Source: Akkermansia muciniphila (GTDB lineage Bacteria > Verrucomicrobiota > Verrucomicrobiia > Limisphaerales > JADLHS01). From it: a stretch of DNA of 56,853 nt. Numbering within the stretch: the first letter of the stretch is position 1; every line of letters starts with the position of its first letter. The stretch is taken from positions 1-56,853 of the forward strand of contig CAMCWI010000001.1 of NCBI GenBank assembly GCA_945882065.1, read 5' to 3'. Under the pieces are notes generated by a model. The model was given only the letters and a program-made list of their open reading frames with translations. It ran no database searches and was not told the DNA's origin. This document shows positions 1-56,853 of the stretch, in pieces. The position numbers were made by a program, and so were the translations under genes.

Positions 1-610
1 GAGATTGGTCGAGTCCGCGTAGTAAATGGGTTTTTTGTCGCGTTCGTTGTTGTACCACATCCGCCAGGGATTGTTCGTGAGTTGAATCACGCAGGCGTCA
101 ATGACGCGATCCGACGCAAGCACGAGCGGCTGTGCATTTTTCCAATGGCGCAGAGCGTCACTTGTGAGATGGACGATGCTGCGGGGATGATTCCAGCCTT
201 GAAAAATGCCGGGCAACGACGGTCAGGAACATGTGATGCGCTCCATCGGGCGCAGTGAAAATCTCCAGAGCCCAGTGCGTGACGTTTGTGCCGCCGAGCT
301 TGGCGGGCAGTTCGATTTCCGCTGTACCGATGTAATTCCACGAAGCACCGTTGTCCGTGGATTCAGCGATACCGATCTTTGTGCCGTGAACCCAAGCAAC
401 GCCGGGTTCGTTCGTCGCGGTCGCGCGGCGGTTCGTATAGAACATCCACCAACGTTTCACGCTCGGATTCCAGATGACGACCGAATCCGCCCCGCCGTCA
501 TGGATCGGATCGCGGAAGAGCGGTTTCAGCGCAGGCAAACCGGATTCAGCGGCGGGAGAACTTGTGCTGATGAACATCGCAAAGCAGATCAGAAAAATGT
601 TTTTCGGCAT
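1..610 (-). pseudogene. Secreted beta-propeller glycoside-hydrolase-like protein (GH43/GH32-clan-like). The reading frame is broken near nt 214 and the 3' end runs off the window.
   Basis: ATG at 610-608 is followed by the signal-peptide-like MPKNIFLICFAMFISTSSPAAE. Motifs FRDPIHDGGADSVVIWNP, WWMFYTNRR and GIAESTDNGASW fit this fold. The listed ORF stops at 158. A second frame is open from 222 to nt 1 and reads PGIFQGWNHPRSIVHLTSDALRHWKNAQPLVLASDRVIDACVIQLTNNPWRMWYNNERDKKPIYYADSTNL, so the protein continues after a 1-nt shift. Confidence 0.55.
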
Positions 611-787
611 GGTCGCGGCAGGGTAATGAAGTCGGTTGGATTTCCAAACATTGTTTCGCCAATCAACATCGGGTGAGGTTGCAAAGTTTTGTTCATCGTA
701 GTCGCACTCAAAATCAAATCCGACCTCTGGGCAAGATTGACCGCTCTGATTGAGGTGATAACATATTGCACATAATCTAAAAACGGC

Positions 788-3700
788 ATGAGCCTCATTC
801 GCAACACTGGTCTCGCGTTTGCCATCCTGACTTTGACAACGGTTTCGCTTTTTTCCGCGCCGCAAACCGTCTGGCTGATCGGCGTGGATGAAGACCCGTT
901 GGCGGCGGGCTACAACGCCACAGATGAATTCTCGTCCGAAAATTACATCAACGATGCGCGCCCCGGCTCGGTCTATACCACGAACAATCCCGTCGTGGAC
1001 GACGACTTTTATTTCGAGGGAACTTATCTCAACGGTTTCAACGGACTCACCACAAATCGCACCGTCGCCATATCTGAGCCGAACCTCGGATGGGAACGCG
1101 CACTTACGGATGGTGATCGCACGAATCGAGTTCACTTCAACCTGAGCAGCGCGCAGGCGGGGGCGCAATCGCGGCTGCGACTGAGCTTTGAACTCGTCTG
1201 GGGCGGCGTGTGGTTGAGTTTATCCAACATGAGCGGTGAAGGCACTGGACTGCACGACATCACAGCTCGGTTAAAAAACAGCGCGGGCACAACCACGCTG
1301 CTCTATTCCAATCGCGTGGATCGCGACACGCGCATCATTCTGGATTTTCCTGCAGCGAGCGTAGCCGCGTCCGCTGGCGCGAACACGATTGAGATCGCGC
1401 GCGTCGGGCCGAACACCGCGAACGTCGGCTACTGGATTCAATTTGATTACGCGCAACTCGAAGCAGACACCAATGCGCTCGCGGATGCTGACGCAGACGG
1501 TCTCCCGCGCTGGTGGGAGGAAGACAACAATCTCAGTGACGTGAATGTCGCCGATGCCGCGAGCGACAAGGACGGCGATGGACGCACTGCGTTGCAGGAA
1601 TACAACGGCGGAAATAATTCTTCCAATCCCAATCGTGCCGATACGGACGGCGATGGTTTGAATGACGGCGCGGAGTTTGTCGTTGGCACAAATCCAAACA
1701 AGACCGATACGGACGGCGATTCCATCTCCGACGGCGATGAAGTGAACGGCTCGCCCGCATCGAATCCTTTGCTCGTGGATTCCGACACTGATGGCGCGCC
1801 GGATTCGCTGGAGCGTCGCGTCGGCACGAACCCAATGAGCGCGACGAACACGCCGACGATTTTCCGTGGCGGCATCGGGATTCATTTTGTTTCGCTCAAC
1901 GACATGAACGCCACGCTCGGCACGAACGAAACCACCGGCATCGTTCCGCAGACGCGTTGGAACGACACGTTGCCGATGAGTTGGGGTCGCACCAGCGGCA
2001 GCAAGGCGGACAGCCTCACGCCAGTCACGAATCAGATCGTCCGCAGCGATGGAGCGATTCTCAGCAACTTCACCTACACATGGACGGGCAATGCCGTTGA
2101 TGCGAGCCGCAATGCGGGTTCATCCGACCGCAAGTTGATGAGTGGTTACATCCGCGCCTACACCACGAATCAAGCGGCGCTCACGTTGAGCAACATCCCG
2201 TTCACAAACTATGATCTCTGCGTCATCGTCGGCGGTTCTTACGACGGACAGAAAGGTCGCATCCGTCTCGGCACGAACTCCGCCACCGACCAATTCTTCC
2301 GCACGCTTTCCACGCCGCAGCAGACGACATTTGTTGAGAGCGTCGCGGGCGTCACCAATTTCCCCTACGCCAACTTCGTGATCTACACGAACCTCACCAG
2401 CACCAATGCCACGCTCAACGTCACGAACTACGAAGGTTGGTCGCTCGGCATCTGCGCGGTGCAGATCGTGGATCGCAATCTCGATAGCGACGCGTCTGGC
2501 ATTCCTGATTGGTATGAGATGCGTCACGCGCTTGAACCGGGATCAATCGCGCTCGCCGCTGCAGACACCGATGGCGATGGCTTGAGCAACTCGCAGGAAT
2601 TTTTGCGCGGCAGCAATCCGCGTCTTGCCGACACTGACGGCGATGGGTTGAACGACAAAGTTGAAACCACCGCCAACGCTCTCAACCCTGACAGCGATGG
2701 CGATGGCTTGTCAGACGACGCGGAAGTGAACGCGCCTATCCCGACCAATCCGAATCTCGCGGACACCGACGGTGATGGCGTGAGTGACAAGGCTGAAAAA
2801 ATTCTCGGCACCGATCCGAATTACAATCCGACCAACAGCTCCACGTTCGTCGGCTATATTCCCTACTTCAAAAGTTCCCACACGAATTGGGAATGGAATC
2901 TGGAGAACGTGCAATTTGTCTGGGATCACGGCTCGGGCGCGTTCGCACCGAACATCTGGAACGAAGATTTCCTCGTGGACTTCGCAGTGAAGAATCCGGC
3001 GACCACCGAATGGCGCACGCTTGGCATGGCGTTGCGCTATTACAACGGCGGACTCACACACTTGTTCCACTCCGATGCGAACGGCGGTTTCAGTGCGCCA
3101 GGCCAACCGGGGACGGGTGCCTGGGATTCCGATTACGGCAATCCGCCTGCCGATCTGAAGGCAAAACTCGGTTTCAGCGGCTATGGCCCGGCGGATGTTT
3201 CGGACCGGCTCAAGTTCCGCGTGTTCGCCCAACGCGGCGCGGGCAATTCGTGGACGGTGAGTTTCACGATCACCAATCAAACGAGTAACACACTTGTCGT
3301 CTCTCGGTCCTACGCGAATTGCACCGCATCCGCTCTGGTGGACAACGGCACGGCGAAGTGGACGGACTACAACGGCGTGACCAATCAGCCGAGCATGAAC
3401 CTGCATCAGGGCGTGAGGATGTTCATCACCACGAACGCACTGGAAAATCTGCCCGCGTTCGCCAACGCCAAAGACTCCGATAACGACGGGATGCCTGACG
3501 TGTGGGAAGACGCGAATAGCTTGAACAAGTTTCTCGCCACAGACGCCACAAATCATCTCGACGGCGATGGGTTGATCAACCGCGATGAATTTCTCGCCGG
3601 AACAAATCCGCTCGTGACCGACACCGATGGCGACGGAATCAATGACGGACTTGAGCGCGCGAATTCATCGAACCCGCTGCTCGCGTCGAGCAGGCCTCCA

Positions 3701-5875
3701 TTCACCGGGCAGACGTGGCCGAGCGGTCAGGACTTGGATGGAAACGGTTTGGTTGACGCGTGGGAAGTGCGTTTCCGCGCGTTTGCTCTGCCACCGAACG
3801 GCGACGCGGATGGCGACGGCGCATCCAACGCGCAGGAAGCGAAGTGGGGCACGAATCCGTTTGATGCGAACTCCAAGATCGCTGTGTCGCTGACCAAGCA
3901 AACGAACAACGCCGTCGTGACGTGGCCTTATCAGTCGGCGAAAGATCAACGGCTGTTCACAAGCAGCACGCTCACGAACTGGACTCAGTTCGGCGGCGTG
4001 TCATGGCTGACTGGTAACGAGGTGTCCACAATTTTCACGAATCGTTTTGCGACCACGAACCGCGAGTTCTATCGCGTGTCCACTGACGATAAAGACACGG
4101 ACAGCGACGGCGTGAAGGATTGGGACGAGGCCGTGATCGGCAGCGATCCGCTCCGCGCCAACAGCACGCACACGAATGTTTCCATCATCGCCAACAACGG
4201 TTTGATTACTGGCACGGTGGCCGGCGACTTCGCGACATTCGTCGAGCAGATGCGCGGCGGACCCGGCGGCAGCACCACGGGGTTGGTCACGCGGGCGCAG
4301 GCGGCGCGGTTGCTCCAGCAGGCGACGTTCGGGCCGACGTTGCGTGAGATTGATCGTGTGCGACAACTAGGCATCGCGGCGTGGATTGACGATCAGATCA
4401 CGAACCAGCCAGCGTCGCTGCATCGGCCGTACATGGAAAAGATTTACGCGGACTTCAACGGCCCGCGCACCGACCTCACCTATCTTTTCAGCGAGATGGA
4501 TAATTTCATCTTTGGCAATAACTGCGTCACGCCGTTCGCGCGCGGCGCAGTGGCCGGGCCGGATCAGTTGCGGCAACGCGTGGCGTTTGTGTTGAGCCAG
4601 ATCTGCGTCGTGTCGCGGCGCGATCCGAATCTGGAAAACAAACCGCTCAGCGTTTCGGATTACTACGACATCTTCGTGCGGAATGCCTTTGGCAATTACT
4701 CCGATGTTTTGCGCGAGGTGACGTTCCATCCGGTGATGGGTCGTTACCTCAGTCACATCGGAAATCAAAAAGCGCGCCCAGAGATCAACCAGTATCCAGA
4801 TGAAAATTACGCGCGGGAAGTGCAGCAGTTGTTTAGCATCGGCCTCTGGGAGTTGAATCAGGGCGGCATGCGCCAACTCGATGGGTTTGACCAGCCAATC
4901 CCGACTTACGGCAACGCGCAGATCACAGAGTTCGCGCGCGTGTTCACGGGGCTGTGGTTCGGCGGTCAGGCTTGGGGCAACAACGGCTGGAGCGACGACG
5001 ACAGTTCCGTGCCGATGCAGATGTGGGCTGAGAAACACGACTTCGGCGCGAAGACGTTGTTGAACGGCTTCACAATTCCCGCCCGCGCTCCGACGGTCGA
5101 GAACGGCGTGCGTGATGTGGACGATGCGTTGCGAAATCTCTTCGAGCATCCGAACACAGCACCGTTCGTCAGCAAGCAACTGATTCAATTCCTTGTCACG
5201 AGCAATCCTTCGAGCAACTACGTCGCGCGCGTCGCGGCGAAGTTCACCAACGATGGCACGGGCAAGCGCGGCAATCTCGCGGCAGTCGTTAAAGCCATCC
5301 TGCTCGACGAAGAAGCTCGCGACGCGCGGTGGTTCTTGAGCGCGCTGGAGTTTGGGCGATTGAAAGAGCCGATTCATCGCGCATTGGCGATCACTCGCGC
5401 GGGCAACGTCGGGCGTTACACCAATCTACTCTGGTGGACGTGGGGCGAGTTCAACTCGGCGGCATTCCAGGAGCCGACGTATTCGCCGAGCGTGTTCAAC
5501 TTTTTCCGCCCCGGCTATCAACCGCCGGGCTTGCTCACGCTGAACGGACTCGTCGGTCCGGCGTTCCAGATCACGGATAGCTATTCGAGCATTTCGTTTC
5601 CGAACAAACTGTGGGAGATGACTCAGGACGGATTGAAGCATTACGGCGACTACCATTTTCCGCCGGACTACACCGAACTCTTGGCGCAGGCCGGGAGCGC
5701 GCCGCATTTGGTGGATCAAGTGAACTTGTTGTTCTGCGGTGGCTCGATGACTTACGCCACGCGCGACAGCATTCTGAACGTGCTCAACCAAGTGCCGTCG
5801 TACGACACGCTGTTGCGAACGCGCCTCGCCGTCTATCTCGCCGCGACGTGCCCGGAAGGAGCGGTGCAGAGATGA
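788..5875 (+). CDS. Giant secreted protein with an N-terminal beta-rich region, several thrombospondin type-3-like Ca-binding repeat clusters and a C-terminal DUF1800 domain
   Basis: The ORF is 1695 aa with ATG at 788 and signal peptide MSLIRNTGLAFAILTLTTVSLFSAP. DTDGDGLNDG-type DxDxDG repeats recur. The C-terminal ~530 aa (from about nt 4270) carry DUF1800-like strings LLQQATFGPT, ENYAREVQQLFSIGLWELN and HDFGAKTLLNG. A DUF1501 gene follows directly, which is the usual pairing. Confidence 0.85.
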   Translation: MSLIRNTGLAFAILTLTTVSLFSAPQTVWLIGVDEDPLAAGYNATDEFSSENYINDARPGSVYTTNNPVVDDDFYFEGTYLNGFNGLTTNRTVAISEPNLGWERALTDGDRTNRVHFNLSSAQAGAQSRLRLSFELVWGGVWLSLSNMSGEGTGLHDITARLKNSAGTTTLLYSNRVDRDTRIILDFPAASVAASAGANTIEIARVGPNTANVGYWIQFDYAQLEADTNALADADADGLPRWWEEDNNLSDVNVADAASDKDGDGRTALQEYNGGNNSSNPNRADTDGDGLNDGAEFVVGTNPNKTDTDGDSISDGDEVNGSPASNPLLVDSDTDGAPDSLERRVGTNPMSATNTPTIFRGGIGIHFVSLNDMNATLGTNETTGIVPQTRWNDTLPMSWGRTSGSKADSLTPVTNQIVRSDGAILSNFTYTWTGNAVDASRNAGSSDRKLMSGYIRAYTTNQAALTLSNIPFTNYDLCVIVGGSYDGQKGRIRLGTNSATDQFFRTLSTPQQTTFVESVAGVTNFPYANFVIYTNLTSTNATLNVTNYEGWSLGICAVQIVDRNLDSDASGIPDWYEMRHALEPGSIALAAADTDGDGLSNSQEFLRGSNPRLADTDGDGLNDKVETTANALNPDSDGDGLSDDAEVNAPIPTNPNLADTDGDGVSDKAEKILGTDPNYNPTNSSTFVGYIPYFKSSHTNWEWNLENVQFVWDHGSGAFAPNIWNEDFLVDFAVKNPATTEWRTLGMALRYYNGGLTHLFHSDANGGFSAPGQPGTGAWDSDYGNPPADLKAKLGFSGYGPADVSDRLKFRVFAQRGAGNSWTVSFTITNQTSNTLVVSRSYANCTASALVDNGTAKWTDYNGVTNQPSMNLHQGVRMFITTNALENLPAFANAKDSDNDGMPDVWEDANSLNKFLATDATNHLDGDGLINRDEFLAGTNPLVTDTDGDGINDGLERANSSNPLLASSRPPFTGQTWPSGQDLDGNGLVDAWEVRFRAFALPPNGDADGDGASNAQEAKWGTNPFDANSKIAVSLTKQTNNAVVTWPYQSAKDQRLFTSSTLTNWTQFGGVSWLTGNEVSTIFTNRFATTNREFYRVSTDDKDTDSDGVKDWDEAVIGSDPLRANSTHTNVSIIANNGLITGTVAGDFATFVEQMRGGPGGSTTGLVTRAQAARLLQQATFGPTLREIDRVRQLGIAAWIDDQITNQPASLHRPYMEKIYADFNGPRTDLTYLFSEMDNFIFGNNCVTPFARGAVAGPDQLRQRVAFVLSQICVVSRRDPNLENKPLSVSDYYDIFVRNAFGNYSDVLREVTFHPVMGRYLSHIGNQKARPEINQYPDENYAREVQQLFSIGLWELNQGGMRQLDGFDQPIPTYGNAQITEFARVFTGLWFGGQAWGNNGWSDDDSSVPMQMWAEKHDFGAKTLLNGFTIPARAPTVENGVRDVDDALRNLFEHPNTAPFVSKQLIQFLVTSNPSSNYVARVAAKFTNDGTGKRGNLAAVVKAILLDEEARDARWFLSALEFGRLKEPIHRALAITRAGNVGRYTNLLWWTWGEFNSAAFQEPTYSPSVFNFFRPGYQPPGLLTLNGLVGPAFQITDSYSSISFPNKLWEMTQDGLKHYGDYHFPPDYTELLAQAGSAPHLVDQVNLLFCGGSMTYATRDSILNVLNQVPSYDTLLRTRLAVYLAATCPEGAVQR
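1484..1834 (+). repeat. TSP3-like calcium-binding repeat cluster 1 (coding repeats inside the giant ORF)
   Basis: DADADGLPRWWE, DKDGDGRTALQE, DTDGDGLNDGAE, DTDGDSISDGDE and DSDTDGAPDSLE occur in tandem. Confidence 0.8.
2483..2823 (+). repeat. TSP3-like calcium-binding repeat cluster 2
   Basis: DSDASGIPDWYE, DTDGDGLSNSQE, DTDGDGLNDKVE, DSDGDGLSDDAE and DTDGDGVSDKAE occur in tandem. Confidence 0.8.
3473..3867 (+). repeat. TSP3-like calcium-binding repeat cluster 3. A further single copy lies at about 4085-4153.
   Basis: DSDNDGMPDVWE, HLDGDGLINRDE, DTDGDGINDGLE, DLDGNGLVDAWE and DADGDGASNAQE occur here, followed later by DTDSDGVKDWDE. Confidence 0.75.
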
Positions 5876-5996
5876 AAAGCCGGACTTCAAATACCCAATT
5901 ACCCAAGCACCCCAATACCGAACCGTTGTGCGGCTTGGGTGATTGGGTATTGGGGTGTTTCGGTCTTGGGTATTTTCAATTAACCACAGAAGAAGC

Positions 5997-7469
5997 ATGA
6001 ACCACCCCACTTCCATTTCACGTCGAAGCTTTCTCAAACAACTCAACTGCGCCGCCGTCGGTTCTTCTGCGATCCTCAACACGTTGCTCAATCTCAAGCT
6101 CGCCAACAGCGTCGCTGCGCAGGGTGGCCCGCTCGACAACAAGGCTCTCGTCTGCATTTTTCTCAGCGGCGGCATGGACTCGTTCAACGTCCTCGTGCCG
6201 TGGGAACAGTCTGCCTACAACACTTACTCCGTCACGCGCGGCGCATTCGGCAGCGACGGCGGACTCGCGTTGGATCGCAATGTTCTCCGCCAACTCTCCG
6301 AGCCATCCGCAAACTATGGTCTGCATCCGTCATGCGCGAACTTGCAGGCGATGGCGAATGGCACCGGCCCATTCGCAGGCAAACGTCGGCTCGCGTTCGT
6401 CTCGAACATCGGCACGCTCGTGCAGCCGATCACCAAGGCGCAGTTCAACGCATGGGAAAATGGAAACAACGCTGCGCTACCAGTGCCCAAGGCGCTGTTC
6501 TCGCACAGCGACCAGATCGAGCAATGGCAGACGGCAGTGCCGCAGGGTCAGGCGCAGTTGAGCGGCTGGGCTGGACGCTGCTCGGATATTTTGCATGCCT
6601 ACTACAACACGCCCGGCAATTCGATGAGCATTTCGCTCGGCGGCAACAATGTGTTTCAAGTCGGCAACTCCACGCAGCAGTTTGTCATCACGCCCTCCGG
6701 CGCGTTGTCGTTCGAGGGCAATACCGGCGGCACGAATCCGAATCCGCTCCAACTTAAAAATTCCGCGCTGCAAAACACGCTCAACCAGCATTACACGAAT
6801 CTGCTCACGGAAAGTTTTTCGAAGCTCACCAAGCAGAGCAACGATGCACAGTTGCTTTTCCAGACGCAGTTCGATTCCGTAAACGCGCAACTCGGCGGTG
6901 CTGTGGACGCGTTGTTCCCGGCGAGCAATTACCTCGCCACCACGCTCAAGGCTGTGGTGAAGACGATCAAAATTCGCAGCCTGCTGGGATTAAAGCGCCA
7001 GACATTCTTCGTCAACTACGGTGGCTGGGATCATCACGGTGAGTTGCTCAACACGCAGGCCGGAATGCTCTCGACGCTCGACACCGCCATCGGCGCGTAT
7101 CAGCAAGCACTCGAAATGCTCGGCCTTCAAAACGACGTGGTGTCGTTCAGTGCGTCGGATTTCAGCCGCACGCTGCGCTCGAACGGGCGCGGCACGGATC
7201 ACGCATGGGGCGCGAATGCGATGGTCTTCGGCGGGAAGGTGGACGGCGGAAATATCTTCGGCACATATCCCGACCTCACGCTCGATGGGCCGAATGATGT
7301 GGGGCGCGGCGGGCGATTGCTGCCGAGCCTGTCGGCGGATTTGTATTTCGCGGAATTACTCCGCTGGTTTGGCGTGTCGTCCGGCAACATGCCTTACGTG
7401 CTGCCGAACGTGGCGAACTTCTGGAATCCGACTTCGGTCACGCCGCCAATCGGGTTTGTGTTGCCGTGA
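5997..7469 (+). CDS. DUF1501 domain protein (sulfatase/alkaline-phosphatase-like fold) with a Tat signal
   Basis: ATG at 5997 gives MNHPTSISRRSFLKQLNCAAVGSS, a twin-arginine motif. DUF1501-like strings FLSGGMDSFN, GGWDHHG and RGTDHAWG are present. It lies downstream of a DUF1800 gene. The track start at 5943 is a TTG upstream of the signal peptide and is less likely. Confidence 0.9.
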   Translation: MNHPTSISRRSFLKQLNCAAVGSSAILNTLLNLKLANSVAAQGGPLDNKALVCIFLSGGMDSFNVLVPWEQSAYNTYSVTRGAFGSDGGLALDRNVLRQLSEPSANYGLHPSCANLQAMANGTGPFAGKRRLAFVSNIGTLVQPITKAQFNAWENGNNAALPVPKALFSHSDQIEQWQTAVPQGQAQLSGWAGRCSDILHAYYNTPGNSMSISLGGNNVFQVGNSTQQFVITPSGALSFEGNTGGTNPNPLQLKNSALQNTLNQHYTNLLTESFSKLTKQSNDAQLLFQTQFDSVNAQLGGAVDALFPASNYLATTLKAVVKTIKIRSLLGLKRQTFFVNYGGWDHHGELLNTQAGMLSTLDTAIGAYQQALEMLGLQNDVVSFSASDFSRTLRSNGRGTDHAWGANAMVFGGKVDGGNIFGTYPDLTLDGPNDVGRGGRLLPSLSADLYFAELLRWFGVSSGNMPYVLPNVANFWNPTSVTPPIGFVLP

Positions 7470-7499
7470 GAAAGTTGCCTAGTTTCAAATACGCTGGTG

Positions 7500-7566
7500 G
7501 GGCGCGTCACTCCGTGCGCGCCGTCGCCTGGCTGGCCAAGAACGGCGCGCACGGAGTAACTCGCCC
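7500..7566 (+). terminator. Long GC-rich hairpin downstream of the DUF1501 gene. Probable terminator or REP-like element.
   Basis: There is a perfect 16-bp inverted repeat, ACTCCGTGCGCGCCGT (7509-7524) and ACGGCGCGCACGGAGT (7542-7557). It is extendable imperfectly to about 26 bp (7500-7566) with a 17-nt loop. It starts 31 nt after the stop at 7469 and is followed by a T-rich stretch, tttcatgtcggtttgttttg. Confidence 0.5.
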
Positions 7567-7647
7567 TACTTTCATGTCGGTTTGTTTTGAAAACTTTCTG
7601 AATCCTCACCTGAGATTTATCGGAGTTGGAACTTGCGAGGTGGTGCT

Positions 7648-8253
7648 TTGAAACGTCTCGTTCTCATCTTCATCGCTTTGCCGCTGCTGTTTGTCATCGC
7701 GCTATTGTTCGTCAAGATGCGCTGGAAGTTTTCCAAGCCGCACCACGCCGTTCAACAAACGGTCGGTTCACAAACCATCGCGAGCAACATCACCGTCACC
7801 GCCATCTCTCCATCCGCCAACACTCCGTCCGGCCAATCCGCACCACTTCTCGGCGAGACCATCCTGCGCGACTACGCGAACACAAACTTCCCGCCGGAGA
7901 ATGATCTCACCCTGATGTCGCACTTGATGGATAATTCATTGTTACTGCTGAAGTCCGCCGCGAATCGTCCGTTGAGCGCGAATGAAGATTGGGCAGATTT
8001 GTTTCGCGGCAGGAGCACCGCGCGCGAAGAGTTTCTTCCCCCGCAACACATCGCGCTGAACGCGGAGGGAGAGTTGATTGATCGCTGGGCTACGCCGTTG
8101 TTCTTCCACGCCCTCGGCGGCGGTCGCTACGAAATCCGCTCCGCTGGCCCGGACAAAACACTTTGGACGGATGACGATCTAGAACGCGGCTACGACGGAC
8201 GTTTCCGACGGGGGTTGGATGTCACCAACTTGGTTGCGCCACCATTTAGGTAA
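7648..8253 (+). CDS. Small membrane-anchored hypothetical protein whose C-terminus is reminiscent of the pseudopilin GspG globular domain
   Basis: TTG at 7648 is preceded by gaggtgg and gives MKRLVLIFIALPLLFVIALLFV, a TM helix. The track start at 7633 is also a TTG. The C-terminal LIDRWATPLFFHALGGGRYEIRSAGPDKTLWTDDD resembles the DxWGxP...Y.l.S.GPDg pattern. I recognise no named family. Confidence 0.5.
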   Translation: MKRLVLIFIALPLLFVIALLFVKMRWKFSKPHHAVQQTVGSQTIASNITVTAISPSANTPSGQSAPLLGETILRDYANTNFPPENDLTLMSHLMDNSLLLLKSAANRPLSANEDWADLFRGRSTAREEFLPPQHIALNAEGELIDRWATPLFFHALGGGRYEIRSAGPDKTLWTDDDLERGYDGRFRRGLDVTNLVAPPFR

Positions 8254-8604
8254 ATGACAGGGATGTAGCGCGAATCGGGTGTGAGTGAAAATGCCTGTCA
8301 ACGCGCGATCTTACTCTTAACCCTATCTCCGGCAGGTGCAGAGAGGATTATGATTATCTTGAGAAGAACAGTTCCCGCGGATTGACGGATAACAAGCACT
8401 TGCATGAAACCCTTCATTTACTCAAGAAGTGAGCCGTAGCCACAGCCTCAAATCCGTGGTTAAAAATTCGTCGCCATCCCGCGATTTCGGGCGTGTCGTC
8501 GCCTCGCTTTGCAAATCCCCTCAACTCTTGGCCACTTTCCGAAAACCCTCCGGGCCGTCTCCAACGCAAACTTCGTTTACAAGAAACAGGAAGTCGCTCA
8601 TCCG

Positions 8605-8967
8605 CTATTCGCCCCTGAAAACCGCGCGCGCGGTGCAGGTTTCGGCAACAACAACCTCAGTCAGCATCGGCAACTTCGGCTTCAGCTTTCGCCAAATCCA
8701 CGCGGCCACGACTTCGCTCGTGGGATTTTCCAAGCCGGGAACCTTGTTGAGATAATTGTGATCCAGTTTTTCCCAGAGCGGTTTGAAGGCTTTCGAAATG
8801 TCGGCATAATCCATCAGCCAGCCAAGCTTGGGATCGCACTCACCTGCGACGACGATCTCCACCTTGAAGCTGTGGCCGTGCAGTCGGCGACACTTGTGAA
8901 CCTTCGGCAAACGAGGCAACAAATGCGCCGCCTCAAACTGAAATGATTTTCTTAGTTCCATCTTCAT
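8605..8967 (-). CDS. queD: 6-carboxy-5,6,7,8-tetrahydropterin synthase (6-pyruvoyl-tetrahydropterin synthase family)
   Basis: The 120-aa product contains FEAAHLLP, CRRLHGHSFKVEIVVAG, GWLMDYADI and LDHNYLN, the classical QueD/PTPS zinc-site and fold motifs. Confidence 0.92.
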   Translation of the reverse strand: MKMELRKSFQFEAAHLLPRLPKVHKCRRLHGHSFKVEIVVAGECDPKLGWLMDYADISKAFKPLWEKLDHNYLNKVPGLENPTSEVVAAWIWRKLKPKLPMLTEVVVAETCTARAVFRGE

Positions 8968-8979
8968 AAAATATTCAAC

Positions 8980-9055
8980 CTGCTGGATGTGTGGATTATT
9001 AGATAAGTGGATTTGCTTCTCTGGTAGTCCATCTACTAATCCAATTATCCAGCAG
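8980..9055 (-). other. AT-rich imperfect hairpin of 76 nt between the luxC-like stop and the queD start
   Basis: CTGCTGGAT (8980-8988) pairs with ATCCAGCAG (9047-9055). The inner arm TGGATTATTAGAT (8992-9004) pairs with ATCTACTAATCCA (9031-9043) with one mismatch. No U-tract follows on the transcribed strand, so it is not a canonical terminator. Confidence 0.4.
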
Positions 9056-9074
9056 TCAGCCTATCCGTTTTCCT

Positions 9075-10439
9075 TCATCCCTGCTCCCAATCCATCCACG
9101 TCACCAGATCGCCCAGCGCCGGGCGACCGTCATGCCGCCACGTCAGCGGCGGGTTCTGCATCTGACCTAGTGGACAAACTCGCTTCGCCCCCCAGCGCGC
9201 GAGTTGAGTAGCAATTTCCCCGGCGCGATGCTCCGGCACGGCGATGCCAACGGTAGAAACCTGCGCACGCACGAAGTCCGCGTTTTGCAAAACATCTTCC
9301 AGCCCTGCGACCGGTTTCACGTAGATGAATCTATGCAGGCAGGAGAGTTGGAATCTCGCATCAGCCTCGCACACCACAGTCCACGCCGTCGAGTCGTTGC
9401 TCTTCCAAACATGCGTGGATGCAGAATATGCCGCGCGCAACTCATAGATCGCCCGGCGCGATGCGATGTGTGCGGCGATTTCCTGCCGTGCGACACCGCG
9501 AGGTTCAATGCTTTCGCGACGCGCCAATTGCTCCGCTAGTTGGCGGGCGAATTCTTCTGGCGAACTGTGTCCGCCGTTTTGCACATAGAAAACATGTGGC
9601 GAGAGACAGCCGAGTTGATCCCACGCCGTCACGTCGTCGGCAGCGCGGACGATGACCTTGCGTGTGTTGTGTTCGGTCAACACATCTGCCGCCACGTAGC
9701 CAAAGCTGACGCGATGGCCGTAGGCCAAAAATCTGACGCGCTGCGGGAGGCGTTTTTGAATTGTCTCCAAAGTCTCGTCGCTGCCCGTAGTCGTGACGCA
9801 ATCCGCCTCCGCAAACAACACGTCCTCCAACGCCACATTTCCACCCTGCCACTCCGCGATCTCGATGCACGCCGCGAGCTTCGGATCGTATTCGTAGATC
9901 GAGTGAGCGAATAATCGCGGCAGCAGACTCGTGCCACTCGCACACTTCACGAACTGCGCCGAGCGCGTCAGCAACCCCAGCACCATGCTCATCAACGTCG
10001 GATTCGGGATATTGCCCGCCGCAATGTGGACGAGAAACTCCGGGCCAACCGCGATGGCTGCGCGACTCGTCTGTTGTTCAACTTCCGCGCTGCACAATTG
10101 ATCCAACCTCCGCACATCACCCATATCCTGTTTGATCAAGGCATAGAAATTTTCCACTGTGAGTTGGCGGAAGAATCCGTCCAGTCCGCTCGCCAACGTC
10201 TCGCGACTGAACCCCAACACCGCCGAGCCATGATCCAGTGCTAGCCTGCGGAATCTGTTGTCCTCATTCAGCCACTCCGCCGCCACACCTGAGAGCGTCC
10301 TGATGATTTGATCCGTCGAGCGGCGCACCAGATAGCTCTCGCGATTGCGCTTCAACGTGGCGCACGCTTCGGTTAACAAAGCAGGCGAGATCGTCGCCTC
10401 CTTCGGCAAGTCTGCGAGAAAGTACTCAGGCAGATTCAT
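9075..10439 (-). CDS. LuxC-family acyl-CoA (fatty acyl) reductase homologue
   Basis: The 454-aa product has HIAAGNIPNPTLMSMVLGLL, FVKCASG and WDQLGCLSPHVFYV, the ALDH-superfamily nucleophile context with its Cys codon at 9606-9608. Its start overlaps the MFS stop in ATGA (10436-10439). Confidence 0.8.
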   Translation of the reverse strand: MNLPEYFLADLPKEATISPALLTEACATLKRNRESYLVRRSTDQIIRTLSGVAAEWLNEDNRFRRLALDHGSAVLGFSRETLASGLDGFFRQLTVENFYALIKQDMGDVRRLDQLCSAEVEQQTSRAAIAVGPEFLVHIAAGNIPNPTLMSMVLGLLTRSAQFVKCASGTSLLPRLFAHSIYEYDPKLAACIEIAEWQGGNVALEDVLFAEADCVTTTGSDETLETIQKRLPQRVRFLAYGHRVSFGYVAADVLTEHNTRKVIVRAADDVTAWDQLGCLSPHVFYVQNGGHSSPEEFARQLAEQLARRESIEPRGVARQEIAAHIASRRAIYELRAAYSASTHVWKSNDSTAWTVVCEADARFQLSCLHRFIYVKPVAGLEDVLQNADFVRAQVSTVGIAVPEHRAGEIATQLARWGAKRVCPLGQMQNPPLTWRHDGRPALGDLVTWMDWEQG

Positions 10440-11677
10440 TTCGTCGCCTCCAATCGCTCGCGTTTCCGAAGCGTGTTTAATCCAATCAACCCCAACAGCG
10501 AGATCACCACGAAGGCCGCCATGCCGTAGTAGAGCGGAAAATAACCCTCGATGGTTTCCGCGCTCTTGCCGAGCCGCTTCACGGCATCACCAGCGATCCA
10601 GTGCGAGAGATTTCCGAGCAAACCACCGATGGTGATGAACAATCCGAACACCCGCCCGCGCACTGCGTCCGGCACGGACTCCATCAACATCGCCTCCACC
10701 ATCGGATAACTAGCCATGAAGAAAAATCCGTAGAGCAACAGTGTCGGGATCGCCCACGACTTCGGCACATGCGGAAACACCGCGATCAATACCGTGGCGA
10801 TGAGCAGCACAGACGCCGTCCAACGTTTGCGCCCGCCATCGCTCAGGTGACCGAACAGCGGATTGCTGATCGCGCTCGGCAGAAAGATGCAACTGATCAC
10901 CACGCCTGTGAACGCGATGCTGTAACCATGAGCCTGTTGCAAAAACAGCGATCCCAAGCTGCCCATGCTCGTGCCCGCGAAATCACGCAGACAAAACGCA
11001 AACGCACTCGCCATGAAAACAATCCACAATGCGCTCGTCGGGAAAACTTTCTGCGCGGGCGCATCTGCATTCCGAGTTTTTTGCGACGGCTTTTCCTCGT
11101 CAGCAAGCCACGCAAACAAGATCGCCGCCACGATCCCAAGCAAGCCGAACTCAAGCACTGGACGCCGCCACGCCGCTGCACCAAGCGTCGCCTCCAACGC
11201 GCCCGCACGCCAACCCGCGTAGATCGGCCCGATGAAAAACCCCACGCTTGCGCCCATGCCGATAAAACCGAGCGCACGCCCCGTATTATTCGGATACATG
11301 CGCGCGATCATCGCCGTGGCCGCCGGGTGATAACAACTGCCGCCCATTCCCGCCACGATCACCGCCGCAAGAGCGCACGGATAATTTGGCGCGAACGACA
11401 ACGCAGTGAATCCGAGCGCATTGATCAACAATCCCCATGCGAGAAGTTTTTTCCGGCTCACGCGGTCGGCGAGTATTCCTAGAAAATAACTCGGCAGGAA
11501 ATACGCGATCATCATCACGGTCACCAGTGCGGTGGCGTGGCCGACATTCGCGAAACCAAAGTCGCGCTGCATGAGCAGATACAGCGGCAACAACGCCACA
11601 TGATAGATGTGCGTGAACGCGTGCAACGCACCAACCATCCAGAGAGCGCGTGTTTTGTGTCGTGTGTCTGTGGTCAT
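10436..11677 (-). CDS. MFS transporter (about 12 TM)
   Basis: The sequence is hydrophobic throughout and carries the MFS loop motif LGILADRVSRKKLL. The preferred start is the ATG at 11677 (MTTDTRHKTRALWMVGALHAF), which overlaps the upstream stop in ATGA (11674-11677). The track start at 11743 would overlap the upstream gene by 70 nt. Confidence 0.85.
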   Translation of the reverse strand: MTTDTRHKTRALWMVGALHAFTHIYHVALLPLYLLMQRDFGFANVGHATALVTVMMIAYFLPSYFLGILADRVSRKKLLAWGLLINALGFTALSFAPNYPCALAAVIVAGMGGSCYHPAATAMIARMYPNNTGRALGFIGMGASVGFFIGPIYAGWRAGALEATLGAAAWRRPVLEFGLLGIVAAILFAWLADEEKPSQKTRNADAPAQKVFPTSALWIVFMASAFAFCLRDFAGTSMGSLGSLFLQQAHGYSIAFTGVVISCIFLPSAISNPLFGHLSDGGRKRWTASVLLIATVLIAVFPHVPKSWAIPTLLLYGFFFMASYPMVEAMLMESVPDAVRGRVFGLFITIGGLLGNLSHWIAGDAVKRLGKSAETIEGYFPLYYGMAAFVVISLLGLIGLNTLRKRERLEATK

Positions 11678-12381
11678 TTGTCTTTTGGCAATGGAAACTC
11701 CGCGAGACGTTTCTTGATCTCTAGATACAACGTCTCCGTCCACGGCGGCAGCTTCGCGTTTTCAGGTAAAGTTTTCCCGGCGCGGAAATCCACCGGCGCG
11801 ATGATCACCGTCATATTCTCGATCTTTGTATCCGCCGCGAGGACGAACAATTCCTCTGCCGCTTCGTCACCCATCGCGAGACATCCGACCGAGAGTGCTT
11901 TTCCGTGAATCATGATGTCGCCGCCGAGATTCGTGCGGCCTTCCTTCGCGGCTTGCCCGCGATCAAATGAGTTTGGATAACCGATGCGCATCGAGAGATG
12001 ATAACTGCTGTTCGGATTCAACAACTCGATGGCGTAAATTCCTTCCGGCACTTGCTTGTCGCCTTGGCGAAGTTTCGGCCCGGCCACACCACTGCCCGCC
12101 TGGATCGGATACGAGCGGACGAATGTGAAGTTGTTCGTCCCCGACCTCGCATACACTTGGAAACATTTCTCCTCCTTCAATCCGATGAACATGAGCGCGC
12201 TCGGCGGATAGGCAACAGATGCATTGGTGAAATGCGGCGCAAGGCGCACGCGCGCGTTCGTACCGTATTGTGCGAGACGATCCTCAATCGTTGCTGCGCT
12301 CATTGGTGCTTGATTGAACAACGCTGTCATCGCCACAACGCCTGCCAGAGTTTGTTGAGTGTTCATAGATTTTAATTTCAT
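11674..12381 (-). CDS. Secreted L,D-transpeptidase catalytic-domain (YkuD-fold) protein
   Basis: The signal peptide is MKLKSMNTQQTLAGVVAMTALFNQAPMSAA. The YkuD active-site pattern is IMIHGKALSVGCLAMG (His...Ser-x-Gly-Cys). The start overlaps the luxE-like stop in ATGA (12378-12381). Confidence 0.85.
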   Translation of the reverse strand: MKLKSMNTQQTLAGVVAMTALFNQAPMSAATIEDRLAQYGTNARVRLAPHFTNASVAYPPSALMFIGLKEEKCFQVYARSGTNNFTFVRSYPIQAGSGVAGPKLRQGDKQVPEGIYAIELLNPNSSYHLSMRIGYPNSFDRGQAAKEGRTNLGGDIMIHGKALSVGCLAMGDEAAEELFVLAADTKIENMTVIIAPVDFRAGKTLPENAKLPPWTETLYLEIKKRLAEFPLPKDK

Positions 12382-13493
12382 GCCGCCGTGAGCGAACAGC
12401 CACGAGGTACAGCCATCGCCGCGCGCCCAAGCAATTCAAAACCATCGCCACACCGAACAGCCAAGTCTTCCGTCTGGATCGCCATCACAGAAAAAACATT
12501 CGCCAAGTCCACGATGGAGAGGATGCCGGTTTCGCCGTCGCTCACTTCATTGCCCGTCTCAGCCGAAATGACGCGCGCCCGCGCCCACGGCGGGAAGCGA
12601 AACGCGCGATCACGCTTTAGGCTTTGATACGCCTGCGAACTCAACTCACTCATCCCGTATTCGCAGATGATGTGTGACATCGGCACGCCGAGATGTTTTG
12701 TGATGAGCGAGTGCAACTCCACTTTCGGCATCGTGCGCGAGCGACCTTTGTAGCCGCCTGTTTCCAGCACGCGCGATTCTGCCGCAAGTTGCAGCCGAAG
12801 ATTCTGCGCCACCAATTCGTCCAGCAGATGCACGAAGGAGAACGCCGTTCCCACGACGAGCAATGGTTTGTCACCCGGCTGCTTCAATGCCGCCAGTGCT
12901 GCACCAAAGTCCACAGTCCAAACTCCATCCGTACCCACACGACCCACGAACGCGCGTTCATCCGCGCCCATCTTCTGCCGCGCGTAGTCAAACATGTGGA
13001 CCAGTGACGAGTGCGGCACTTGCCTCGCAGGCGGCGTGAAACTCAGCAATTGTAAATCGGCAATCGTAAATCGTAAATTCTCCCGAAGCCACGGCCAGAG
13101 CGATGCCTCATAAACCTTCAGCGTCTCGGCATTGTGAAAGTGCTGGCTCGGTTGCTGCGCCGTTGTGCCGCTCGAATGGAACACGCGCGTCCGATCTTCT
13201 GGCGACAGGCTGGTCATCTCAAACTCCTTGAACGCCGCCGTGGGCACAGTTGGGATTTGCGGCCAATGAGTGACATCGCTAGGAGTCACGCCGCGAGCGG
13301 TGCAAAGTTTGCGATAGGGTTCGTTGTGTGCAAACTGAAGCGTGAACAGCATCAACGCGAGTCCGTTGAACTCAACATCCACATGACGCGCGAGGTGGGG
13401 ATCAACAGCCCCTGGCGACGAAGCAAGCTCCTCACACCAAATGCCAATGTGTTCGCGCAGTCGCGCGGCGAAAATGGAAAGTTCCGATGTCAT
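12378..13493 (-). CDS. LuxE-family acyl-protein synthetase (adenylate-forming) homologue
   Basis: The ~371-aa product from the ATG at 13493 (MTSELSIFAARL) has FHSSGTT, ETGGYKGRS and ICEYGMSELSSQAY, the adenylate-forming core. A Cys six residues from the C-terminus (codon 12396-12398) recalls the acylated C-terminal Cys of LuxE. The track start at 13568 adds 25 Arg/Leu-rich residues and is less likely. Confidence 0.78.
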   Translation of the reverse strand: MTSELSIFAARLREHIGIWCEELASSPGAVDPHLARHVDVEFNGLALMLFTLQFAHNEPYRKLCTARGVTPSDVTHWPQIPTVPTAAFKEFEMTSLSPEDRTRVFHSSGTTAQQPSQHFHNAETLKVYEASLWPWLRENLRFTIADLQLLSFTPPARQVPHSSLVHMFDYARQKMGADERAFVGRVGTDGVWTVDFGAALAALKQPGDKPLLVVGTAFSFVHLLDELVAQNLRLQLAAESRVLETGGYKGRSRTMPKVELHSLITKHLGVPMSHIICEYGMSELSSQAYQSLKRDRAFRFPPWARARVISAETGNEVSDGETGILSIVDLANVFSVMAIQTEDLAVRCGDGFELLGRAAMAVPRGCSLTAA

Positions 13494-13641
13494 GGCGGTT
13501 TTTATTTGCAGGCTGGTTGTCCGCGACAGCCTGAGCCGGGAGTTTAGCGGAGGTTGCCCTCGCTGCAATCCTGTTTTCAGGCTGGGAAATCATCTGGCGA
13601 ACTGCTTGAAGCCCCCTGCCCTCTTCGTCTAGCATCCCGCC

Positions 13642-14514
13642 ATGCAAGACGTACAAGAGCTTCCAGAATTGAAAGTCCCCAAGTGGCCGTTCTTTGTCGC
13701 AGACGGTTTCATGCTAGGGCTGGCTTACTTTCTTTTTTATTATCAAGCCAAGCTCCCGCTCACGCGCTGGGAGGTCAGCGCCTGCGTCGTTTGCGTCACG
13801 CTCGCCGCCATTCTCGGCATCCTGCCTTACCTGCTGGAATATCGCGCGGTGATCAAATATGGCGCACTCATCAAGCTCATTGAAACCAGTTCGCTCCGTG
13901 AAGCTACCGACAAAATCCAAAACCTGGAAAGTTGCGTCGCACAGATCAGCAGCGCTTCCGATCAACTCCAGTCAGCGCAAGTGGCGGCAGACAAGACCGC
14001 AGGCCTTGCAAGCGACATGACCGACCGCATGGCCAAAGAGGTGCGCGAGTTCACGGCCTTCATGCAGAAGGCGAACGATGGCGAGAAATCCACGTTGCGC
14101 TTGGAAGTGGAAAAACTCCGCCGCGCAGAAAACGAATGGCTCAACGTGCAGGTGTTCACGCTCGATCACATCTTCGCTCTGAACCGCGCAGCATCTCGAT
14201 CCGGTCAACCAAATCTCGTCGCGCAGCTCTCTCATTTTCAGGACGCGTGTCGCGATGCCGCACGTCGCGTCGGCCTCGTTCCGGTGTTAGCCGCGACGGG
14301 TGAAGCGTTCGACACGGTGCGGCATCAATTGGCGGAAGGTCAAACGGCGGCGGCGGGCGCAACAGTCATGGAAGTCATCGCAGCGGGTTATTCGTTTCAA
14401 GGCAAGCTCGTGCGCCCGGCTCTGGTGCAGTTGCAAGGTGACGCAACGCCCGCAGCGACCACGGAGGCGACACCAAGTCAGTTGAGTTTTGACACGACGG
14501 ATGCTGCGACATGA
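13642..14514 (+). CDS. Membrane-anchored coiled-coil protein with a GrpE-like C-terminal domain
   Basis: The N-terminus has two hydrophobic helices (WPFFVADGFMLGLAYFLFYY and VSACVVCVTLAAILGILPYLL). A coiled-coil region follows. The C-terminus matches the GrpE pattern: LDHIFALNRAA (GrpE lDnleRA), GLVPVLAATGEAFDTVRHQ (G...i...G..FDP..H.A) and AGYSFQGKLVRPALVQL (GY....r.lRPA.V.V). Confidence 0.6.
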   Translation: MQDVQELPELKVPKWPFFVADGFMLGLAYFLFYYQAKLPLTRWEVSACVVCVTLAAILGILPYLLEYRAVIKYGALIKLIETSSLREATDKIQNLESCVAQISSASDQLQSAQVAADKTAGLASDMTDRMAKEVREFTAFMQKANDGEKSTLRLEVEKLRRAENEWLNVQVFTLDHIFALNRAASRSGQPNLVAQLSHFQDACRDAARRVGLVPVLAATGEAFDTVRHQLAEGQTAAAGATVMEVIAAGYSFQGKLVRPALVQLQGDATPAATTEATPSQLSFDTTDAAT

Positions 14515-14614
14515 GCAGCCGGAGTGTTTGGACGAAGCGCGGCTGTGTCTGAAAGACCAGCCGCAGCAAAGGAAAAACTCCGAGGCCGTGGAGCTATCGA
14601 GATGCTGCGGCTGG

Positions 14615-14646
14615 GCTGCGCTTCGATAGCAGCGTTCCAGTTTTTT
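14615..14646 (+). terminator. Weak stem-loop plus T-run after the GrpE-like gene
   Basis: GCTGC (14615-14619) pairs with GCAGC (14629-14633) and is followed by tttttt at 14641. It is preceded by a stronger 11-bp stem, CCAGCCGCAGC (14557-14567) with GCTGCGGCTGG (14604-14614). Confidence 0.3.
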
Positions 14647-14666
14647 AATTTTATATTTTTAATCAA

Positions 14667-15206
14667 ATGAGCATTGTCACAAAAACCGGAGATAAAGGTA
14701 TGACTGCGCTGATGTACGGCCGGCGCGTCAGTAAATGTCATCCGCGCGTGGAAGCCTACGGTTGCGTGGACGAACTCAACACTGCACTCGGCCTCGCCCG
14801 CGCTTCTGCACAACACGATTTCATCAGCGCGAATCTTTTGGTCATCCAGAAAGACCTCGTCTCTGTCATGGGCGAACTCGCAACCGCCGTAGAGGATTTG
14901 CCCCGCTATATCAAGGATGGTTACTCGCTCGTCACGTCGCAGTTCACTCACAAGCTCGACGCGCTGGTGAAAGAGATCGAAGCGCAAAGCGTTTCGTTCA
15001 AAGGCTGGGCCACACCCGGTTCGTGCATGAACTCCGCCGCGCTCGATGTCGCACGCACCGTCTGTCGGCGCGCAGAGCGACGCGTATGTGCGTTGCATGA
15101 GAGCGAGCAATTGCACAACGCGGAAATCATCATCTACCTAAATCGCCTCGCCGATCTGCTCTGGCTCATGGCGCGCTGGGTGGAGACGCAGTCCGTCGCG
15201 CGTTGA
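14667..15206 (+). CDS. pduO: PduO-type ATP:cob(I)alamin adenosyltransferase
   Basis: MSIVTKTGDKGMT...HPRVEAYGCVDELNTALGLAR and RLADLLWLMARW are family-defining strings. The product is 179 aa. Confidence 0.92.
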   Translation: MSIVTKTGDKGMTALMYGRRVSKCHPRVEAYGCVDELNTALGLARASAQHDFISANLLVIQKDLVSVMGELATAVEDLPRYIKDGYSLVTSQFTHKLDALVKEIEAQSVSFKGWATPGSCMNSAALDVARTVCRRAERRVCALHESEQLHNAEIIIYLNRLADLLWLMARWVETQSVAR

Positions 15207-15212
15207 TCTGAA

Positions 15213-15779
15213 ATGCTCATCGCATTCAACAAACCTTACGCCGTGCTGTCGCAGTTCACTTCTGACGGCTCGCCGAATCGCCCACTCGCTGAGTTTGGTT
15301 TCCCCAAGAATGTCTATCCCATCGGACGGCTGGATGCGGACTCTGAGGGCTTGATCTTGTTGAGCGATGAAACGGAATGGAACGCCCGCCTGCTCGAACC
15401 GCGCCACGCCCACGAACGCGAGTATTGGGTGCAAGTGGAACGCATCCCCACGGCGGAAGCACTCGGTGAATTGTCGCGCGGAGTAGTAATCCAAGAACGA
15501 AAGACTTTGCCGTGTCGCGCGTGGTTGCTTGAGCCACAGCCACAAACCCCACCGCGCGATCCGCCGATTCGTTTCCGCAAAAACGTGCCGGACTGCTGGA
15601 TCGGTCTGGAGTTGATCGAGGGGAAAAACCGCCAAGTTCGCCGGATGACCGCCGCCATCGGCCATCCGACGTTGAGGTTGCTCCGCGTGCGCATCGGGAG
15701 ATTGCTACTTGGAGAATTACCCGCAGGCAAATGGAGGGCGCTCACGCCCGCAGAACGCCAGCTTGTTGCTACACATTGA
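15213..15779 (+). CDS. rluE: RsuA/RluE-family rRNA pseudouridine synthase lacking an S4 domain
   Basis: FNKPYAVLSQF, PIGRLDADSEGLILLS (catalytic Asp), REYWVQVE and NRQVRRMTAAIGHPTLRLLRVRIG are present. The length and order match E. coli RluE. Confidence 0.85.
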   Translation: MLIAFNKPYAVLSQFTSDGSPNRPLAEFGFPKNVYPIGRLDADSEGLILLSDETEWNARLLEPRHAHEREYWVQVERIPTAEALGELSRGVVIQERKTLPCRAWLLEPQPQTPPRDPPIRFRKNVPDCWIGLELIEGKNRQVRRMTAAIGHPTLRLLRVRIGRLLLGELPAGKWRALTPAERQLVATH

Positions 15780-15836
15780 ATGTTGTCACCGAATCAAACG
15801 TCTGATTCACTCGTTAGCGAACAATCATTCCAAAAC

Positions 15837-16382
15837 ATGAAAATAAAAACACTGATCGCCTCGCTTATCGCCATGACTGCCATCACCACTTCCGCCCAAT
15901 CCATCTATGACATCAAACTCAAAGACATTGACGGCAAAGACACCACGCTTGCCGCTTACAAGGGCAAGCCCGTGCTCATCATCAACGTCGCGTCCAAGTG
16001 TGGTTACACCAGGCAATACGCTGGACTCGAAGCCACCTATCAGAAATACAAGACTCAAGGCTTCGCCGTGCTCGGTTTTCCGTGCAATCAATTCGGCGGG
16101 CAAGAACCCGGTACGAACGAGGAGATCAAGCAATTCTGCTCCAGCAAATACAGCATCACATTCCCGCTGTTCGACAAGGTCGAAGTCAACGGCGCAAACC
16201 GTCATCCGCTCTACGTCGCGCTCGCTGGTAAAGATTCTCCCTTCCCCGGCGACATCAAATGGAACTTTAACAAGTTCCTCGTCGGCAAAGACGGCAAGAT
16301 CGTCAAACGCTTTGAGTCCAAAGTCGCGCCTGACTCGGAAGAACTGACGAAGGCCATTGAAGACGTACTCGCGGCGAAGTAA
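15837..16382 (+). CDS. gpx: Glutathione peroxidase (Cys-type) with an N-terminal signal peptide
   Basis: ATG at 15837 gives MKIKTLIASLIAMTAITTSAQS. GKPVLIINVASKCGYT, LGFPCNQFGGQEPG and WNFNKFLV are present. The catalytic residue is TGT Cys (15999-16001), not TGA. Confidence 0.92.
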   Translation: MKIKTLIASLIAMTAITTSAQSIYDIKLKDIDGKDTTLAAYKGKPVLIINVASKCGYTRQYAGLEATYQKYKTQGFAVLGFPCNQFGGQEPGTNEEIKQFCSSKYSITFPLFDKVEVNGANRHPLYVALAGKDSPFPGDIKWNFNKFLVGKDGKIVKRFESKVAPDSEELTKAIEDVLAAK

Positions 16383-16550
16383 CACTTGCAGGCGATGACG
16401 TGAGGAGTTGTTCCCGCTCGGATCCCCCAAGAACTCCTGACTGACGTCGTGCCCTACAAAGGCTCGGTGTTGATTCAATCGCTCACTGATATTCGGAAGC
16501 CTAGCGCATGACCATGTTACTGTGGCCGGAGACGGGCACACTCTGCCACA

Positions 16551-16955
16551 TCACTTCTTGCCGTCTTGTGCCTTCTCCATACCGGGCGAAATCCACTTGA
16601 AGACATGGTAGCTCGCGACACCATCTCCGGCATTACGCATCCCGTGCATGACATTGGATGCATGAAAAATCACCGAGCCTGCGCCAACACGATTCGTAAC
16701 GCCGCCTTGCACGACTTCAGTCGTTCCCTCTTTCACGACAATGAGTTCCTCTTCGGGATGATGATGCGGCGCGTGTGCTGTTTCGCCTTTGTTCAGCGCG
16801 GTGAGGTGACATTCAAACTCGTCGAGCGTGGCAGTGGGTGATTGGAAGAACTGCCATCTCTCGCCGCTCTTTGTTTGTTTCCCCTCGATTCTGCTCCAAT
16901 TAAACACAGATGAACCCATAACGAGCTTGCTAGGTTGCGCCAGCGCGACAATCAC
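16551..16955 (-). CDS. Cupin-domain protein
   Basis: HAPHHHPEEELIVVKEGT...GSVIFHASNVMHGMRN are the two cupin motifs. The start is uncertain between the GTG at 16955 and the ATG at 16919. Confidence 0.75.
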   Translation of the reverse strand: MIVALAQPSKLVMGSSVFNWSRIEGKQTKSGERWQFFQSPTATLDEFECHLTALNKGETAHAPHHHPEEELIVVKEGTTEVVQGGVTNRVGAGSVIFHASNVMHGMRNAGDGVASYHVFKWISPGMEKAQDGKK

Positions 16956-17078
16956 CAGCGGTGATGACAGCGGTGGAGAGAATGAGGGCGGTTTATTTGC
17001 GAGAGATCATGGTGGGTTGGATGGTTGGTTGCTTTTGTTATTTATAACGCGACGAATTAAATCTGCAATGTAGGGCGG

Positions 17079-17444
17079 TTACGCCTCAGTCATGTTCAAG
17101 AATTCGTTCAGCATTCTGTTCAATCCGTTCATGTCAACATCCGCAGTTTTTTTGGTGACGAATACGCCGAAGATGTCGCCATCACCCCGGCGCACGCAGT
17201 GCAGTAAGGCCTTCTCATAAACCCATATCAGACGCGTGGGCGGCAGCTTTTGAGCAGCGAGCACTTGAAATGCGTCCGACACCATGCGCCACACCTGCTC
17301 CAGCGAGAGCGCGGGATAATCCTTTGTGTCCACGTCGCTGATGAACGTTTCGTCCGCGAATCTCACGCCACGCACGATGGTGCCGCTCGCCGCCTTGGTG
17401 GTGCGAAGCCAGTTCGTGATGCGTTCGGTGATGACCTCGCTCAT
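17079..17444 (-). CDS. Small Roadblock/LC7 (MglB-like) fold protein (tentative)
   Basis: The 121-aa product has a size and alternating pattern typical of Roadblock domains (GTIVRGVRFADETFISD...LIWVYEKALLHCVRRGDGDIFGVFV). Its start overlaps the response-regulator stop in ATGA (17441-17444). Confidence 0.45.
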   Translation of the reverse strand: MSEVITERITNWLRTTKAASGTIVRGVRFADETFISDVDTKDYPALSLEQVWRMVSDAFQVLAAQKLPPTRLIWVYEKALLHCVRRGDGDIFGVFVTKKTADVDMNGLNRMLNEFLNMTEA

Positions 17445-18595
17445 TTGATCACCTGAATTAACGCTTCGCGGCGCGTCTTGACCATCACACCTTGACTGTT
17501 CGTGATGGCGACGACAGCACGCGCGCCACCGCTCTCGATTTCAATACGACTGAATTCTCCAAGCGGCAACGTCTGCGAGAGGCGTGGCCCGCGTTGGGAG
17601 ACGAATTCAAAGAAACTCACCCACATGTTCGGGTTGAGACATTGCCATTCGTACAACACTTCACCCTGCGCCGAGCAGATCAGCATCTCGTCCACCTTCG
17701 GGCGTGATGCCACACTCGGCGGCAACACCGGCACAGGTTCGTAAGCGGGCGCGAACGCGATGGATTTTGGCGAAGTGATTGCGCTGGGCTGTGCGGTTTC
17801 GAGAATTCGCGCAGCATCGTCCGCCGCGCTCGTGACACTTGAAGCTGCAGCATCGCGCGCCATCTTGCCTTCATCGGACTTGCGCGCGGCTTCCATCAAT
17901 AGGAATTCCCACTGACCGGAGATCGTGCGCGATGTCGGCTCGGTGAACAGCTTGAGATTGAATTGTCCGCCGGAGAGAGCGAGCAAATGATTCAAGGCAT
18001 CTTCGCCGGTAAGGTTCGCCACCTGCGCGTGGATGATCTGTCCAGTCTCGATGAAGATTTTTCCCGCGAGCGACACATTGGAAACTTCCAGCACGGAAGA
18101 ATTGCGGGAGAGACATTCCATCTGGAGCACGTCCTGCAAACTCACGCGCCGCAACACGCCACGGAAACCTTCCTCCGGGCGATGCTTTACCAGTTCGCAC
18201 AAAACACCGTAAAGACTTTGCCAGCCGTTGGGGTCGGTGGGTTTTTCGAGATAAAGTTCCGCGCCATTGCTCAGACAGGCCGCGCGATATTTCTCGTTGG
18301 CGAATCCGGTGAGGACAACTTTCTGGACGTTTGGGTAACCGCGATTGAGTAACGAAAGCATCTGGATGCCGTCCATCACGCCCATCTGCACATCAATCAC
18401 CGCCAAGTCCACGGTTTTTTGTTCCTGCAACATAGTGAAGGCACGACTCGCGCTCTCAGCGGTCAACACCTCCCATTGGCCATCACTCAACACGCTCATC
18501 AACTCGCGCACGGTCTCGAGAAAGCGCTTGTCATCGTCCACAAACAAAACGCGACGTGCTCCCGCATGCGCTGTGGGTTTGGGTGTGTCGCTCAT
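17441..18595 (-). CDS. Response regulator with a receiver domain, a DUF4388 (PATAN-like) domain and a C-terminal Roadblock-like domain
   Basis: Receiver domain: RRVLFVDDD...DLAVIDVQMGVMDG...KVVLTG...YLEKP. DUF4388: FRGVLRRVSLQDVLQMECLSRNSSVLEV...GKIFIETGQIIHA...GEDALNHLL...GQF. An Ala/Ser-rich linker follows. The tail is MLICSAQGEVLYEW...ARAVVAITNSQGVMV. Confidence 0.78.
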   Translation of the reverse strand: MSDTPKPTAHAGARRVLFVDDDKRFLETVRELMSVLSDGQWEVLTAESASRAFTMLQEQKTVDLAVIDVQMGVMDGIQMLSLLNRGYPNVQKVVLTGFANEKYRAACLSNGAELYLEKPTDPNGWQSLYGVLCELVKHRPEEGFRGVLRRVSLQDVLQMECLSRNSSVLEVSNVSLAGKIFIETGQIIHAQVANLTGEDALNHLLALSGGQFNLKLFTEPTSRTISGQWEFLLMEAARKSDEGKMARDAAASSVTSAADDAARILETAQPSAITSPKSIAFAPAYEPVPVLPPSVASRPKVDEMLICSAQGEVLYEWQCLNPNMWVSFFEFVSQRGPRLSQTLPLGEFSRIEIESGGARAVVAITNSQGVMVKTRREALIQVIK

Positions 18596-18712
18596 GTTAA
18601 CAAAGTGTCAATCATCCGTCGGGCGATATTCAGCGGGAAGCGAGTCGGAAAGTGAAGTCAATTCCTTCTCCACCGTACGGGTGTGATTAAAGTCGTCGTC
18701 TCGTGATTGGGT

Positions 18713-19489
18713 TCATTCGTGGTTCAATCCAGCCGCAGTTCCCGCAATGCCGCGCTGATGCGCCACCATCCGCAGATCAATCTCCGCCGGATCAAGACTC
18801 CAGCGATGTGCGAGTTGGGAAACCTTCTCCACGTTCGCCACGATGTGATCCGCCACCGCCCAATCATCGCTGCCGGGGCTGTCACCGTAGCCGAAACAAT
18901 TCATCCCCAGTGCGATCTCGGCGGATGTCTTCACGCCCTGATTCCAAACCGTAGTCCCCGCCCACGCGTAGCCGCGCAGCACGCGACCCGATTCCACCTG
19001 CACCCACGCGTGATGTTGCAAGAGTTCGTCCGCTTGGAAAAATTGCACATGCCCCAGCTTCCGGCTCAACTCGCGCAGAAAACGGTAACACGCGTCCACA
19101 TCATCGTCAGGATTCGGCAAGCCCGCGCCGAACACCAGAGTCCAGCCGTTAATCGGTGGCGCGATGAACAATTTACGCGCAGAAAAAATACCTTCCGCCC
19201 ACGAACACGGACGAGGATCGTTCAGCCGTAACGCTGCTTGCACCGCCGACGTGTTGCGACTGCGGATCGCAAGCCAATATGAGGGACGACGCGCGTACAT
19301 GGGATTGTAGGGAACAATGCTGAACCGGGAAAGTTCTTGGGCCAACGCCGCCTGCTCGTCCTCCGATCCTGACAATTTTCGCCGCGCTCGCAAATGCCGC
19401 CGCACAAGAACAACCATCGAGACACCGCCGCCCAGCACGAAGCCGAGCAGTGTCAGCAACGCGACCGCGATGATATCCCACGGGTTCAC
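18713..19489 (-). CDS. Hypothetical single-pass membrane protein with no recognised family
   Basis: A GTG start at 19489 leads into the TM helix IIAVALLTLLGFVLGGGVSMVVLV followed by RRHLRARRK. The cytoplasmic domain of about 210 aa is rich in W and H. Codon usage is consistent with neighbouring genes. Confidence 0.5.
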   Translation of the reverse strand: MNPWDIIAVALLTLLGFVLGGGVSMVVLVRRHLRARRKLSGSEDEQAALAQELSRFSIVPYNPMYARRPSYWLAIRSRNTSAVQAALRLNDPRPCSWAEGIFSARKLFIAPPINGWTLVFGAGLPNPDDDVDACYRFLRELSRKLGHVQFFQADELLQHHAWVQVESGRVLRGYAWAGTTVWNQGVKTSAEIALGMNCFGYGDSPGSDDWAVADHIVANVEKVSQLAHRWSLDPAEIDLRMVAHQRGIAGTAAGLNHE

Positions 19490-19617
19490 AGGGACAATTT
19501 ACAAAACCAACAGCGCAGCGCAATAACGGTTGCGTGGAGATTTACCTTGTTCGGGAGCGGATGGATTCGCCGCGCAAACAGTTCCCACACGCCAGCGAGC
19601 TCTTGATGATCTGTGTT

Positions 19618-21723
19618 CTACTTGATCCAGATGTTGCGGAACTGCACGGTCATGGCCGGACCGGCGTGAATCTGCAACGCGAGAATGCCTGACTTGCCGG
19701 CTTTGGCTGAATCTTCATCGGTGACATCCACAGTCAACGCACCGTTGATGAAGTGTTGGAGGTGGTTGCCGTTGGCGATGACCTTGTAATCGTTCCAGTC
19801 TTCGTTCTTGATCCGGGACTGAATCTTCTCCGAGTCACCCACCGAACCGGTAACTTCGACTTTAGTTTTGCCCGCTTCATTTACTTTCACAACGGTTTTC
19901 TCCCCGCGCTTGGCCAAGATGCCGCGACCACGTTCTTCGTAAAGAATGCCACTGTAGGTTTTTCCGGCCTCAAAGTCGGCCTGGTAACCGCCAACGATCG
20001 GCCCGAAGTCCCCCGACTGAAGAAGCTGGCTGCGATACTGGATACCTGAGTTGCCACCGATGATCTTGTACTGCAACCGGAGTTCAAAATCGGCAACCTC
20101 GCCGCCTTTCCAAACTAGGAAGGTGTTATGTTTGATCTTCGTATCTCCCTCATTGGAAGTTTTGCCAGTGATGCAACCCTCCTGAACAGACCAGAGCTTC
20201 ATGTTGCCGTCCCAACCATCCAGGGTCTTGCCATTGAACAACGACTTAAAGCCGGGTTCGAGTCCAGGCGTGGGGTCAACAAGTGGCCATTTGTCCGTGC
20301 GGAACGGCGACGCTGGCAAGCCTTCCTTGTTGGCGAAGTTCGGCTCGGCGAATTGATTCATCGCAAACCGTACCGCCACGGGTTTCGCCACGGCATCGCT
20401 TGAGACGACAAGTTTCTTGCCGACCATCTCGGCGTGGGCTGCCACAAAGTTTTTGTCTTCACCCGCAATGGTAAATTCGGTCAGCGGCTTACCATCTCGC
20501 GAAACGAGGCCACCGCCAACGTGATCAAAACTGAGCTCGATCTGGTTGCCGCGAACTTTCATGTCGTCGTAGAGCGGACCGGAATAAACGAGGCCGCTCT
20601 TGCCATAAGTTTTGGACAAAGCCCAAAGCGCAAGCCGACGACCTACTTCCTGTTTATTTCTCGGGTGGATATCTTTGACGTTGCCAATGTCCGTGGTGAC
20701 GGCCATGCCGGTGTTCGGCAACTCCAAAGTCTCAGCCTGCGCTTCCCAGATGCCCGCCAAGCGCGTGTCGTCACCGCCGTAATTGTAAGGCGCGAGCTGC
20801 ACGAAATAGAACGGCATCTTGGGATTCTTCCAGACACTACGCCACCCGGCAATGAGTGCCTTCATCTTCTCGTAATACAACATCCCCTCGCCGTTGTTGG
20901 ATTCGCCCTGATACCAGAGCGCACCCCGGATCGCGAATGGAACGAGCGGATGCACCATGCCGTTGTAAAGCGCGAGTGGCGTTTGATGATTGATGTCTTT
21001 GACGAGGTTGCCTGCCTTATTCGTCTTCATGGTTGCAACTGGAAATTCGTCGAGCTTGTCGGCGAAATCTTTTTTCAACGCCGTCACCGACTTGAACCCG
21101 ACTGGTGGCGTCCAAGGTTCAATCCGCGTGCCGCCCCAATTGCAACCAAGCAGACCGATGGGAACGTCGAGTTCCTTTTGAAGCGTACGGGCGTAATAAT
21201 AACCAACCGCCGTGAATTTTGAGACAGTCTCTGGGCTGGCTGATTGCCAGCCATCTGTGGGCACATTGCTCTCCGGCTTGTCGGAGGGGCGATGCGGAAT
21301 CTTGATGTGACGGATGCGCGGATGATTGCCCGCCGCGATCTCTTCCTTTGAGTTATCTGAATTGGCGACGGTCCACTCCATGTTGGATTGCCCGGAGCAG
21401 AGCCACACTTCACCGACAAGCACATCCTCCATTACGACCTTGTTCTTTCCGGTGATCGTCATTGTCTGTGGAGTGGAATTGGCTTTCATCGAACGGAGGT
21501 TCACGCGCCAGCTTCCATCAGCGGCGGCCACAGCTGTTTTCTTTTGCCCCGCGAACTCAACCGTGACTTTCTCTCCGGGATCAGCCCACCCCCAGACCGG
21601 ACAGGCTTGGGAACGTTGGAGAACCATGTGACTGCCGATGACAGATGGCAGTTTGACATCAGCGCGTGATGAGAATGCAGCGGCGACGACCAGAACAACG
21701 ACGAGTGACAGGAATTTTTTCAT
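19618..21723 (-). CDS. Sialate O-acetylesterase-like SGNH esterase (DUF303) fused to a C-terminal DUF1080 domain
   Basis: ATG at 21723 gives MKKFLSLVVVLVVAAAFSSRA. VWLCSGQSNMEW (SGNH block I) and LWYQGESN are present. The C-terminal ~190 aa read FKSLFNGKTLDGWDG...GNSGIQYRS...ILALQIHAGPAMTVQFRNIWIK, which is DUF1080. Confidence 0.85.
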   Translation of the reverse strand: MKKFLSLVVVLVVAAAFSSRADVKLPSVIGSHMVLQRSQACPVWGWADPGEKVTVEFAGQKKTAVAAADGSWRVNLRSMKANSTPQTMTITGKNKVVMEDVLVGEVWLCSGQSNMEWTVANSDNSKEEIAAGNHPRIRHIKIPHRPSDKPESNVPTDGWQSASPETVSKFTAVGYYYARTLQKELDVPIGLLGCNWGGTRIEPWTPPVGFKSVTALKKDFADKLDEFPVATMKTNKAGNLVKDINHQTPLALYNGMVHPLVPFAIRGALWYQGESNNGEGMLYYEKMKALIAGWRSVWKNPKMPFYFVQLAPYNYGGDDTRLAGIWEAQAETLELPNTGMAVTTDIGNVKDIHPRNKQEVGRRLALWALSKTYGKSGLVYSGPLYDDMKVRGNQIELSFDHVGGGLVSRDGKPLTEFTIAGEDKNFVAAHAEMVGKKLVVSSDAVAKPVAVRFAMNQFAEPNFANKEGLPASPFRTDKWPLVDPTPGLEPGFKSLFNGKTLDGWDGNMKLWSVQEGCITGKTSNEGDTKIKHNTFLVWKGGEVADFELRLQYKIIGGNSGIQYRSQLLQSGDFGPIVGGYQADFEAGKTYSGILYEERGRGILAKRGEKTVVKVNEAGKTKVEVTGSVGDSEKIQSRIKNEDWNDYKVIANGNHLQHFINGALTVDVTDEDSAKAGKSGILALQIHAGPAMTVQFRNIWIK

Positions 21724-21801
21724 GATTGAGTTGCGGTGAAGAGAAAAAGGGTGAATTCGAGGAGGACGAACTGACCCCATGCTCAGATTGTTTTTACAGA
21801 A

Positions 21802-22650
21802 TTATTTTCCGAGAACACGATGAAGATTGCGCAGGCCTTTGACGGCGATCTCGTCGCGCGTCGGCTCCATGCGACGCCAAATAGCTGCCGCCTTTGCGAT
21901 GACCTTGACATCCGTGGTGAATGATTCAATGACGACATCGCCGTCGTAACGGATGTCCTTGAGAGCTTTCGCGATGGGCTTCCAGTCAATGTGATCGTTA
22001 ACGGGCGTCCCTCGATCACTTCCGCAAGCGTGGAAGTGAGCGAGGTGTTTGCCCGCTTTGCGGATGGCGGCGGCTTGATTTTTTTCCTCGATGTTCATGT
22101 GAAACGTGTCGAGGTGCAGTTTAAGCGCAGGGCTGCCAACATCTTTGATCATCTTCAATCCTTGGTCGCAGGTATTGATGAAATCCGTCTCGAAACGGTT
22201 GAGCGGTTCGAGGCAGACTTGGCGACCGCGCTTCTCGGCATACTTGCACAGTGTCTTGAGGTTCTTCACCACGGTAGCCCATTGCTTCTTATATTCGTCA
22301 GCGGGAACAGCGTCAGCACGACCGACAGCCGAATAAACTGGACCGATCAACGACGGACAACCAAGGACAACCATCTGATCAAGCAGTGCCGTCATGTAGG
22401 CCAAACCAGTCTTCTGAGATTTGGCGTCGCCGCGCAAATCACGATCCGCCCCCATCGCCGCGCAAACGGAGCCACAAACGAGACCATTGCGATCCAGTTC
22501 GCGTTTCACATGAGCAGGATCGATGTGAGATGGATCTTCAATCGCGATCTCGACGGTGTCGAAGCCCCACTTCTTGAACTTAGGGAAAAGTTTCGTGCTG
22601 GCGTTAGTGAAAGGTGAAGTGAACAGGAATGTGTTGATGCCAAATTTCAT
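21802..22650 (-). CDS. Xylose-isomerase-like TIM-barrel protein (sugar phosphate isomerase/epimerase family)
   Basis: MKFGINTFLF...WGFDTVEI...CLEPLNRFETDFINT...LHLDTFHMNIEE...HFHACGSDRGTP is the typical metal-ligand Glu/Asp/His/Glu pattern of the fold. Confidence 0.85.
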   Translation of the reverse strand: MKFGINTFLFTSPFTNASTKLFPKFKKWGFDTVEIAIEDPSHIDPAHVKRELDRNGLVCGSVCAAMGADRDLRGDAKSQKTGLAYMTALLDQMVVLGCPSLIGPVYSAVGRADAVPADEYKKQWATVVKNLKTLCKYAEKRGRQVCLEPLNRFETDFINTCDQGLKMIKDVGSPALKLHLDTFHMNIEEKNQAAAIRKAGKHLAHFHACGSDRGTPVNDHIDWKPIAKALKDIRYDGDVVIESFTTDVKVIAKAAAIWRRMEPTRDEIAVKGLRNLHRVLGK

Positions 22651-22715
22651 AATTTTTTCTTTTGGTTATAGATTCGAAGTCGGTCGCAGTAACTGATTCA
22701 GTTGCTTAAGGGCAC

Positions 22716-23600
22716 TTACTTCTTGGTTGGCTTTGGTGTCGTTTCTTGTGGGCCGTATCCGGTTGTAGGAGTGCCATCCCTTCGCAGATGGCTGGTCGCC
22801 CAAAGCACGCCTTGCGTGACGAGGTCCAAATACCGCGCGTCTGCGACAGTTGCCGTGTTGTGGCCGATGGTCGTGCTGAAGACCTTGGTCTGTTTCGGGC
22901 CGTATTTGTTGATCCAAGCGACAACGGATTTGTTAGTCTTCGAGTTACCGTCCTTTTGTTTGACGATCTGCGCGCCGTAAGCCACAGGCCGGGCCGTGGC
23001 AAACACGTGAACATTGTTGTAAAGCTCCTCGTTGATGGTCGTCCACCCGCTCAATCCTTTTCCAACCGAACTGTTCACGTTAGTGAAGCTGATCACAATC
23101 GGCTCCTGCGGGCCATGTGAGCTGGATTGCAGGCCGAGATACTCGAACCACAGCCCATGCGCAGTGCCGAGTGCGACGGGGTCGTTCGGATTTCCGATGC
23201 GATACGAGTGCATCGCGCAGTGAAGATTCACCGCAGGAATGCCATCGAGATGCGGTTTCAACACAGCCAGAACCGTCTTCTCATCTGAAATGCCCGCAGC
23301 GCACTCATCGTGGATCACGACATCATAGCCTTTGGCATAATCGGGCATTCCGAGAATGGCCAATGGCGGCTTTGGGCTCTTGTCTCTGGAATGAATCTGA
23401 TCCACGACCACATTTGCCCGCTCATCAAGCCCCTTCTTGAGGACATCTTTTTGAATGTCGTAATCGTGGCAGCAACCACCCGTGATCAGAAGAACGCGCA
23501 CCGGCTTAGGCCTGTCAACTGCGGACGATGCCACTGAGCTTCCGCATAACACCAAGCCCGCAAGCGCGATGGCGGCGTGATTCGTCAGTGAAAACTTCAT
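22716..23600 (-). CDS. Secreted ThuA-domain protein
   Basis: ATG at 23600 gives [56 protein letters not shown] and TTIGHNTAT are present. The start shares its A with the upstream stop (TGATG at 23598-23602). Confidence 0.82.
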   Translation of the reverse strand: MKFSLTNHAAIALAGLVLCGSSVASSAVDRPKPVRVLLITGGCCHDYDIQKDVLKKGLDERANVVVDQIHSRDKSPKPPLAILGMPDYAKGYDVVIHDECAAGISDEKTVLAVLKPHLDGIPAVNLHCAMHSYRIGNPNDPVALGTAHGLWFEYLGLQSSSHGPQEPIVISFTNVNSSVGKGLSGWTTINEELYNNVHVFATARPVAYGAQIVKQKDGNSKTNKSVVAWINKYGPKQTKVFSTTIGHNTATVADARYLDLVTQGVLWATSHLRRDGTPTTGYGPQETTPKPTKK

Positions 23601-24742
23601 CACTTTGCCACCTTTTCCCACTTTTGAGTTCTGGCGGACTTGAGAACTGCGTCACACACATGCTGTGTTTCAAGAGCATCACGGAACGTCGGGCCAGCGG
23701 CTTTCTTCGTTTCGAGTCCTTTGACGAAATCCGCGACCTGATGGATGAAGCTGTGTTCGTAGCCGATCTGTAAACCGGGCACCCACCAGTTCTTCATGTA
23801 GGGATGATCGCTGTCGCTGACGTGAATGCTACGCCAGCCGCGCAGCTTGCTCTCGTCGCGATGATCAAAGTATTGCAGGCGATGCAGATCATGAAGATCC
23901 CAAGCGATACTCGCGTGTTCGCCATTGATCTCAAATGTATAGAGCGCTTTGTGGCCGCGCGCATAGCGTGTGCTCTCGAAAGTCGCCAGTGAACCGTTCT
24001 TGAAGCGAGCGAGGAATGCGCACGCGTCATCAATCTCCACCTTCTGCACCTTGCCAGTAGCCGTGTGCGTGCGTTCTTTGATGAACGTCTCAGTCATGCC
24101 GTTGACCTTATCAATGCTGCCGTTGAGCCAGATCGCGGTGTCAATGCAATGCGCGAGCAGATCGCCCGTCACACCGCTGCCTGCCGCCTTCGCGTCCAAC
24201 CGCCACAAACCCGCCCCGCCCTGCGGCAATTCCGGGCTGATAGTCCAATCTTGGAGAAACTTCGCGCGATAATGAAACACGCGGCCCAGCTTGCCCTCGT
24301 CAATCAACTGCTTCGCCATTGTGACAGCGGGCACGCGACGATAGTTGTACCAAACGATGTTCGGCACCTTGGCCTTCTCGACGGCGGCCACCATCTTGCG
24401 ACCTTCCGCTCCGTCCATCGAAAGCGGCTTCTCGCAGAGGATCATCTTGCCCGCTTTGGCGGCGGCGATGGCGATTTCGGCGTGGCTGTTATTGGGCGTG
24501 CAGATGTCAATCGCATCGATGTCTTCGCGCGCCACCAGTTTGCGCCAATCCGTTTCAATGGATTTATATCCCCACTTTTCAGCGAAGGCTTTGACCTTCG
24601 CTTCATCGCGCGCGCAAACAGCTTGCAGCACGCATTGGCGATCGAGGTCGAAGAAGTTGTTGACCTTGCGGTAGGCGTTGGAGTGCGTGCGGCCCATGAA
24701 GCCGTAACCGATAAGTCCGATGCGAAGTTCTTTCTTAGGCAT
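23600..24742 (-). CDS. Gfo/Idh/MocA-family NAD(P)-dependent oxidoreductase (cytoplasmic)
   Basis: [19 protein letters not shown] is the Rossmann motif, [27 protein letters not shown] is the EKP motif, and [13 protein letters not shown] is also present. Confidence 0.9.
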
Positions 24743-24771
24743 AACGTTTGATGGATTTAATAGTTAAAGTG

Positions 24772-25809
24772 TTAAGCGCGCCAGCCGTGGTTCTCACGGA
24801 CCTGGATCATTGCGGCGAGAATGTCGTTCCAAGTCTGTTGTTTCATCAACACTTCATTCGGGAACATGCAACCGTCCCAACAGATGTGCTTCATTTTTTT
24901 GGTGACCTTGCCTTTGCCATCGCGCAGCCAGTAACCAGAATCGCGGGCGATGTTCAGCTTGCCCTTCGGATCGGTGGCGAGGCAATGGCGTCCGGTTTTC
25001 TCGTGGTCACCAGAACCGAAGACGCTGCCGTCGTTTTGCGCGACGTGGAAATCAATCGTCCAAGGGCGGAGCGCGTCCGTGAGCTTGGTCATTGCCTTGT
25101 GGAATTCAGCCGGTTCGTAGTGATAATTCTTCGGCACGATGCGGTGCGCCTCGGCGTTATACCCGAGCGTGTAAAGGTGCGTGTGCGACATGTCGGCTTG
25201 GAAACCGACAACTTTGGGCATGGCCGTCTCTTCGAGGAGATTCACCATGTGTTTCCACGAGTGCATCCCGCCCCAGCAGATTTCACCTTCAGCAGCGAGA
25301 CGTTCGCCGTTGTCTTTGGCGATTTTGCCAGCTTCTCGGAAAGATTGCGCGATGAGCTTGGTCGTCGCTTTCGGAGCTTTGTCCCACGCAGTGACTGCGG
25401 TGGCGCAATCAATACGAACAACACCATACGGACGCACTCCGAGTTCGCGGAGTTTTTTGGCAATGCGAATCGCTTTGCGAACGTGAGTGACCCACGCGGC
25501 GCGAGCTTTTTCATCGCCACCGGCAGAAGCGTCGAACCAAACAGGAGCGACAACTGAACCGACAACCAATCCCTTGGCTTTGATCTTAGATGCGAGCGCC
25601 TTGATGCCGTCGTCCGAAATATCAATATCCGTGTGCGGGTTGTAGAGGAAAAGATCAACGCCGTCGAACTTCACGCCGCCGACGTCCGCCTTGGCGGTCA
25701 TGTCGAGCATCTTATCGAGTTCGATAAACGGTTCTGCGCCGGGTGAACCCTTGCCGACGAGGCCAGGCCACATGGCGTTGTGAAGTTTCGGAAAATTGTT
25801 CTCGCTCAT
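24772..25809 (-). CDS. Xylose-isomerase-like TIM-barrel protein, second paralogous type
   Basis: [14 protein letters not shown]...FDGVDLF...[14 protein letters not shown]...[11 protein letters not shown]...HVAQNDG is a TIM-barrel isomerase/lyase-fold pattern. Confidence 0.78.
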
Positions 25810-25827
25810 AACAGTTTTGCTGGTTGG

Positions 25828-27093
25828 TTAGAATTTGTTTTTGCGATATGCACCCATCGTAGGCGCATCGGGATTCACTTCAGGTCCAAAGTAACGGAGA
25901 CAGACAAGCGGCTCAGTCTCGCTGGTGTTTTCAAACGTGACGCCCGCCTTCGCGCCGTCCTCGGTGCAGAAGTACTCATCCTCGGTCAGTTCGTGGAAGC
26001 GGATGAGCTTGGGGCTGACGAGCGGTTGTCCGTTGATCTTGCCGCTGCCTTGCACACAGATCAGGCCATACGCGCCTTTGTCCGTGATCGTCGCCTTCGC
26101 GCCGGGATCAACGGTGAGTTCCTTGGCGGTGAAGTATTGTTTGCCGTCCACCTTGCCGTAAACAATCCAGCGATCCACAAAACCTTCTTTGCGCGTATCG
26201 GCGACAGGCACGGGTTCGAGGTAATGATTGTCTTTGAAGTTCGGGTCAACGTTCTTTTCCCAATCAAGCTGATCCACAATGAAATCAATGTCTTTGTGCT
26301 TGTTTTTGGGCATGTCCTTGACGAGCAAACTCCACGGAACTTCGCGGCCTTCGACGAGGTTTTGATACATGCCAAATACATCGCTGCCCCATTGCGGCTC
26401 ATAAGTACAGAGCGAACCGGGCGCGTGCAGGATGCACGGATCAATCAGCCAGCCGCTACCCACTTTGAGGCGATACGCTTTGGAGAGATCGAGGATGCCG
26501 TTGTCGCCCTTGTTCCAATTCTCGATGCACTTACGGACCTGCGCCTTGGTCGTGCCGGGTTCAAATCCCATGAACGTGTAGGGGAAATTGTTTCCAACGT
26601 TGTTGTGTTGCGGCGGAAAATAATAACTCTCCGGCTTGCCTTCTTGCCCAACGAGTTTGGCTTGCGCCGCGCTTTGGTGCATGTGATGCGGAATCGGCCC
26701 CATGTTATCGAAGAATTTCGAATAGACGGGCCACTTGCCGTATTTTTTCCAGATCGCGTTGCCGATGATGGCTGCGCCGGAATCTTCCACAGCTTTGCGG
26801 AGCGTGAACTTTTCACCGCCAACGACGCAGTAATTCAAACCTTCGTCTGCGGCACGACCTTCATTGGCTGTCTCGGTGGTGGACGCGAACCAACGCTCGT
26901 CAATGCCGCCGCGGTTCAATCCGTAGGCGTAGGTATCGTCGGGATGCAGCTTGATGCGCAGACCGGGTTGGAGAAATGAGCGCGGCACCCATGCAGGCGC
27001 GAGACGGAGCAAACCGCCCGTGCGGGAAAGTTCGGCTGCGACTTTGGATTGCGTGTTGCCCTTCGTTAATTTGAGTTGAGAAATCGTATTCAT
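25828..27093 (-). CDS. Cupin-fold protein resembling type I phosphomannose isomerase
   Basis: The 421-aa ORF contains KFFDNMGPIPHHMHQ, a metal-binding His cluster, and a beta-rich C-terminus. It is clearly coding. The family call is tentative. Confidence 0.55.
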   Translation of the reverse strand: MNTISQLKLTKGNTQSKVAAELSRTGGLLRLAPAWVPRSFLQPGLRIKLHPDDTYAYGLNRGGIDERWFASTTETANEGRAADEGLNYCVVGGEKFTLRKAVEDSGAAIIGNAIWKKYGKWPVYSKFFDNMGPIPHHMHQSAAQAKLVGQEGKPESYYFPPQHNNVGNNFPYTFMGFEPGTTKAQVRKCIENWNKGDNGILDLSKAYRLKVGSGWLIDPCILHAPGSLCTYEPQWGSDVFGMYQNLVEGREVPWSLLVKDMPKNKHKDIDFIVDQLDWEKNVDPNFKDNHYLEPVPVADTRKEGFVDRWIVYGKVDGKQYFTAKELTVDPGAKATITDKGAYGLICVQGSGKINGQPLVSPKLIRFHELTEDEYFCTEDGAKAGVTFENTSETEPLVCLRYFGPEVNPDAPTMGAYRKNKF

Positions 27094-27138
27094 CGTGATG
27101 CTCTAAATTAAAACAAACTATTTTTTCAGTTGCAAGAC

Positions 27139-29751
27139 TCAGTGCTTGAAGTTGGCCGTGTCTGATTTCGCGGCTGATTCAATGTAGGCGAGCAAATCGA
27201 GTATCTCCTCCGTCGTCAGGTTGTTCAACAGTCCGGTCGGCATCGGCGACAACTTGGACGGCGTGCGGCTGGCGATGTCGGCGATGCGGACTTCTTCCAG
27301 CGATTCAGCCGAGGTCGGGTTTGGCATGACTACCAGTCTCTCAGCGTTCTCGTCTATGATTCGACCTGAAACAGATTCCCCGTCCTTTTTCACGATGTTG
27401 AAGTGAATGTATTGATCAGAGACGACCTTCGAGGGTTCGATCATGGAATCCAGAATGTCTCGAAGGGTGTACTTGCTGGAGGCAGCGGCGAGTTCCGGTC
27501 CGACCGAGCCGCCGGAATTGCCGATGCGGTGACAGACGATGCACTGGGCATCATTGTAAGCCGCCTTGCCGCTTTCAAAGTCACGACCCGATTTGACCTC
27601 TCCCAATCGCGCTTCCAAATCAGCCACGGTCCATTCCTTGACGAACTTCCGGTCCTTGGCAGGCTTCCACGGCGGCGCACCGATCCGTTCTTCGATTAAC
27701 AGCTTCAGCGCGGCCTGTTCCGGCGGACTCAGCGTGGTGATGGCATCTTTCCGGATGTTGATCATGAATTTGGGGTAACTCGCGCCATCGGCGTAATCGC
27801 GATCGGCCTCCTTGAACCATTGCAACAATTTCGCAGGGTGTCTGGCGTCAAGATTGTCCTGCTTGCGCAATTGCGTGAACCACGCGAAATACTTGCGCCG
27901 TTGATCCAGCGTCCAGCCGGTCTTCAAATTGCGAAGGTGATAAATATAGTGAGTCTGATCTTCCAGTGTCCGAGCCTTGGCCACCAGATCCAGACACTTG
28001 GCGGCGATGCCTGGGGCTTCGAGATAAATCAAAATCTGGCAAAGCTCCCGGTTCACATTATCGCTCTTCGTCGGAAACATCGCGCCGAGTTTTTCCGTGG
28101 TGATCCGCACCAGTTCGTCATCGGGACGGCCTTGACGGGAGTAACTGACCTGAATGATACGCAACTTTTCCAACTGCTGCGGCTCAGGCAGCGATTGCAG
28201 CGGGAATCTCCGCAGCGCGTGCAACAAATCGTGTTGCGTCTCCTTGCCGCCGCAACGTGCCAGAGCCATCAGAGCGGTCAAACCACCCTGCGTGTCCGAC
28301 TCCGCCAGCGCGCGCTCTTTCCACGAGGCGACCGGCTGACACTCGATGGCGACTCGCGCCGCGAAACGGATGAAGCGGTCGGAACTTTGCAGATGCGGCC
28401 AAGCAAAATCCACGGCGCGCGAATCCTCTTTGCCGTGGAACGTCTCGAGCTTTTTCCGCAGGTCGCGGGCTTTCGCGGCGGCTTTGTCAGGCTTCGGCAC
28501 GTTGCTCAATTCACGTTTCAACGCCCTGTCTCCCGTGAAACTGACACGGTACAATCCAGCCTGCGTGCCGCGACCGCCCGTGATGAAATACATCGCGCCG
28601 TCCTTGCCGAACTCAAGATCGGTCACGTTGAGCGGTTTGCCTTTCACGAAGGATTCATAATCGCCAGTGTAGGTGGCGCCCTGCTCGCGAAGATTGACCG
28701 CCAGTATCCGACCGTACGTCCAGTCCATGATAAACAGCGCCTGTTGATACTTTTTTGGAAAGTTGCTCTTCGTGCCGAACTTCACACCCGTCGGACAGCC
28801 GACACCGATGTCCACCGCCGTGGGCAGACTGTCCGGGTAATAATCCGGCCACACACCCGCGCCAGAGCGCCAGCCATAGTCGCCGCCGATGACATTGTGA
28901 GTAACGCGCGTCGGACGATACCACGGCATTCCCCAATCCCATTCCATGTCGCTGTCAAAAGTGAACATCTCGCCGTTCGCGCTGAAATCGAAATCGTAGG
29001 AGTTGCGGAAGCCGCCGTACACCAATTCCCATTTCTTGCCATCCTTGTCGGTTCGCAACACATAACCGCCGGGGGCGAGAATGCCGGTCGCGTGACCGTT
29101 ACCGTCCCACTGGCGCGGCAACACATGATCCTCTCGATAATTCCGGAGCTGTGAATTGGGCGAAACATCTTCCGGCACTTTGGTGTGGTTGCCGTTCATC
29201 ACGTAAATCATTCCATCCGGCCCTGCTGCCAACGCGTGGTACCCATGCTCGCCTTCGCCAGCAAACTTCTTGAGAAAGTGAACTTCGTTGGTGTCGAACT
29301 GGTCGTTATGGTTTTCATCAATCAGCCGATAAAGCCCCGTGCCATTCGGTCCGTGAGAATTGACGTAGAGACTGTCGTGCGCCCAACACATGCCCATGGC
29401 CTGTTTGACCTTGGCAGGAATTGTTTCCACTTTATCAACCTGCCCCGCCTTCGTGAGCGTGATGCGCAGCAACGGGCGTTCATCCTGTTGCGGCGAGATG
29501 ATCAGACGCCCTTTATTGTCCACCGTCATGGAAATCCACGAGCCTTCGTTCGTCGCGGCGGAGCGCAGGAGTTCCACCGTGAAGCCCGCAGGCACGGTGA
29601 GAGTTTCAGCGGCTGTTGCGGGTCCGGATGTCGTGACCTTTTTGGGTTTCTTCACATTCGGTTGAGCGTGCAGAGGGCAAATCCCAAGCATCAGAATGAA
29701 GGCCAGGGAAAACAGCCGGAAACAGGATGGAGTCAGTCGAGTTTTTTTCAT
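27139..29751 (-). CDS. PVC-type putative membrane-bound dehydrogenase with a beta-propeller, HEAT repeats and a C-terminal mono-heme cytochrome c domain
   Basis: ATG at 29751 gives MKKTRLTPSCFRLFSLAFILMLGICPLHA. The N-terminal FTVELLRSAATNEGSWISMTVDNKGRLIISPQ matches the Pirellula/Verrucomicrobium dehydrogenase N-domain. CIVCH is encoded at 27529-27543. The tail SLMPTGLLNNLTTEEILDLLAYI is typical of the family heme domain. Confidence 0.85.
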   Translation of the reverse strand: MKKTRLTPSCFRLFSLAFILMLGICPLHAQPNVKKPKKVTTSGPATAAETLTVPAGFTVELLRSAATNEGSWISMTVDNKGRLIISPQQDERPLLRITLTKAGQVDKVETIPAKVKQAMGMCWAHDSLYVNSHGPNGTGLYRLIDENHNDQFDTNEVHFLKKFAGEGEHGYHALAAGPDGMIYVMNGNHTKVPEDVSPNSQLRNYREDHVLPRQWDGNGHATGILAPGGYVLRTDKDGKKWELVYGGFRNSYDFDFSANGEMFTFDSDMEWDWGMPWYRPTRVTHNVIGGDYGWRSGAGVWPDYYPDSLPTAVDIGVGCPTGVKFGTKSNFPKKYQQALFIMDWTYGRILAVNLREQGATYTGDYESFVKGKPLNVTDLEFGKDGAMYFITGGRGTQAGLYRVSFTGDRALKRELSNVPKPDKAAAKARDLRKKLETFHGKEDSRAVDFAWPHLQSSDRFIRFAARVAIECQPVASWKERALAESDTQGGLTALMALARCGGKETQHDLLHALRRFPLQSLPEPQQLEKLRIIQVSYSRQGRPDDELVRITTEKLGAMFPTKSDNVNRELCQILIYLEAPGIAAKCLDLVAKARTLEDQTHYIYHLRNLKTGWTLDQRRKYFAWFTQLRKQDNLDARHPAKLLQWFKEADRDYADGASYPKFMINIRKDAITTLSPPEQAALKLLIEERIGAPPWKPAKDRKFVKEWTVADLEARLGEVKSGRDFESGKAAYNDAQCIVCHRIGNSGGSVGPELAAASSKYTLRDILDSMIEPSKVVSDQYIHFNIVKKDGESVSGRIIDENAERLVVMPNPTSAESLEEVRIADIASRTPSKLSPMPTGLLNNLTTEEILDLLAYIESAAKSDTANFKH

Positions 29752-29820
29752 TGGAGATGGGCAGACGTGTTGATCGGATGAATGATTCATTTCTAAAAGT
29801 CGGTTCTATTTTTTGATGTT

Positions 29821-30945
29821 CTATGATTCTGCTCTCACATTCCGCACCGCCGCGTCCATCGCTTTCTCGTGTCGCATGAACGACTCCATCATCTTGAACT
29901 GCACCCGAGCGCGGTCGGCGTTGTGGTTCACGCGATGAATCCTGAAATAGCGGTCGCCTTCCAAATGATCGCAAAGGAAACGGATGCCGATTTCAAAAGT
30001 AATCAACGCCGCCGAGAACGAAAGAAAATCCTTCTCGCGCGGGCTCAAAAAGTCATTAGCCGATTTCAGGTAGCCGCGCACCAGTGCTTCATACATGTCC
30101 ATACGCATCTCCACCTTTGAAAGATCCCGCTCATCCTCCGGCGTGGGCCGGCAGGCGGAGCGGCACAAATCTCCGAAGTCATGGAGCGCCAGTCCCGGCA
30201 TCACCGTATCGAGATCAATCACGCAGACGCCCTCGCCCGTCGCGTCATCAATCATCACGTTGTTCAACTTGGTGTCGTTGTGCGTCACGCGCTCGGGCAA
30301 AGCACCGGACGCCTGCTCGCGAAGCAACACATCCACCACGGACTCCTGCCGCAGCGCGAACTCAATCTCCGCCTTCACCCCGGCGGCGCGGTTGCACGGA
30401 TCTTTTTCAATCACCGCCCGCAACGCGTCGAACCGGCTACGTGTGTGATGAAAGTTGGGAATCGTTTCATTCAGTCGCGGCAGCGGCAGATCGGCCAGAT
30501 GCTTCTGGAACTCGCCGAACGCCCGGGCCGCCGCAAAAGCCTGACGCGGGTTCTCGGGTTGATCGTAGGTCGTCGCCTTCTCGATGAACAAATAACAGCG
30601 CCAGTGGTTGCCCTCCGCATCCACATGCCAGTTGCGACCACTGCGGTCCGCCACCAACGTGAGTGTGCGACGATCCAGGTCTTCCGCGTTCAGTGCTGCC
30701 AGCTTGGAACGCACATGCGCCGTGACCCGTTCCACATTTTCCATCAACGCCACCGGGTTCTTGAAAACATTGTGGTTGATGCGTTGCAGAATGTGGCGGA
30801 CCGGCCTGCCATCACGTTCGGACACGACCGCATAGGTGTCGTTGATGTGACCATTGCCATAAGGCGATGCAGAACGGTATTGCCCGGCAATCTGGAATTG
30901 CCCGGACACCGAAGGCAGATCGTGTTTGAGATTTGACTCGCTCAC
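29821..30945 (-). CDS. Aminoglycoside-phosphotransferase-fold sugar 1-kinase (NahK / N-acetylhexosamine 1-kinase-like)
   Basis: PYGNGHINDTYAV, ILQRINHNVFKNPVALMENVERVT, THNDTKLNNVM and IDLDTVMPG (catalytic and Mg loops) are present. The probable start is the GTG at 30945, two nt after the upstream TAA (30948-30950). The 481-aa track ORF would overlap the ThuA gene by about 320 nt. Confidence 0.72.
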   Translation of the reverse strand: MSESNLKHDLPSVSGQFQIAGQYRSASPYGNGHINDTYAVVSERDGRPVRHILQRINHNVFKNPVALMENVERVTAHVRSKLAALNAEDLDRRTLTLVADRSGRNWHVDAEGNHWRCYLFIEKATTYDQPENPRQAFAAARAFGEFQKHLADLPLPRLNETIPNFHHTRSRFDALRAVIEKDPCNRAAGVKAEIEFALRQESVVDVLLREQASGALPERVTHNDTKLNNVMIDDATGEGVCVIDLDTVMPGLALHDFGDLCRSACRPTPEDERDLSKVEMRMDMYEALVRGYLKSANDFLSPREKDFLSFSAALITFEIGIRFLCDHLEGDRYFRIHRVNHNADRARVQFKMMESFMRHEKAMDAAVRNVRAES

Positions 30946-30947
30946 TT

Positions 30948-31952
30948 TTACGGCGCGAGTCCCGTGGGCGGACGAACCGCCGCCTGATCCGCGGGCAAAT
31001 CCACAGCACTCAGAGGAGGGATTGTCACCTTCCCGGTTGCCGCCCATTCCGCGCCGCGAGTCAACGTGTTTTGGAAACCACGACCATGCATCGCTTTCGG
31101 ACTGTGGCCAAGAGCGGTGTGAAACACGCGCCCTTTTCCGAAGTTGATTGCCATGAGCAACGGTTCGTTCTCCTTTGTCTGAGGCGAAAATGCCGTCGCG
31201 ATCACGGTGAGATTCTTGGCCGGGCCGCGCAACTTGGAATAAAGTTCGTCGCCGGGATGCATCCACGTCAACGGCAGCCCCTTCACAATCGGATGCTCCG
31301 GGTCACGGGTTTCCATGAGGAAAGGATTTTGCGGGCCATGACTGCCGCCCGGTCCGGGCGTGTTGTCGAACACAACTTTTCCATCGCGATAACGGATCAT
31401 CGGGCCAGACTTCTCACTGCGACCGCCCCAGCCGCCCACGCCGATCATCTCATTATACTCAGGCCATTCGGGAAAGGAATTATCCGCCGCGTGAACCGGA
31501 ACGTAGCCGCCACCCTGCCGGACAAACTTCACAAAATCCGCACGCACCTCTTCCGGCCAAGCCTCGCCATTGTAATTGCCAATGATGACGTCCACCTGGT
31601 CGAACTTGGGTCGTGATTCATTCCACTTCGTGGCTTTTGATTTTTCAGATTCGGACGCATCTCTTTTCCATTTTGCCATCGCCTCGGCGTGGGCGGTTTG
31701 CTGCTCGGCCGTCAACGGGCCCTTGGGCGTTTGCGGCTGACGCGGCACGGCGGACGGAGCAGTGAAAACCTTGACGGTGAATCGTCCGGAGTCTTCCAGA
31801 ATCCACTTGAGCACCGGCGTCGTGTTTTTCCAGTCGTGATTGTTCTGTCCGTCAATGATGAGAGCGCGGAGCGGTTCAGCAGCATTGATGGCAATGCCGG
31901 TCAGCAGCAGGGCGACCGGCACGAGGAAGAATTTCTTGGCTTGGAGTTTCAT
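30948..31952 (-). CDS. Secreted ThuA-domain protein
   Basis: ATG at 31952 gives MKLQAKKFFLVPVALLLTGIAINA. LRALIIDGQNNHDW, GGGYVPVHAADNSF, GDELYSKL and HTALGH are present. Confidence 0.8.
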   Translation of the reverse strand: MKLQAKKFFLVPVALLLTGIAINAAEPLRALIIDGQNNHDWKNTTPVLKWILEDSGRFTVKVFTAPSAVPRQPQTPKGPLTAEQQTAHAEAMAKWKRDASESEKSKATKWNESRPKFDQVDVIIGNYNGEAWPEEVRADFVKFVRQGGGYVPVHAADNSFPEWPEYNEMIGVGGWGGRSEKSGPMIRYRDGKVVFDNTPGPGGSHGPQNPFLMETRDPEHPIVKGLPLTWMHPGDELYSKLRGPAKNLTVIATAFSPQTKENEPLLMAINFGKGRVFHTALGHSPKAMHGRGFQNTLTRGAEWAATGKVTIPPLSAVDLPADQAAVRPPTGLAP

Positions 31953-31980
31953 AAGTTCAGTTGTGGGTGGGGACGACGAT

Positions 31981-33435
31981 TCAGTTTGTTGAAGGAACAG
32001 ACAATTCGAAGTTTGACATGCCACCGTCGGCAGTCACTTCAACTTCCCGTTCCATTCCGGCGGAAGCGGCTTTGCGGTGGTAAGCTGCGATCTTGTATTT
32101 GCCCGGCGGCACGTCCTTGATTGTGAACGATCCGTCCCTGGCCGTGACTGCGAAATAAGGATGATCAACAACCGTCACCCAGGCGAACATCCACGGATGG
32201 ACGTCGCATTTGAATTTCAAGAAGTTTTCAGCCCTAGGAAAAGACAGGCTGAGATCGGGCGACCTCTCCATCATCCCAACGTTTCCTTCGTTGTTTCCTG
32301 TAACGATCGGCAGCGAATGAACATTGTGCATCAACGGGTCTGAATTCTTGACTGTGATCTTCTGACCGGTTTGAACCGCAAGAATCTGCGGCACGTATTG
32401 ACAGTTTTTTTGATCGAGGACAGCCGGTGCTGCGGATGCGCCTTTGGATTTGCCATCCATCCCCCTGAGCATGACTACGACGTTCGCGAGTTCGCCCTTC
32501 GCCCCAACAACCCAGTGATGTGTGGTTGGAGGCGTCGTGTGAAATTTCCCACACGACACATCAGCGACCAGCAAGTCATTAACGGATTCGGCAGGTGGAG
32601 TGCCTTTGAGTGTAACTTTGCCCGTGATCATTCCGGTTGACGTGCGTTGTGAAACTGAGGCTGTGTCTTTTCCCGATGAGGTGACTTCTGAAACTGAAGC
32701 CAGCTTGCGAACCCACACATTTCTGAAGCGCACGGGGTTGCCGTGGTCTTGGAGATAAAGCGGTCCTTTCTCGACGATTCCACGCAACGGCGACGCCGCC
32801 GTGCCTTCGCCGGTGACGGGCACGTTGTCCTGGATCAATACGCCGTTGTGAAACACCGTGAACGAACCCGCTTTCACAGTGCCGTCCACCCGCTTCTTCG
32901 GCGGATGAAAGATGATGTCGTAGGTCTGCCACTCGCCCGGCTTACGACACGCGTTTACCAGCGGTACGTGGTGACCATACATCGCGCCACACTGGCCGTT
33001 CGGGTAGGTCTTGTTCTCGTAGTTGTCAAGAATCTGAATTTCGTAGCGGCCCATCAGATAAACGCCGCTGTTGCCGCGTCCCTGATCGTTCCCTTTCACA
33101 TTGGACGGCGCGGCAAATTCAACATGCACCTGGCAGTCCGCGAATTCTTCCTTTGAAAAAATCCCGCCGGGTGGCGTGCTTTCCATCACGCCGTTGTCAA
33201 TCTTCCAACCCGGCTCGGGTTTGCGCTCGCCGCGGAACATGGAGAGGTCTTTGCCGTCAAACAGGACGATCGCATCCGATGGTGCTTTGCCCGGCGCACC
33301 AGGATCAATCACCGTCGGCTGCGGGTCTTCCTTCTTGGGCGCGGTCACCTTGTTAGTTTGCGCGGTGGCGATGGAGACTGCGGAAACGAACAACAGACAT
33401 AGTGTAAGAATTTTTTGTATCATGGAGGGAGGCAT
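31981..33435 (-). CDS. Secreted DUF1080 domain fused to a C-terminal cupredoxin/plastocyanin-like domain
   Basis: DUF1080: VLFDGKDLSMFRG...GNSGVYLMGRYEIQILD...LYLQDHGNPVRFRNVWVRKL. C-terminus: KNCQYVPQILAVQTGQKITVKNSDPLMHNVH...FKCDVHPWMFAWVTVVDHPYFAVT...GKYKIAAYH. The start is the ATG at 33435 or at 33423. Confidence 0.78.
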   Translation of the reverse strand: MPPSMIQKILTLCLLFVSAVSIATAQTNKVTAPKKEDPQPTVIDPGAPGKAPSDAIVLFDGKDLSMFRGERKPEPGWKIDNGVMESTPPGGIFSKEEFADCQVHVEFAAPSNVKGNDQGRGNSGVYLMGRYEIQILDNYENKTYPNGQCGAMYGHHVPLVNACRKPGEWQTYDIIFHPPKKRVDGTVKAGSFTVFHNGVLIQDNVPVTGEGTAASPLRGIVEKGPLYLQDHGNPVRFRNVWVRKLASVSEVTSSGKDTASVSQRTSTGMITGKVTLKGTPPAESVNDLLVADVSCGKFHTTPPTTHHWVVGAKGELANVVVMLRGMDGKSKGASAAPAVLDQKNCQYVPQILAVQTGQKITVKNSDPLMHNVHSLPIVTGNNEGNVGMMERSPDLSLSFPRAENFLKFKCDVHPWMFAWVTVVDHPYFAVTARDGSFTIKDVPPGKYKIAAYHRKAASAGMEREVEVTADGGMSNFELSVPSTN

Positions 33436-33469
33436 GGTTTGACGAGTAACGGTGGAGGTCTTCACGAAT

Positions 33470-35989
33470 TCAATTATTGCTGGTGTTTTTCTTGGGGCTG
33501 ACAGGCAGTGAAAGCTCCGCTGTAAATGCAAGACCAGGATCTCCCCGGCGCTGGAGCGTCTCGCACAGCATCCGCAGGCTCGGCTTCAATTTCTTGCTGG
33601 AGGTTTTCCCATTCACCGTGAGTTTCACCGGCTTATTGAAATCGATCAACCGCGCATCGAGGAAAATGGACGCAGAAGAAACGTTCGGTAGAGCAGTGAC
33701 CGTCAGATCATTTCCGCGACATTCCACATTGAACTTTTCGCCACGCAAGGGTTGAGGTGCGCGGAGCCAGAAGAAATCTTTGTTCACCGTATCCGTCATC
33801 ACCCAAGTCAATTCGCGGGGGACAGGGTTACGCACTGCTGGATACAATTCAGCAATACCGTCGCGGTCCGGCAATCCAGAGTGTGGATGGTCTGCGATGA
33901 TCCGAACGGTAACAGGGTATATGTCATTGCGATCTCCGCGCAACCGCTTGATTTCAGCATCGAGGTCTTTGATGCGTTTGTCTCTACCATGCGGCGTATC
34001 CTTCTCCCCGACCATCGTATTAAAAACAGTATTGCGGAGCGTGTCTGGGACTGCGCCATCAGTTAACCCTGCCGCACTGGCATGAATCCCCGCAAAGCGA
34101 TCCGCCATCTTCGGCCCCATCGCGTAAGCCCCATAGCCGCCGTGCGAATAGCCCATGATGAAAACCTTGTTCGGATCAACGTCGCCGAAAAGCAGAAACT
34201 GTTTTACGAGATTCGCCATCAACGGATAGGCATAGCCTGTGTAGAATCCGTTCCAAGTGTTGTCCGGCGCACGCAGCGCGACATAGATGTAACCACCCTT
34301 TTCTGGATGATCGCGGTAATAGGTCTGCATACGCTTCCACTGGCTGTCATTGAATTCTTGTGTTGTGCCACCGCCGCCATGCATCGCTATGAACAACGCC
34401 CAGCCTTTTGTCGGACGAGAACCAACGGTCTTGACCGTGTAAGGACTCACGTGATCTTCAAACCGCACTTTATTCTCGCCAAAACTCCGACGCATACCTA
34501 CGTGGTTTGTAGAAGCTTGAAAGACTTCCCATGCAATCTGACGGACGGCTGGTTCGTTATCGCGAAGCAGCTTTTCCTGCGATGAAGAAAACTTCCACGC
34601 AACCTGTTTGTCAGCGCTGGAATTGAAGAATTCAACGAAGACAGCTTGGAGTTTCGATTCGTCTTTGGGTGCGAGCGCTTTCGCGACCTCTGGCGGGGCG
34701 TAACACACCTGCGATATCGGCCTTGTATCTGGCACACCCGTCATGAACATCTTCAACAGGTCTTCTCCCTCGGCACCTGTCGTGTAATATTGTCGATGTT
34801 TTTTGCCGTCCACCTCTGATTCGATGACGTATGTCCGGCCAGTAGACAGTTCGAACGAAAGATGAAAATTAATGTCTGCAGTCGAGTCTTTGCTCTGGCC
34901 CTCCATTTTGAAAGCCGGATTCGCAGGATCGGTCACCGTGACTTTCGCAACAACGCGATCTCCGACGGGACGATCAAAAACTTCGACGTTCAACTTGAAC
35001 TTGGCCTTATCCACAGGTTTCGTCCTGCCCGCGTAGCGATCCGTCACGTTCACCGCGCTGACGTAATCAACCCCGCGCGCCCAGATCATCGGGAAACTAA
35101 GACCCGTCTTTTTGAAACTGCTCGCGTAGATGGCATGCTCCGGCGCGTCCTTCACCGCCTGCGATGCGTTGCCGACAAACCAACCGCGATTCAACCCCTT
35201 CGCGTCGGCCTCCGCCGCGCCCGCAAAAAACCAGTCGCCGTCCCAAATCTCAACCCACGTATGATTCCCGCTCTTGTTTATCCAAAGCGGCGTGCCGACG
35301 ACACGCGCGGGAATACCCACAGAGCGACACGCGTCCACGAGCAGGATGGACAAGCCGGTGCAGGTCGCGACCTTGGTGTCCATCGTTTCAAATGGCCCCT
35401 GATCCGGCACGCGTCGTTTCTTGGAATACTTCACGCCGAGTTGTTTGAACAGTTTCTGGTTGATGACCTGCGCGGCTTCGGCGCTCGTCTTGCAATCCTT
35501 GACGAGCGGTGCGCAGAGATCATGAAGTCGTTTACGCCAATTATCGCGTTGCTCGTTCACGCTCGCATAGGGCAAAACGTCGTTTATGAAAATATCTTCT
35601 GGAATTTTTTTACCCCAGGGAAAAACCTCTGCCGCCGCGTAGGTAAGGGAAACATTCTCTCGAAGGAAACTGGCTGAGAGCGTTTCAAGATCCGGCTGAG
35701 GCATGTTTTCGACGAGGAACTTCATGCCCGCACGCTGTCCGGCGGGCGTTTCTCTGAGAGCTGCGACTAATTCTGATTGGTTCGTCCCACCTTTTTTGAT
35801 GGCGTCCTCAATCGCATCCGGCCACCAGCGATCAACCGATGCTTGCTGGGCAATTGAAGAAGCGGCGATGAAAATTGATAGCAAAACAGTCAGGGTCACC
35901 AACGGCAGCTTGGGTAAAAGAGAGCTTTGATTTGGAATGTTTAGATTTCGCATGTTTTTAATTGAGGATTTGAGAATAGATTTCTCCAT
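33470..35989 (-). CDS. Secreted fusion of a transglutaminase-like cysteine-protease-fold domain and a C-terminal alpha/beta-hydrolase (esterase) domain
   Basis: Transglutaminase core: VATCTGLSILLVDACRSVGIPARVVG...GNHTWVEIWDGDWFF (Cys/His/Asp). Hydrolase: FIAMHGGGG...VFIMGYSHGGYGAY (GxSxG nucleophile elbow). The N-terminus is signal-like or a TM segment. The start is the ATG at 35989 or at 35953. Confidence 0.78.
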   Translation of the reverse strand: MEKSILKSSIKNMRNLNIPNQSSLLPKLPLVTLTVLLSIFIAASSIAQQASVDRWWPDAIEDAIKKGGTNQSELVAALRETPAGQRAGMKFLVENMPQPDLETLSASFLRENVSLTYAAAEVFPWGKKIPEDIFINDVLPYASVNEQRDNWRKRLHDLCAPLVKDCKTSAEAAQVINQKLFKQLGVKYSKKRRVPDQGPFETMDTKVATCTGLSILLVDACRSVGIPARVVGTPLWINKSGNHTWVEIWDGDWFFAGAAEADAKGLNRGWFVGNASQAVKDAPEHAIYASSFKKTGLSFPMIWARGVDYVSAVNVTDRYAGRTKPVDKAKFKLNVEVFDRPVGDRVVAKVTVTDPANPAFKMEGQSKDSTADINFHLSFELSTGRTYVIESEVDGKKHRQYYTTGAEGEDLLKMFMTGVPDTRPISQVCYAPPEVAKALAPKDESKLQAVFVEFFNSSADKQVAWKFSSSQEKLLRDNEPAVRQIAWEVFQASTNHVGMRRSFGENKVRFEDHVSPYTVKTVGSRPTKGWALFIAMHGGGGTTQEFNDSQWKRMQTYYRDHPEKGGYIYVALRAPDNTWNGFYTGYAYPLMANLVKQFLLFGDVDPNKVFIMGYSHGGYGAYAMGPKMADRFAGIHASAAGLTDGAVPDTLRNTVFNTMVGEKDTPHGRDKRIKDLDAEIKRLRGDRNDIYPVTVRIIADHPHSGLPDRDGIAELYPAVRNPVPRELTWVMTDTVNKDFFWLRAPQPLRGEKFNVECRGNDLTVTALPNVSSASIFLDARLIDFNKPVKLTVNGKTSSKKLKPSLRMLCETLQRRGDPGLAFTAELSLPVSPKKNTSNN

Positions 35990-36036
35990 TTTAAAATTCG
36001 AGCAGGCAAGACGTCAAACCTTTGAAGTAAATTCAA

Positions 36037-36849
36037 TCACGGGTCAATTATTGCTTCTTGCGCCGCGTTGACTGTCCATCCGTTTAGGTTGCGAGGCTCA
36101 TTGTCGTTGTTCCACCGGCGCACCCACAGTTGGCTAGTTGGGTTGATGACATCCTTCCTCTTGGGCGTCTCAGCATGCCCATCGGCAAACATGATGCAGG
36201 TGCGACCTCCGTGCCGGTTGGATGGCCATTCCGAAGGTGTAGTCGGATCAATGTTTCCATCAAACGATCCATCTGGTTTGCTATCGGCAACCATGATCAT
36301 GTCCGACGGCTTCTTGACCTCCGAGTCCTTGATCTCCGGGAAGACATCAATATCCCCGCCCAAACCATACCTGCCCCCAGCCCCGAAAGGCCCCCAATCG
36401 TTGAAGCCATATGAAAACCGCGAAGTATGTTGAATCCAAAAAGCATCGTAACTCGCTCGAGATCCGTATCCCAAAGTATTGTTCAAGTTGGTATCCCAAG
36501 CACTATTTTGGTTTGCTGCTGGACACCAAAACGCTTTGCGATTGTTTCCCATATAAGTTAATAGCCGCGGAGGCCATACGTACTTGAACGTTCCAAGTCC
36601 TAGCCCTCCCGGCGTGAAAAGACACCCGGGATACTTCTGGTGATCTCCGACATACATCACCGTAGCAACCCCCATTTGACGCAGATTGTTCATAGATGCC
36701 GTCCGCTTAGCCTTCTCCTTAGCTTTGCTCAACGCCGGCAGCAACATCGCCGCTAGAATGGCGATAATGGCAATCACGACTAATAGCTCAATCAGTGTGA
36801 AAGCACTTAATCGATTACGTTTGCTAAAAATTGTTTTATTACAAGTCAT
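36037..36849 (-). CDS. Prepilin-type N-terminal cleavage/methylation-domain protein of the H-X9-DG class
   Basis: ATG at 36849 gives [49 protein letters not shown]. The C-terminal [17 protein letters not shown] is the H-X9-DG motif. Confidence 0.9.
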
Positions 36850-37032
36850 CGAAACACCCAACAGAATCCAAAACCCGCACGCCAAATTGAACGCGAACAA
36901 AATGGACTGCGCATAATTGTGACCACGGCTTTGATACCGGAATACTGCCGTAATGCCCCCACGCTCCGCCATACCTCGATTGAGGTATATTCACGATTGC
37001 CCAAACCCTTACACTTCGTTACAAGTCAAACC

Positions 37033-38373
37033 ATGAAACATTCTGAGCAACCAACCAAACTATCCCGTCGCCACTTCCTCGCCATCACTGGGCTTGCCGC
37101 AGCAGCGCCGAACTTCTTCCCGTCCAGCGCACTCGGGCGCGATGGCAAAACTGCCCCTTCCAATCGCATCGTCATGGGCGTTGTCGGCTGGGGCATGCAA
37201 GGGCCGGGCGACACAAAGGCGTGCATGGCGCACAGCGATTGCCAAGTCGTTGCTGCCTGCGACATCGACAAAAACCACCTGAAGAAGGCCGTCGAAACCA
37301 TCAACAAGCAATATAACAACCAGGACTGCGCTGCCTACTCAGACTACAAACAAATGATGGCGCGAACGGACATTGATGCCGTCATTCTCGCTGTCCCTGA
37401 TAACTGGCACGCACTGATCTCCATCGAAGCTGCGAGGAACAAGAAGGACATTTACGGCGAAAAACCTTTGGCTCGCACCATCGCAGAACAACAGGCCATC
37501 GTAAAAGCCGTTCAAGACAACAACCGCATCTGGCAAACAGGCTCTTGGCAACGCTCTGAAAAGAATTTTCATTACGGCGCAGAAATCGTCCGCAACGGGT
37601 TGATCGGAAAAATTCAACGTGTGGAAGTCGGGCTTCCGTCGGGACACGCAGACTTTGCTGGAACCAAAGACAAGACGGCTATAACCGCTCCGCCTGCTGA
37701 ACTTGATTACGAAAAGTGGATTGGACCGTCCAAGATGGAGCCCTATATCGAAGGCCGCGTTCACAAGAACTGGCGCTGGAATTACAATATCGGCGGCGGC
37801 CAGTTGCTCGACTGGATCGGTCATCATTGCGACATCGCGCATTGGGGCTTGGACTTCGACAACAACGGCCCTCTCGAAATCGAAGGCCAGGGTGAATTCC
37901 CGCCAGCCGACGCAATGTGGAACACCTGCACTAAATATCGCATCAACGCGAAATATCCCGGTGACATCGAAATGGTGATCGCAGGCGGCCACTCCGACAT
38001 CAAGGGTGGCACGAAATGGATTGGCGACAAAGGCTGGGTCTGGGTAAATCGCGGAAATGCCTTTGAATCGTCAAATCCGGATTGGTCCGACTCTCGTAGC
38101 CTTCCCGAAAACTTGCGCAAAGTGAAACTCCACCGCACAGAAGGCGGCAATCCACATCAACGCAACTTCATCGATTGTATCAAGTCACGCAAACCCACCA
38201 TCGCCCCTGTTGAAGCGGCGCATCACTCAGCCATACCTGGCCACCTCGGCCTCATTGCGATGATGACCGGTCGCAAAATCAAGTGGGATGCTCAGAAAGA
38301 AGTGATCATCGGAGATTCAGAAGCCAGCAAGCTGCTCTCGCGCGACTACCGGAAATATTACAGGCTGCCCTGA
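37033..38373 (+). CDS. Periplasmic (Tat-exported) Gfo/Idh/MocA-family oxidoreductase
   Basis: ATG at 37033 gives MKHSEQPTKLSRRHFLAITGLAAAAP, a twin-arginine signal. VMGVVGWGMQG, AVPDNWHALISIEAARNKKDIYGEKP and DWIGHHCDIAHW are present. Confidence 0.9.
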   Translation: MKHSEQPTKLSRRHFLAITGLAAAAPNFFPSSALGRDGKTAPSNRIVMGVVGWGMQGPGDTKACMAHSDCQVVAACDIDKNHLKKAVETINKQYNNQDCAAYSDYKQMMARTDIDAVILAVPDNWHALISIEAARNKKDIYGEKPLARTIAEQQAIVKAVQDNNRIWQTGSWQRSEKNFHYGAEIVRNGLIGKIQRVEVGLPSGHADFAGTKDKTAITAPPAELDYEKWIGPSKMEPYIEGRVHKNWRWNYNIGGGQLLDWIGHHCDIAHWGLDFDNNGPLEIEGQGEFPPADAMWNTCTKYRINAKYPGDIEMVIAGGHSDIKGGTKWIGDKGWVWVNRGNAFESSNPDWSDSRSLPENLRKVKLHRTEGGNPHQRNFIDCIKSRKPTIAPVEAAHHSAIPGHLGLIAMMTGRKIKWDAQKEVIIGDSEASKLLSRDYRKYYRLP

Positions 38374-38438
38374 TCCGGAATAATGGTGTTAACGGGATGC
38401 TGCGGGAGAACTCCACTCTCGCAGCGTTTTTATTTCAG

Positions 38439-39899
38439 CTACCCGAGAATTTTTTCCACCACATGTCCGTGGACATCCGTGAGCCTGAATTGCCGCCCTT
38501 GATAAGTGTAAGTCAGCCTTTCGTGATCGAAGCCAAGGCAATGCAGAATCGTCGCCTGCAAATCATGCACATGCACTTCGTCTTGGACGACGTGGAATCC
38601 CATCTCATCGGTCGCACCGTGTGTCAGACCAGCTTTGATTCCGCCGCCAGCCAGCCAGACGGTGAATGCCGAAGGATGATGATCCCGCCCAAGACTGCGC
38701 CCGAGCGCGGCGTTGCTTTCCACCATCGGCGTGCGACCAAACTCCCCGCCCCAGATTACGAGCGTTTCATCGAGCAAGCCTCGTTGCTTGAGGTCTTTGA
38801 TCAATGCGGCCGATGCTTTGTCAGTCTTGCCACAATTGTCCTTCAAGTTTCCAATCACGTCTGAGTGCGCGTCCCAACCCTCGTGATAGATATTGATGAA
38901 GCGCACGCCGCGCTCGATCATCCGCCGCGCCAGCAGACAGGCCCGGGCGAAACTCGGCTTGTCAGGATCGCAACCGTACATCTCCAGCGTCTCCTTGCTC
39001 TCCTTCTTCAAGTCCATCAAGTCCGGCGCGGAGGTCTGGAGGCGATACGCCATTTCGTAGGACGCGATGCGCGATTCGATCTCCGGATCGCCCACGATGC
39101 CCAGCCGCGCGTGATTCATTTCTTCGATCAAGTCCAGCGACGCGCGTTGAAGTTTTGGGTCAACCCCTTTCGGACTGCTGAGGTTCAGAATGGGGTCGCC
39201 TTGATTCCGAAATCGCACGCCCGCATACAGCGAAGGCATGAATCCGCTGGACCAGTTCGCCGAACCGCCGCTGATGCCAGACCCCGTGGACATCACCACA
39301 TACGCTGGCAAGTCCTGACTTTCACTACCCAAGCCGTAAATCACCCATGAGCCAAGGCTGGGGCGACCGGGTTGCGCAAATCCCGTGTTCAGAAAAATCT
39401 GGCCCGGCGCATGGTTGAACTGATCCGTCTTCATGGACTTGATCAGGCAGATGTCATCCACCACTTCGGCGAGATGCGGCAACGCCTCGGAAATTTCCGC
39501 ACCAGACTTTCCATGTTTGCCAAATTTGTATTGCGGCCCCAGCACCGCTGCATCAGGCCGGATGAACGCATACCGTTGACCGGCGATCACTGATGGCGGC
39601 AGGGGTTTGCCCGCAAGTTTGGCGAGTTCGGGTTTGTTGTCGAACAGGTCAAGCTGGCTCGGCGCACCAGACATGAACAGATGAATGACGTGCTTGGCCT
39701 TGCCGGGAAAATGCGGCGCGCGGGGGTTGAAAGCATCACCCGCCGCAGGTGCCGCCGCGATTGCTTTTGTTACGAACGAATCGGTGAGCAGCGAAGCAAG
39801 AGCTACTTTGCCAAGACCGAGGCCGCATTCTTTCAGAAACCACCGGCGCGAATTCACCTGCGGATTGCTGCATGCGTAAAGATGATCGTGGCAATTCAT
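38439..39899 (-). CDS. DUF1501 domain protein (sulfatase-like) with a Tat-type signal
   Basis: NSRRWFLKECGLGLGKVALASLL, HLFMSGAPSQLDLFD, WDAHSD, GGEFGRTP and GRDHHP are present. Confidence 0.9.
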   Translation of the reverse strand: MNCHDHLYACSNPQVNSRRWFLKECGLGLGKVALASLLTDSFVTKAIAAAPAAGDAFNPRAPHFPGKAKHVIHLFMSGAPSQLDLFDNKPELAKLAGKPLPPSVIAGQRYAFIRPDAAVLGPQYKFGKHGKSGAEISEALPHLAEVVDDICLIKSMKTDQFNHAPGQIFLNTGFAQPGRPSLGSWVIYGLGSESQDLPAYVVMSTGSGISGGSANWSSGFMPSLYAGVRFRNQGDPILNLSSPKGVDPKLQRASLDLIEEMNHARLGIVGDPEIESRIASYEMAYRLQTSAPDLMDLKKESKETLEMYGCDPDKPSFARACLLARRMIERGVRFINIYHEGWDAHSDVIGNLKDNCGKTDKASAALIKDLKQRGLLDETLVIWGGEFGRTPMVESNAALGRSLGRDHHPSAFTVWLAGGGIKAGLTHGATDEMGFHVVQDEVHVHDLQATILHCLGFDHERLTYTYQGRQFRLTDVHGHVVEKILG

Positions 39900-39908
39900 A
39901 ATAGTCTC

Positions 39909-42900
39909 TCAGCTCTTCGTGATCGCTTCATCCAGGTTCAACAACACTCGCGCGACGGTCGCCCATGCAGCTTGCTCGTTGAGCCGATCACCTTCTTTGA
40001 CATCGAGGATTTCCGCGACCTTCAATTCGCCATTGCTGAATCTTGCGAGTTGCGTCTGGTAAAATTGGGCGAGCTTTGTTTTTTCATCCTCAGAGACAGG
40101 TCGCGTGAGACAACGTCGCACAAGCAAGTCCACACGCTTTGAATCGTCTCCGTCTGTATTCGCTGCCATTTTCCCAAGTGCCCGTGCGAACTCAAGAAAT
40201 GCAGGGTCGTTGAGCAATGTAAGCGCTTGCAGCGGCGTGTTGGATCGCTCGCGTCGCGCAAGGCACGCTTCACCGCTCGGACCGTCGAAGGTCGCCGTCA
40301 TCGCGTAGGGAGCGGTGCGTTTGGCGAAAGTATAAAGCCCGCGCCGATAGCGATCAGGGCCGTCGCTGGTTTTCCAATCCAAAGCGCCATACGTGCCCTC
40401 GGAAGTAACTCCAGCCGGTTGTGGCGGGTAAACGCTCGGCCCACCAATTTTATCGGAGAACAATCCGCTGGCCACCAACGTAGCATCTCGCACCATCTCG
40501 GCATCCATACGCAATCTCGGCCCGCGCGTGAGCAACACATTCGACGGGTCGCGCTCGCGAAGTTCCGGCGTCACATCGCTCGCTTGCTGATACGTCGCGC
40601 TCATCACGATCAGCTTGTGCATCTTTTTCTGCGACCAACCTTGCTTTGAAAATTCTACCGCGAGCCAGTCGAGTAATTCCGGATGCGACGGAGACTCGCC
40701 TTGAAAACCAAAATCTTCCGTCGTGCGCACCAAGCCGCGCCCGAAGAAGGCTTCCCAATGCCGGTTCATGACCACGCGACTGGTTAGTGGATTCTTCGCG
40801 GATACCAGCCACTTCGCGAGGGCTATTCGATCCTTCGGTGACTTCTTCGGCAGTTGCGGCAGGAAGGCCGGAACACCCGCGGTCACTTCTTCTTTCGGTT
40901 GCAAGAACTCACCCCGATGATGCCGGAATGTGGGTCGTTCATTTCCAGCAGGTCGTTCTCGCATCACCAATGTCGTGGAAAATTCCGGTGCTTCTTTGCG
41001 CAGCTTTTCGATCTCGCGGCGCGACCGCGCATAATCTGGCGATAGTCGTTCAAATTGTTTGAACAACAACTCGCGCTCCGGTGATGCGTTGGTCTTCGCA
41101 ATCAACGAATCCAATTTCTCTTCACGCTGAAGCTTCACAAGGCTCGCGACAGCGTCGTTATCAAGCCCCGACGCTTTGGCGTTATCCTCTGCCGTCACCC
41201 AAACCCGAAACCGCCCAAGCCCGGAGGCATAATATTTCTCGCACACCATCTCCAACCTCAATTCACTCGTGCTGGTAACGTCTTGAGAGAATTGGAACAC
41301 AGCGTTATGCGTCTTGCCTTGACCTCCATTGACGGACCATCCGCTTTGCAAATCATCGTCAATCGCTTTTGCAGCGTTGTTTTTCTCGCTCGCATAGCTT
41401 TCCGATGCATTTGTCAAAACTACATCCATTCCGTCAGACTTGACCTTCAAACTGGAAAGCCAGAAATCTCCCTCTGGCCCTTCATGATCTACCGAACCCG
41501 GACCGCTCTTCGGCAATCGTTCATCCGGCAACATCTCCAAGCGGATCGCTTTCAACCCGACAGGTAGATTGCGAAACACCAAAGTGTAGTTATCGCTCTT
41601 TGTGAAATCGCCGGTCGCAAAAACGGAGTTGTCTTCCTGGATGGTTAGAATGGGCGCGCTGCTGGTAACGGCCACCGGGCGGAGTTGAGTCCACGTGGCG
41701 ACATTTGGCAACTGAGTTTTAATCCACTTCTGAAACCCTTGATCGCGCAGCTCCCGACGACGTTCTTCCGACACGAAGCTTTCTGGAAGTTCATTTCCAA
41801 GGCTGATGCGGAAGCGTCCTAAAAGCTGATTCCCGCCATAATTTTGAACGAGTCGTATAGTAATGCCGGCAGGTTTTTTTAGTTCGAGCGGTTCAGCCAA
41901 TATAAATATAGCGTGACGATGCCTTTGGTTTTTCCCCTCCTTGGCGGCAATACCCCAACCGGTATCGTGCTTGCCATCAATCGTGTTCTCCGCTGGCAAT
42001 CCATCCTGTGAATGATCCGCTTTGACGCTCTCGAACTTGATCTTGTGCGGCCTCCCCGATTCTCCCTGCTCTTGCCATTCCATTTCAAATTCGCTCAGGA
42101 CAAAATTCCCGCCTGCACCATACCCTGGCCCACCATTGCTTATCTTTTCATCAGGCATCGCTTCCAACTGAACATGCGTGATGCGTTGAGTCCCGGCTTC
42201 AAGTTTGATCGTGTAAACATCCTTGTCCGGCTTCTTGCCGGCGACTCGAAACGATCCATCATTCAAGAATTCGCCTTCTGCTCCCTCTTGCGAGGTGAAC
42301 AACGCCACGCCAGGCGTCTGCCACGCGATTTTCACTTCGAGCGGATACTTGTCCGGTAACACAGCCTCCAACGCGGCGACTTGCTGCTGATTTTTCTTAC
42401 GCTTCTCGGCGATGTCAGTCGCCACGACCGGGATCGTCGGCTCAACCGCGTTGTTGAGAAAAGCCAAGAAGCGGTAATACTCCGAGTGCTGGATGGGATC
42501 GTACTTGTGCGTGTGACATTGGGCGCAAGCCATCGTCAGGCCGAGCCACGCCGTTGATGTCACGTGGACTCGGTCCACCATGGAAAGAAAACGGTATTCA
42601 AGCGTATCAATGCCGCCTTCTTCATTGATCATCGTATTGCGATGAAACCCCGTGGCAACGATTTGATCCTGCGTCGCGTTGGGCAACATGTCGCCGGCGA
42701 GTTGTTCCAAAGTGAATTCATCGAATGGCATGTCCGCATTGAGCGAATTGATCACCCAATCACGCCAATGCCAGATGGAACGTGGTCGATCCTTCTCGTA
42801 GCCGTTTGTGTCCGCATACCGCGCCAGATCCAACCAGCGTCGCGCCCAGCGCTCGCCGTAATGCGGCGATGCGAGCAGCTTGTCCACCAGCTTTTCGTAT

Positions 42901-43550
42901 GCGCCAAACGAAGCATCATTCACAAACTCATCAGCCTGCTCTGGTGTGGGAGGCAATCCTGTGAGGTCAAGATAGACGCGACGCACCAAAGTGTATTTGT
43001 CGGCGACTGGCGAGGGCTTGAAGCCTTCCTTTTCCAATCGCGCCAGAACGAAGTGATCAATCGCATTTCGCGGCCAAACCCTATCTAAAACCTTCGGCAA
43101 CTTCACCTGCTTCGGCGGAACAAAAGACCAGTGCTCCTTGTATTCTGCGCCTTCAGCGATCCAGCGCTTAAGAATATCCTTTTGCTCAGACGTGAGAGGC
43201 TTCTTCGTTGCCGGTGGCGGCATCATATTCTCTTCGTCTTCGGTGAGAATGCGGGTCACCATTTCGCTCTTGTCCGGCTTACCAGGAATGATCGGAATCT
43301 CATCGGACTTGGCGGGTTTGACAGCTTCGTCGCGAACATCCAATCGTAACTTCGCCTTGCGCGCCGCTTCATCCGGGCCATGACAAGTAAAGCAGTGCTT
43401 CGAAAGAATTGGGCGAACGTCGCGTGTGAAATCAACTTTATCCGCTGAACCCACTGACTTTGACGACGAGTCCACCGCAAAACAGTTCGCCGCCACCAGA
43501 ACCGCGCCCGCACAGCACAACCTGTAAATTAGAAAAGTGAAATTCGTCAT
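39909..43550 (-). CDS. PSCyt1 / PSCyt2 (DUF1549) / two discoidin-like modules / PSD1 (DUF1553) protein
   Basis: Signal MTNFTFLIYRLCCAGAVLVAANCFA. FTRDVRPILSKHCFTCHGPDEAARKAKLRLD is present, with CFTCH encoded at 43380-43394. DUF1549: RRVYLDLTGLPPT...RWLDLARYADTNGYEKD. Central CAQCHTHKYDP. DUF1553: RNPLTSRVVMNRHWEAFFGRGLV...TNTPLQALTLLND. It lies 9 nt upstream of a DUF1501 gene, the canonical pairing. Confidence 0.9.
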   Translation of the reverse strand: MTNFTFLIYRLCCAGAVLVAANCFAVDSSSKSVGSADKVDFTRDVRPILSKHCFTCHGPDEAARKAKLRLDVRDEAVKPAKSDEIPIIPGKPDKSEMVTRILTEDEENMMPPPATKKPLTSEQKDILKRWIAEGAEYKEHWSFVPPKQVKLPKVLDRVWPRNAIDHFVLARLEKEGFKPSPVADKYTLVRRVYLDLTGLPPTPEQADEFVNDASFGAYEKLVDKLLASPHYGERWARRWLDLARYADTNGYEKDRPRSIWHWRDWVINSLNADMPFDEFTLEQLAGDMLPNATQDQIVATGFHRNTMINEEGGIDTLEYRFLSMVDRVHVTSTAWLGLTMACAQCHTHKYDPIQHSEYYRFLAFLNNAVEPTIPVVATDIAEKRKKNQQQVAALEAVLPDKYPLEVKIAWQTPGVALFTSQEGAEGEFLNDGSFRVAGKKPDKDVYTIKLEAGTQRITHVQLEAMPDEKISNGGPGYGAGGNFVLSEFEMEWQEQGESGRPHKIKFESVKADHSQDGLPAENTIDGKHDTGWGIAAKEGKNQRHRHAIFILAEPLELKKPAGITIRLVQNYGGNQLLGRFRISLGNELPESFVSEERRRELRDQGFQKWIKTQLPNVATWTQLRPVAVTSSAPILTIQEDNSVFATGDFTKSDNYTLVFRNLPVGLKAIRLEMLPDERLPKSGPGSVDHEGPEGDFWLSSLKVKSDGMDVVLTNASESYASEKNNAAKAIDDDLQSGWSVNGGQGKTHNAVFQFSQDVTSTSELRLEMVCEKYYASGLGRFRVWVTAEDNAKASGLDNDAVASLVKLQREEKLDSLIAKTNASPERELLFKQFERLSPDYARSRREIEKLRKEAPEFSTTLVMRERPAGNERPTFRHHRGEFLQPKEEVTAGVPAFLPQLPKKSPKDRIALAKWLVSAKNPLTSRVVMNRHWEAFFGRGLVRTTEDFGFQGESPSHPELLDWLAVEFSKQGWSQKKMHKLIVMSATYQQASDVTPELRERDPSNVLLTRGPRLRMDAEMVRDATLVASGLFSDKIGGPSVYPPQPAGVTSEGTYGALDWKTSDGPDRYRRGLYTFAKRTAPYAMTATFDGPSGEACLARRERSNTPLQALTLLNDPAFLEFARALGKMAANTDGDDSKRVDLLVRRCLTRPVSEDEKTKLAQFYQTQLARFSNGELKVAEILDVKEGDRLNEQAAWATVARVLLNLDEAITKS

Positions 43551-43557
43551 GACACCA

Positions 43558-44316
43558 TCACTTCAGCGTTTTGATTCGGATGTTCTTGAACTGAATCCTC
43601 ATCGGCGGGCCCGCATGGACCTGCAACGCCAGAATGCCACCGCGCGCAGACTTTGCCTCCTGTTCATCCGTCACATCCACCGTCAACTTGCCATTGATAA
43701 AATGTTGGAGATGATCCCCCTGAGCGATGACCACGTAATCGTTCCAGTCGCCATCCTTGATCACCGACTGGATCTCACTCGACACGCCGACTGATCCCGT
43801 CACTTCGATCTTGTGCTTCCCGGGTTTCTCCGCATCGTCACGAATCACAACCTTCTGGCCGCGCTCGGCAAGAATACCGCGTCCGCCTTCCTCGTAGAGA
43901 ATGCCGGAGTATTTCTTACCAACCTCCATGTCCGCTTGATAGCCATGCACCACGGAATGCCCCTTGTCATTGCTACGATACTGGATGCCAGAATTTCCCC
44001 AATCACTCTGGAAGCGATACGACAGACGTAACTCGAAATTTTCCACCATAAGATTGGTGTCCTTATCCTGTGCGATTAGAAAATTATTTCCCTTCGCCGG
44101 ATTGTTTATGGAAGTTGTGCCTGTGATTGCACCTTGCTCCACCGACCAATGATTCGTGCGCCCGGCCCAACCGCCGAGATCCTTGCCGTTGAAAAGAGAT
44201 TTGAAGCCAGGTTCAACCTCTTGCGACATGAGTGAACTGTTCAGCAAAGTCAGTGCGGCTGTGAGCGCAATGACCCAGAGAAGTTTGCCTGAAACGACGT
44301 TGGCGGATGTTTTCAT
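43558..44316 (-). CDS. Secreted stand-alone DUF1080 protein
   Basis: ATG at 44316 gives MKTSANVVSGKLLWVIALTAALTLL. The track start is at 44349. FKSLFNGKDLGGWAG...GNSGIQYRS...GILYEEGGRG...ILALQVHAGPPMRIQFKNIRIK is present. The stop lies 7 nt before the PSCyt gene start. Confidence 0.85.
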   Translation of the reverse strand: MKTSANVVSGKLLWVIALTAALTLLNSSLMSQEVEPGFKSLFNGKDLGGWAGRTNHWSVEQGAITGTTSINNPAKGNNFLIAQDKDTNLMVENFELRLSYRFQSDWGNSGIQYRSNDKGHSVVHGYQADMEVGKKYSGILYEEGGRGILAERGQKVVIRDDAEKPGKHKIEVTGSVGVSSEIQSVIKDGDWNDYVVIAQGDHLQHFINGKLTVDVTDEQEAKSARGGILALQVHAGPPMRIQFKNIRIKTLK

Positions 44317-44707
44317 AGTTTTGTTACGGCTCTTGTTAATCGAATTCACGCTCCAAGTCCACCCTCACAAACAAAGCCTAGGGAGACCGCCGTATTCAGA
44401 TGTTTCTTTGCTCGCGGTTATTCAGGAATTCACCTGAGCGTTTTCAGAGACACGCACATATCTCTTACTTCTCGCTAAATTCTAAAGCGACACAGTGCAT
44501 TTCAATCGCGATGAGATCGTTTTTAGGGCGGAACATCTAGCTGCACAAATTGGAAACTTTTTCTACTGGCTTTGGTGAACACTCCACACGACAGACGGTG
44601 TATCAAATCCTTTGAGACCTTCATCACCCTAAAACACTGCTCAGTTCACTAACCGCACCGCAACCTGTCAAACAAGACTTGTTGAAGCGGGGGAAAATGG
44701 ATTCCCT

Positions 44708-46518
44708 GTGATGAATTCAATCATGCAGCACAAACTAAAACAGCTTTCATTGTCATTCTGCCTCGTATTCGTTTTGATTGTTCGCGCCGCTTTCGCAACG
44801 GATCAACCTCAATGGGGCGAGGCTTGGACGCGCAACATGGTTTCCAAGGAGCGAGGATTGCCAGATTCATTTGATCCCAAAACCGGGCAGAACATCAAGT
44901 GGACCGGCGCGTTTTTGAATCAATGACCTCAAGCGCGGTTTAATTACGCTACAAGGTCGGCGGGCATTGTTGTTTTTTATTTTTTATTCGTGTGCCGGTT
45001 TTCTGCTGTTGGTTTTCTTCCTGACGTCGGCGGTGCTGGGCAAGTTTCTTGACGCGTCGTTGCTCGACGATGTCTGGCCGCAGGCCGTCATGGGCTTGTT
45101 GCGGGGGGGGCCACGCCGCTCGGAACACAAACACATTCAACGCCGGTCATCGCCGGTGGCCGGGTTTATATCGGCACGAACAACGGCGAGCCGCACGATC
45201 CGAAACATGCGGGTGATCGCGGCGTACTCATGTGCCTCGACGAAAAGACAGGCGCGTTACTCTGGCAACTCGTCGTGCCCAAGCGCGATGAAGACAACTA
45301 CATGGATTGGCCGCACATGGGCATGTCCTCCACTGCGACAGTTGAAGGCAACCGCGTTTATCTCGTGGACAATCGCGGGGCTGTGGTCTGCCTTGATGTC
45401 AAAGGCATGGCGAACGGCAACGATGGCCCGTTCCGTGATGAAGCCGGCTACATGACATCTCCCTCAACAACAAACGCGCCGCGCCAACAAATCGGCGCAG
45501 AGATGCGTCCCGAAATGTCGAGACCGCCGGTTGATGGGAAACTACTTCAACCCGGCCCGCTCGACGCGGACATCATCTGGAAATTTGATCTGGTCGCGGA
45601 CGCGGGAATCTGGCTGCACGACGCCGCGCACAGCTCCATCCTCCTACAACATGGCAATCATCTTTATCTAAGCACCGCCAACGGTGTGGATAAAACGCAC
45701 AAACGCATCCGCGCGCCTGACGCACCGAGCCTCGTGGTGATTGACAAGCACACTGGGCAGCTTCTTGGCCGTGATGACGAGCACATTGCCACAAATGTTT
45801 TCCACAACACCTAGGCATAGCCATCGCTCGGAAAGGTGGACGGACGCGAACTTGTTTTCTTCTGCGGCGGGAATGGAATGGTGTATGCCTTTGAACCCTT
45901 GCGAAAATCTCCGCCACAAGGGGAGGTTCGTCATTTGAAAAAAAGTGTTCCAGTTCGACTTCGATCCCAACGCACCAAAGACCGACATCCACAAGTTCAG
46001 CACCAATCGCCGTGAAGGCCCTAGTAACATTCACGGGATGCCAGTTTTCAAACACAACCAACTCTTCGTCGCTGGCGGCGGCGACCTCTGGTGGGGCAAG
46101 AACGAGGCGTGGCTCAAGTGCATTGACGCCACCAAGACCGTCGACATCACAACCAGCGGACTTGCCTGGTCGTATCCAGTCGAGAAGCACGTCATGTCAA
46201 CGGCGGCGGTAGCGGATGAGTTGGTTTTCATTGCAGACTGCGGGCGGAAGTTTCATTGCGTGGATGCAAAGACCGGCAAACCATATTGGACACATGAGAT
46301 TCAAGGTGAGGCGTGGGCCTCTCCCTACGTGGCCGACGGCAAGGTTTATCTCGGCACGCGCAGCGGAAACTTTTATGTCTTCGCTGCGAGCAAGGAAAAG
46401 AAAGTTCAAGCGGCACTGGAAGTTGACCACGCCCATCAGCGCCACAACCACGGCGGCAAATGGCGTGCTCTACGTCGCCACCATGACGCATCTCTACGCC
46501 GTGCAAAAACCCCGGTGA
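44708..46518 (+). pseudogene. PQQ-like / BamB-like beta-propeller repeat protein inactivated by at least five lesions
   Basis: Fragments 44708-44926, 45110-45814, 45821-45944, 45945-46428 and 46429-46518 together read as one propeller protein (THSTPVIAGGRVYIGTNN, GVLMCLDEKTGALLWQL, NRVYLVDNRGAVVCLD, ELVFFCGGNGMVYAFEP, ELVFIADCGRKFHCVDAKTGKPYW, GKVYLGTRSGNFYVF, ANGVLYVATMTHLYAV). Lesions: a 204-bp unrelated block at 44906-45109, in-frame TAG codons at 45812-45814 and 45818-45820, a +1 shift in the A7 run at 45938-45944, and a +1 shift near 46428. Confidence 0.82.
44906..45109. other. 204-bp block of unrelated sequence interrupting the PQQ-propeller pseudogene, origin unknown
   Basis: The flanks join to give KWT|ATPLGTQTHSTPVIAGG. 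The block has two in-frame stops, an atypical T-rich tract (tgttgttttttattttttattcg) and ends in a G8 run (45103-45110). I found no terminal inverted repeats or target duplication. Confidence 0.5.
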
Positions 46519-46654
46519 AGCGCGGGATTGTTTGAAGTCGCTCCGAGATCAACAACCTCGTTTGCCATCTACTAAATAAAACCGCGCACAGTTGTCGCCA
46601 AAGATTCCATCATGCTCAGTCGCTGAAAATTTCTGCGCCCAGCTATATCTGTTA

Positions 46655-47974
46655 CTATTGACCAAGAGCATTGCGAAACTCCGGATGTGTCCGTTTAAGA
46701 ATTGTTGTGATACGGGAGCGTTCTTCAACGGTAAGGTGCGCATAGCGCGTGTCAGGATTGGCCGGATTCAGAGCATGAACCAACCGCGAATACAATCGCT
46801 GCTTCAATTGGACTGGTAGAGATAGAAAACACTCCGAGTAGATCATGTAACTGCACCGGTTTTTGAACAGCCGACCCGCCAGATGAAAATCTTTCAGCGA
46901 ACCCGCATCGCTTGAGCGGGGTGCATCCTTGCAAAAAACATTTTGAAACGACTCGTCTCCAACAAGCCCGTCAGGCAGTTGAGCTTCATCCTTGAAAAGT
47001 AGAGCGTCCAAAACTTCCTGCGCGGCGGCGTCGAATACATGTTTGACGCTCTCGTAAGTCAACTCCTCCGTCACCGGTTCTTTCAACTCAAATTGCAGAT
47101 TCTTCTGATAGGCGAGCATCCGGCGACAATCCATCGAGGCTCGCGTGAGCGCATTCTGCATGGTCGTTTGATGCTCGAAAACCAGCAGCGCGATGATGTC
47201 ACTGCCTGATGTGAGATAAGCCTTGGTCTGAAAGAAATCCGATAAGTCTGTGATGTTCGCGCCACGCTTTAAGTTCACGACCAGTTCACCACTTTTATCC
47301 TGAGCAAACACATTTCCTCGATGCAATGCCTTGCCGTGCTTGCCCGTCACATACCAACCCGCCCAACGATTCGTGAACGGCGTACGGTAGTCCACCACTT
47401 CTGAACCGAACCGAAACAACGGCTCTCCAGTTTCGTCAGTGAAAACTGAACGCACAAAGACACCCGGAACTCCACGAACAAACAGCCCGCCGTGACAAGT
47501 CATGCAATTGTTGTCGCGGATAAATTGCGGCTCTGCGGAATTCGGATCAAAGCTATAAAAAACCGGGCCAAGCAGAGGATCAATCGTGGTCACCTCTATC
47601 AAACTACCCGGCACCCAGCCCACATAAGCCGTGTCGGAAAAATAGATCGCACGGGGATGGTTGGGGCTGATGCTTTGACGCTGAAAGCTCGTCTTGGAAA
47701 AGACCAGCATCTGGCTCTCGACAGGTATCTCCAACTCCTGCAACAGACGCTGCACGATTCTTCTTCCGCCACCTGTCCACTTAATCTCCCCCGAAGCCAC
47801 TCGGGATTGCAAGCGCACCACAGCATCACTCGGCTTTGTTGCTGAGTAACTGACCGGCGGTTGTTCATACGACTCGACTCCTTGCGCGCAGACCTTGTTC
47901 GTGGCCAGTAGCGCAAGAGTCATCGTTGTAACAATCGCCAATCTTTGGATTACTATGATTCCGGAGCGTCGCAT
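46655..47974 (-). CDS. Secreted conserved PVC-type hypothetical protein with a single CxxCH heme-binding motif
   Basis: Signal MRRSGIIVIQRLAIVTTMTLALLATNKVCAQ. VFSKTSFQRQSISPNHPRAIYFSDTAYVGWVPG is present. CMTCH is encoded at 47492-47506. The ORF is 439 aa and intact. Confidence 0.7.
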   Translation of the reverse strand: MRRSGIIVIQRLAIVTTMTLALLATNKVCAQGVESYEQPPVSYSATKPSDAVVRLQSRVASGEIKWTGGGRRIVQRLLQELEIPVESQMLVFSKTSFQRQSISPNHPRAIYFSDTAYVGWVPGSLIEVTTIDPLLGPVFYSFDPNSAEPQFIRDNNCMTCHGGLFVRGVPGVFVRSVFTDETGEPLFRFGSEVVDYRTPFTNRWAGWYVTGKHGKALHRGNVFAQDKSGELVVNLKRGANITDLSDFFQTKAYLTSGSDIIALLVFEHQTTMQNALTRASMDCRRMLAYQKNLQFELKEPVTEELTYESVKHVFDAAAQEVLDALLFKDEAQLPDGLVGDESFQNVFCKDAPRSSDAGSLKDFHLAGRLFKNRCSYMIYSECFLSLPVQLKQRLYSRLVHALNPANPDTRYAHLTVEERSRITTILKRTHPEFRNALGQ

Positions 47975-48012
47975 TGTCTTTCAGCAATCCTAGTCTAGGC
48001 ATTTAGCCGCAC

Positions 48013-48028
48013 ATTGACCTAGGTCAAT
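48013..48028. promoter_or_regulatory. Perfect 16-bp palindrome ATTGACCTAGGTCAAT upstream of the CxxCH-protein gene. Candidate operator.
   Basis: The palindrome centre lies 46 nt upstream of the ATG at 47974. A second palindrome, CCTAGTCTAGG, at 47989-47999 shares the CCTAG half-site. Confidence 0.35.
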
Positions 48029-48320
48029 CTCTTGGTGGTGAACTAGCGTCAGCCACCATTCGCATATCACCGAGCATCGCCTCCAACACACTCATGCCGC
48101 GCGTCGGCACAATGGTGAACGTAAGCCTACCGTTTTTGACGACAACAACGGCAACGCCCTCCTGCCTGCCGCCGTGCAACGTGAGTTTGCTCACGGACCA
48201 ATGCGGACTCTTGGGCGTAATCTTTTCACCGGAAATTTCGAGCGCATCCACGCGCTAATTTCCACTCGCGCTGATCAGTGACTGGCGGAACGGCGCGGGG
48301 GTTTTGGAGATTGTTTTCAT
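48024..48320 (-). pseudogene. N-terminal remnant of an aldose-1-epimerase-like (DUF4432-like) gene with an in-frame TAG and 3' truncation
   Basis: ATG at 48320 gives MKTISKTPAPFRQSLISASGN-TAG(48255-48257)-RVDALEISGEKITPKSPHWSVSKLTLHGGRQEGVAVVVVKNGRLTFTIVPTRGMSVLEAMLGDMRM. The frame ends after about 98 codons, whereas the family is about 350 aa. The family call rests on the L.GG..eGv.vv.v.nG.l.f.v.PtRGm.i pattern only. Confidence 0.45.
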
Positions 48321-48332
48321 TCAGTGATCAAA

Positions 48333-49541
48333 TCAACGCGCGCCAAGATTCTTCAACAGCGCATGGGCACACGCTTCAGCAAAGACTGGATCATTGATCG
48401 CGCAGTCCATCTCCTTCACTTCGATGTCTGTGCGCAATCCAGCTTTCAGCGCGGCGCAAAGCGCGACGTCTGCGGCTGAATCATGAAACGCCCCACCCGG
48501 CGCGCCGATCATGCTGCCGCCGCGCAATGGCAGCAGCACCGTCACTGGGCCGGTGGAGAGGTTGAGTTTTTCGGCCAAGATTGTTCCAAGTTGTTTGCAC
48601 TCCTCGGGCGTCGTGCGCATCAACGTCACTTGCGGGTTGTGCTGATAAAAATTTCTCCCAGCAAATTTCGTGGGCACGGTTTCAGGTGAACCGAAATTCA
48701 CCATGTCGAGACAACCGGTGGAAACCACTGCTGGCACTCCGCACCGTGCGGCAGCTTCGAGTCGCGTCGGGCCAGCGTTCAACACGCCACCGACCAATTC
48801 GTCCGCCCACTCCGTCGTCGTCACATCGAGCACACCGGCTACGAGGCCAGTCTCGATGAGAGATTCCATCGTGCGTCCGCCAGTTCCGGTAGCAGCGAAC
48901 ACGATGACTTCGTATCCGGCGGCTTCGAGGATTTTCCGTGCGTGTTCGATGCACATCGTGGTGTTCCCAAACTGGCTGGCCACGATGATGGGTTTGTCGG
49001 TCGCAGCAGTCACGGGCATCTCCACCATGCCGCAGATGGCACCCGCAGCAGGAGTGAGTAACTGACGCGAAATCCGGTTGAGTCCCGCCACGTCCACGAT
49101 GCTTGGGAACATCACTATGTCCTTCACGCCGACGTAGGGCGCAACGTTCCCGCTCGCCAACGTGGAAACCATCAATTTGGGAAACCCGATTGGCAACGCG
49201 CGCATCGCTGCCGTGGCAATGGCAGTGCCACCGCCGCCGCCTAGCGAGATCACGCCATCAATCTTTTTTTCCTCCGCCAGCTTTGCGAGAATGATCGGCG
49301 CGCCTTGCGACATCGCGGTCACCGACTCACCGCGATCCCGCTTTGCAATCAAAGTAGCGAGGTCAACGCCCGCCGCTTGGGCAACTTCGCTCCGCGTGAT
49401 GTCGGGTTTAAGTTTTGGATCTTCCAACGTGCCGACATCAATGATGAGAACCTTGTGACCTCGCTGGCGAATGAGATCAGCCACAAAACCATGCTCCACG
49501 CCTTTCGTGTCCATCGTTCCGAGAATCGCGATCGTTGGCAT
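48333..49541 (-). CDS. UPF0261 / Tm-1-like ATP-binding domain protein
   Basis: MPTIAILGTMDTKGVEHGFVADLIRQRGHKVLIIDVG, GVISLGGGGGTAIATAAMRALPIGFPKLMVST and VVFAATGTGGRTME are characteristic of the family. Confidence 0.9.
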   Translation of the reverse strand: MPTIAILGTMDTKGVEHGFVADLIRQRGHKVLIIDVGTLEDPKLKPDITRSEVAQAAGVDLATLIAKRDRGESVTAMSQGAPIILAKLAEEKKIDGVISLGGGGGTAIATAAMRALPIGFPKLMVSTLASGNVAPYVGVKDIVMFPSIVDVAGLNRISRQLLTPAAGAICGMVEMPVTAATDKPIIVASQFGNTTMCIEHARKILEAAGYEVIVFAATGTGGRTMESLIETGLVAGVLDVTTTEWADELVGGVLNAGPTRLEAAARCGVPAVVSTGCLDMVNFGSPETVPTKFAGRNFYQHNPQVTLMRTTPEECKQLGTILAEKLNLSTGPVTVLLPLRGGSMIGAPGGAFHDSAADVALCAALKAGLRTDIEVKEMDCAINDPVFAEACAHALLKNLGAR

Positions 49542-49563
49542 AAGCGTCAGAGTTTGCTGGGAA

Positions 49564-52500
49564 TTATTTCACTTCTTTACCCGCAGCCCAGAAGACGGAG
49601 TTTCGCAAGAGTCTGATGTAAGCCGCGTGTTCGTGCGCCGCAGCATCGTGACCAAGCGTGATTCCCACCACCCTGCCCTTTGATTGCTCGACGGTGAAGA
49701 CTTGCGGGAAGTCCTTGTTTTTCGCCTGCGAGTAAGCAGTGGCGAGAACTTTCACGGGTGCGCCCTGTGTATCGGGTTCAAAATAATAAAGCTCGTCCTT
49801 GAGCGTGAACTTTGCCGGCACGCCACGAAGGATCGGATGTTTCGGCTCGATCACTTTCACTTCGAACTCGCCATACTTATCGTGACTCCGTGAACCGCCA
49901 CCAATGAGGTCGCGGTTATACTCAGGCCAATCTTTCCAGTTATACCATAGTCCCGGATGCAGTCCGACGATTCCCTTGCCACTCTTCAGATGTTTGAAGA
50001 TCGCTTCCTTTGTCGCCGCGTTTGTGAACGGCTTGTTGTTGCTGATGATCAAGACATCCACACCAGCGATGACACCAGAAAGATCACCTGTGGGCGTGGT
50101 GTAATTGGCAGTGATGCCGCCCGCCGCGTTCAACGTCTTCACATCTTCCACATTGAACCACCGTTCGAAGTCGTGACTCGATCCGCCGCCGACGATCAAT
50201 GTTTTGATCCCAGCGTTCCATTTGAAGGATGGTGCGGGCGCGACACTCGCTCCGCCGGAAGTCGGGGCGGAACTTGAACCCCCTTCGCCAACCTCTGCCG
50301 TGATGCTGACGAACGTCGGTGCGTACTGGTTGCCGTAACTGGAGATCGTCAATTTCTCGACCATGCCGCGCTTGGTCAGCGGTTTCGCGAAATAGCGGAC
50401 TTGTTTCCCGCCGTTCATGATTTTGTCCAGATTAGCGAGCGCTTCCGAACCGGGCACGTCCACATGCGTTATGTAGTCAGCGATCTCAACTCCGTTTCGC
50501 AGGACGATCTCTTCGGTTGGACCTCCTGCGAAATGAACGATGATCTTTGCGACTGGATCATTCACTTTTCCGCCCGGGAACCCCCAACCCGCAATGCCAC
50601 CCAGGAAATGCAGTTTGGTGACCGGCAACCCCACCTTGACCTCGACTTCCTTCGGATAACTTTGTGCCAGACCAATGCCGCCACGCAGCACGATCATATT
50701 CTTGCCATCAGCCATGCGCTGCGGATTCACCGCATCAAACGGCACATCACGATGCTTGAGCGTGCCCCACTTCTTGAAGCGTATCGATTCATCCCGTGAC
50801 TCGGCGGATTGGTAGAGGCCGCGTGAACTGTTCGCAGTGAACGCGCCCGCGAGATCCAGAATGCGGTAACGCAAATCGTCCGCACAGATATACGCCAGCA
50901 GGTCGCGCAGGTTTTCCGCACCGAGTTGTTCCAATCCATCCGGCATCAATGATCGGCTGTTACTGCGCCGCGACTGGATGTTGTCCTTGCGGACTTCGAT
51001 CTCGCCGGTCTGATTTCGGATCACGACCGAGGTGTTGTTCTCTCGCAGAACAATGCCGTCGTAGCTGAGATCATCCTTCGTCTCGATGCTCACGGTATAA
51101 AAGTTCGGCTCGACGACGCGGTTCGGATCAATGATGTGAACAAGCAACTCTTCGGGTCCGTGAGCGCCCATGCCCGTGAGATTCGGCGCAAAGTCCGCGC
51201 CCTCGGATTTATACTTGTGACAGACGGCGCAGTTCTGCGTGAAGATCTTTGCACCGTTGCCCAGGTTTCCGGCCTTGCTGACCTCGGGTTTTAACTTCGT
51301 GATCAGGCTGTCTTTCTCCTGCTGTTGAGGCCCGCGCAGTTCCGCGATCACTTTGCTCGCGTGATCCGCCACAGCAGCATCAGAGTGCGTGCGCAGGCGA
51401 TACAAATTCGCGAGGCCAAGCATCGCGGGATCAATCTTCCGATCCGCCAGCGCCTTCACCAGCGCTTCCGACCAGTCACTGCGACGGATCAATTGTCCAA
51501 AAGCAACCTCGCGCAGATCGAACGACAGCTTTGGCAATGCGACCAGAAGAGTCTGCCCCACGGCGGCATCACCCGAGTCGCCGAGCGCTTCGATCAATTT
51601 TTTCTGCAACGCCGGACTCGCATCACTGCCCACCACCGCAGAAACCGCAGGTACGATGCTGGGATCGAGCTTGGCAACACCCAGCAGGTTCGCCGCGATT
51701 TGAGCGCGCTCATCATCGGAAACGGATTTGTCTGCGAACCGCGCTTCGGCTTTGACGATGGCGGGTTTCATCGCGTCGCCGACTTCGCCGGCGAAATTCC
51801 AACGAACAATCAATGGCAGCACTGCGCTGGCGGTGGCGTCCGAAGCGAGCAATTGTTTCAATGCTGTGCCGAGTGATGCGTCTGCGGTCGGCTTGATTTC
51901 TTGCTTCAGATTCGCAGCGAGCGATTGCATCGCGAAAACCTTGAGCGAATCCGCGCCAGAGGGTTTTCCAGCAATGGTCACCACTAACGAACGAGCCGCA
52001 TCCGGATTGTTCTGTTGTGCGACCTGCCGAGACAACTGTGAAATCATCCCCGCCATCGAGGAGGCATCTTTGGCGTCCATCGCCGCGCTGACGAACAACA
52101 AAGGTTTCTTGGCAGTGATGGCGAGCGCGGCAGTTTCGAGATAAGGACTCTTCAGCGATGGCCATGCCGCGACGATGGCTTCAGCGAATTCACGATTCGG
52201 TGTAAGCGTTTCGCAGGCGATCAATGCCGCCATTCGGACGCGTTGATCTGGGTCATTGACTAAAGCCCGGACCAATTCCATCGGCGGTTCAACGTTGGAG
52301 TTGTCCTGCTCCGCGCCTATCCGCATGGCGTTCTTGCGGACGACAGCGTCCTTGTCACTGGATGCAGCCACCAATGTCTCTGGCTTGAGCAGATTCAAAT
52401 TGTGCAACACCCACAGAGCCTGCATCCGGCCATAAGCGGTTTTGGCCGATGCTGCTTCGCTTTCCAACGTGGTCGCGTAATCACGCCCTGCCCCTTCACT

Positions 52501-54675
52501 CAACAAACGATTCGCCGTTGTGCGCACCCAACCGTTCGGATGGTCGAGCATCGCCACGAGTTTTGCTGCCTTTTTGGAATTCAGATCAAACGGCGGCAGC
52601 GCGTGGGCTTCCTTGTGCTGGATACGGTAAACACGCGTGAAGTGATGATCACGATCAGGACGCGATGCGGCGTTGCGCGCGCCATGCGCCGGGCCGCGCG
52701 TGTCGTTGTGGACAGCGATCTGGTTATACATGTCCACCAGATACAACGCGCCATCCGGGCCGACGCGGCTGTGGATCGGCTTGAACCAGTAATCGGTGCT
52801 CGTCAGGAAGTGCGTCTCCTTACGGGCTTCTTCGCGGCGACCTTTGTACGTCACGCCGTTCGGATCGAGGAATTCGTGGTGCATCAACCACACGGTCGGC
52901 TCATGGAGGAAGAACGACCATGATGGCCCTTGCCACTTGGTCGGCCACGCGCCGCCGTCATAAATCGTCGCACCCGCCGCGGCTGTCCACGCTCCAACCC
53001 AGTCAATCTGCACATACGGCTGACGGGCTTCTTTGCGCCCGGGAAAAACCTTATTCTCTTCCATGATCGGATTCGCCGAGCGGACTCCAGCCACGCCGGA
53101 GCGGCTGATGACTTTGTCCGGCATAACGACGTGAAGGATGGGCTGACCGCAGGTGGCTGTGCTGAAAAATATCTCGCCGTCCGGCGCGATTTCACAGCCC
53201 CAAGTGTTGCACGCACCGGAAGAAATTTGCTCCAACGCAGATCCGTCAGGACGGAAGCGGTAAATGCCGGCTGATATACGGCCAAATTTCTTCGTGCCAT
53301 CGCCCGATGAAACATCACCGGCGCTATATCCGACTGAGCCGTACACCCAGCCGTCCGGCCCCCAACGCAGATTGCTCGTCACCGAATGCGTGTCGCCAGT
53401 TCCCCAGCCGGTTGATAGCACTTGAAACTTGTCCGCCTTGCCATCTCCGTCCGTATCGCGAATCCAAAGAATGTCCGGTGCTTGCGTAACAATGGCGCCA
53501 TCCTTGTACAACACCACAGAAGTCGCCAATTCCAATCCATCTGCAAAGACGGTTTTCTTGTCCATCACGCCGTCGCCATTCGTATCTTCCAAAATTGAGA
53601 TGCGATCTCGGTTTGCGCGCTTCTCTTTGCCACCGATAGGGAACTCGTTTGGATTCCGCAAACGCCACGGAGTGATCTTGCCGTCGTTCTTGTTGATGTC
53701 GCGCCCGCCAGGATACTCGGGCGTCTCGACGACCCACATGCGGCCTTTCGTATCCCATTCGACGGACATGATTTTCTCAGCGAGCTTTTCATCGGCGACG
53801 AGAGAGATGTTGAACTCAGGATGGAGATTAAATGTTTTGAGTGCGTCTTTCGCGGGAAGCGGTCCGCCGGGCGGATAGAGCAACGAATCGAGTTCTTCCT
53901 TCTTGCAGAATTCATCAACGCTGGTGCGCTTGCCGGCCCATGCGATGCCGCGCATCAAGATCGCGCGATATTGAGGACTGTTGAACACATCAAAATCGTG
54001 GCCGGGCAAACTCACGAAGGCCCGATAGGGTGTTGCGCCGCCTGAAATAGTTTTCTCATAAGTCCAAACCTGGGGGGCGATGACGAAAACGTTGTGAAAG
54101 CTCGTGGCCAATACGCCGATGTCCGGCGCGAGATCCATGTCGTAATAAATTTCGTCCTTCCAATCGAAGTTTGAGATGCCCTTGCTGATGGGGTGATCTT
54201 GATCGACCCAGCAAATGCCGACGTTGCCCTCGAACCACTTCGTCGCTTTGTCTTTGGGCACGTCCGCTGAAGGCCAGCGCCATGCGCCACCGATGGTGGA
54301 CTTGCACCATTCATGTTGATCACCGCTCACCACGCCATCGTGCAAAACCACCAAGCCACCACCGCGTTTGAGGAATTTTTCCAGATCGGCTCGCTGCGTC
54401 CCGGCGATCTTCATCCCGTCCGCCGCGTAGATAATCATCACGTCGGTTTTCTCCAGCTGCTCGGGCTCGGGGAAATCGAGATCGCCCGTGACTTGCATTC
54501 CGCGATCGCCGAGCAGTGTCGTCCACTCCTTGAGAAAGCGGGGATGATCGTGCTGGTTTGGCCCGTGAGTTTTGACGCCACCACGGATGAAGACGCGCAG
54601 AGGTTCAGCCGCAGTCGCTGAAAGCGATGCCACCAAGAGTGCCGTAACGACCAATAAGTTGATTGTCTTTTTCAT
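49564..54675 (-). CDS. Giant secreted fusion of a ThuA domain, a PVC-type dehydrogenase beta-propeller, HEAT repeats, a mono-heme cytochrome c, an unassigned beta-domain and a second ThuA domain
   Basis: ATG at 54675 gives MKKTINLLVVTALLVASLSATAAEP. An upstream ATG at 54732 would add 19 aa before the signal. ThuA-N: LRVFIRGGVKTHGPNQHDH...VVLHDG...LPGHDFDVF. Propeller: FNISLVADEKLAEKIMSVEWDTKGRMWVVETPEYPGG. Heme domain: CAVCH is encoded at 51217-51231, followed by SLMPDGLEQLGAENLRDLLAYI. ThuA-C: IKTLIVGGGSSHDFERW...ELYYFEP...TLGHDAAAHEH. Confidence 0.85.
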   Translation of the reverse strand: MKKTINLLVVTALLVASLSATAAEPLRVFIRGGVKTHGPNQHDHPRFLKEWTTLLGDRGMQVTGDLDFPEPEQLEKTDVMIIYAADGMKIAGTQRADLEKFLKRGGGLVVLHDGVVSGDQHEWCKSTIGGAWRWPSADVPKDKATKWFEGNVGICWVDQDHPISKGISNFDWKDEIYYDMDLAPDIGVLATSFHNVFVIAPQVWTYEKTISGGATPYRAFVSLPGHDFDVFNSPQYRAILMRGIAWAGKRTSVDEFCKKEELDSLLYPPGGPLPAKDALKTFNLHPEFNISLVADEKLAEKIMSVEWDTKGRMWVVETPEYPGGRDINKNDGKITPWRLRNPNEFPIGGKEKRANRDRISILEDTNGDGVMDKKTVFADGLELATSVVLYKDGAIVTQAPDILWIRDTDGDGKADKFQVLSTGWGTGDTHSVTSNLRWGPDGWVYGSVGYSAGDVSSGDGTKKFGRISAGIYRFRPDGSALEQISSGACNTWGCEIAPDGEIFFSTATCGQPILHVVMPDKVISRSGVAGVRSANPIMEENKVFPGRKEARQPYVQIDWVGAWTAAAGATIYDGGAWPTKWQGPSWSFFLHEPTVWLMHHEFLDPNGVTYKGRREEARKETHFLTSTDYWFKPIHSRVGPDGALYLVDMYNQIAVHNDTRGPAHGARNAASRPDRDHHFTRVYRIQHKEAHALPPFDLNSKKAAKLVAMLDHPNGWVRTTANRLLSEGAGRDYATTLESEAASAKTAYGRMQALWVLHNLNLLKPETLVAASSDKDAVVRKNAMRIGAEQDNSNVEPPMELVRALVNDPDQRVRMAALIACETLTPNREFAEAIVAAWPSLKSPYLETAALAITAKKPLLFVSAAMDAKDASSMAGMISQLSRQVAQQNNPDAARSLVVTIAGKPSGADSLKVFAMQSLAANLKQEIKPTADASLGTALKQLLASDATASAVLPLIVRWNFAGEVGDAMKPAIVKAEARFADKSVSDDERAQIAANLLGVAKLDPSIVPAVSAVVGSDASPALQKKLIEALGDSGDAAVGQTLLVALPKLSFDLREVAFGQLIRRSDWSEALVKALADRKIDPAMLGLANLYRLRTHSDAAVADHASKVIAELRGPQQQEKDSLITKLKPEVSKAGNLGNGAKIFTQNCAVCHKYKSEGADFAPNLTGMGAHGPEELLVHIIDPNRVVEPNFYTVSIETKDDLSYDGIVLRENNTSVVIRNQTGEIEVRKDNIQSRRSNSRSLMPDGLEQLGAENLRDLLAYICADDLRYRILDLAGAFTANSSRGLYQSAESRDESIRFKKWGTLKHRDVPFDAVNPQRMADGKNMIVLRGGIGLAQSYPKEVEVKVGLPVTKLHFLGGIAGWGFPGGKVNDPVAKIIVHFAGGPTEEIVLRNGVEIADYITHVDVPGSEALANLDKIMNGGKQVRYFAKPLTKRGMVEKLTISSYGNQYAPTFVSITAEVGEGGSSSAPTSGGASVAPAPSFKWNAGIKTLIVGGGSSHDFERWFNVEDVKTLNAAGGITANYTTPTGDLSGVIAGVDVLIISNNKPFTNAATKEAIFKHLKSGKGIVGLHPGLWYNWKDWPEYNRDLIGGGSRSHDKYGEFEVKVIEPKHPILRGVPAKFTLKDELYYFEPDTQGAPVKVLATAYSQAKNKDFPQVFTVEQSKGRVVGITLGHDAAAHEHAAYIRLLRNSVFWAAGKEVK

Positions 54676-54744
54676 TTGGAAATTGGGAAAACGATTCGTT
54701 AGATTGTGCAAAGAAACCTCACTGACTGCCATAACTCATTCGAG

Positions 54745-55179
54745 TTACGGTTTGCAGACAGGCAGATCCAGTTTCTGACGGAGTGAAGCCCACGGCTCCT
54801 GAGTAGAAACATCCACGATCCCAGGCTCGGCGGCTTTGGCGGGCGATAGAATCGCCAGAAACACGAGCCGCTCGCGATGCGGATTGAAAGTGCCATGCAC
54901 TTCCCCCTTGGGAACCAGCACCATTTCGCCAGGCCCGAGGATGCGATGCTCTTTGCCGATCCACTGTTCAGCGCGACCGGACAAAATATAAATAATCTCT
55001 TCGCGCGTCGGATGCGAATGGAACGGATGCGAGAAGCCCGGCTCCATGTTCGCGCGGACCATCATCAAATCCTGATTCGGAACGATGTCGGAGCGGCAAA
55101 GCCATTCTTCAATCGTCCATGGCGATTGGAAATCCACCTTCTCGGCGGCGGTGACGAAGCGGCGATTTTCGATGCTCAT
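54745..55179 (-). CDS. Cupin-domain protein
   Basis: GFSHPFHSHPTREEIIYILSGRA...GEMVLVPKGEVHGTFN are the two cupin motifs. The product is 144 aa and has no signal peptide. Confidence 0.8.
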   Translation of the reverse strand: MSIENRRFVTAAEKVDFQSPWTIEEWLCRSDIVPNQDLMMVRANMEPGFSHPFHSHPTREEIIYILSGRAEQWIGKEHRILGPGEMVLVPKGEVHGTFNPHRERLVFLAILSPAKAAEPGIVDVSTQEPWASLRQKLDLPVCKP

Positions 55180-55191
55180 AGCTGGATGCGT

Positions 55192-56085
55192 TTATTTTTT
55201 CTTCGCTTTGCCGAACGACTTTGCTGATGGCGCTTTCAACTTCTTGAAATCACGAGTCAGATTCGTCAACGACGCCTCCACACCCATGCGTTCCAAGGAA
55301 CTTGCGCCCACGAAGCCAACTGCATCGGTGTTCTTCAACACTCGATCCGCATCCGCCGGTGTATTGATCGGCCCGCCGTGAGCGAGGAAGAAAATGTCTT
55401 TCCGCACCCGGCTTGCCGCATCAATGATTTCCTGCGTACGTTTGATCGTGAAGTCCCAAGTCACGACGGCTTTCTTCACTCCGATCGAGCCTCCGACCGT
55501 GGTGCCGACATGCGCGATGATGGCGTCTGCACCGACCTTTGCCATCTCAACTGCTTCCTCCGGCGTAGCGACATAGACTACCGAGAACAAATCCATCTTC
55601 CGCGCCAGCGCGACCATCTCAAATTCCTTCTTCACGCTCATGCCGGTCTCTTCCAACACACCGCGAAAGTGACCATCCACGATGGTGTGAGTGGGAAAAT
55701 TATTCACGCCGCTGAAACCCATCTCCTTCACCTTGCCGAGCCAGTGCCACATGCGGCGGCGCGGGTCTGTCGCGTGAACACCACAGATCACAGGCACTTC
55801 CTCGACCACGGGTAACACTTCGTATTCGCCAATCTCCATCGCGATGGCGTTGGCGTCGCCATAAGACATAAGCCCGCACGTAGAGCCATGCCCCATCATT
55901 CGATAGCGCCCGGAATTATAAATGATGATGAGGTCAGCACCACCGCGTTCGATGAATTTGGCGCTGATGCCAGTGCCGGCACCGGCAGCGATGATGGCGT
56001 CGCCCTTCTTGATGGTGCTCATCAAGCGGTCGCGCACTTCTTTACGTGTATAAGGATTACCTTTTCCAGTCCAAGGGTTCGGCAT
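55192..56085 (-). CDS. Phosphoenolpyruvate hydrolase-like TIM-barrel protein (TIM-barrel signal transduction protein, Tm-1 C-terminal-domain homologue)
   Basis: AAGAGTGISAKFIERGGADLIIIYNSGRYRMMGHGS, YGDANAI, GFSGVNNFPTHTIVDGHFRGVLEETGMS and GADAIIAHVGTTVGGSIG are family-defining strings. Confidence 0.88.
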   Translation of the reverse strand: MPNPWTGKGNPYTRKEVRDRLMSTIKKGDAIIAAGAGTGISAKFIERGGADLIIIYNSGRYRMMGHGSTCGLMSYGDANAIAMEIGEYEVLPVVEEVPVICGVHATDPRRRMWHWLGKVKEMGFSGVNNFPTHTIVDGHFRGVLEETGMSVKKEFEMVALARKMDLFSVVYVATPEEAVEMAKVGADAIIAHVGTTVGGSIGVKKAVVTWDFTIKRTQEIIDAASRVRKDIFFLAHGGPINTPADADRVLKNTDAVGFVGASSLERMGVEASLTNLTRDFKKLKAPSAKSFGKAKKK

Positions 56086-56322
56086 AATGCGATGAGTTTA
56101 TTCAGACTAACGATTGATTAACAAATTCAAAAAATTATGGGCAATGATTGGCAGCCCGGAGATTTTACGCAACACCCCGTTTTTGAACTGCTAATTATTA
56201 AGACTCGCCCAACACGGTGACGGAGCGCGGCACTCACGCCAGACTCCCATCACTCTGTTTGAGAGCTGATCACCCGCCAAAAAAAATATACAAATCCGCC
56301 CGGCTCGGTGTCTATGAGGTGA

Positions 56323-56853
56323 GTGAATGACGGACAGACACCGCCGTGGTGCGAACGATTGTATCACGCGAAGGCGACCGAGCTGGGTCTTTACGGTCGC
56401 GCGCTGGGTCTTTCCCATGCGGAAGCCGAGGACGTGGTGCAGGAAACTTTCCTGCGTCTGCTGCAAATGCCCGATGCCCCGGAGCGGCCTGAGCATTACT
56501 GCGTGCGAAGTTTTCGCAATCACGCGTTGAATCACAAACGCTCGTTGTGGCGACGTGTGACGCGCGAGTTTGAATCATCCCGTTGGTTTGAACGTGCCTT
56601 GGATGAATCTGCCGACGAACGGGCGGCCATGCGTTGCCTAGGTGAACTGCCCGTGCCGCAGCGCGAAGTGATCGTGCTCAAGCTCTGGCACGACTACACG
56701 TTCGAGGAGATCGGTGAATTGCTGGAAGTCTCGCCACACACGGCTGCGGGGCGTTATCGCTACGGTCTGGAGAAACTCCGGGCCTGCATGAAAGGAGAAT
56801 TGCATGAAAGACATGAACACGTTGGAGGAACAGTTGCGTTCCTGGAAACCGCG
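56323..56853 (+). CDS. ECF-type sigma-70 family RNA polymerase sigma factor. No stop codon occurs before the window end.
   Basis: The GTG at 56323 directly follows an in-frame TGA and has gaggt upstream. Region 2: AEDVVQETFLRLL...FRNHALNHKR. Region 4: LPVPQREVIVLKLWHDYTFEEIGELLEVSPHTAAGRYRYGLEKLR. The ORF is missing from the track because it is open at the window edge. Confidence 0.82.
   Translation, partial: MNDGQTPPWCERLYHAKATELGLYGRALGLSHAEAEDVVQETFLRLLQMPDAPERPEHYCVRSFRNHALNHKRSLWRRVTREFESSRWFERALDESADERAAMRCLGELPVPQREVIVLKLWHDYTFEEIGELLEVSPHTAAGRYRYGLEKLRACMKGELHERHEHVGGTVAFLETA
56804..56853 (+). CDS. Start of a probable anti-sigma factor (partial)
   Basis: The ATG at 56804 is preceded by aaaggag (56791-56797) and gives MKDMNTLEEQLRSWKP..., a typical anti-sigma N-terminus. 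It overlaps the end of the sigma frame. Only 16 codons are visible. Confidence 0.4.
   Translation, partial: MKDMNTLEEQLRSWKP

What the first reader, a model, noticed from the sequence alone, without database searches (positions are those of the whole stretch)
9075..13493. Translationally coupled luxE-like / L,D-transpeptidase / MFS / luxC-like operon without luciferase genes
All three internal junctions are ATGA start/stop overlaps (12378-12381, 11674-11677 and 10436-10439). The four proteins are therefore almost certainly made together.

LuxE and LuxC form the fatty-acid reductase of luminous bacteria, in which acyl-AMP formation, acyl transfer and NADPH reduction yield an aldehyde. Here there is no luxA, luxB or luxD. 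The pair instead brackets a secreted YkuD-fold L,D-transpeptidase (IMIHG...SVGC) and a 12-TM MFS.

The catalytic hallmarks survive. The LuxC-like protein has Cys in WDQLGCLSPH (9606-9608). The LuxE-like protein has a Cys six residues from its C-terminus (12396-12398).

The architecture suggests that a cytoplasmically activated or reduced acyl chain is passed across the membrane and used in the envelope, for example for lipid or peptidoglycan-linked modification. The pairing of an acyl-activating enzyme with an MFS recalls lplT-aas lysophospholipid recycling. I know of no described pathway with this gene set.
Basis: partly seen in the sequence, partly recalled or inferred. Interest (0 to 1): 0.68.

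Follow-up and report, generated by a model that had tools for sequence, protein, structure and literature searches.

The report
LuxE/LuxC carboxylate reductase operon with QueD
The four overlapping genes are real, but the part kept in related bacteria is a LuxE/LuxC-type acid-to-aldehyde reductase pair followed by the queuosine gene queD, which hints (without proof) at an undescribed step in 7-deazaguanine (queuosine) metabolism rather than a lipid or cell-wall pathway.

Summary
Four minus-strand genes (LuxE-like, YkuD-fold, MFS, LuxC-like) join through three ATGA overlaps. Both reductase proteins match LuxE and LuxC, not generic ligases or aldehyde dehydrogenases, and keep the catalytic residues.

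In 66 species-level Limisphaerales loci, 44 have LuxE directly next to LuxC, 14 add the MFS, and 5 have the full set. The YkuD-fold protein is a YafK/DpaA-type amidase relative. The MFS is nearest to NorA-type exporters, not among LplT-like hits. Both co-diverge with LuxC, so they look ancestral and repeatedly lost: accessory genes, not core.

It follows luxC in 91 of 94 loci and often overlaps it.

More distant LuxE/LuxC pairs sit beside queD, queE or queG. Three of them also sit beside a class-III aminotransferase.

My best reading is a two-protein ATP- and NADPH-dependent carboxylate reductase. It probably acts on a small heteroaromatic acid, most likely 7-carboxy-7-deazaguanine, on a route to preQ1 that bypasses QueC and QueF.

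The chemistry is well supported (about 0.8). The substrate rests on gene neighbourhood alone (about 0.3). Whole-genome queC/queF profiles could not be obtained.

The parts
12378..13493 (-). LuxE-like acyl-protein synthetase, 371 aa. It has an adenylating ANL N-domain and no ANL C-subdomain. The inferred self-acylation site is Cys366 in the C-terminal RGCSLTAA tail. Lys249 and Arg357 match Lys238 and Arg355 of P. phosphoreum LuxE.
   Evidence: PF04443 scores 53.4 bits. The only PDB sequence hit is 7xc6_E, E 4.6e-11. K249, R357 and G365-C366-S367 are invariant in a cross-phylum alignment. The roles of these residues come from PMC9157457. The motif GG[YWF]K is present in 130/130 orthologues, and the [KR]GCS[LIVM] tail in 122/142.
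11674..12381 (-). YafK/DpaA-like YkuD-fold protein, 235 aa. A Sec-type signal peptide is inferred from the sequence. The catalytic residues are His159 and Cys167. It is an accessory gene.
   Evidence: PF03734 scores 26.7 bits. NCBIfam LdtF_DpaA_YafK scores 86 bits, below its cut-off of 365. The best PDB hit is 8IKR, E. coli DpaA, E 1.6e-18. It is present in only 6 of 66 species-level loci. All 3 close homologues looked up lie in the same operon position.
10436..11677 (-). It is an accessory gene.
   Evidence: PF07690 scores 148 bits. The best PDB hit is NorA, E 9e-13. It is present in 19 of 66 species-level loci. The junction with luxC is ATGA-type in 41/50 loci.
9075..10439 (-). LuxC-like acyl-thioester reductase, 454 aa, with catalytic Cys278 in the motif DQLGCLSPH. 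It lacks the C-terminal oligomerisation/cleft segment of luminous LuxC.
   Evidence: PF05893 scores 240.8 bits. The 7xc6_A alignment covers Cys and the HDG motif. The AlphaFold model has pLDDT 96, and its best fold match is 7xc6_A at TM 0.81. The Cys motif is present in 167/167 orthologues.
8968..9074 (-). luxC-queD spacer, 107 nt, holding a long imperfect hairpin (arms 8980-9004 and 9031-9055). No terminator-like or promoter-like consensus site was listed in this spacer.
   Evidence: The inverted repeat has 25-nt arms that are 84% complementary. The RNA fold is -30.9 kcal/mol with z = -3.3. Other loci have hairpins of different sequence in the same spacer, or no spacer at all: 34 have ATGA overlaps. 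The consensus scan of the region gave no more hits than shuffled sequence.
8605..8967 (-). queD, encoding 6-carboxy-5,6,7,8-tetrahydropterin synthase, 120 aa, with the CxxxHGH motif. It is the conserved third core gene of the operon.
   Evidence: PF01242 scores 121 bits. The TIGR03367 QueD equivalog scores 105.2 bits, above its cut-off of 89.25. It follows luxC in 91/94 evaluable loci and overlaps luxC by 4 nt in 34 loci.

Best explanation
The window holds the full, probably ancestral five-gene form of an operon found throughout Limisphaerales (Verrucomicrobiota): luxE-like, yafK-like, MFS, luxC-like, queD.

**Core.** luxE-luxC-queD is kept in almost all of the related loci examined.

**Mechanism**
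1. LuxE-like adenylates a carboxylic acid (ATP to acyl-AMP).
2. It moves the acyl group onto Cys366 of its own flexible C-terminal RGCS tail.
3. It hands the acyl group to Cys278 of LuxC-like.
4. NADPH reduces the thioester to a free aldehyde.

These steps are inferred from conserved catalytic residues and the 7XC6 precedent. Nothing was assayed here.

**Substrate.** It is most likely not a long-chain fatty acid. I favour a small polar heteroaromatic acid from the 7-deazaguanine/pterin branch that QueD starts. My preferred candidate is 7-carboxy-7-deazaguanine (CDG), reduced to 7-formyl-7-deazaguanine. A class-III aminotransferase, encoded next to the pair in other phyla, could convert that aldehyde to preQ1. 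Such a route would bypass QueC and QueF. This rests on gene neighbourhood only.

**Accessory genes.** The MFS probably moves the same class of base. The periplasmic YafK-like cysteine amidase has no established link to the reductase. Both are accessory genes that have been lost many times.

**Likelihoods.** Reductase chemistry about 0.8. Core/accessory operon structure about 0.9. Link to queuosine or 7-deazaguanine about 0.3-0.35.
For: **Family and residues**
- Pfam, PDB sequence search and fold search all point to LuxE/LuxC.
- Residue roles are taken from PMC9157457.

**Core versus accessory**
- In 94 evaluable loci the architectures are E--CQ 60, E-MCQ 16, EYMCQ 12 and EY-CQ 3 (E = LuxE, Y = YkuD, M = MFS, C = LuxC, Q = QueD).
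- At species level, 66 loci give 44, 14, 5 and 1 for the same four architectures.
- Outer flanks vary and are housekeeping genes.
- YkuD and the MFS co-diverge with LuxC (r = 0.81 and 0.70, against 0.71 for LuxE). Their patchy distribution needs at least 14 and 13 changes on the LuxC tree. Together this indicates vertical descent with repeated loss.

**Link to queuosine genes**
- queD is a true QueD equivalog. It overlaps or abuts luxC in about 50 loci.
- A lineage with LuxC 48% identical keeps luxC-queD without an adjacent luxE.
- A lineage at 40% identity has queE and an aminotransferase 2-4 kb upstream of luxE-luxC.
- NC10 bacteria have queG-aminotransferase-luxE-luxC in a row on one strand.
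- Ca. Manganitrophus has luxE-luxC-aminotransferase with overlapping junctions.
- So three different queuosine genes appear in at least three separate arrangements.

**Against a long-chain substrate**
- The C-terminal cleft segment is missing, and the distal cleft residues L107/W111/M114 align to S/G/R.
- More distant LuxE-LuxC-SDR cassettes (32-39% identity) carry a xanthine/uracil permease, or an ABC transporter with an NMT1/THI5-like binding protein.

**Transporter precedent**
- An MFS protein has been shown experimentally to carry preQ0 and preQ1 (PMC11130926).
Against: - No assay was done, and no whole-genome queC/queF presence or absence data could be obtained.
- Limisphaerales loci hold no aminotransferase, queE or queG within about 8 kb. 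The window has no other que gene.
- Synteny within one order can persist without any functional link.
- queE in L170 is separated from luxE by two opposite-strand genes.
- Other relatives show no que gene. L167 has thiamine-related and thioesterase neighbours. The Manganitrophus locus has none within 8 kb. The plasmid cassettes have none.
- The adjacent aminotransferases are ArgD/LysJ-like, which also fits reduction of an amino-acid-type carboxylate.
- No preQ1 riboswitch is present.
- The cleft-residue mapping lies in a moderately confident stretch of a 21%-identity alignment.
- The YafK-like gene has no role in this model.
Confidence: 0.4

Rival explanations
1. **The first reader's model.** A cytoplasmically activated or reduced acyl chain is exported by the MFS. 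The YkuD-fold enzyme then uses it in the envelope for a lipid or peptidoglycan-linked modification, by analogy with LplT-Aas.
For: - The four genes are translationally coupled here, and the Y/M and M/C overlaps are conserved.
- The closest YkuD homologues looked up (3 of 3) all sit in this operon.
- The MFS is nearest to exporters of the NorA type.
- L,D-transpeptidase-fold enzymes can exchange amines onto peptidoglycan stem peptides (general knowledge, not tested here).
Against: - YkuD and the MFS are missing from most orthologous operons, while LuxE, LuxC and QueD persist. The reductase product therefore has a role that needs neither.
- The YkuD protein carries DpaA-type hydrolase features: Lys83, Gln86, Tyr109 and Ala145 equivalents.
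- LplT is not among the 25 best transporter families, and the operon has no acyltransferase.
- The LuxC-like protein lacks the long acyl cleft segment.
Confidence: 0.1
2. **Ordinary fatty-acid reductase.** LuxE/LuxC make fatty aldehydes, or alcohols after further reduction, for waxes, ether lipids or signalling. queD, yafK-like and the MFS are merely co-transcribed neighbours.
For: - The only characterised members of both families act on myristate.
- Public records name the homologues 'acyl-CoA reductase' and 'long-chain fatty acid-CoA ligase'.
- One relative sits beside a 4HBT thioesterase and accBC.
Against: - Scores against the NCBIfam LuxE and LuxC equivalogs are far below the cut-offs: 56 against 550, and 83 against 750.
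- The cleft segment is absent and the distal hydrophobic residues are not conserved.
- No LuxD, ACP or fatty-acid-synthesis genes lie nearby.
- The transporters in related cassettes are of nucleobase or pyrimidine type.
- Queuosine genes recur next to the pair in separate lineages.
Confidence: 0.15
3. **Other small-acid salvage or biosynthesis, unrelated to queuosine.** The pair reduces an amino-acid-type carboxylate to a semialdehyde that is then transaminated (ArgB/ArgC/ArgD or LysZ/LysY/LysJ logic). Alternatively it reduces an oxidised vitamin fragment, such as the thiamine pyrimidine carboxylate. The queD adjacency would be inherited synteny.
For: - Adjacent aminotransferases are ArgD/LysJ/putrescine-aminotransferase-like, and are 52% identical between NC10 and Nitrospirota.
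- Distant cassettes pair LuxE-LuxC with an SDR and with THI5/NMT1-like binding proteins or a xanthine/uracil permease.
- L167 has thiE, a PfkB kinase and thiF around luxC.
Against: - It does not explain why queD, queE and queG, three genes of one pathway, appear next to the pair in different lineages.
- Limisphaerales loci contain no aminotransferase or SDR.
Confidence: 0.25

Closest known systems
Bacterial bioluminescence fatty-acid reductase LuxC-LuxE (P. phosphoreum, PDB 7XC6)
   Same: - Same two protein families.
- The LuxE-like protein has no ANL C-subdomain and has a short Cys-bearing tail: RGCSL here, against KGCxLS in the luminous enzyme.
- Lys/Arg pair, LuxC catalytic Cys and HDG motif conserved.
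- Best fold match, TM 0.81.
   Different: - Only about 21% identity, far below the equivalog cut-offs.
- No luxA, luxB, luxD or luxG.
- LuxC-like lacks the P460-P488 oligomerisation/cleft segment, and the distal hydrophobic cleft residues are not conserved.
- The conserved partner is queD.
LuxE/LuxC homologues in non-luminous gene clusters (Aeromonas group II flagellin glycosylation islands; plasmid LuxE-LuxC-SDR cassettes of Pantoea, Azospirillum, Priestia and L. plantarum)
   Same: - A LuxE-LuxC pair with no luciferase, as an adjacent pair that overlaps or abuts in the plasmid cassettes, and with a transporter beside it in three of the four plasmid cassettes.
- The window's LuxC is much closer to the plasmid cassette proteins (32-33% identity, E about 1e-57 to 1e-65) than to luminous LuxC.
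   Different: - Those clusters add an ACP and glycosyltransferases, or an SDR plus a nucleobase/THI5-type transporter.
- None of the four plasmid cassettes examined has queD, a YafK-like gene or an MFS between luxE and luxC (for the Aeromonas islands I rely on the paper's gene list, which names none).
- I know of no assay of any of them; the Aeromonas paper offers only a suggested role.
Canonical preQ1 synthesis: QueC (CDG to preQ0) and QueF (preQ0 to preQ1)
   Same: - The proposed start and end compounds are the same, CDG and preQ1.
- Both routes use ATP to activate the carboxylate, NADPH, and a covalent cysteine intermediate.
- Both cluster with queD, queE or queG.
   Different: - The protein families are unrelated.
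- The proposed route runs through an aldehyde plus a transamination, instead of a nitrile.
- It is purely inferred here. No paper in the searched library links LuxC to queuosine or mentions 7-formyl-7-deazaguanine.
DpaA/YafK (E. coli, PDB 8IKR), a cysteine amidase that detaches Braun lipoprotein from meso-DAP
   Same: - Best and only strong PDB hit, E 1.6e-18.
- His/Cys catalytic motif, and Lys83, Gln86, Tyr109 and Ala145 equivalents conserved.
- Single domain of about 235 aa with a signal peptide.
   Different: - Below the NCBIfam equivalog cut-off, 86 against 365.
- Arg108, Lys130 and Tyr131 are not conserved, and there is an insertion before the catalytic loop.
- It is embedded in a cytoplasmic reductase operon.
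- Whether these bacteria have an Lpp homologue was not examined.
LplT-Aas lysophospholipid recycling
   Same: An MFS gene lies next to a gene for an adenylating, acyl-activating enzyme.
   Different: - The MFS is nearest to NorA/DHA1, and its best NCBIfam matches do not include LplT.
- There is no acyltransferase domain.
- LuxE-type enzymes acylate their own cysteine, not ACP.
- The MFS is absent from most orthologous operons.

Membership tests
LuxE acyl-protein synthetase family (PF04443) | Profile match above the curated threshold, with no better match to generic AMP-binding or PaaK-type families | tested here: met
   PF04443 scores 53.4 bits against a cut-off of 24.9, and no other Pfam family reaches E 0.01. 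The only PDB sequence hit is LuxE 7xc6_E.
LuxE acyl-protein synthetase family (PF04443) | The ANL C-terminal subdomain is replaced by a tail of about 20 residues with a conserved acylation cysteine (TRxxKGCxLS). The Lys238/Arg355 pair is present. | tested here: met
   The protein is 371 aa and ends ...GRAAMAVPRGCSLTAA. K249, R357, G365, C366 and S367 are invariant across 13 sequences from several phyla. The feature definition comes from PMC9157457.
Luminous LuxE and LuxC orthologues (NCBIfam equivalogs NF052244 and NF052251) | Score above the equivalog cut-off, and membership of a luxCDABE operon | tested here: not met
   Scores are 56.1 against a cut-off of 550, and 82.8 against 750. No Pfam family resembling luciferase or LuxD appeared in the window ORFs scanned.
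LuxC acyl-thioester reductase family (PF05893) | Profile match, catalytic cysteine, and a fold closer to LuxC than to aldehyde dehydrogenases | tested here: met
   PF05893 scores 240.8 bits. Cys278 aligns with the catalytic Cys. The model (pLDDT 96) matches 7xc6_A at TM 0.81 and rmsd 2.3 A, against ALDHs at TM 0.70 or less.
LuxC acyl-thioester reductase family (PF05893) | C-terminal oligomerisation segment (P460-P488) that closes the >40 A hydrophobic L-shaped cleft for a C14 chain | tested here: not met
   The alignment ends at query residue 452 of 454, opposite chain residue 447 of 477, so no counterpart exists. L107, W111 and M114 align to S, G and R. This rests on sequence alignment only.
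YafK/DpaA subfamily of YkuD-fold enzymes | YkuD domain with the catalytic His...SxGC motif, DpaA-type Lys83/Gln86/Tyr109, and Ala in place of the transpeptidase Arg after the Cys | tested here: met
   PF03734 scores 26.7 bits. The 8IKR alignment shows GPKLRQGD, SSYH, MIHG...SVGCLAM. The feature list comes from PMC10653827.
YafK/DpaA subfamily of YkuD-fold enzymes | NCBIfam equivalog score, and the DpaA-specific residues Arg108, Lys130 and Tyr131 | tested here: not met
   NF040599 scores 86.1 bits against a cut-off of 365. Arg108 aligns to Ser, and Lys130/Tyr131 align to Gly/Asp after a 5-residue insertion.
QueD (6-carboxytetrahydropterin synthase) | Equivalog score and the CxxxHGH catalytic/zinc motif | tested here: met
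   TIGR03367 scores 105.2 bits against a cut-off of 89.25. The motif HKCRRLHGHSF is visible in the translation.
Queuosine/7-deazaguanine biosynthesis (as a pathway member) | Recurrent clustering with que genes in independent lineages | tested here: inconclusive
   queD is adjacent in 91/94 loci and in a second lineage. queE lies nearby in L170. queG is adjacent in NC10. No que gene appears in L167, L180 or the plasmid cassettes.
Queuosine/7-deazaguanine biosynthesis (as a pathway member) | Complementary phyletic pattern with queC/queF, and activity on CDG | not testable with these tools
LplT-type lysophospholipid MFS | Best match to LplT, and pairing with an Aas-type acyltransferase/acyl-ACP synthetase | tested here: not met
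   The best NCBIfam matches are PgtP, the D-galactonate transporter, EmrB and Tet-type transporters. LplT is not in the top 25. The best PDB hit is NorA. The operon has no acyltransferase domain.

The most novel reading that the evidence does not exclude
LuxE-like and LuxC-like form a 7-carboxy-7-deazaguanine reductase. Together with a class-III aminotransferase they make preQ1 through 7-formyl-7-deazaguanine. This would be a complete non-orthologous replacement of QueC and QueF in Limisphaerales, NC10, some Nitrospirota and others.

In the ancestral five-gene form, the MFS and the periplasmic YafK-like cysteine amidase would add a salvage branch. That branch would bring in the same acid, for example by hydrolysing an external 7-amido-7-deazaguanine-type amide and importing the product.
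Probability: 0.2. Interest if true: 0.85.

Novelty: new variant of a known kind. Interest (0 to 1): 0.6.

Why it matters
**Scale of the family.** LuxC/LuxE-type pairs outside luminous bacteria form a very large family. I found 3,280 clusters at 50% identity. I found no published assay of any of these non-luminous pairs.

**What this locus adds.** In one bacterial order the pair is a conserved core operon with queD. In other phyla the pair sits beside queE, queG and an aminotransferase.

**If the inferred link holds.** The preQ1 stage of queuosine synthesis is treated in the literature I read as requiring QueD, QueE, QueC and QueF (PMC11130926). It would then have a second, chemically different route through an aldehyde and a transamination. 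That would change how queuosine producers and queuosine users are called from genomes. It would also provide a natural two-protein carboxylate reductase for heteroaromatic acids.

**If the link fails.** The result still corrects the picture. The YkuD and MFS genes are optional passengers of a LuxE-LuxC-QueD core, not the centre of an envelope-acylation pathway.

Tried and rejected
**Searches that added little or nothing**
- Reaching distant LuxC relatives with a profile and a metagenome scan returned only the same Verrucomicrobial clade. I sampled distant contexts one by one instead.
- Viral collections gave no relatives in IMG/VR and one weak phage hit that I did not pursue.
- Rfam gave no riboswitch or other RNA family in the window or the operon.
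- Promoter and terminator consensus scans were no better than shuffled sequence.
- Literature searches found nothing linking LuxC/LuxE to queuosine, nothing on 7-formyl-7-deazaguanine, and no carboxylic acid reductase in queuosine papers. Two papers that mention LuxC/LuxE use them only as reporters or primers.
- Outer-neighbour clustering found no further conserved partner, only housekeeping genes.
- Small ORFs next to distant pairs share no homology with each other.

**Could not be run**

**Ideas considered and set aside**
- The LplT-Aas analogy.
- Repeated horizontal insertion of YkuD and the MFS. Their co-divergence with LuxC argues for descent plus loss.
- LuxC acting to detoxify the acetaldehyde by-product of QueD. 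The flux seems too low, and the idea does not explain LuxE.

Full report
**1. Observation**

The four ORFs lie on the minus strand as described:
- LuxE-like, 13493-12378
- YkuD-fold, 12381-11674
- MFS, 11677-10436
- LuxC-like, 10439-9075

Reading the sequence shows ATGA start/stop overlaps at 12381-12378, 11677-11674 and 10439-10436. Pfam assigns PF04443 LuxE (53 bits), PF03734 YkuD (27 bits), PF07690 MFS_1 (148 bits) and PF05893 LuxC (241 bits). All are above their curated cut-offs, and no AMP-binding or aldehyde dehydrogenase (ALDH) family competes.

The overlaps are conserved in related loci. The YkuD/MFS junction is ATGA-type in 12 of 13 loci and the MFS/LuxC junction in 41 of 50.

**2. 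Identity of the reductase pair**

Against all PDB sequences, the LuxC-like protein hits only LuxC (7xc6_A) and the LuxE-like protein hits only LuxE (7xc6_E).

The residues that the 7XC6 study found critical are present:
- LuxC catalytic Cys (Cys278 here) and the HDG motif.
- LuxE Lys238 and Arg355 (Lys249 and Arg357 here).
- The acylation Cys in a short tail, RGCSLTAA here against KGCxLS in the luminous enzyme.

These motifs are near-universal in the orthologues.

They are not orthologues of the luminous enzymes. Identity is about 21%, and the NCBIfam equivalog scores are 56 against a cut-off of 550, and 83 against 750. The LuxC-like protein ends where the luminous enzyme begins its P460-P488 segment. 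That segment closes the >40 A hydrophobic cleft for myristate. The distal cleft residues L107, W111 and M114 align to S, G and R. This part rests on sequence alignment and is only moderately confident.

**3. The two inner genes**

The YkuD-fold protein's only strong solved relative is E. coli DpaA/YafK (8IKR, E 1.6e-18). DpaA is a cysteine amidase that detaches proteins from meso-DAP. The His/Cys motif and the DpaA-type Lys83, Gln86, Tyr109 and Ala145 are conserved. Arg108, Lys130 and Tyr131 are not. The protein scores below the YafK equivalog cut-off. An N-terminal signal peptide is apparent from the sequence.

The MFS is closest to NorA/DHA1 transporters. LplT is not among its 25 best NCBIfam matches.

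**4. Comparative genomics within the clade**

LuxC-like has thousands of close relatives in Verrucomicrobiota, of the Limisphaerales/Pedosphaera type. I mapped the window's proteins onto 166 related loci. In the 94 with enough flanking DNA, the architectures are as follows (E = LuxE, Y = YkuD, M = MFS, C = LuxC, Q = QueD):

| Architecture | Loci |
|---|---|
| E--CQ | 60 |
| E-MCQ | 16 |
| EYMCQ | 12 |
| EY-CQ | 3 |
| No queD | 3 |

Restricted to GTDB species representatives (66 loci), the counts are 44, 14, 5 and 1, plus 2 without queD.

They are not random insertions, however.
- They always occupy the same position and order.
- All 3 close YkuD homologues that I looked up sit in this operon, with differing outer flanks.
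- Pairwise identities of YkuD and the MFS track those of LuxC (r = 0.81 and 0.70) as well as LuxE does (r = 0.71).
- Their patchy distribution needs at least 14 and 13 changes on the LuxC tree.

The simplest history is an ancestral five-gene operon with many independent losses of the two inner genes.

**5. The overlooked partner**

The gene after luxC is a true queD. It scores 105 bits on TIGR03367 against a cut-off of 89, and has the CxxxHGH motif. It follows luxC in 91 of 94 loci. It overlaps luxC by 4 nt in 34 loci and lies within 20 nt in another 14 to 15.

In the window the spacer is 107 nt and folds into a long hairpin. Other loci have hairpins of different sequence in the same place.

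The outer neighbours are variable housekeeping genes: MetRS, MutY, MscS, FtsA/FtsZ, RNase HII and an FMN reductase. None is present in more than 38 of 167 loci. The window's own flanks are likewise unrelated. The conserved unit is therefore luxE-luxC-queD.

**6. Distant relatives**

The LuxC-like family is large: 3,280 clusters at 50% identity. The contexts I sampled are listed below.

| LuxC identity to the window | Lineage | Arrangement |
|---|---|---|
| 48% | unnamed | clpC, then luxC-queD-ahpC; no luxE within 10 kb upstream |
| 40% | unnamed | queE, an 80-aa ORF, class-III aminotransferase, two opposite-strand genes, luxE-luxC |
| 38% | NC10 | queG-aminotransferase-luxE-luxC on one strand |
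| 36% | Ca. Manganitrophus | luxE-luxC-aminotransferase, overlapping |
| 44% | unnamed | 4HBT thioesterase-luxC beside thiE and a PfkB kinase |

The 40% lineage's queE scores 298 bits on TIGR04349. The NC10 queG scores 389 bits against a cut-off of 200.

The NC10 and Manganitrophus aminotransferases are 52% identical to each other. They are ArgD/LysJ/putrescine-aminotransferase-like and fall below every equivalog cut-off.

On plasmids of L. plantarum, Priestia, Pantoea and Azospirillum (LuxC 32-39% identical), the pair is followed by an SDR. It is also joined to a xanthine/uracil permease, or to an ABC transporter whose binding protein is NMT1/THI5-like.

**7. Mechanism**

*Supported by conserved residues and precedent:* LuxE-like adenylates a carboxylate, thioesterifies its own tail cysteine, and transfers the acyl group to Cys278 of LuxC-like. 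NADPH then releases the aldehyde.

*Inferred from context:* in this subfamily the aldehyde is next reduced (SDR cassettes) or transaminated (aminotransferase cassettes). The substrates are probably small heteroaromatic acids and not fatty acids.

For the Limisphaerales clade, the recurrent queD, queE and queG neighbours point to the 7-deazaguanine branch. CDG reduced to 7-formyl-7-deazaguanine and then transaminated to preQ1 is chemically exact and would bypass QueC and QueF.

An MFS has been shown experimentally to carry preQ0 and preQ1 (PMC11130926). The operon's MFS could plausibly move such a base. The YafK-like amidase has no established link to the reductase.

I put the chemistry at about 0.8, the core/accessory structure at about 0.9, and the queuosine link at about 0.3-0.35.

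**8. Weaknesses**

- Limisphaerales loci carry no aminotransferase, queE or queG within about 8 kb.
- Synteny within one order can be inherited without function.
- Some distant relatives have no que gene nearby.
- ArgD-like aminotransferases also fit an amino-acid-type substrate.
- No preQ1 riboswitch is present.

**9. Comparison with what is known, and novelty**

LuxC/LuxE pairs without luciferase genes are already on record, for example in Aeromonas flagellin glycosylation islands. The bare pattern is therefore not new.

Three things are new:
- the order-wide luxE-luxC-queD core;
- the optional YafK-like and MFS inner genes;
- the cross-phylum association with queuosine genes and aminotransferases.

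I found no publication on any of these. I rate the finding as a new variant of a known kind. It carries a testable and potentially important hypothesis.

Noticed in passing
window 8980-9055 (luxC-queD spacer): There is a long imperfect hairpin with 25-nt arms (dG -30.9 kcal/mol, z -3.3). Many related loci have hairpins built from different short repeated motifs in the same spacer. Others have no spacer at all. The element could be a lineage-variable attenuator or an mRNA-processing or stabilising element.
   Followed up: partly
L173 1624-6321; L174 5796-11632; L175 5790-9137; L176 5757-11598: Plasmid-borne LuxE-LuxC-SDR cassettes occur in L. plantarum, Priestia megaterium, Pantoea dispersa and Azospirillum lipoferum. 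They are coupled to a xanthine/uracil permease, or to an ABC transporter with an NMT1/THI5-like binding protein. This suggests uptake of a pyrimidine- or nucleobase-like carboxylic acid and its reduction to an alcohol. I know of no assay of these cassettes.
   Followed up: partly
L167 1805-7374: In one relative (44% identity) luxC follows a 4HBT thioesterase, a PfkB-family kinase, thiE and accBC. No luxE was detected nearby. The context therefore differs within the same family.
   Followed up: no
L180 6937-10552 and L179 4344-9374: A class-III aminotransferase, 52% identical between Nitrospirota and NC10, is fused into the luxE-luxC operon. In NC10 it is preceded by queG. This looks like a carboxylate-to-amine module.
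   Followed up: partly
window 13642-14514 (+): The divergently transcribed neighbour is a 290-aa protein with a hydrophobic N-terminus and a weak GrpE-domain match (34 bits). It is conserved only in the closest related locus (L003).
   Followed up: no
window 788-7469 and 38439-43550: Two PVC-typical gene pairs are present. One is a 1,695-aa DUF1800 protein with bacterial TSP3 repeats next to a DUF1501 protein. The other is a PSCyt1/PSCyt2/PSD1 protein next to a second DUF1501 protein.
   Followed up: no
window 48333-56085: A UPF0261 protein and a PEP-hydrolase-like protein flank a 1,722-aa DUF7133/ThuA/cytochrome c protein. Four separate proteins in the window carry a 3-keto-disaccharide hydrolase domain (19618-21780, 31981-33531, 43558-44349).
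   Followed up: no
L006, L007, L029, L033, L037, L040, L075: Several MAG records titled 'uncultured Bifidobacterium' or 'uncultured Bifidobacteriaceae' carry this Verrucomicrobial operon at 61-74% LuxC identity. The record titles look like mislabelled taxonomy.
   Followed up: no

Follow-up and report, generated by a model that had tools for sequence, protein, structure and literature searches.

A conserved gene module joining a secreted cytochrome c-containing giant protein to a cupin, a UPF0261 protein and a PEP-hydrolase-like TIM barrel

Tomato Tm-1 and the Tm-1-like proteins are fusions of a UPF0261 domain with a PEP-hydrolase-like TIM barrel ("TBST"), whereas in the window analysed here, a 56,853-nucleotide stretch of verrucomicrobial DNA, and in its clade the same two domain families are encoded by separate genes with a cupin gene and a 5.1-kb gene for a secreted protein (the giant) placed between them. 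The locus raises the question of whether this arrangement reflects a shared function. The TIM-barrel, cupin, giant and UPF0261 genes are four co-directional minus-strand genes that form a conserved gene module (Table 1), their functional coupling is well supported, and the four-gene arrangement is an undescribed variant.

Architecture of the locus

Table 1. Positions of the module genes, the domains of the giant and the flanking features in the window.
Feature	Position	Strand	Basis or remark
ECF-type sigma factor gene, divergent from the module	56320..56853	+	Sigma70_r2, Sigma70_r4_2; runs off the window end
Divergent intergenic region between the ECF-type sigma factor gene (+) and the TIM-barrel gene	56086..56312	.	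position
PEP-hydrolase-like TIM barrel, 297 aa, COG5564 type, cytoplasmic	55192..56085	-	PF09370
Single-domain metal cupin, 144 aa	54745..55179	-	Cupin_2; HxH...E...H motif
Secreted giant, 1703 aa from M20	49564..54675	-	Pfam, NCBIfam, signal peptide
Giant, first ThuA domain	about 53863-54603	-	
Giant, sGDH-like beta-propeller DUF7133	52609-53850	-	
Giant, HEAT region		-	between propeller and cytochrome c domain
Giant, cytochrome c domain	50887-51270	-	
Giant, single CxxCH heme c attachment motif (CAVCH, residues 1168-1172)	51217..51231	-	within TIGR02603 match
Giant, 190-aa domain	50293-50865	-	no family assignment
Giant, second ThuA domain	49585-50145	-	
UPF0261 protein (Tm-1 N-terminal type), ATP-binding, kinase-like, 402 aa, cytoplasmic	48333..49541	-	PF06792, PF23189
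DUF4432 (aldose-epimerase-like) N-terminal remnant	48024..48320	-	in-frame stop at codon 22
Secreted 439-aa protein	46655..47974	-	no family match; signal peptide by inspection

The four module genes and the epimerase-like stub lie where the first-pass annotation had placed them when the coordinates are rechecked, its gaps of 12, 69, 22 and 12 nt are recovered from the coordinates and junction sequences, and profile searches with Pfam and NCBIfam agree with its domain assignments. An identical contig (L001) was found in an ENA metagenome assembly, with gene calls that agree. The 69-nt gap between cupin and giant shrinks to 12 nt with an alternative ATG at 54732, which gives a giant of 1722 aa (49564-54732); the 1703-aa start is more plausible because, on inspection, a classic Sec signal peptide (MKKTINLLVVTALLVASLSATA/AEP) begins at M20. 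Residue numbers of the giant refer to the 1722-aa ORF. No signal peptide is apparent by inspection in the TIM barrel, cupin or UPF0261 protein.

The signal peptide of the giant is followed by a ThuA domain, the DUF7133 propeller, the HEAT region, the cytochrome c domain, the unassigned 190-aa domain and the second ThuA domain. Pfam identifies ThuA twice, DUF7133 (7.7e-116), HEAT_2 and cytochrome c, and the chain scores 220 bits against TIGR02604 (cut-off 122) and 96.8 bits against TIGR02603 (cut-off 68; residues 1155-1282). The top Foldseek PDB matches of the AF2 propeller model (pLDDT 84.6, pTM 0.88) are PQQ-dependent sugar dehydrogenases (best matches 3A9G, 3DAS, 2ISM, 6JT5 and 1CQ1; E 3e-8 to 5e-7), a likeness at the level of the fold only (12-15% identity, TM 0.45-0.58) with generic propellers scoring within about 30-fold in E-value; the sequence profile of the propeller found no dehydrogenase in the PDB. 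The "sugar-oxidising" label of the first-pass annotation thus gains fold-level support from the predicted structure. The window also carries a second DUF7133 protein and two proteins with 3-keto-hydrolase domains.

The UPF0261 protein scores 565 bits against NF002674 and matches Tm-1 (1e-77) and MarK (PDB code 9MPY, 8.7e-64) in the PDB. The nucleotide-site lysine of the D-T-K motif is conserved in 99 of 99 UPF0261 sequences, and the window protein shares with Tm-1 both this ATP-site lysine and the LDMVNFG segment. MarK (Saro_1862 of Novosphingobium aromaticivorans) is a stand-alone UPF0261 protein and an ATP-dependent aromatic kinase (PMC12624787), so that the earlier description of the bacterial pair as having a still undefined role is partly outdated, UPF0261 having gained one assigned activity with MarK in 2025. 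The fold is shared over the full length (residues 2-399) and the D-T-K lysine is equivalent to the activating E16K position of MarK; however, MarK has no TIM partner and lies in an acvCDEF operon, and five of its seven substrate-pocket residues, including His219, differ in the window protein (T196N, H219A, F283M, I285N and H348I in the acetovanillone pocket). A phenolic substrate is therefore not implied, and kinase activity here is extrapolated.

The TIM barrel matches PF09370 (PEP_hydrolase) at 1.2e-103 with 346 bits (cut-off 33.8) and PDB code 2P10 (Mll9387) at 4e-78, its weak sequence relatives being only nitronate monooxygenases. Its orthologues within the module are 85-97% identical, the highest conservation of the four genes, and the GGP and GASS..ER motifs are invariant. 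The two families, as COG5441 and COG5564, also co-occur phylogenetically with a STRING score of 0.988 in fungi (PMC8963296). The cupin matches Cupin_2 at 2.4e-17 and has weak PDB relatives that include quercetin dioxygenase, DMSP lyase, KdgF and a sugar-phosphate isomerase.

At the downstream edge, the longer piece of the stub aligns with DUF4432 positions 1-37 of 304 at 26.8 bits, below the 32.5 cut-off, and tblastn finds a counterpart in no related locus except the identical contig; the stub is a window-specific remnant and its proposed membership of the module was not borne out. The co-directional gene for the 439-aa protein, which has no Pfam or NCBIfam match, may end the transcription unit in this genome, and the genes downstream converge on it. 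It is not conserved with the module, the sole homologue (36% identity, in L029) lying at an unrelated position. Upstream, the module's promoter in this organism probably lies in the divergent intergenic region. A sigma-70-like match (TAGACA-18-TATATT, 10/12) occurs at 56314-56285 on the minus strand, the count of promoter-like matches across the region is not above the shuffled expectation, and neither the sigma-54 motif described below nor an Rfam match is found there.

Recurrence of the gene set in relatives

The TIM-cupin-giant-UPF0261 order recurs in four further verrucomicrobial genomes of species level and in about 25 contigs from metagenomes; four GTDB species-representative genomes keep it. 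Among loci whose giants are at least 72% identical to that of the window, all 18 in which the upstream sequence could be read have the TIM and cupin genes on the strand of the giant, and 16 of the 18 in which the downstream sequence could be read have UPF0261; in L088 and L090 the 6 kb downstream contain no UPF0261. Of 32 giant homologues that are more distant (50-71% identity), about 19 lack all three small genes in their surroundings, and linkage is therefore frequent, not obligate. Pairwise distances in the main clade are correlated (TIM-UPF0261, 0.84; TIM-propeller, 0.93; UPF0261-propeller, 0.87). Recurrence in many independent genomes shows that the arrangement is more than chance, and it excludes a strain-specific insertion of the intervening genes, the case that the first-pass annotation had named as fatal to its proposal.

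In a deep Planctomycetota-like clade all four genes are present but ordered giant-UPF0261-TIM-cupin (L122, L139, L147, L148, L152 and L160), with giants 47-50% and UPF0261 proteins 52-53% identical to those of the window. The junctions in L160 measure 0/-4/-4 nt and, judged from these overlaps, are probably translationally coupled. A divergently oriented gene for a sigma-54 activator (TIM barrel::sigma-54 AAA+::HTH), the sensor domain of which is a paralogous TIM barrel, adjoins the operon. The sigma-54 promoter motif TGGCAY-N5-YTGCW precedes the first gene by 41-52 nt in L122, L148, L160 and L162 and has only eight occurrences across all 166 loci. The tie proposed earlier between the cytoplasmic Tm-1-type pair and the secreted heme protein is thus upheld by co-inheritance in the verrucomicrobial clade and by this second clade with its own order and activator. 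The "split" of the pair is real in the order of one clade but does not define the system, as the deep clade keeps UPF0261 and TIM adjacent. Nor does the earlier description of the two as normally immediate neighbours hold in this phylum: TIM is adjacent in 10 of the 51 verrucomicrobial UPF0261 loci with usable flanks and absent from the fetched flanks (up to 10 kb) in 36.

Partial combinations are also found, comprising cupin-giant (seven loci), TIM-giant (four loci), giant-UPF0261 (L027), a giant divergent from UPF0261 (L068), TIM-UPF0261-Dabb-[3-keto-disaccharide-hydrolase-DUF7133-HEAT-cyt c] (L056 and L073), UPF0261 followed by a stand-alone ThuA (L015 and L025) and UPF0261-TIM-GFO-[ThuA-HEAT protein] in a Sumerlaeia MAG (L165). 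The cupin accompanies the giant, UPF0261 or both in many loci, including some with cupin and giant only or cupin and UPF0261 only. In other relatives UPF0261-TIM occurs with GFO/IDH/MocA oxidoreductases, xylose-isomerase-like barrels, ThuA proteins, cupins, MFS transporters and AraC regulators, and in giant-less relatives with AP_endonuc_2 and GFO/IDH/MocA genes. Close relatives have an MFS transporter gene directly upstream of TIM, and the GFO genes adjoining giants carry Tat signals. Outside the main clade, the 1.5 kb around UPF0261 hold 15 occurrences of ThuA, DUF7133, PVC-type cyt c and 3-keto-hydrolase domains, where the 4-10 kb flanks predict 2.5 (Poisson P ~6e-8). The Tat-signal GFO/IDH/MocA proteins, 3-keto-disaccharide-hydrolase domains and xylose-isomerase-like barrels add contextual support to the sugar-oxidising label.

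A candidate pathway and its alternatives

The reading that we favour, at a probability of roughly 60%, is a catabolic PVC module in which a secreted cytochrome c-linked oxidoreductase is functionally coupled with a cytoplasmic cupin/UPF0261/TIM trio. Co-transcription, the substrate, all catalytic activities and the way in which metabolites flow are inferred, and with them a chemistry of periplasmic oxidation followed by cytoplasmic ATP-dependent phosphorylation and conversion by the TIM barrel. The giant, exported by Sec, would oxidise a carbohydrate-like substrate (a glycoside, sugar or cyclitol) in the periplasm through its sGDH-like propeller and ThuA domains, in some relatives perhaps assisted by a Tat-exported GFO/IDH/MocA partner, and electrons would exit through its own c-type heme. 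The oxidised product or a fragment thereof would enter the cell, where the metal cupin may isomerise or open it, UPF0261 may phosphorylate a hydroxyl or enol group with ATP in the manner of MarK, and the TIM barrel would bind and convert the phosphorylated intermediate. In the Planctomycetota-like relatives the sigma-54 activator, sensing through its probably non-catalytic TIM barrel, would activate the operon when ligands of the same class are present.

Known systems share parts of this scheme. ThuAB, the 3-keto-disaccharide-forming system of Sinorhizobium/Agrobacterium, likewise sets ThuA domains alongside GFO/IDH/MocA oxidoreductases, whereas the window giant fuses two ThuA domains, propeller, HEAT repeats and heme domain in one 1,700-aa chain and no ThuEFGK transporter accompanies the module. 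A periplasmic 3-keto-glycoside route has been discussed for Bacteroides BT2157-2160 (PMC8121099); such systems share the periplasmic, cytochrome c-linked setting, and 3-keto-disaccharide-hydrolase domains occur in sister architectures of the giant, but no 3-keto pathway described includes the UPF0261, TIM and cupin link. The soluble PQQ-dependent sugar dehydrogenases (sGDH, Asd/YliI) are the best matches of the modelled propeller, and fungal pyranose dehydrogenase with its own cytochrome domain shows the same logic of fusing a dehydrogenase propeller to a cytochrome for electron exit; in contrast to these, the giant's propeller has no detectable sequence similarity to the PQQ sugar dehydrogenases and its heme is c-type, in a PVC-specific domain (TIGR02603). 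Lac161_ORF7 (AGW45552), encoded on a Chthoniobacter-like cosmid from soil, shares the TIGR02604/HEAT/TIGR02603 core but lacks ThuA domains, and its reported activity is hydrolytic, the cleavage of lactose with a Km of 1.8 mM (bioRxiv 10.1101/047167). This is the only biochemical report found for the DUF7133-HEAT-cytochrome c family.

The abundance of DUF7133, 3-keto-hydrolase and related families in these genomes counts against the favoured reading. It is conceivable, though improbable, that the giant and the trio only belong to one regulon under a common condition, such as carbon limitation or a plant- or algal-derived signal, and act on chemically unrelated substrates, or that TIM and UPF0261 form an ATP/metabolite-sensing regulatory pair. 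TIM barrels of the PF09370 type do act as sensor domains in sigma-54 activators, tomato Tm-1 works by binding, not catalysis (PMC12624787), its known role being virus inhibition with no link to a periplasmic oxidoreductase, and the regulators next to the module vary (ECF sigma in the window, AraC or the sigma-54 activator elsewhere). However, the stand-alone TIM retains YNSGR, AH(V/M)G and HGGP where the sensor paralogue has LNASY, LNLG and FGGP, which suggests that it is an enzyme, and one pathway fits better with the predicted coupling of the L160 junctions and with the way each small gene has paired with giants repeatedly and independently.

Less probable again is that the trio makes, activates or salvages a redox cofactor, PQQ-like or other, for the propeller or ThuA domains of the giant. 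The modelled resemblance to PQQ-dependent dehydrogenases, the lack of PQQ genes in the window or loci examined and the cytoplasmic trio beside an exported giant are compatible with such a supply. The accessories are rather of a catabolic style (an MFS transporter, AraC regulators and a sigma-54 activator whose TIM domain senses a ligand), giant-less versions pair with GFO and AP_endonuc_2 genes, and many DUF7133 paralogues have no trio nearby; the TIM and UPF0261 families are reported in plants and fungi too (PMC5028733 and PMC8963296), whereas every DUF7133 homologue named in the sources is bacterial. Historical accident, in which a cupin-giant cassette inserted once into an ancestral TIM-UPF0261 operon and was carried along without functional meaning, is disfavoured and the least credible account. 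The exact window order maps in Verrucomicrobiota to a single UPF0261 clade, and selfish DUF559 inserts are tolerated between TIM and cupin (L005, L083 and L092), but the distant clade holds the same genes in another order with its own regulator, the 47-53% identities argue against a recent transfer of those loci from the verrucomicrobial clade, all four genes are intact at up to about 50% divergence, and the pairings in L027, L068, L056, L073 and L165 are independent. The module gives two poorly understood protein families, the TIM barrel and UPF0261, a testable shared context.

Organization of the gene cluster and properties of its proteins

The genes for the PEP-hydrolase-like TIM barrel (TIM), the cupin, the secreted multidomain protein termed the giant and the UPF0261 protein were located by ORF listing and profile searches, and every element described in the first-pass annotation is present on the minus strand (see the table). 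The intergenic gaps are 12, 69 and 22 nt, the second being measured from the giant start at M20 and shortening to 12 nt with the longer ORF. M20 opens a classical Sec signal peptide, so the 1703-amino acid giant proposed in that annotation is likelier than the longer product, and no export signal is present in TIM, the cupin or UPF0261. A scan found no terminator-like site at the module junctions, with promoter and terminator counts equal to the shuffled expectation and therefore uninformative on internal signals either way. With one shared strand, short gaps and no internal terminator, the module is predicted from sequence to be an operon. An ECF-type sigma factor gene lies upstream, divergent from TIM. 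No sigma-54 motif is found in the region upstream of TIM and no sigma-54 activator gene is adjacent, and the window module appears not to be a sigma-54/bEBP-controlled operon, having the ECF sigma gene in the activator's place. An Rfam scan (E ≤ 0.1) of positions 45000-56853 returned no RNA element. An identical contig is also present in an ENA metagenome assembly.

Positions of the module genes and of associated features in the window and related loci
Feature	Locus	Position	Strand	Remarks
TIM	window	55192-56085	-	PF09370 PEP-hydrolase-like barrel, 1.2e-103
Cupin	window	54745-55179	-	144-aa Cupin_2 protein
Giant ORF	window	49564-54732	-	54675 if started at M20
UPF0261	window	48333-49541	-	two-domain protein
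UPF0261 residue 216	window	48894-48896	-	equivalent of MarK His219
Region upstream of TIM	window	56086-56312		searched for sigma-54 motif
Stub	window	48024-48320	-	in-frame stop; DUF4432 match to first 37 positions, below family cut-off
Secreted protein	window	46655-47974	-	439 aa; last co-directional gene before convergent genes
Second DUF7133...cytochrome c protein	window	27139-29790	-	
3-Keto-disaccharide-hydrolase-domain protein	window	31981-33531	-	
3-Keto-disaccharide-hydrolase-domain protein	window	43558-44349	-	
PSCyt1/PSCyt2/PSD1 protein, then DUF1501 protein	window	38439-43550	-	first protein 1213 aa
TSP3-repeat/DUF1800 protein	window	788-5875	+	1695 aa
Giant of TIM-cupin-giant loci	L088, L090	6001-11037		
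DUF559 insert	L005	3608-4342		
DUF559 insert	L083	515-1261		
DUF559 insert	L092	5006-5560		
Dabb gene	L056	11284-11589		102 aa
Dabb gene	L073	11214-11519		102 aa
TIM-sensor activator, then short TIM	L161	3762-6186		
TIM-sensor activator, then short TIM	L163	7311-9745		
TIM-sensor activator, then short TIM	L166	10001-12525		

The stub adjoining UPF0261, an aldose-epimerase-like remnant, was rejected as a component because a homologue is found in none of the related loci. The 439-amino acid protein beyond it has no Pfam or NCBIfam match and a sole homologue among all loci (L029, 36% identity), and it was rejected as a module member for lack of conservation.

The UPF0261 protein matches both Pfam domains (PF06792 and PF23189) over their full length at 221 and 298 bits (cut-offs 27), and NF002674 with 565 bits against a cut-off of 335. 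The sequence MDTKG at residues 10-14 contains the D-T-K motif, the lysine of which corresponds to K20 of Tm-1 and K16 of MarK and is shared by every one of the 99 UPF0261 proteins aligned. ATP analogues are bound in structures of Tm-1. The first member of the family with a reported catalytic activity is MarK, a stand-alone protein that phosphorylates acetovanillone and related phenols with conversion of ATP to ADP (PMC12624787). The window protein aligns with MarK from end to end (8.7e-64) with the D-T-K lysine kept, and the match to Tm-1 is better (1e-77). Among the residues of the MarK acetovanillone pocket (G195, T196, H219, F283, I285, H304 and H348) two, G195 and H304, are retained, and N, A, M, N and I, respectively, stand in place of the other five. 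A MarK-like phenol kinase is rejected on the basis of these five differences, which together with the alignment and the kept lysine indicate that the window UPF0261 is probably an ATP-dependent kinase acting on another substrate of greater polarity. The position equivalent to His219 is alanine in 17 of 18 giant-linked UPF0261 proteins and histidine in 52 of the 76 other verrucomicrobial sequences, in Tm-1 and in MarK, a dimorphism that may reflect a shift in substrate or mechanism.

TIM scores 346.5 bits on PF09370 (cut-off 33.8), the match covering positions 2-267 of the 267-position profile. In the PDB profile search it is closest to 2P10, an unliganded structural-genomics protein (4e-78), with only very weak, marginal similarity to nitronate monooxygenases beyond this, and the PEP mutase-like chemistry implied by the family name is therefore unsupported. 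The cupin contains the HxH...E...H metal motif and is weakly related to proteins such as dioxygenases, lyases, KdgF and sugar-phosphate isomerases.

The giant is composed of ThuA, DUF7133, HEAT, cytochrome c and second ThuA domains in this order. It scores 220 bits on the PVC-type heme-binding model TIGR02604 (cut-off 122.2) and 96.8 bits on its companion TIGR02603 (cut-off 68.15), and the CxxCH expected of such proteins is present once, as CAVCH at residue 1168. ThuA (PF06283) scores 190 bits, above the gathering score, over an N-terminal and a C-terminal stretch, with similarity to the ThuA-like PDB entry 4E5V (1.2e-8). A PDB sequence-profile search returned nothing informative for the propeller (A1) or for an unassigned 190-amino acid domain (A2). 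An AlphaFold2 model of the DUF7133 domain built from 30 homologues (pLDDT 84.6, pTM 0.88) has as its best Foldseek PDB matches PQQ-dependent sugar dehydrogenases of the sGDH/Asd type (3A9G, 3DAS, 7CGZ, 2ISM, sGDH and 6JT5, the PQQ domain of a fungal pyranose dehydrogenase), with E values of 3e-8 to 5e-7 and TM scores of 0.45-0.58, unrelated propellers following from about 1e-6. Propeller homologues are numerous in metagenome protein collections (1,335 at E ≤ 1e-10). The sole report of biochemistry found in the literature for the DUF7133-HEAT-cytochrome c family concerns lactose cleavage by a protein encoded on a Chthoniobacter-like cosmid (10.1101/047167). In rhizobia, ThuA and a GFO/IDH/MocA partner make up the ThuAB 3-keto-disaccharide-forming system, called cytochrome c-dependent (PMC8121099).

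Conservation of the module in related loci

Scanning the UPF0261 protein against one genome per GTDB species gave 80 loci with 64-87% identity, nearly all titled Verrucomicrobiota with one Planctomycetota and a few titles apparently mislabelled. Records L005, L026, L038, L048, L064 and L068 are verrucomicrobial-type contigs with apparent taxonomic mislabels among them, the suspect names on MAG records being Bifidobacterium, Klebsiella, Akkermansia muciniphila and Cyanophyceae. These loci were searched by tblastn with the window proteins, and gene calls were anchored on the matches. The order TIM-cupin-giant-UPF0261 is kept in the four closest genomes (84-87% UPF0261 identity). L027 has giant-UPF0261 with the contig ending at the giant, and in L068 an orthologue of the giant is oriented divergently from UPF0261. 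TIM lies directly upstream or downstream of UPF0261 in ten of the 80 loci. When counted over the 51 loci with at least 1.5 kb on either side of UPF0261, TIM adjoins it on the same strand in 10, is within 1.5 kb on the opposite strand in two, is parted from it by the cupin and giant in three, and in the remaining 36 does not occur within the retrieved flanks of up to 10 kb. The expectation that TIM and UPF0261 are normally neighbours is thus not the rule in this phylum; the corresponding families COG5441 and COG5564 co-occur strongly elsewhere (PMC8963296).

A metagenome scan with the giant gave 78 loci, which were binned by identity to the window protein. For giants at least 72% identical, upstream sequence is readable in 18 loci, all of which have TIM and cupin on the giant's strand, and downstream sequence is readable in 18, of which 16 have UPF0261. 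The sole exceptions among these close orthologues are L088 and L090, which have TIM-cupin-giant with UPF0261 missing within 6 kb downstream. At 50-71% identity at least one of the three small genes accompanies the giant in about 13 of 32 loci; the full set is seen in L129, TIM and/or cupin precede the giant in the contig-truncated L121, L127, L151 and L153 (downstream side unreadable), and cupin-giant only and TIM-giant only occur in seven and four loci, respectively. The most divergent giants (47-50%; L122, L139, L147, L148 and L152) retain all four genes in the permuted order giant-UPF0261-TIM-cupin.

In a neighbour-joining tree built from 99 UPF0261 sequences, the window-type loci form a single clade and the permuted loci, which are Planctomycetota-like, a deep outgroup, with L027 and L068 falling elsewhere. 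For TIM, UPF0261 and the domains of the giant, correlations between pairwise distances in the main clade are 0.82-0.93, indicating that the module is co-inherited as a unit, and TIM is its slowest-evolving gene. The recurrence across giant bins and in the permuted clade, together with the correlated distances, argues against the intervening genes being a strain-specific insertion, an outcome that the first-pass annotation had named as refuting its proposal. In three otherwise collinear loci a DUF559/restriction-endonuclease-like gene (245 amino acids) lies between TIM and cupin and looks like a selfish insert tolerated within an unbroken cluster.

Associated genes and a TIM-sensor regulator

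In the window-type clade an MFS transporter gene is immediately upstream of TIM in nine loci, with a cytoplasmic GFO/IDH/MocA gene upstream of the transporter, and AraC regulators are found divergent from TIM. A GFO/IDH/MocA gene with a Tat signal (RRKFL, RRSFL) is directly upstream of the giant in L082, L102, L132 and L158. In loci not belonging to the main clade, genes found directly beside UPF0261 include stand-alone ThuA (L015, L025 and L061) and cupins (seven loci), 3-keto-disaccharide-hydrolase-domain genes are next to it in L030, L055, L056, L073 and L036, and other DUF7133...cytochrome c giants lie beside it in L019, L020, L028, L029, L037 and L041. ThuA/DUF7133-type families are common in such genomes, so near and far regions were compared internally with the same models and loci, using HMMs made from the gathered sequences on the 80 verrucomicrobial UPF0261 loci. 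ThuA, 3-keto-hydrolase, DUF7133 and PVC cytochrome c matches within 1.5 kb of UPF0261 number 15 compared with 2.5 expected from the density at 4-10 kb outside the main clade (Poisson P ~6e-8).

In L056 and L073 a Dabb (stress-responsive alpha/beta barrel) gene is placed between TIM-UPF0261 and a 3-keto-disaccharide-hydrolase-DUF7133-HEAT-cytochrome c giant. The window itself is dense in these families, with a second, shorter DUF7133...cytochrome c protein and two 3-keto-disaccharide-hydrolase-domain proteins, one carrying a polysaccharide-lyase fn3 domain. Directly downstream of a 3-keto-hydrolase-domain gene is a PSCyt1/PSCyt2/PSD1-DUF1501 pair, which we take to be a classic Planctomycete-type pair, and a further large protein has bacterial TSP3 repeats together with a DUF1800 domain at its C terminus.

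In the permuted loci a gene for a 584-596-amino acid regulator is divergent from the giant. It is composed of an N-terminal PF09370 TIM barrel, a sigma-54 AAA+ activator domain and a Fis-type HTH, with the closest source-named homologues in Planctomycetota (83%) and more distant ones in Verrucomicrobia, Pirellulales, Poribacteria, Sumerlaeia and Binatia. The regulator is opposite giant-UPF0261-TIM-cupin in L160, where the junctions are 0, -4 and -4 nt. In L162 (complete 7.4-Mb genome CP087563.1) it is opposite UPF0261-TIM, followed by cupin, AP_endonuc_2 (xylose-isomerase-like barrel), two GFO/IDH/MocA and LacI genes; in L164 UPF0261-TIM is followed by 2-hydroxyacid dehydrogenase, AP_endonuc_2 and GFO genes; and in L165 (Sumerlaeia) the regulator faces UPF0261-TIM-GFO and a 1046-amino acid ThuA-HEAT protein, a cupin gene lying on the other side. 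A sigma-54 -24/-12 motif (TGGCAY-N5-YTGCW), which occurs only eight times across all 166 loci, precedes the first gene of the operon by 41-52 nt in L122, L148, L160 and L162. The phosphate-loop-like motifs GGP and G.S..ER are common to the sensor barrel and stand-alone TIM, and YNSGR, AH(V/M)G and the His of HGGP have been lost from the sensor, a pattern that would fit a ligand-binding, non-catalytic derivative. L161, L163 and L166 have the regulator and a short TIM (226-253 amino acids) only, without UPF0261 and beside LGFP/amidase or GH25 cell-wall genes, with a sigma-54 motif directed at the amidase gene in L161; these may represent a second, different regulon type.

Functional interpretation

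The four module genes probably form a functionally coupled unit, and coupling and proposed chemistry taken together describe a conserved catabolic module with a probability of about 0.6. The giant would act as a periplasmic heme c-linked oxidoreductase on a carbohydrate-like substrate, the product of which would be taken up and processed by the cupin, UPF0261 and TIM, with UPF0261 carrying out an ATP-dependent phosphorylation and TIM converting the phospho-intermediate; in one lineage a paralogous TIM barrel would be the sensor of a sigma-54 activator. This specific flow from periplasmic oxidation through uptake to processing is put at somewhat below even odds. The component families are known, and the module is classed as a putative periplasmic-oxidation and cytoplasmic-processing catabolic cluster, not a categorically new system.

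An alternative is that the genes share regulation without shared chemistry, or that TIM and UPF0261 themselves have a regulatory role, which is considered unlikely. Cofactor supply for the giant, a heme protein whose propeller model resembles PQQ-dependent enzymes, is given a still smaller chance. A neutral historical insertion is very improbable given the permuted order, the independent pairings and the genes remaining intact at about 50% divergence.

An extension of the catabolic module, possible though doubtful, is that UPF0261/TIM and the cupin are the missing cytoplasmic arm of an oxidative keto-sugar/keto-cyclitol pathway widespread in PVC bacteria. UPF0261 and ATP would trap, as a phospho-intermediate, the enol/keto compound that a cytochrome c-linked (or GFO-type) dehydrogenase forms in the periplasm, and the PEP-hydrolase-like barrel would convert this intermediate, with the paralogous barrel sensing it and driving sigma-54 transcription. 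A full-text literature search, in which UPF0261 is mentioned by eight papers, found no description of the Tm-1-type pair linked to ThuA/DUF7133 cytochrome c proteins, nor of such an operon under the control of a TIM-sensor activator.

Bacteria, archaea, fungi and plants all have representatives of the Tm-1-type UPF0261/TIM pair. To our knowledge no activity of the pair is known beyond one kinase reaction and tomato virus inhibition, and we know of almost no biology assigned to either this pair or the PVC-type ThuA/DUF7133/cytochrome c proteins. If the cytoplasmic-arm proposal is true, it would provide a physiological role for the Tm-1-type module from bacteria to plants and for the very abundant PVC-type DUF7133/ThuA heme proteins. 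The module joins two large orphan families with a putative ligand-sensing regulator built on the same TIM barrel, giving a tractable route to function, and the answer could show how abundant soil and freshwater bacteria pass carbohydrate electrons straight to cytochrome c.

What the first reader, a model, noticed from the sequence alone, without database searches (positions are those of the whole stretch)
49564..54675. Rosetta-stone fusion: two ThuA domains welded to a propeller-HEAT-cytochrome c dehydrogenase
The same window carries the split version. The propeller-HEAT-cytochrome c protein (27139-29751) has no ThuA domain, and a separate secreted ThuA gene lies at 30948-31952.

In the giant both ends are ThuA domains (LRVFIRGGVKTHGPNQHDH... 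and ...IKTLIVGGGSSHDFERW). They bracket the propeller, the HEAT repeats, one CAVCH heme site (51217-51231) and an unassigned beta-domain of about 190 aa (about 50290-50860).

ThuA is only known as the partner of the ThuB oxidoreductase in 3-ketotrehalose formation, and its own chemistry is unclear. A covalent fusion to a heme c electron outlet argues that ThuA domains take part directly in periplasmic redox chemistry on glycosides.
Basis: partly seen in the sequence, partly recalled or inferred. Interest (0 to 1): 0.65.

Follow-up and report, generated by a model that had tools for sequence, protein, structure and literature searches.

The report
ThuA-decorated periplasmic heme-propeller protein of Verrucomicrobia
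The 1,700-residue gene is real and is conserved in dozens of freshwater and soil Verrucomicrobia; it is a secreted propeller/heme c protein carrying two ThuA domains and an unnamed sugar-module-like domain, probably an enzyme that works on glycosides, but nothing shows that the ThuA domains themselves do redox chemistry.

Summary
ORF 49564-54732 (-), probable start 54675, encodes signal peptide, ThuA, DUF7133 propeller, HEAT solenoid, His/Met cytochrome c, an un-Pfam'd beta-sandwich, a flexible linker and a second ThuA. Both ThuA domains score three times the Pfam cut-off and fold like solved ThuA-like proteins.

It is not an assembly chimera. At least 120 protein clusters and 80 GTDB genomes (all Verrucomicrobiota) carry the same colinear architecture. 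Contigs from four lake metagenomes cross every domain junction.

The Rosetta-stone reading is partly supported. The in-window "split" genes are only distant paralogues. However, they and their orthologues sit in clusters with ThuA, DUF1080, GFO/IDH/MocA and TIM-barrel genes, which links ThuA to heme-propeller proteins independently of the fusion. Complete-looking relatives carry two, one or no ThuA domains, and the C-terminal one hangs on a disordered tether, so ThuA looks like an accessory module.

No redox cofactor is evident in ThuA. The propeller resembles PQQ sugar dehydrogenases only at fold level. The one assayed relative of the core was reported as a beta-galactosidase.

Verdict: an undescribed architectural variant of the known, uncharacterised "PVC-type heme-binding CxxCH" family. 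Interest is moderate.

The parts
49564..54732 (-). Whole ORF, 1722 aa plus stop. The probable true start is the ATG at 54675 (aa 20).
   Evidence: ORF; residues 1-19 are gapped in 77% of 117 homologues; full-length colinear homologues.
54607..54675 (-). Sec-type signal peptide (MKKTINLLVVTALLVASLSATAA). It has no lipobox Cys, so the protein is exported to the periplasm.
   Evidence: Read from the sequence. Complete representatives of the family start with similar hydrophobic N-termini. No signal-peptide predictor was run.
53908..54606 (-). N-terminal ThuA domain (aa ~43-275). Invariant residues include K54 T55 H56, H61 D62 H63, the elbow His131, D193 E194 and G244 H245.
   Evidence: Pfam ThuA 95.3 bits. 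Foldseek matches 4e5v and 4jqs with TMt 0.62-0.69. Invariants.
53851..53907 (-). Conserved connector (EELDSLLYPPGGP) between N-ThuA and the propeller.
   Evidence: Invariant E280 L281 L284 Y286 P287 G289 G290 P291. The two-domain model has pTM 0.84, which is consistent with fixed packing of the two domains; no PAE or coordinates could be inspected.
52609..53850 (-). DUF7133 / TIGR02604 beta-propeller (aa 295-708) with two DxDxDG-type loops and an invariant DTH449...GPDGW motif.
   Evidence: Pfam 388 bits and TIGR02604 220 bits. The best propeller matches in the PDB are PQQ sugar dehydrogenases 2ism, 1c9u and 3a9g: E ~1e-8, TMt 0.47-0.63, 12-13% identity.
51286..52602 (-). HEAT/ARM-type alpha-solenoid (aa 711-1149).
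   Evidence: Pfam HEAT_2 and HEAT. The profile matches artificial alphaRep HEAT proteins in the PDB. It is the least conserved part, with 0.45-0.65 identity per 25-aa block.
50869..51285 (-). Class-I-like cytochrome c domain with an inserted small beta-unit (TIGR02603).
   Evidence: TIGR02603 96.8 bits. Matches the C-terminal heme domain of Kustd1711 (7zs0), E 2e-12.
51217..51231 (-). CAVCH heme c attachment motif (C1168, C1171, H1172). It is the only CxxCH in the protein.
   Evidence: The motif is invariant in homologues.
50944..50946 (-). Met1263, the predicted distal heme ligand, in the invariant S-L-M-P motif.
   Evidence: It aligns with M292 of Kustd1711. M292 is one of the distal methionine heme ligands of that protein, the one in its C-terminal domain (PMC11791136).
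50287..50868 (-). Unnamed beta-sandwich domain (aa ~1289-1482), about 13 strands. It is a mobile module that always follows the cytochrome domain in this family.
   Evidence: No Pfam or NCBIfam hit. pLDDT is above 90. A profile search finds 635 representatives. The domain also sits at the C-terminus of Ser/Thr kinases alongside RicinB and PA14 domains, and of a GH127.
50221..50286 (-). Gly/Ser/Ala/Pro-rich flexible linker.
   Evidence: Model-1 residues 334-351 (aa 1483-1500) have pLDDT below 50. It is the least conserved and most gapped block among homologues.
49567..50220 (-). C-terminal ThuA domain (aa ~1505-1722). Invariant residues include H1520 D1521, the elbow His1592, H1617, D1646 E1647, G1694 H1695 D1696 and H1700.
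   Evidence: Pfam ThuA 105 bits. Foldseek matches 4e5v, 4jqs and 1t0b with TMt 0.67-0.72. Invariants.
54745..56085 (-). Upstream same-strand neighbours: PEP_hydrolase-like TIM barrel (55192-56085) and cupin (54745-55179). The gaps between genes are 12 bp.
   Evidence: Pfam. The synteny is kept in 18-24 of 80 related loci.
48333..49541 (-). Downstream same-strand neighbour: a UPF0261 (Tm-1-like) protein, 22 bp after the stop codon.
   Evidence: Pfam. The synteny is kept in 18-20 of 80 loci.
27139..29790 (-). Unfused heme-propeller paralogue (883 aa; probable start 29751).
   Evidence: TIGR02603 93.9 bits; TIGR02604 85.6 bits, below the cut-off. BLASTP to the giant matches only the cytochrome module. 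It belongs to its own widespread subfamily without ThuA.
30948..32024 (-). Secreted stand-alone ThuA (probable start 31952).
   Evidence: Pfam ThuA 99.5 bits. Signal peptide read from the sequence. 24-25% identity to the giant's ThuA domains.

Best explanation
The gene encodes a Sec-exported, soluble periplasmic multidomain protein. It belongs to the 'PVC-type heme-binding CxxCH protein' family (TIGR02604 propeller, HEAT solenoid, TIGR02603 cytochrome c) and has three added accessory modules: an N-terminal ThuA, an unnamed beta-sandwich and a tethered C-terminal ThuA.

Most likely mechanism (inferred):
1. The propeller binds a glycoside or sugar and oxidises it.
2. Electrons pass to the single His1172/Met1263 heme c, and from there to a soluble periplasmic acceptor and the respiratory chain.
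3. The beta-sandwich, and probably the ThuA domains, bind or further process the carbohydrate substrate or its oxidised product. They do not carry electrons.

Shown: the ORF, the domain identities, the conservation, export (from the sequence), modularity of the ThuA domains, and genomic association with genes of the 3-keto-glycoside type.

Inferred: the substrate class, the direction of electron flow, the propeller's cofactor and the chemical role of ThuA.
For: - Domain calls are far above the curated cut-offs.
- Fold confirmation for both ThuA domains and the cytochrome domain.
- The predicted distal ligand Met1263 aligns with M292 of Kustd1711, a distal methionine heme ligand there; that protein's hemes have potentials of about +350 mV (PMC11791136).
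- The nearest solved propellers are PQQ-dependent glucose and aldose dehydrogenases.
- The architecture is colinear in at least 120 protein clusters and in the best 80 GTDB loci (48-81% identity, all Verrucomicrobiota), apart from a few cut by contig ends. In a 117-sequence alignment of the full-length relatives every domain is conserved, and the ThuA domains (about 0.6-0.75 identity) more so than the HEAT region.
- Contigs of four independent lake metagenomes cross every junction, with no joints.
- All four ThuA domains of the window share G-x-x-H-D, a His at the nucleophile-elbow position and a C-terminal G-H. All four are exported.
- The window holds a 14-kb same-strand cluster (19618-33531) containing an unfused heme-propeller, two ThuA genes, two DUF1080 genes, a GFO/IDH/MocA gene and two xylose-isomerase-like TIM barrels.
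- Two of three orthologous loci of the unfused protein repeat such clusters. One of them has DUF1080, a TIM barrel and ThuA.
- DUF1080 BT2157 cleaves 3-keto-trehalose (PMC8121099). A TIM-barrel enzyme is a 3-keto-glycoside beta-eliminase (PMC10628242). ThuAB makes 3-keto-disaccharides (cited in PMC8121099).
- The beta-sandwich recurs next to RicinB and PA14 domains and on a GH127.
Against: - No cofactor for the propeller is established. Pfam GSDH does not match even at E<=10. PDB sequence and profile searches find no propeller relative. The fold match is modest (TMt about 0.5-0.6, 12-13% identity) and other six-bladed propellers (lactonases, a lyase) score nearby.
- The only assayed relative of the core, Lac161_ORF7, was reported to hydrolyse lactose after purification from E. 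coli (PMC5342196). That does not require redox chemistry.
- The giant's own conserved neighbours (cupin, PEP_hydrolase-like, UPF0261) are of unknown function. They are not 3-keto-pathway genes, and the synteny is limited to the closest clade.
- No ligand, metal or activity is known for any ThuA protein in the literature I could search.
- Relative domain orientation could not be inspected, because no coordinates or PAE were available.
Confidence: 0.5

Rival explanations
1. The ThuA domains, and the beta-sandwich, are non-catalytic accessory modules. They would bind carbohydrate or mediate oligomerisation, and simply target or assemble the heme-propeller enzyme on glycans.
For: - The ThuA-like / GATase1-like fold is the carbohydrate-binding module of Agd3 (PMC7229062).
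- The same fold appears as an inner domain of GH42 galactosidases and of a GH112 phosphorylase among the fold matches.
- Complete-looking relatives carry 2, 1 or 0 ThuA domains.
- The C-terminal ThuA sits on a disordered tether.
- The beta-sandwich co-occurs with lectin-type domains.
Against: - Both ThuA domains keep a constellation of invariant His, Asp and Glu residues that is shared with stand-alone ThuA proteins. This is more typical of a metal or active site than of a binding surface built from aromatic residues.
- Agd3 lacks these conserved residues (PMC7229062).
Confidence: 0.25
2. One reading: the ThuA domains are themselves redox-active and exchange electrons with the fused heme c during periplasmic glycoside oxidation.
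For: - Covalent fusion to a cytochrome c is conserved across many genomes.
- ThuA is genetically required, together with the oxidoreductase ThuB, for 3-keto-disaccharide formation (cited in PMC8121099).
- A ThuA-domain gene sits beside a GMC oxidoreductase in a deoxynojirimycin-degradation cluster (PMC11494336).
- Conserved His clusters could in principle hold a redox metal.
Against: - The ThuA domains contain no CxxCH (the only one is in the cytochrome domain), and Pfam and NCBIfam detect no cofactor domain in them. Flavin- or NAD-binding motifs were not searched for separately.
- The domains are dispensable in sister architectures that keep the propeller and heme.
- The C-terminal ThuA is separated from the heme domain by a 190-aa beta-sandwich and a flexible linker.
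- The N-terminal ThuA is separated from the heme domain by the propeller and about 440 aa of solenoid.
Confidence: 0.12
3. The core is a cofactor-independent beta-propeller glycoside hydrolase, as reported for the beta-galactosidase Lac161_ORF7. The heme domain would serve sensing, stability or an unrelated role.
For: - Lac161_ORF7, which has the same TIGR02604-HEAT-cytochrome architecture, hydrolysed lactose with Km 1.8 mM (PMC5342196).
- The family is treated as putative beta-propeller glycoside hydrolases in PMC7397252 and PMC5352709.
Against: - A strictly conserved CxxCH and distal Met in a family of this size argues for electron transfer.
- The cosmid complemented S. meliloti but not E. 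coli.
- The protein was purified from E. coli BL21(DE3)pLysS. From my own knowledge this strain keeps its own lacZ, so carry-over of LacZ is a caveat.
- No glycoside hydrolase catalytic signature was identified in that paper.
Confidence: 0.12
4. The ORF is an assembly chimera or mis-join of separate ThuA and heme-propeller genes.
For: None found.
Against: - Colinear architecture, near full length apart from a few contig-end truncations, in 80 independently assembled genomes and at least 120 protein clusters.
- Contigs from four lake-water metagenomes of three studies cross all junctions at even depth, with no joints or indels.
Confidence: 0.01

Closest known systems
PVC-type heme-binding CxxCH proteins (NCBIfam TIGR02604 + TIGR02603; Pfam DUF7133), including Lac161_ORF7 / AGW45552
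   Same: The propeller-HEAT-cytochrome c core is the same, and both NCBIfam models score above their curated cut-offs. The family occurs in the PVC superphylum. Sources give this protein's close relatives exactly that name.
   Different: The described members and the in-window paralogue have no ThuA and no beta-sandwich. This protein adds ThuA at both ends and the beta-sandwich after the heme domain. Sequence identity to AGW45552 was not tested because the sequence was not at hand.
ThuA of the ThuAB 3-keto-disaccharide system (Sinorhizobium / Agrobacterium)
   Same: Same Pfam family, with the signature residues kept. Same general metabolic setting of sugar oxidation.
   Different: - Classical ThuA is a stand-alone protein encoded next to ThuB (GFO/IDH/MocA) in the thuEFGKAB operon.
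- Here the domains are exported and fused to a heme-propeller.
- No ThuB-type gene adjoins the giant.
- The one GFO/IDH/MocA gene that sits next to a ThuA in the window lacks a signal peptide, while that ThuA has one.
PQQ-dependent soluble sugar dehydrogenases (sGDH 1c9u, TTHA0570 2ism, Pyrobaculum 3a9g, Streptomyces Adh 3das)
   Same: They are the best structural matches to the propeller. The logic is the same: a sugar-oxidising propeller hands electrons to a cytochrome.
   Different: No sequence-level relationship was found: no Pfam GSDH hit and no PDB profile hit. PQQ- and Ca-binding residues were not verified. Whether these bacteria have PQQ is unknown.
Periplasmic glucoside 3-dehydrogenases with a cytochrome c partner (LacABC / G3DH)
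   Same: A functional analogy: periplasmic oxidation of glycosides coupled to cytochrome c (as discussed in PMC8121099).
   Different: The catalytic subunit of those enzymes is an unrelated FAD flavoprotein. They are separate subunits rather than one polypeptide, and they have no ThuA.
Kustd1711 diheme cytochrome c (7zs0)
   Same: The cytochrome domain aligns with its C-terminal heme domain, including CxxCH, the inserted beta-unit and the distal Met.
   Different: Kustd1711 is a free diheme electron carrier of an anammox bacterium. Here there is one heme domain embedded in a 1,700-aa enzyme.
Agd3 CBM87 and GH42 domain B (ThuA-like / GATase1-like accessory domains)
   Same: The same fold is used as an accessory domain in carbohydrate-active enzymes (fold hits).
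   Different: Those domains lack the conserved His/Asp set that the giant's ThuA domains share with true ThuA proteins (PMC7229062).

Membership tests
ThuA (Pfam PF06283) | Profile score above the curated gathering threshold (33.4 bits) for each terminal domain. | tested here: met
   N-terminal domain 95.3 bits, C-terminal domain 105 bits when scanned separately.
ThuA (Pfam PF06283) | ThuA-like (class I glutamine-amidotransferase-like) fold. | tested here: met
   C-terminal domain against 4e5v, 4jqs and 1t0b: TMt 0.67-0.72, E down to 3e-14. N-terminal domain against 4e5v and 4jqs: TMt 0.62-0.69.
ThuA (Pfam PF06283) | Signature residues shared with stand-alone ThuA proteins: G-x-x-H-D after strand 1, His at the nucleophile-elbow position, and a C-terminal G-H. 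| tested here: met
   The residues are invariant across the four ThuA domains of the window and across 117 homologues. The N-terminal domain lacks the S-x-S-H histidine that the other three have.
ThuAB system | An adjacent ThuB-type GFO/IDH/MocA oxidoreductase partner. | tested here: not met
   The giant's neighbours are a cupin, a PEP_hydrolase-like protein and UPF0261. The neighbours that recur in related loci include no ThuB-type gene.
ThuAB system | Formation of 3-keto-disaccharides. | not testable with these tools
   This needs an enzyme assay.
PVC-type heme-binding CxxCH protein (TIGR02604 / TIGR02603) | N-terminal TIGR02604 domain above its cut-off (122.2 bits). | tested here: met
   220 bits. 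Pfam DUF7133 scores 388 bits.
PVC-type heme-binding CxxCH protein (TIGR02604 / TIGR02603) | TIGR02603 heme-binding domain above its cut-off (68.15 bits), with CxxCH. | tested here: met
   96.8 bits. CAVCH at aa 1168-1172. The distal Met aligns to Kustd1711 M292.
PQQ-dependent soluble sugar dehydrogenase (Pfam GSDH PF07995) | Sequence-profile membership. | tested here: not met
   No GSDH hit even at E<=10. No PDB hit to the propeller by phmmer or by profile.
PQQ-dependent soluble sugar dehydrogenase (Pfam GSDH PF07995) | sGDH-type propeller fold. | tested here: inconclusive
   The best propeller matches are 2ism, 1c9u and 3a9g (E about 1e-8, TMt 0.47-0.63). Lactonase- and lyase-type propellers score within two orders of magnitude.
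PQQ-dependent soluble sugar dehydrogenase (Pfam GSDH PF07995) | Catalytic His and PQQ/Ca-binding residues; availability of PQQ. | not tested
   No residue-level structural alignment or coordinates were available. The invariant DTH449...GPDGW motif recalls the sGDH catalytic-His motif from memory only.
Rosetta-stone (domain-fusion) pair | The fused form is a genuine gene. | tested here: met
Rosetta-stone (domain-fusion) pair | The components exist as separate genes that are the counterparts of the fused domains. | tested here: inconclusive
   Separate genes exist, but they are distant paralogues: 32% identity in the heme module only, and 24-25% identity for ThuA. The unfused protein's own subfamily never carries ThuA among its 120 best relatives.
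Rosetta-stone (domain-fusion) pair | Independent evidence that the separate components are functionally linked. | tested here: met
   They lie in the same-strand cluster in the window. An orthologous locus, L082, has heme-propeller, DUF1080, TIM barrel and ThuA in a row. L081 has heme-propeller, TIM barrel, GFO and TIM barrel. L083 shows no such cluster.

The most novel reading that the evidence does not exclude
The protein is a self-contained, respiration-coupled machine for cleaving glycosides. In this reading:
1. The propeller oxidises a glycoside hydroxyl and sends the electrons to heme c.
2. The ThuA domains are metal-dependent (His-cluster) catalytic modules that act on the resulting keto-glycoside.

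This would assign ThuA its long-missing chemistry. It would also define a third class of periplasmic glycoside oxidoreductase, a propeller-heme type, beside the GFO-type and FAD-type enzymes.
Probability: 0.2. Interest if true: 0.7.

Novelty: new variant of a known kind. Interest (0 to 1): 0.4.

Why it matters
ThuA is a widespread family (four copies in this 57-kb window alone) whose biochemical role has never been defined. Heme-propeller 'PVC-type' proteins are also uncharacterised; 20 were counted in one planctomycete genome (PMC7397252).

A conserved fusion plus recurrent gene clustering gives a concrete, testable pairing of the two families. It also places both in the oxidative (3-keto) route of glycoside breakdown, which has only recently been recognised.

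The family is common in freshwater and soil Verrucomicrobia, which are major polysaccharide degraders. The unnamed beta-sandwich also marks a new module shared with bacterial Ser/Thr kinase sensor regions.

If the protein turns out to be only a decorated hydrolase, the finding is ordinary modular evolution of a carbohydrate-active enzyme.

Tried and rejected
- Assembly chimera: rejected.
- Naming the beta-sandwich by sequence: Pfam at E<=10, NCBIfam, and PDB phmmer and profile searches all found nothing.
- Naming the beta-sandwich by fold: the three-domain model's Foldseek list was filled by ThuA and cytochrome hits, so no beta-sandwich relatives were visible. I characterised the domain by a profile search and by the architectures of its hits instead.
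- Sequence link of the propeller to PQQ dehydrogenases: none.
- Literature on the ThuA-heme-propeller fusion, or on ThuA chemistry: nothing beyond ThuAB genetics and annotation-level mentions.
- 'The window carries the split version': rejected in the strict sense.
- 'ThuA 22716-23621 plus GFO/IDH/MocA 23600-24742 is a classical ThuAB pair': doubtful, because the ThuA has a signal peptide and the oxidoreductase has none.
- Transcription: only three tiny metatranscriptome contigs (210, 92 and 87 nt) match inside the gene in one run. That is too little to claim expression.
- Whether the ThuA pockets face the propeller or the heme: this could not be answered, because the tools return no coordinates or PAE.
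Full report
**Observation.** The window holds a 1722-codon ORF at 49564..54732 on the minus strand. In an alignment of 117 full-length homologues the first 19 residues are mostly gapped. It opens a Sec-type signal peptide, MKKTINLLVVTALLVASLSATAA|EP.

Profile searches give the following domains:
- ThuA at aa 73-266: 95.3 bits against a cut-off of 33.4.
- DUF7133 / TIGR02604 propeller at aa 295-708: 388 and 220 bits.
- HEAT repeats.
- TIGR02603 heme domain at aa 1155-1282: 96.8 bits.
- A second ThuA at aa 1530-1716: 105 bits.

The only CxxCH, CAVCH, lies exactly at 51217-51231. Residues ~1289-1482 match no Pfam or NCBIfam model even at E<=10.

**Is it an artefact?** No.
- A search of 5.8 billion proteins returned at least 120 clusters of about 1,700 aa. 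They cover 95-99% of the query at 55-81% identity and carry the same Pfam set. Sources name them 'PVC-type heme-binding CxxCH protein', 'ThuA domain-containing protein' or 'putative membrane-bound dehydrogenase-like protein'.
- A scan of one genome per GTDB species found 188 related loci. The best 80 are colinear over essentially the whole protein (48-81% identity), apart from a few cut by contig ends. All come from Verrucomicrobiota MAGs of lakes, rivers, groundwater and soil. Some records are mislabelled 'Bifidobacterium'.
- Logan contigs of four lake-water metagenomes from three studies tile the gene at even depth. They cross the ThuA/propeller, propeller/HEAT, HEAT/cytochrome, cytochrome/beta and beta/ThuA junctions without joints or indels.
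- All domains are under purifying selection. The two ThuA domains (about 0.6-0.75 identity per block) are better conserved than the HEAT region (0.45-0.65).

**Anatomy from structure prediction.** The model of aa 1150-1722 has pLDDT 83.8 and pTM 0.46. It shows:
- a cytochrome c domain with an inserted small beta-unit;
- a confident beta-sandwich of about 13 strands;
- an 18-residue segment with pLDDT below 50 that matches the Gly/Ser-rich linker;
- a confident alpha/beta domain.

Foldseek matches that last domain to the three solved ThuA-like proteins (4e5v, 4jqs/4pxy, 1t0b; TMt 0.67-0.72). It matches the heme domain to Kustd1711. HMMER aligns the invariant S-L-M1263-P motif with M292 of Kustd1711. 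M292 is the distal methionine heme ligand of that protein's C-terminal domain, and its hemes have potentials of about +350 mV (PMC11791136). A His1172/Met1263 electron-transfer heme is therefore predicted.

The model of aa 40-720 has pLDDT 84.2 and pTM 0.84. The high pTM, together with an invariant connector (EELxxLxYPxGGP), suggests that the N-terminal ThuA is packed rigidly on the propeller. The C-terminal ThuA is tethered. In the PDB the N-terminal domain again matches ThuA-like proteins.

The propeller matches best the PQQ-dependent soluble glucose and aldose dehydrogenases (2ism, 1c9u, 3a9g, 7cdy, 3das) and HHIP, with E about 1e-8, TMt 0.47-0.63 and 12-13% identity. Lactonase- and lyase-type propellers score not far behind. 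At sequence level there is no link to the GSDH family. 'Dehydrogenase' is therefore a plausible label for the propeller, not a demonstrated one.

**The unassigned domain.** A profile of the beta-sandwich found 635 representatives in a 1.84-billion-protein library clustered at 50% identity. I scanned the best 149 with HMMs built from the giant's own domains. Many of them are fragments. In heme-propeller relatives long enough to judge, the domain directly follows the cytochrome domain; P0122 carries a second copy.

The domain also ends proteins of unrelated kinds:
- Nine of the ten examined are Ser/Thr protein kinases, with one to three copies of the domain. Two of them also carry Ricin-B lectin domains and one a PA14 domain.
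- The tenth is a GH127 beta-L-arabinofuranosidase.

This is the distribution expected of a mobile extracytoplasmic ligand-binding module, probably glycan-binding. It has no database name.

**Fused versus split.** The representatives that begin with a Met and a signal-peptide-like N-terminus fall into three architectures:
- ThuA-propeller-HEAT-cytochrome-beta-ThuA: about 1,640-1,720 aa, at least 9 representatives.
- ThuA-propeller-HEAT-cytochrome-beta, ending at the beta-sandwich: about 1,410-1,510 aa, about 10 representatives.
- Propeller-HEAT-cytochrome-beta without ThuA: about 1,140-1,190 aa, 2 representatives.

ThuA is thus an optional module, present in 0, 1 or 2 copies.

The in-window 'split' genes are not the unfused orthologues. 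The 883-aa protein matches the giant by BLASTP only in the heme module (32% over 140 aa). The secreted ThuA is 24-25% identical to either terminal domain, and the two terminal domains are 31% identical to each other. The 883-aa protein belongs to its own large verrucomicrobial subfamily of 870-1050 aa. None of its 120 best members has ThuA.

**Independent link between ThuA and heme-propeller proteins.** The window carries a 14-kb same-strand cluster from 19618 to 33531, in this order:
- SASA esterase fused to DUF1080
- TIM barrel
- ThuA
- GFO/IDH/MocA oxidoreductase
- TIM barrel
- a 421-aa protein of unknown family
- the unfused heme-propeller
- an APH-family kinase
- ThuA
- DUF1080

I examined three loci of orthologues of the unfused protein:
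- One repeats heme-propeller, the 421-aa protein, TIM barrel, GFO, TIM barrel (L081).
- One has heme-propeller, DUF1080, TIM barrel, ThuA (L082).
- One shows nothing of the kind (L083).

These partner families are the known parts of the oxidative route of glycoside breakdown:
- ThuAB forms 3-keto-disaccharides, and the DUF1080 protein BT2157 cleaves 3-keto-trehalose (PMC8121099).
- A xylose-isomerase-like TIM barrel is a 3-keto-glycoside beta-eliminase (PMC10628242).

All four ThuA domains of the window are predicted to be exported. The GFO/IDH/MocA gene next to one of them has no signal peptide. In this organism ThuA therefore works in the periplasm, where the heme-propeller proteins also are.

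The giant's own conserved neighbours are different. PEP_hydrolase-like, cupin and UPF0261 flank it at gaps of 12-22 bp, and in ten loci an upstream multi-pass membrane protein (not domain-scanned, possibly a transporter) is added. The synteny holds only in the 18-24 closest of the 80 loci.

**What it most likely does.** I commit to a periplasmic enzyme that oxidises glycosides or sugars. The propeller acts on the carbohydrate. The single His/Met heme c carries electrons out to a soluble acceptor. The beta-sandwich and the ThuA domains bind or further convert the substrate or its product.

The ThuA domains keep an invariant set of His, Asp and Glu residues. This includes a His at the position of the amidotransferase nucleophile and a C-terminal G-H, both shared with stand-alone ThuA proteins. 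That pattern looks more like a metal or active site than a lectin surface.

- the ThuA domains contain no CxxCH and Pfam and NCBIfam detect no cofactor domain in them;
- the domains are dispensable in sister architectures;
- they sit far from the heme domain along the chain.

The same fold is a carbohydrate-binding module in Agd3 (PMC7229062) and an inner domain of GH42 and GH112 enzymes. A purely accessory role is therefore the main rival.

A second rival comes from the only biochemistry on the family. Lac161_ORF7 has the same propeller-HEAT-cytochrome core and comes from a Chthoniobacter-like cosmid. It hydrolysed lactose with Km 1.8 mM and complemented S. meliloti but not E. coli (PMC5342196). 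It was purified from E. coli BL21(DE3)pLysS. To my knowledge that strain keeps lacZ, so the result needs confirmation. It is also compatible with an oxidative cleavage that looks like hydrolysis.

**Novelty and verdict.** The family is already in databases under automatic names, and its core family is known but uncharacterised. I found no paper describing the ThuA-decorated architecture, the beta-sandwich module or a chemical role for ThuA.

I classify it as a new (undescribed) variant of a known kind. The Rosetta-stone interpretation is partly supported: the functional linkage holds, but direct redox chemistry is not shown and the in-window genes are not the true split counterparts. Interest is moderate. 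The finding gives a clean experimental handle on two large families of unknown function, but it is also what ordinary modular evolution of carbohydrate-active enzymes looks like.

Noticed in passing
window 19618-33531 (- strand): A 14-kb same-strand cluster of '3-keto-glycoside pathway'-type genes. In order: SASA esterase-DUF1080 (19618-21780), TIM barrel (21802-22650), secreted ThuA (22716-23621), GFO/IDH/MocA (23600-24742), TIM barrel (24772-25809), 421-aa protein with no Pfam hit (25828-27093), heme-propeller (27139-29790), APH-family kinase (29821-31266), secreted ThuA (30948-32024), DUF1080 with a C-terminal beta domain (31981-33531). A third DUF1080 gene lies at 43558-44349.
   Followed up: partly
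window 50287-50868; proteins P0121, P0130, P0163, P0189, P0199, P0202, P0207, P0217, P0235, P0254: The giant's unassigned beta-sandwich is a mobile domain without any Pfam model (635 representatives). It also forms the C-terminal, presumably extracytoplasmic, end of many bacterial Ser/Thr protein kinases in 1-3 copies, with Ricin-B or PA14 domains in some. It also ends a GH127 arabinofuranosidase.
   Followed up: partly
window 48333-49541 and 54745-56085: UPF0261 and PEP_hydrolase-like genes correspond, from my own recollection, to the two halves of Tm-1-like proteins, which are usually adjacent. Here they are separated by the cupin gene and the 5.2-kb giant. The order PEP_hydrolase-cupin-giant-UPF0261 is kept in about 18-24 related verrucomicrobial loci, ten of which add an upstream multi-pass membrane protein that was not domain-scanned. 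The function of this set is unknown.
   Followed up: partly
window 22716-24742: The ThuA-like gene (Pfam 42 bits) has a signal peptide. The overlapping upstream GFO/IDH/MocA gene starts directly with its Rossmann motif and has no export signal. This adjacent 'ThuA/ThuB-like' pair would therefore sit in different compartments.
   Followed up: partly
window 25828-27093; locus L081 9782-11047: A 421-aa protein with no Pfam hit lies immediately downstream of the unfused heme-propeller gene. A gene of the same length is called at the same position in locus L081, which comes from another sample. The sequence similarity of the two was not compared.
   Followed up: no
window 38439-43550 and 788-7469: Typical PVC gene pairs: PSCyt1-PSCyt2-PSD1 (1213 aa) with DUF1501 (486 aa), and a 1695-aa protein with TSP3 repeats and DUF1800 followed by a 508-aa ORF that was not scanned. 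These fit a verrucomicrobial or planctomycete origin of the window.
   Followed up: no
window 29821-31266 versus 30948-32024: The mechanically listed APH-kinase ORF (GTG at 31266) overlaps the ThuA gene by 319 bp. Its Pfam domain starts only at aa 134, so the real start is probably well downstream.
   Followed up: no
loci L004, L005, L008, L019, L056, L061: Several GTDB records carrying full-length homologues are titled 'uncultured Bifidobacterium sp.' or 'Bifidobacteriaceae'. Their closest relatives among the other loci are titled Verrucomicrobiota, so the names look like labelling errors in the source records.
   Followed up: no
window 50041-50165 and 52759-52888: Logan contigs of two lake metagenomes split into alternative short unitigs here, each with 5 differing bases. 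This indicates co-existing strain variants of the gene. The cluster representative P0001 also differs from the window protein at a few residues.
   Followed up: no
window 53197-53406 and 53862-54011: Three short contigs of one freshwater metatranscriptome (run X22) match the gene with no mismatches: 53197-53406 (210 nt), 53862-53953 (92 nt) and 53925-54011 (87 nt). This is a faint hint of transcription and is too sparse to count as evidence.
   Followed up: partly
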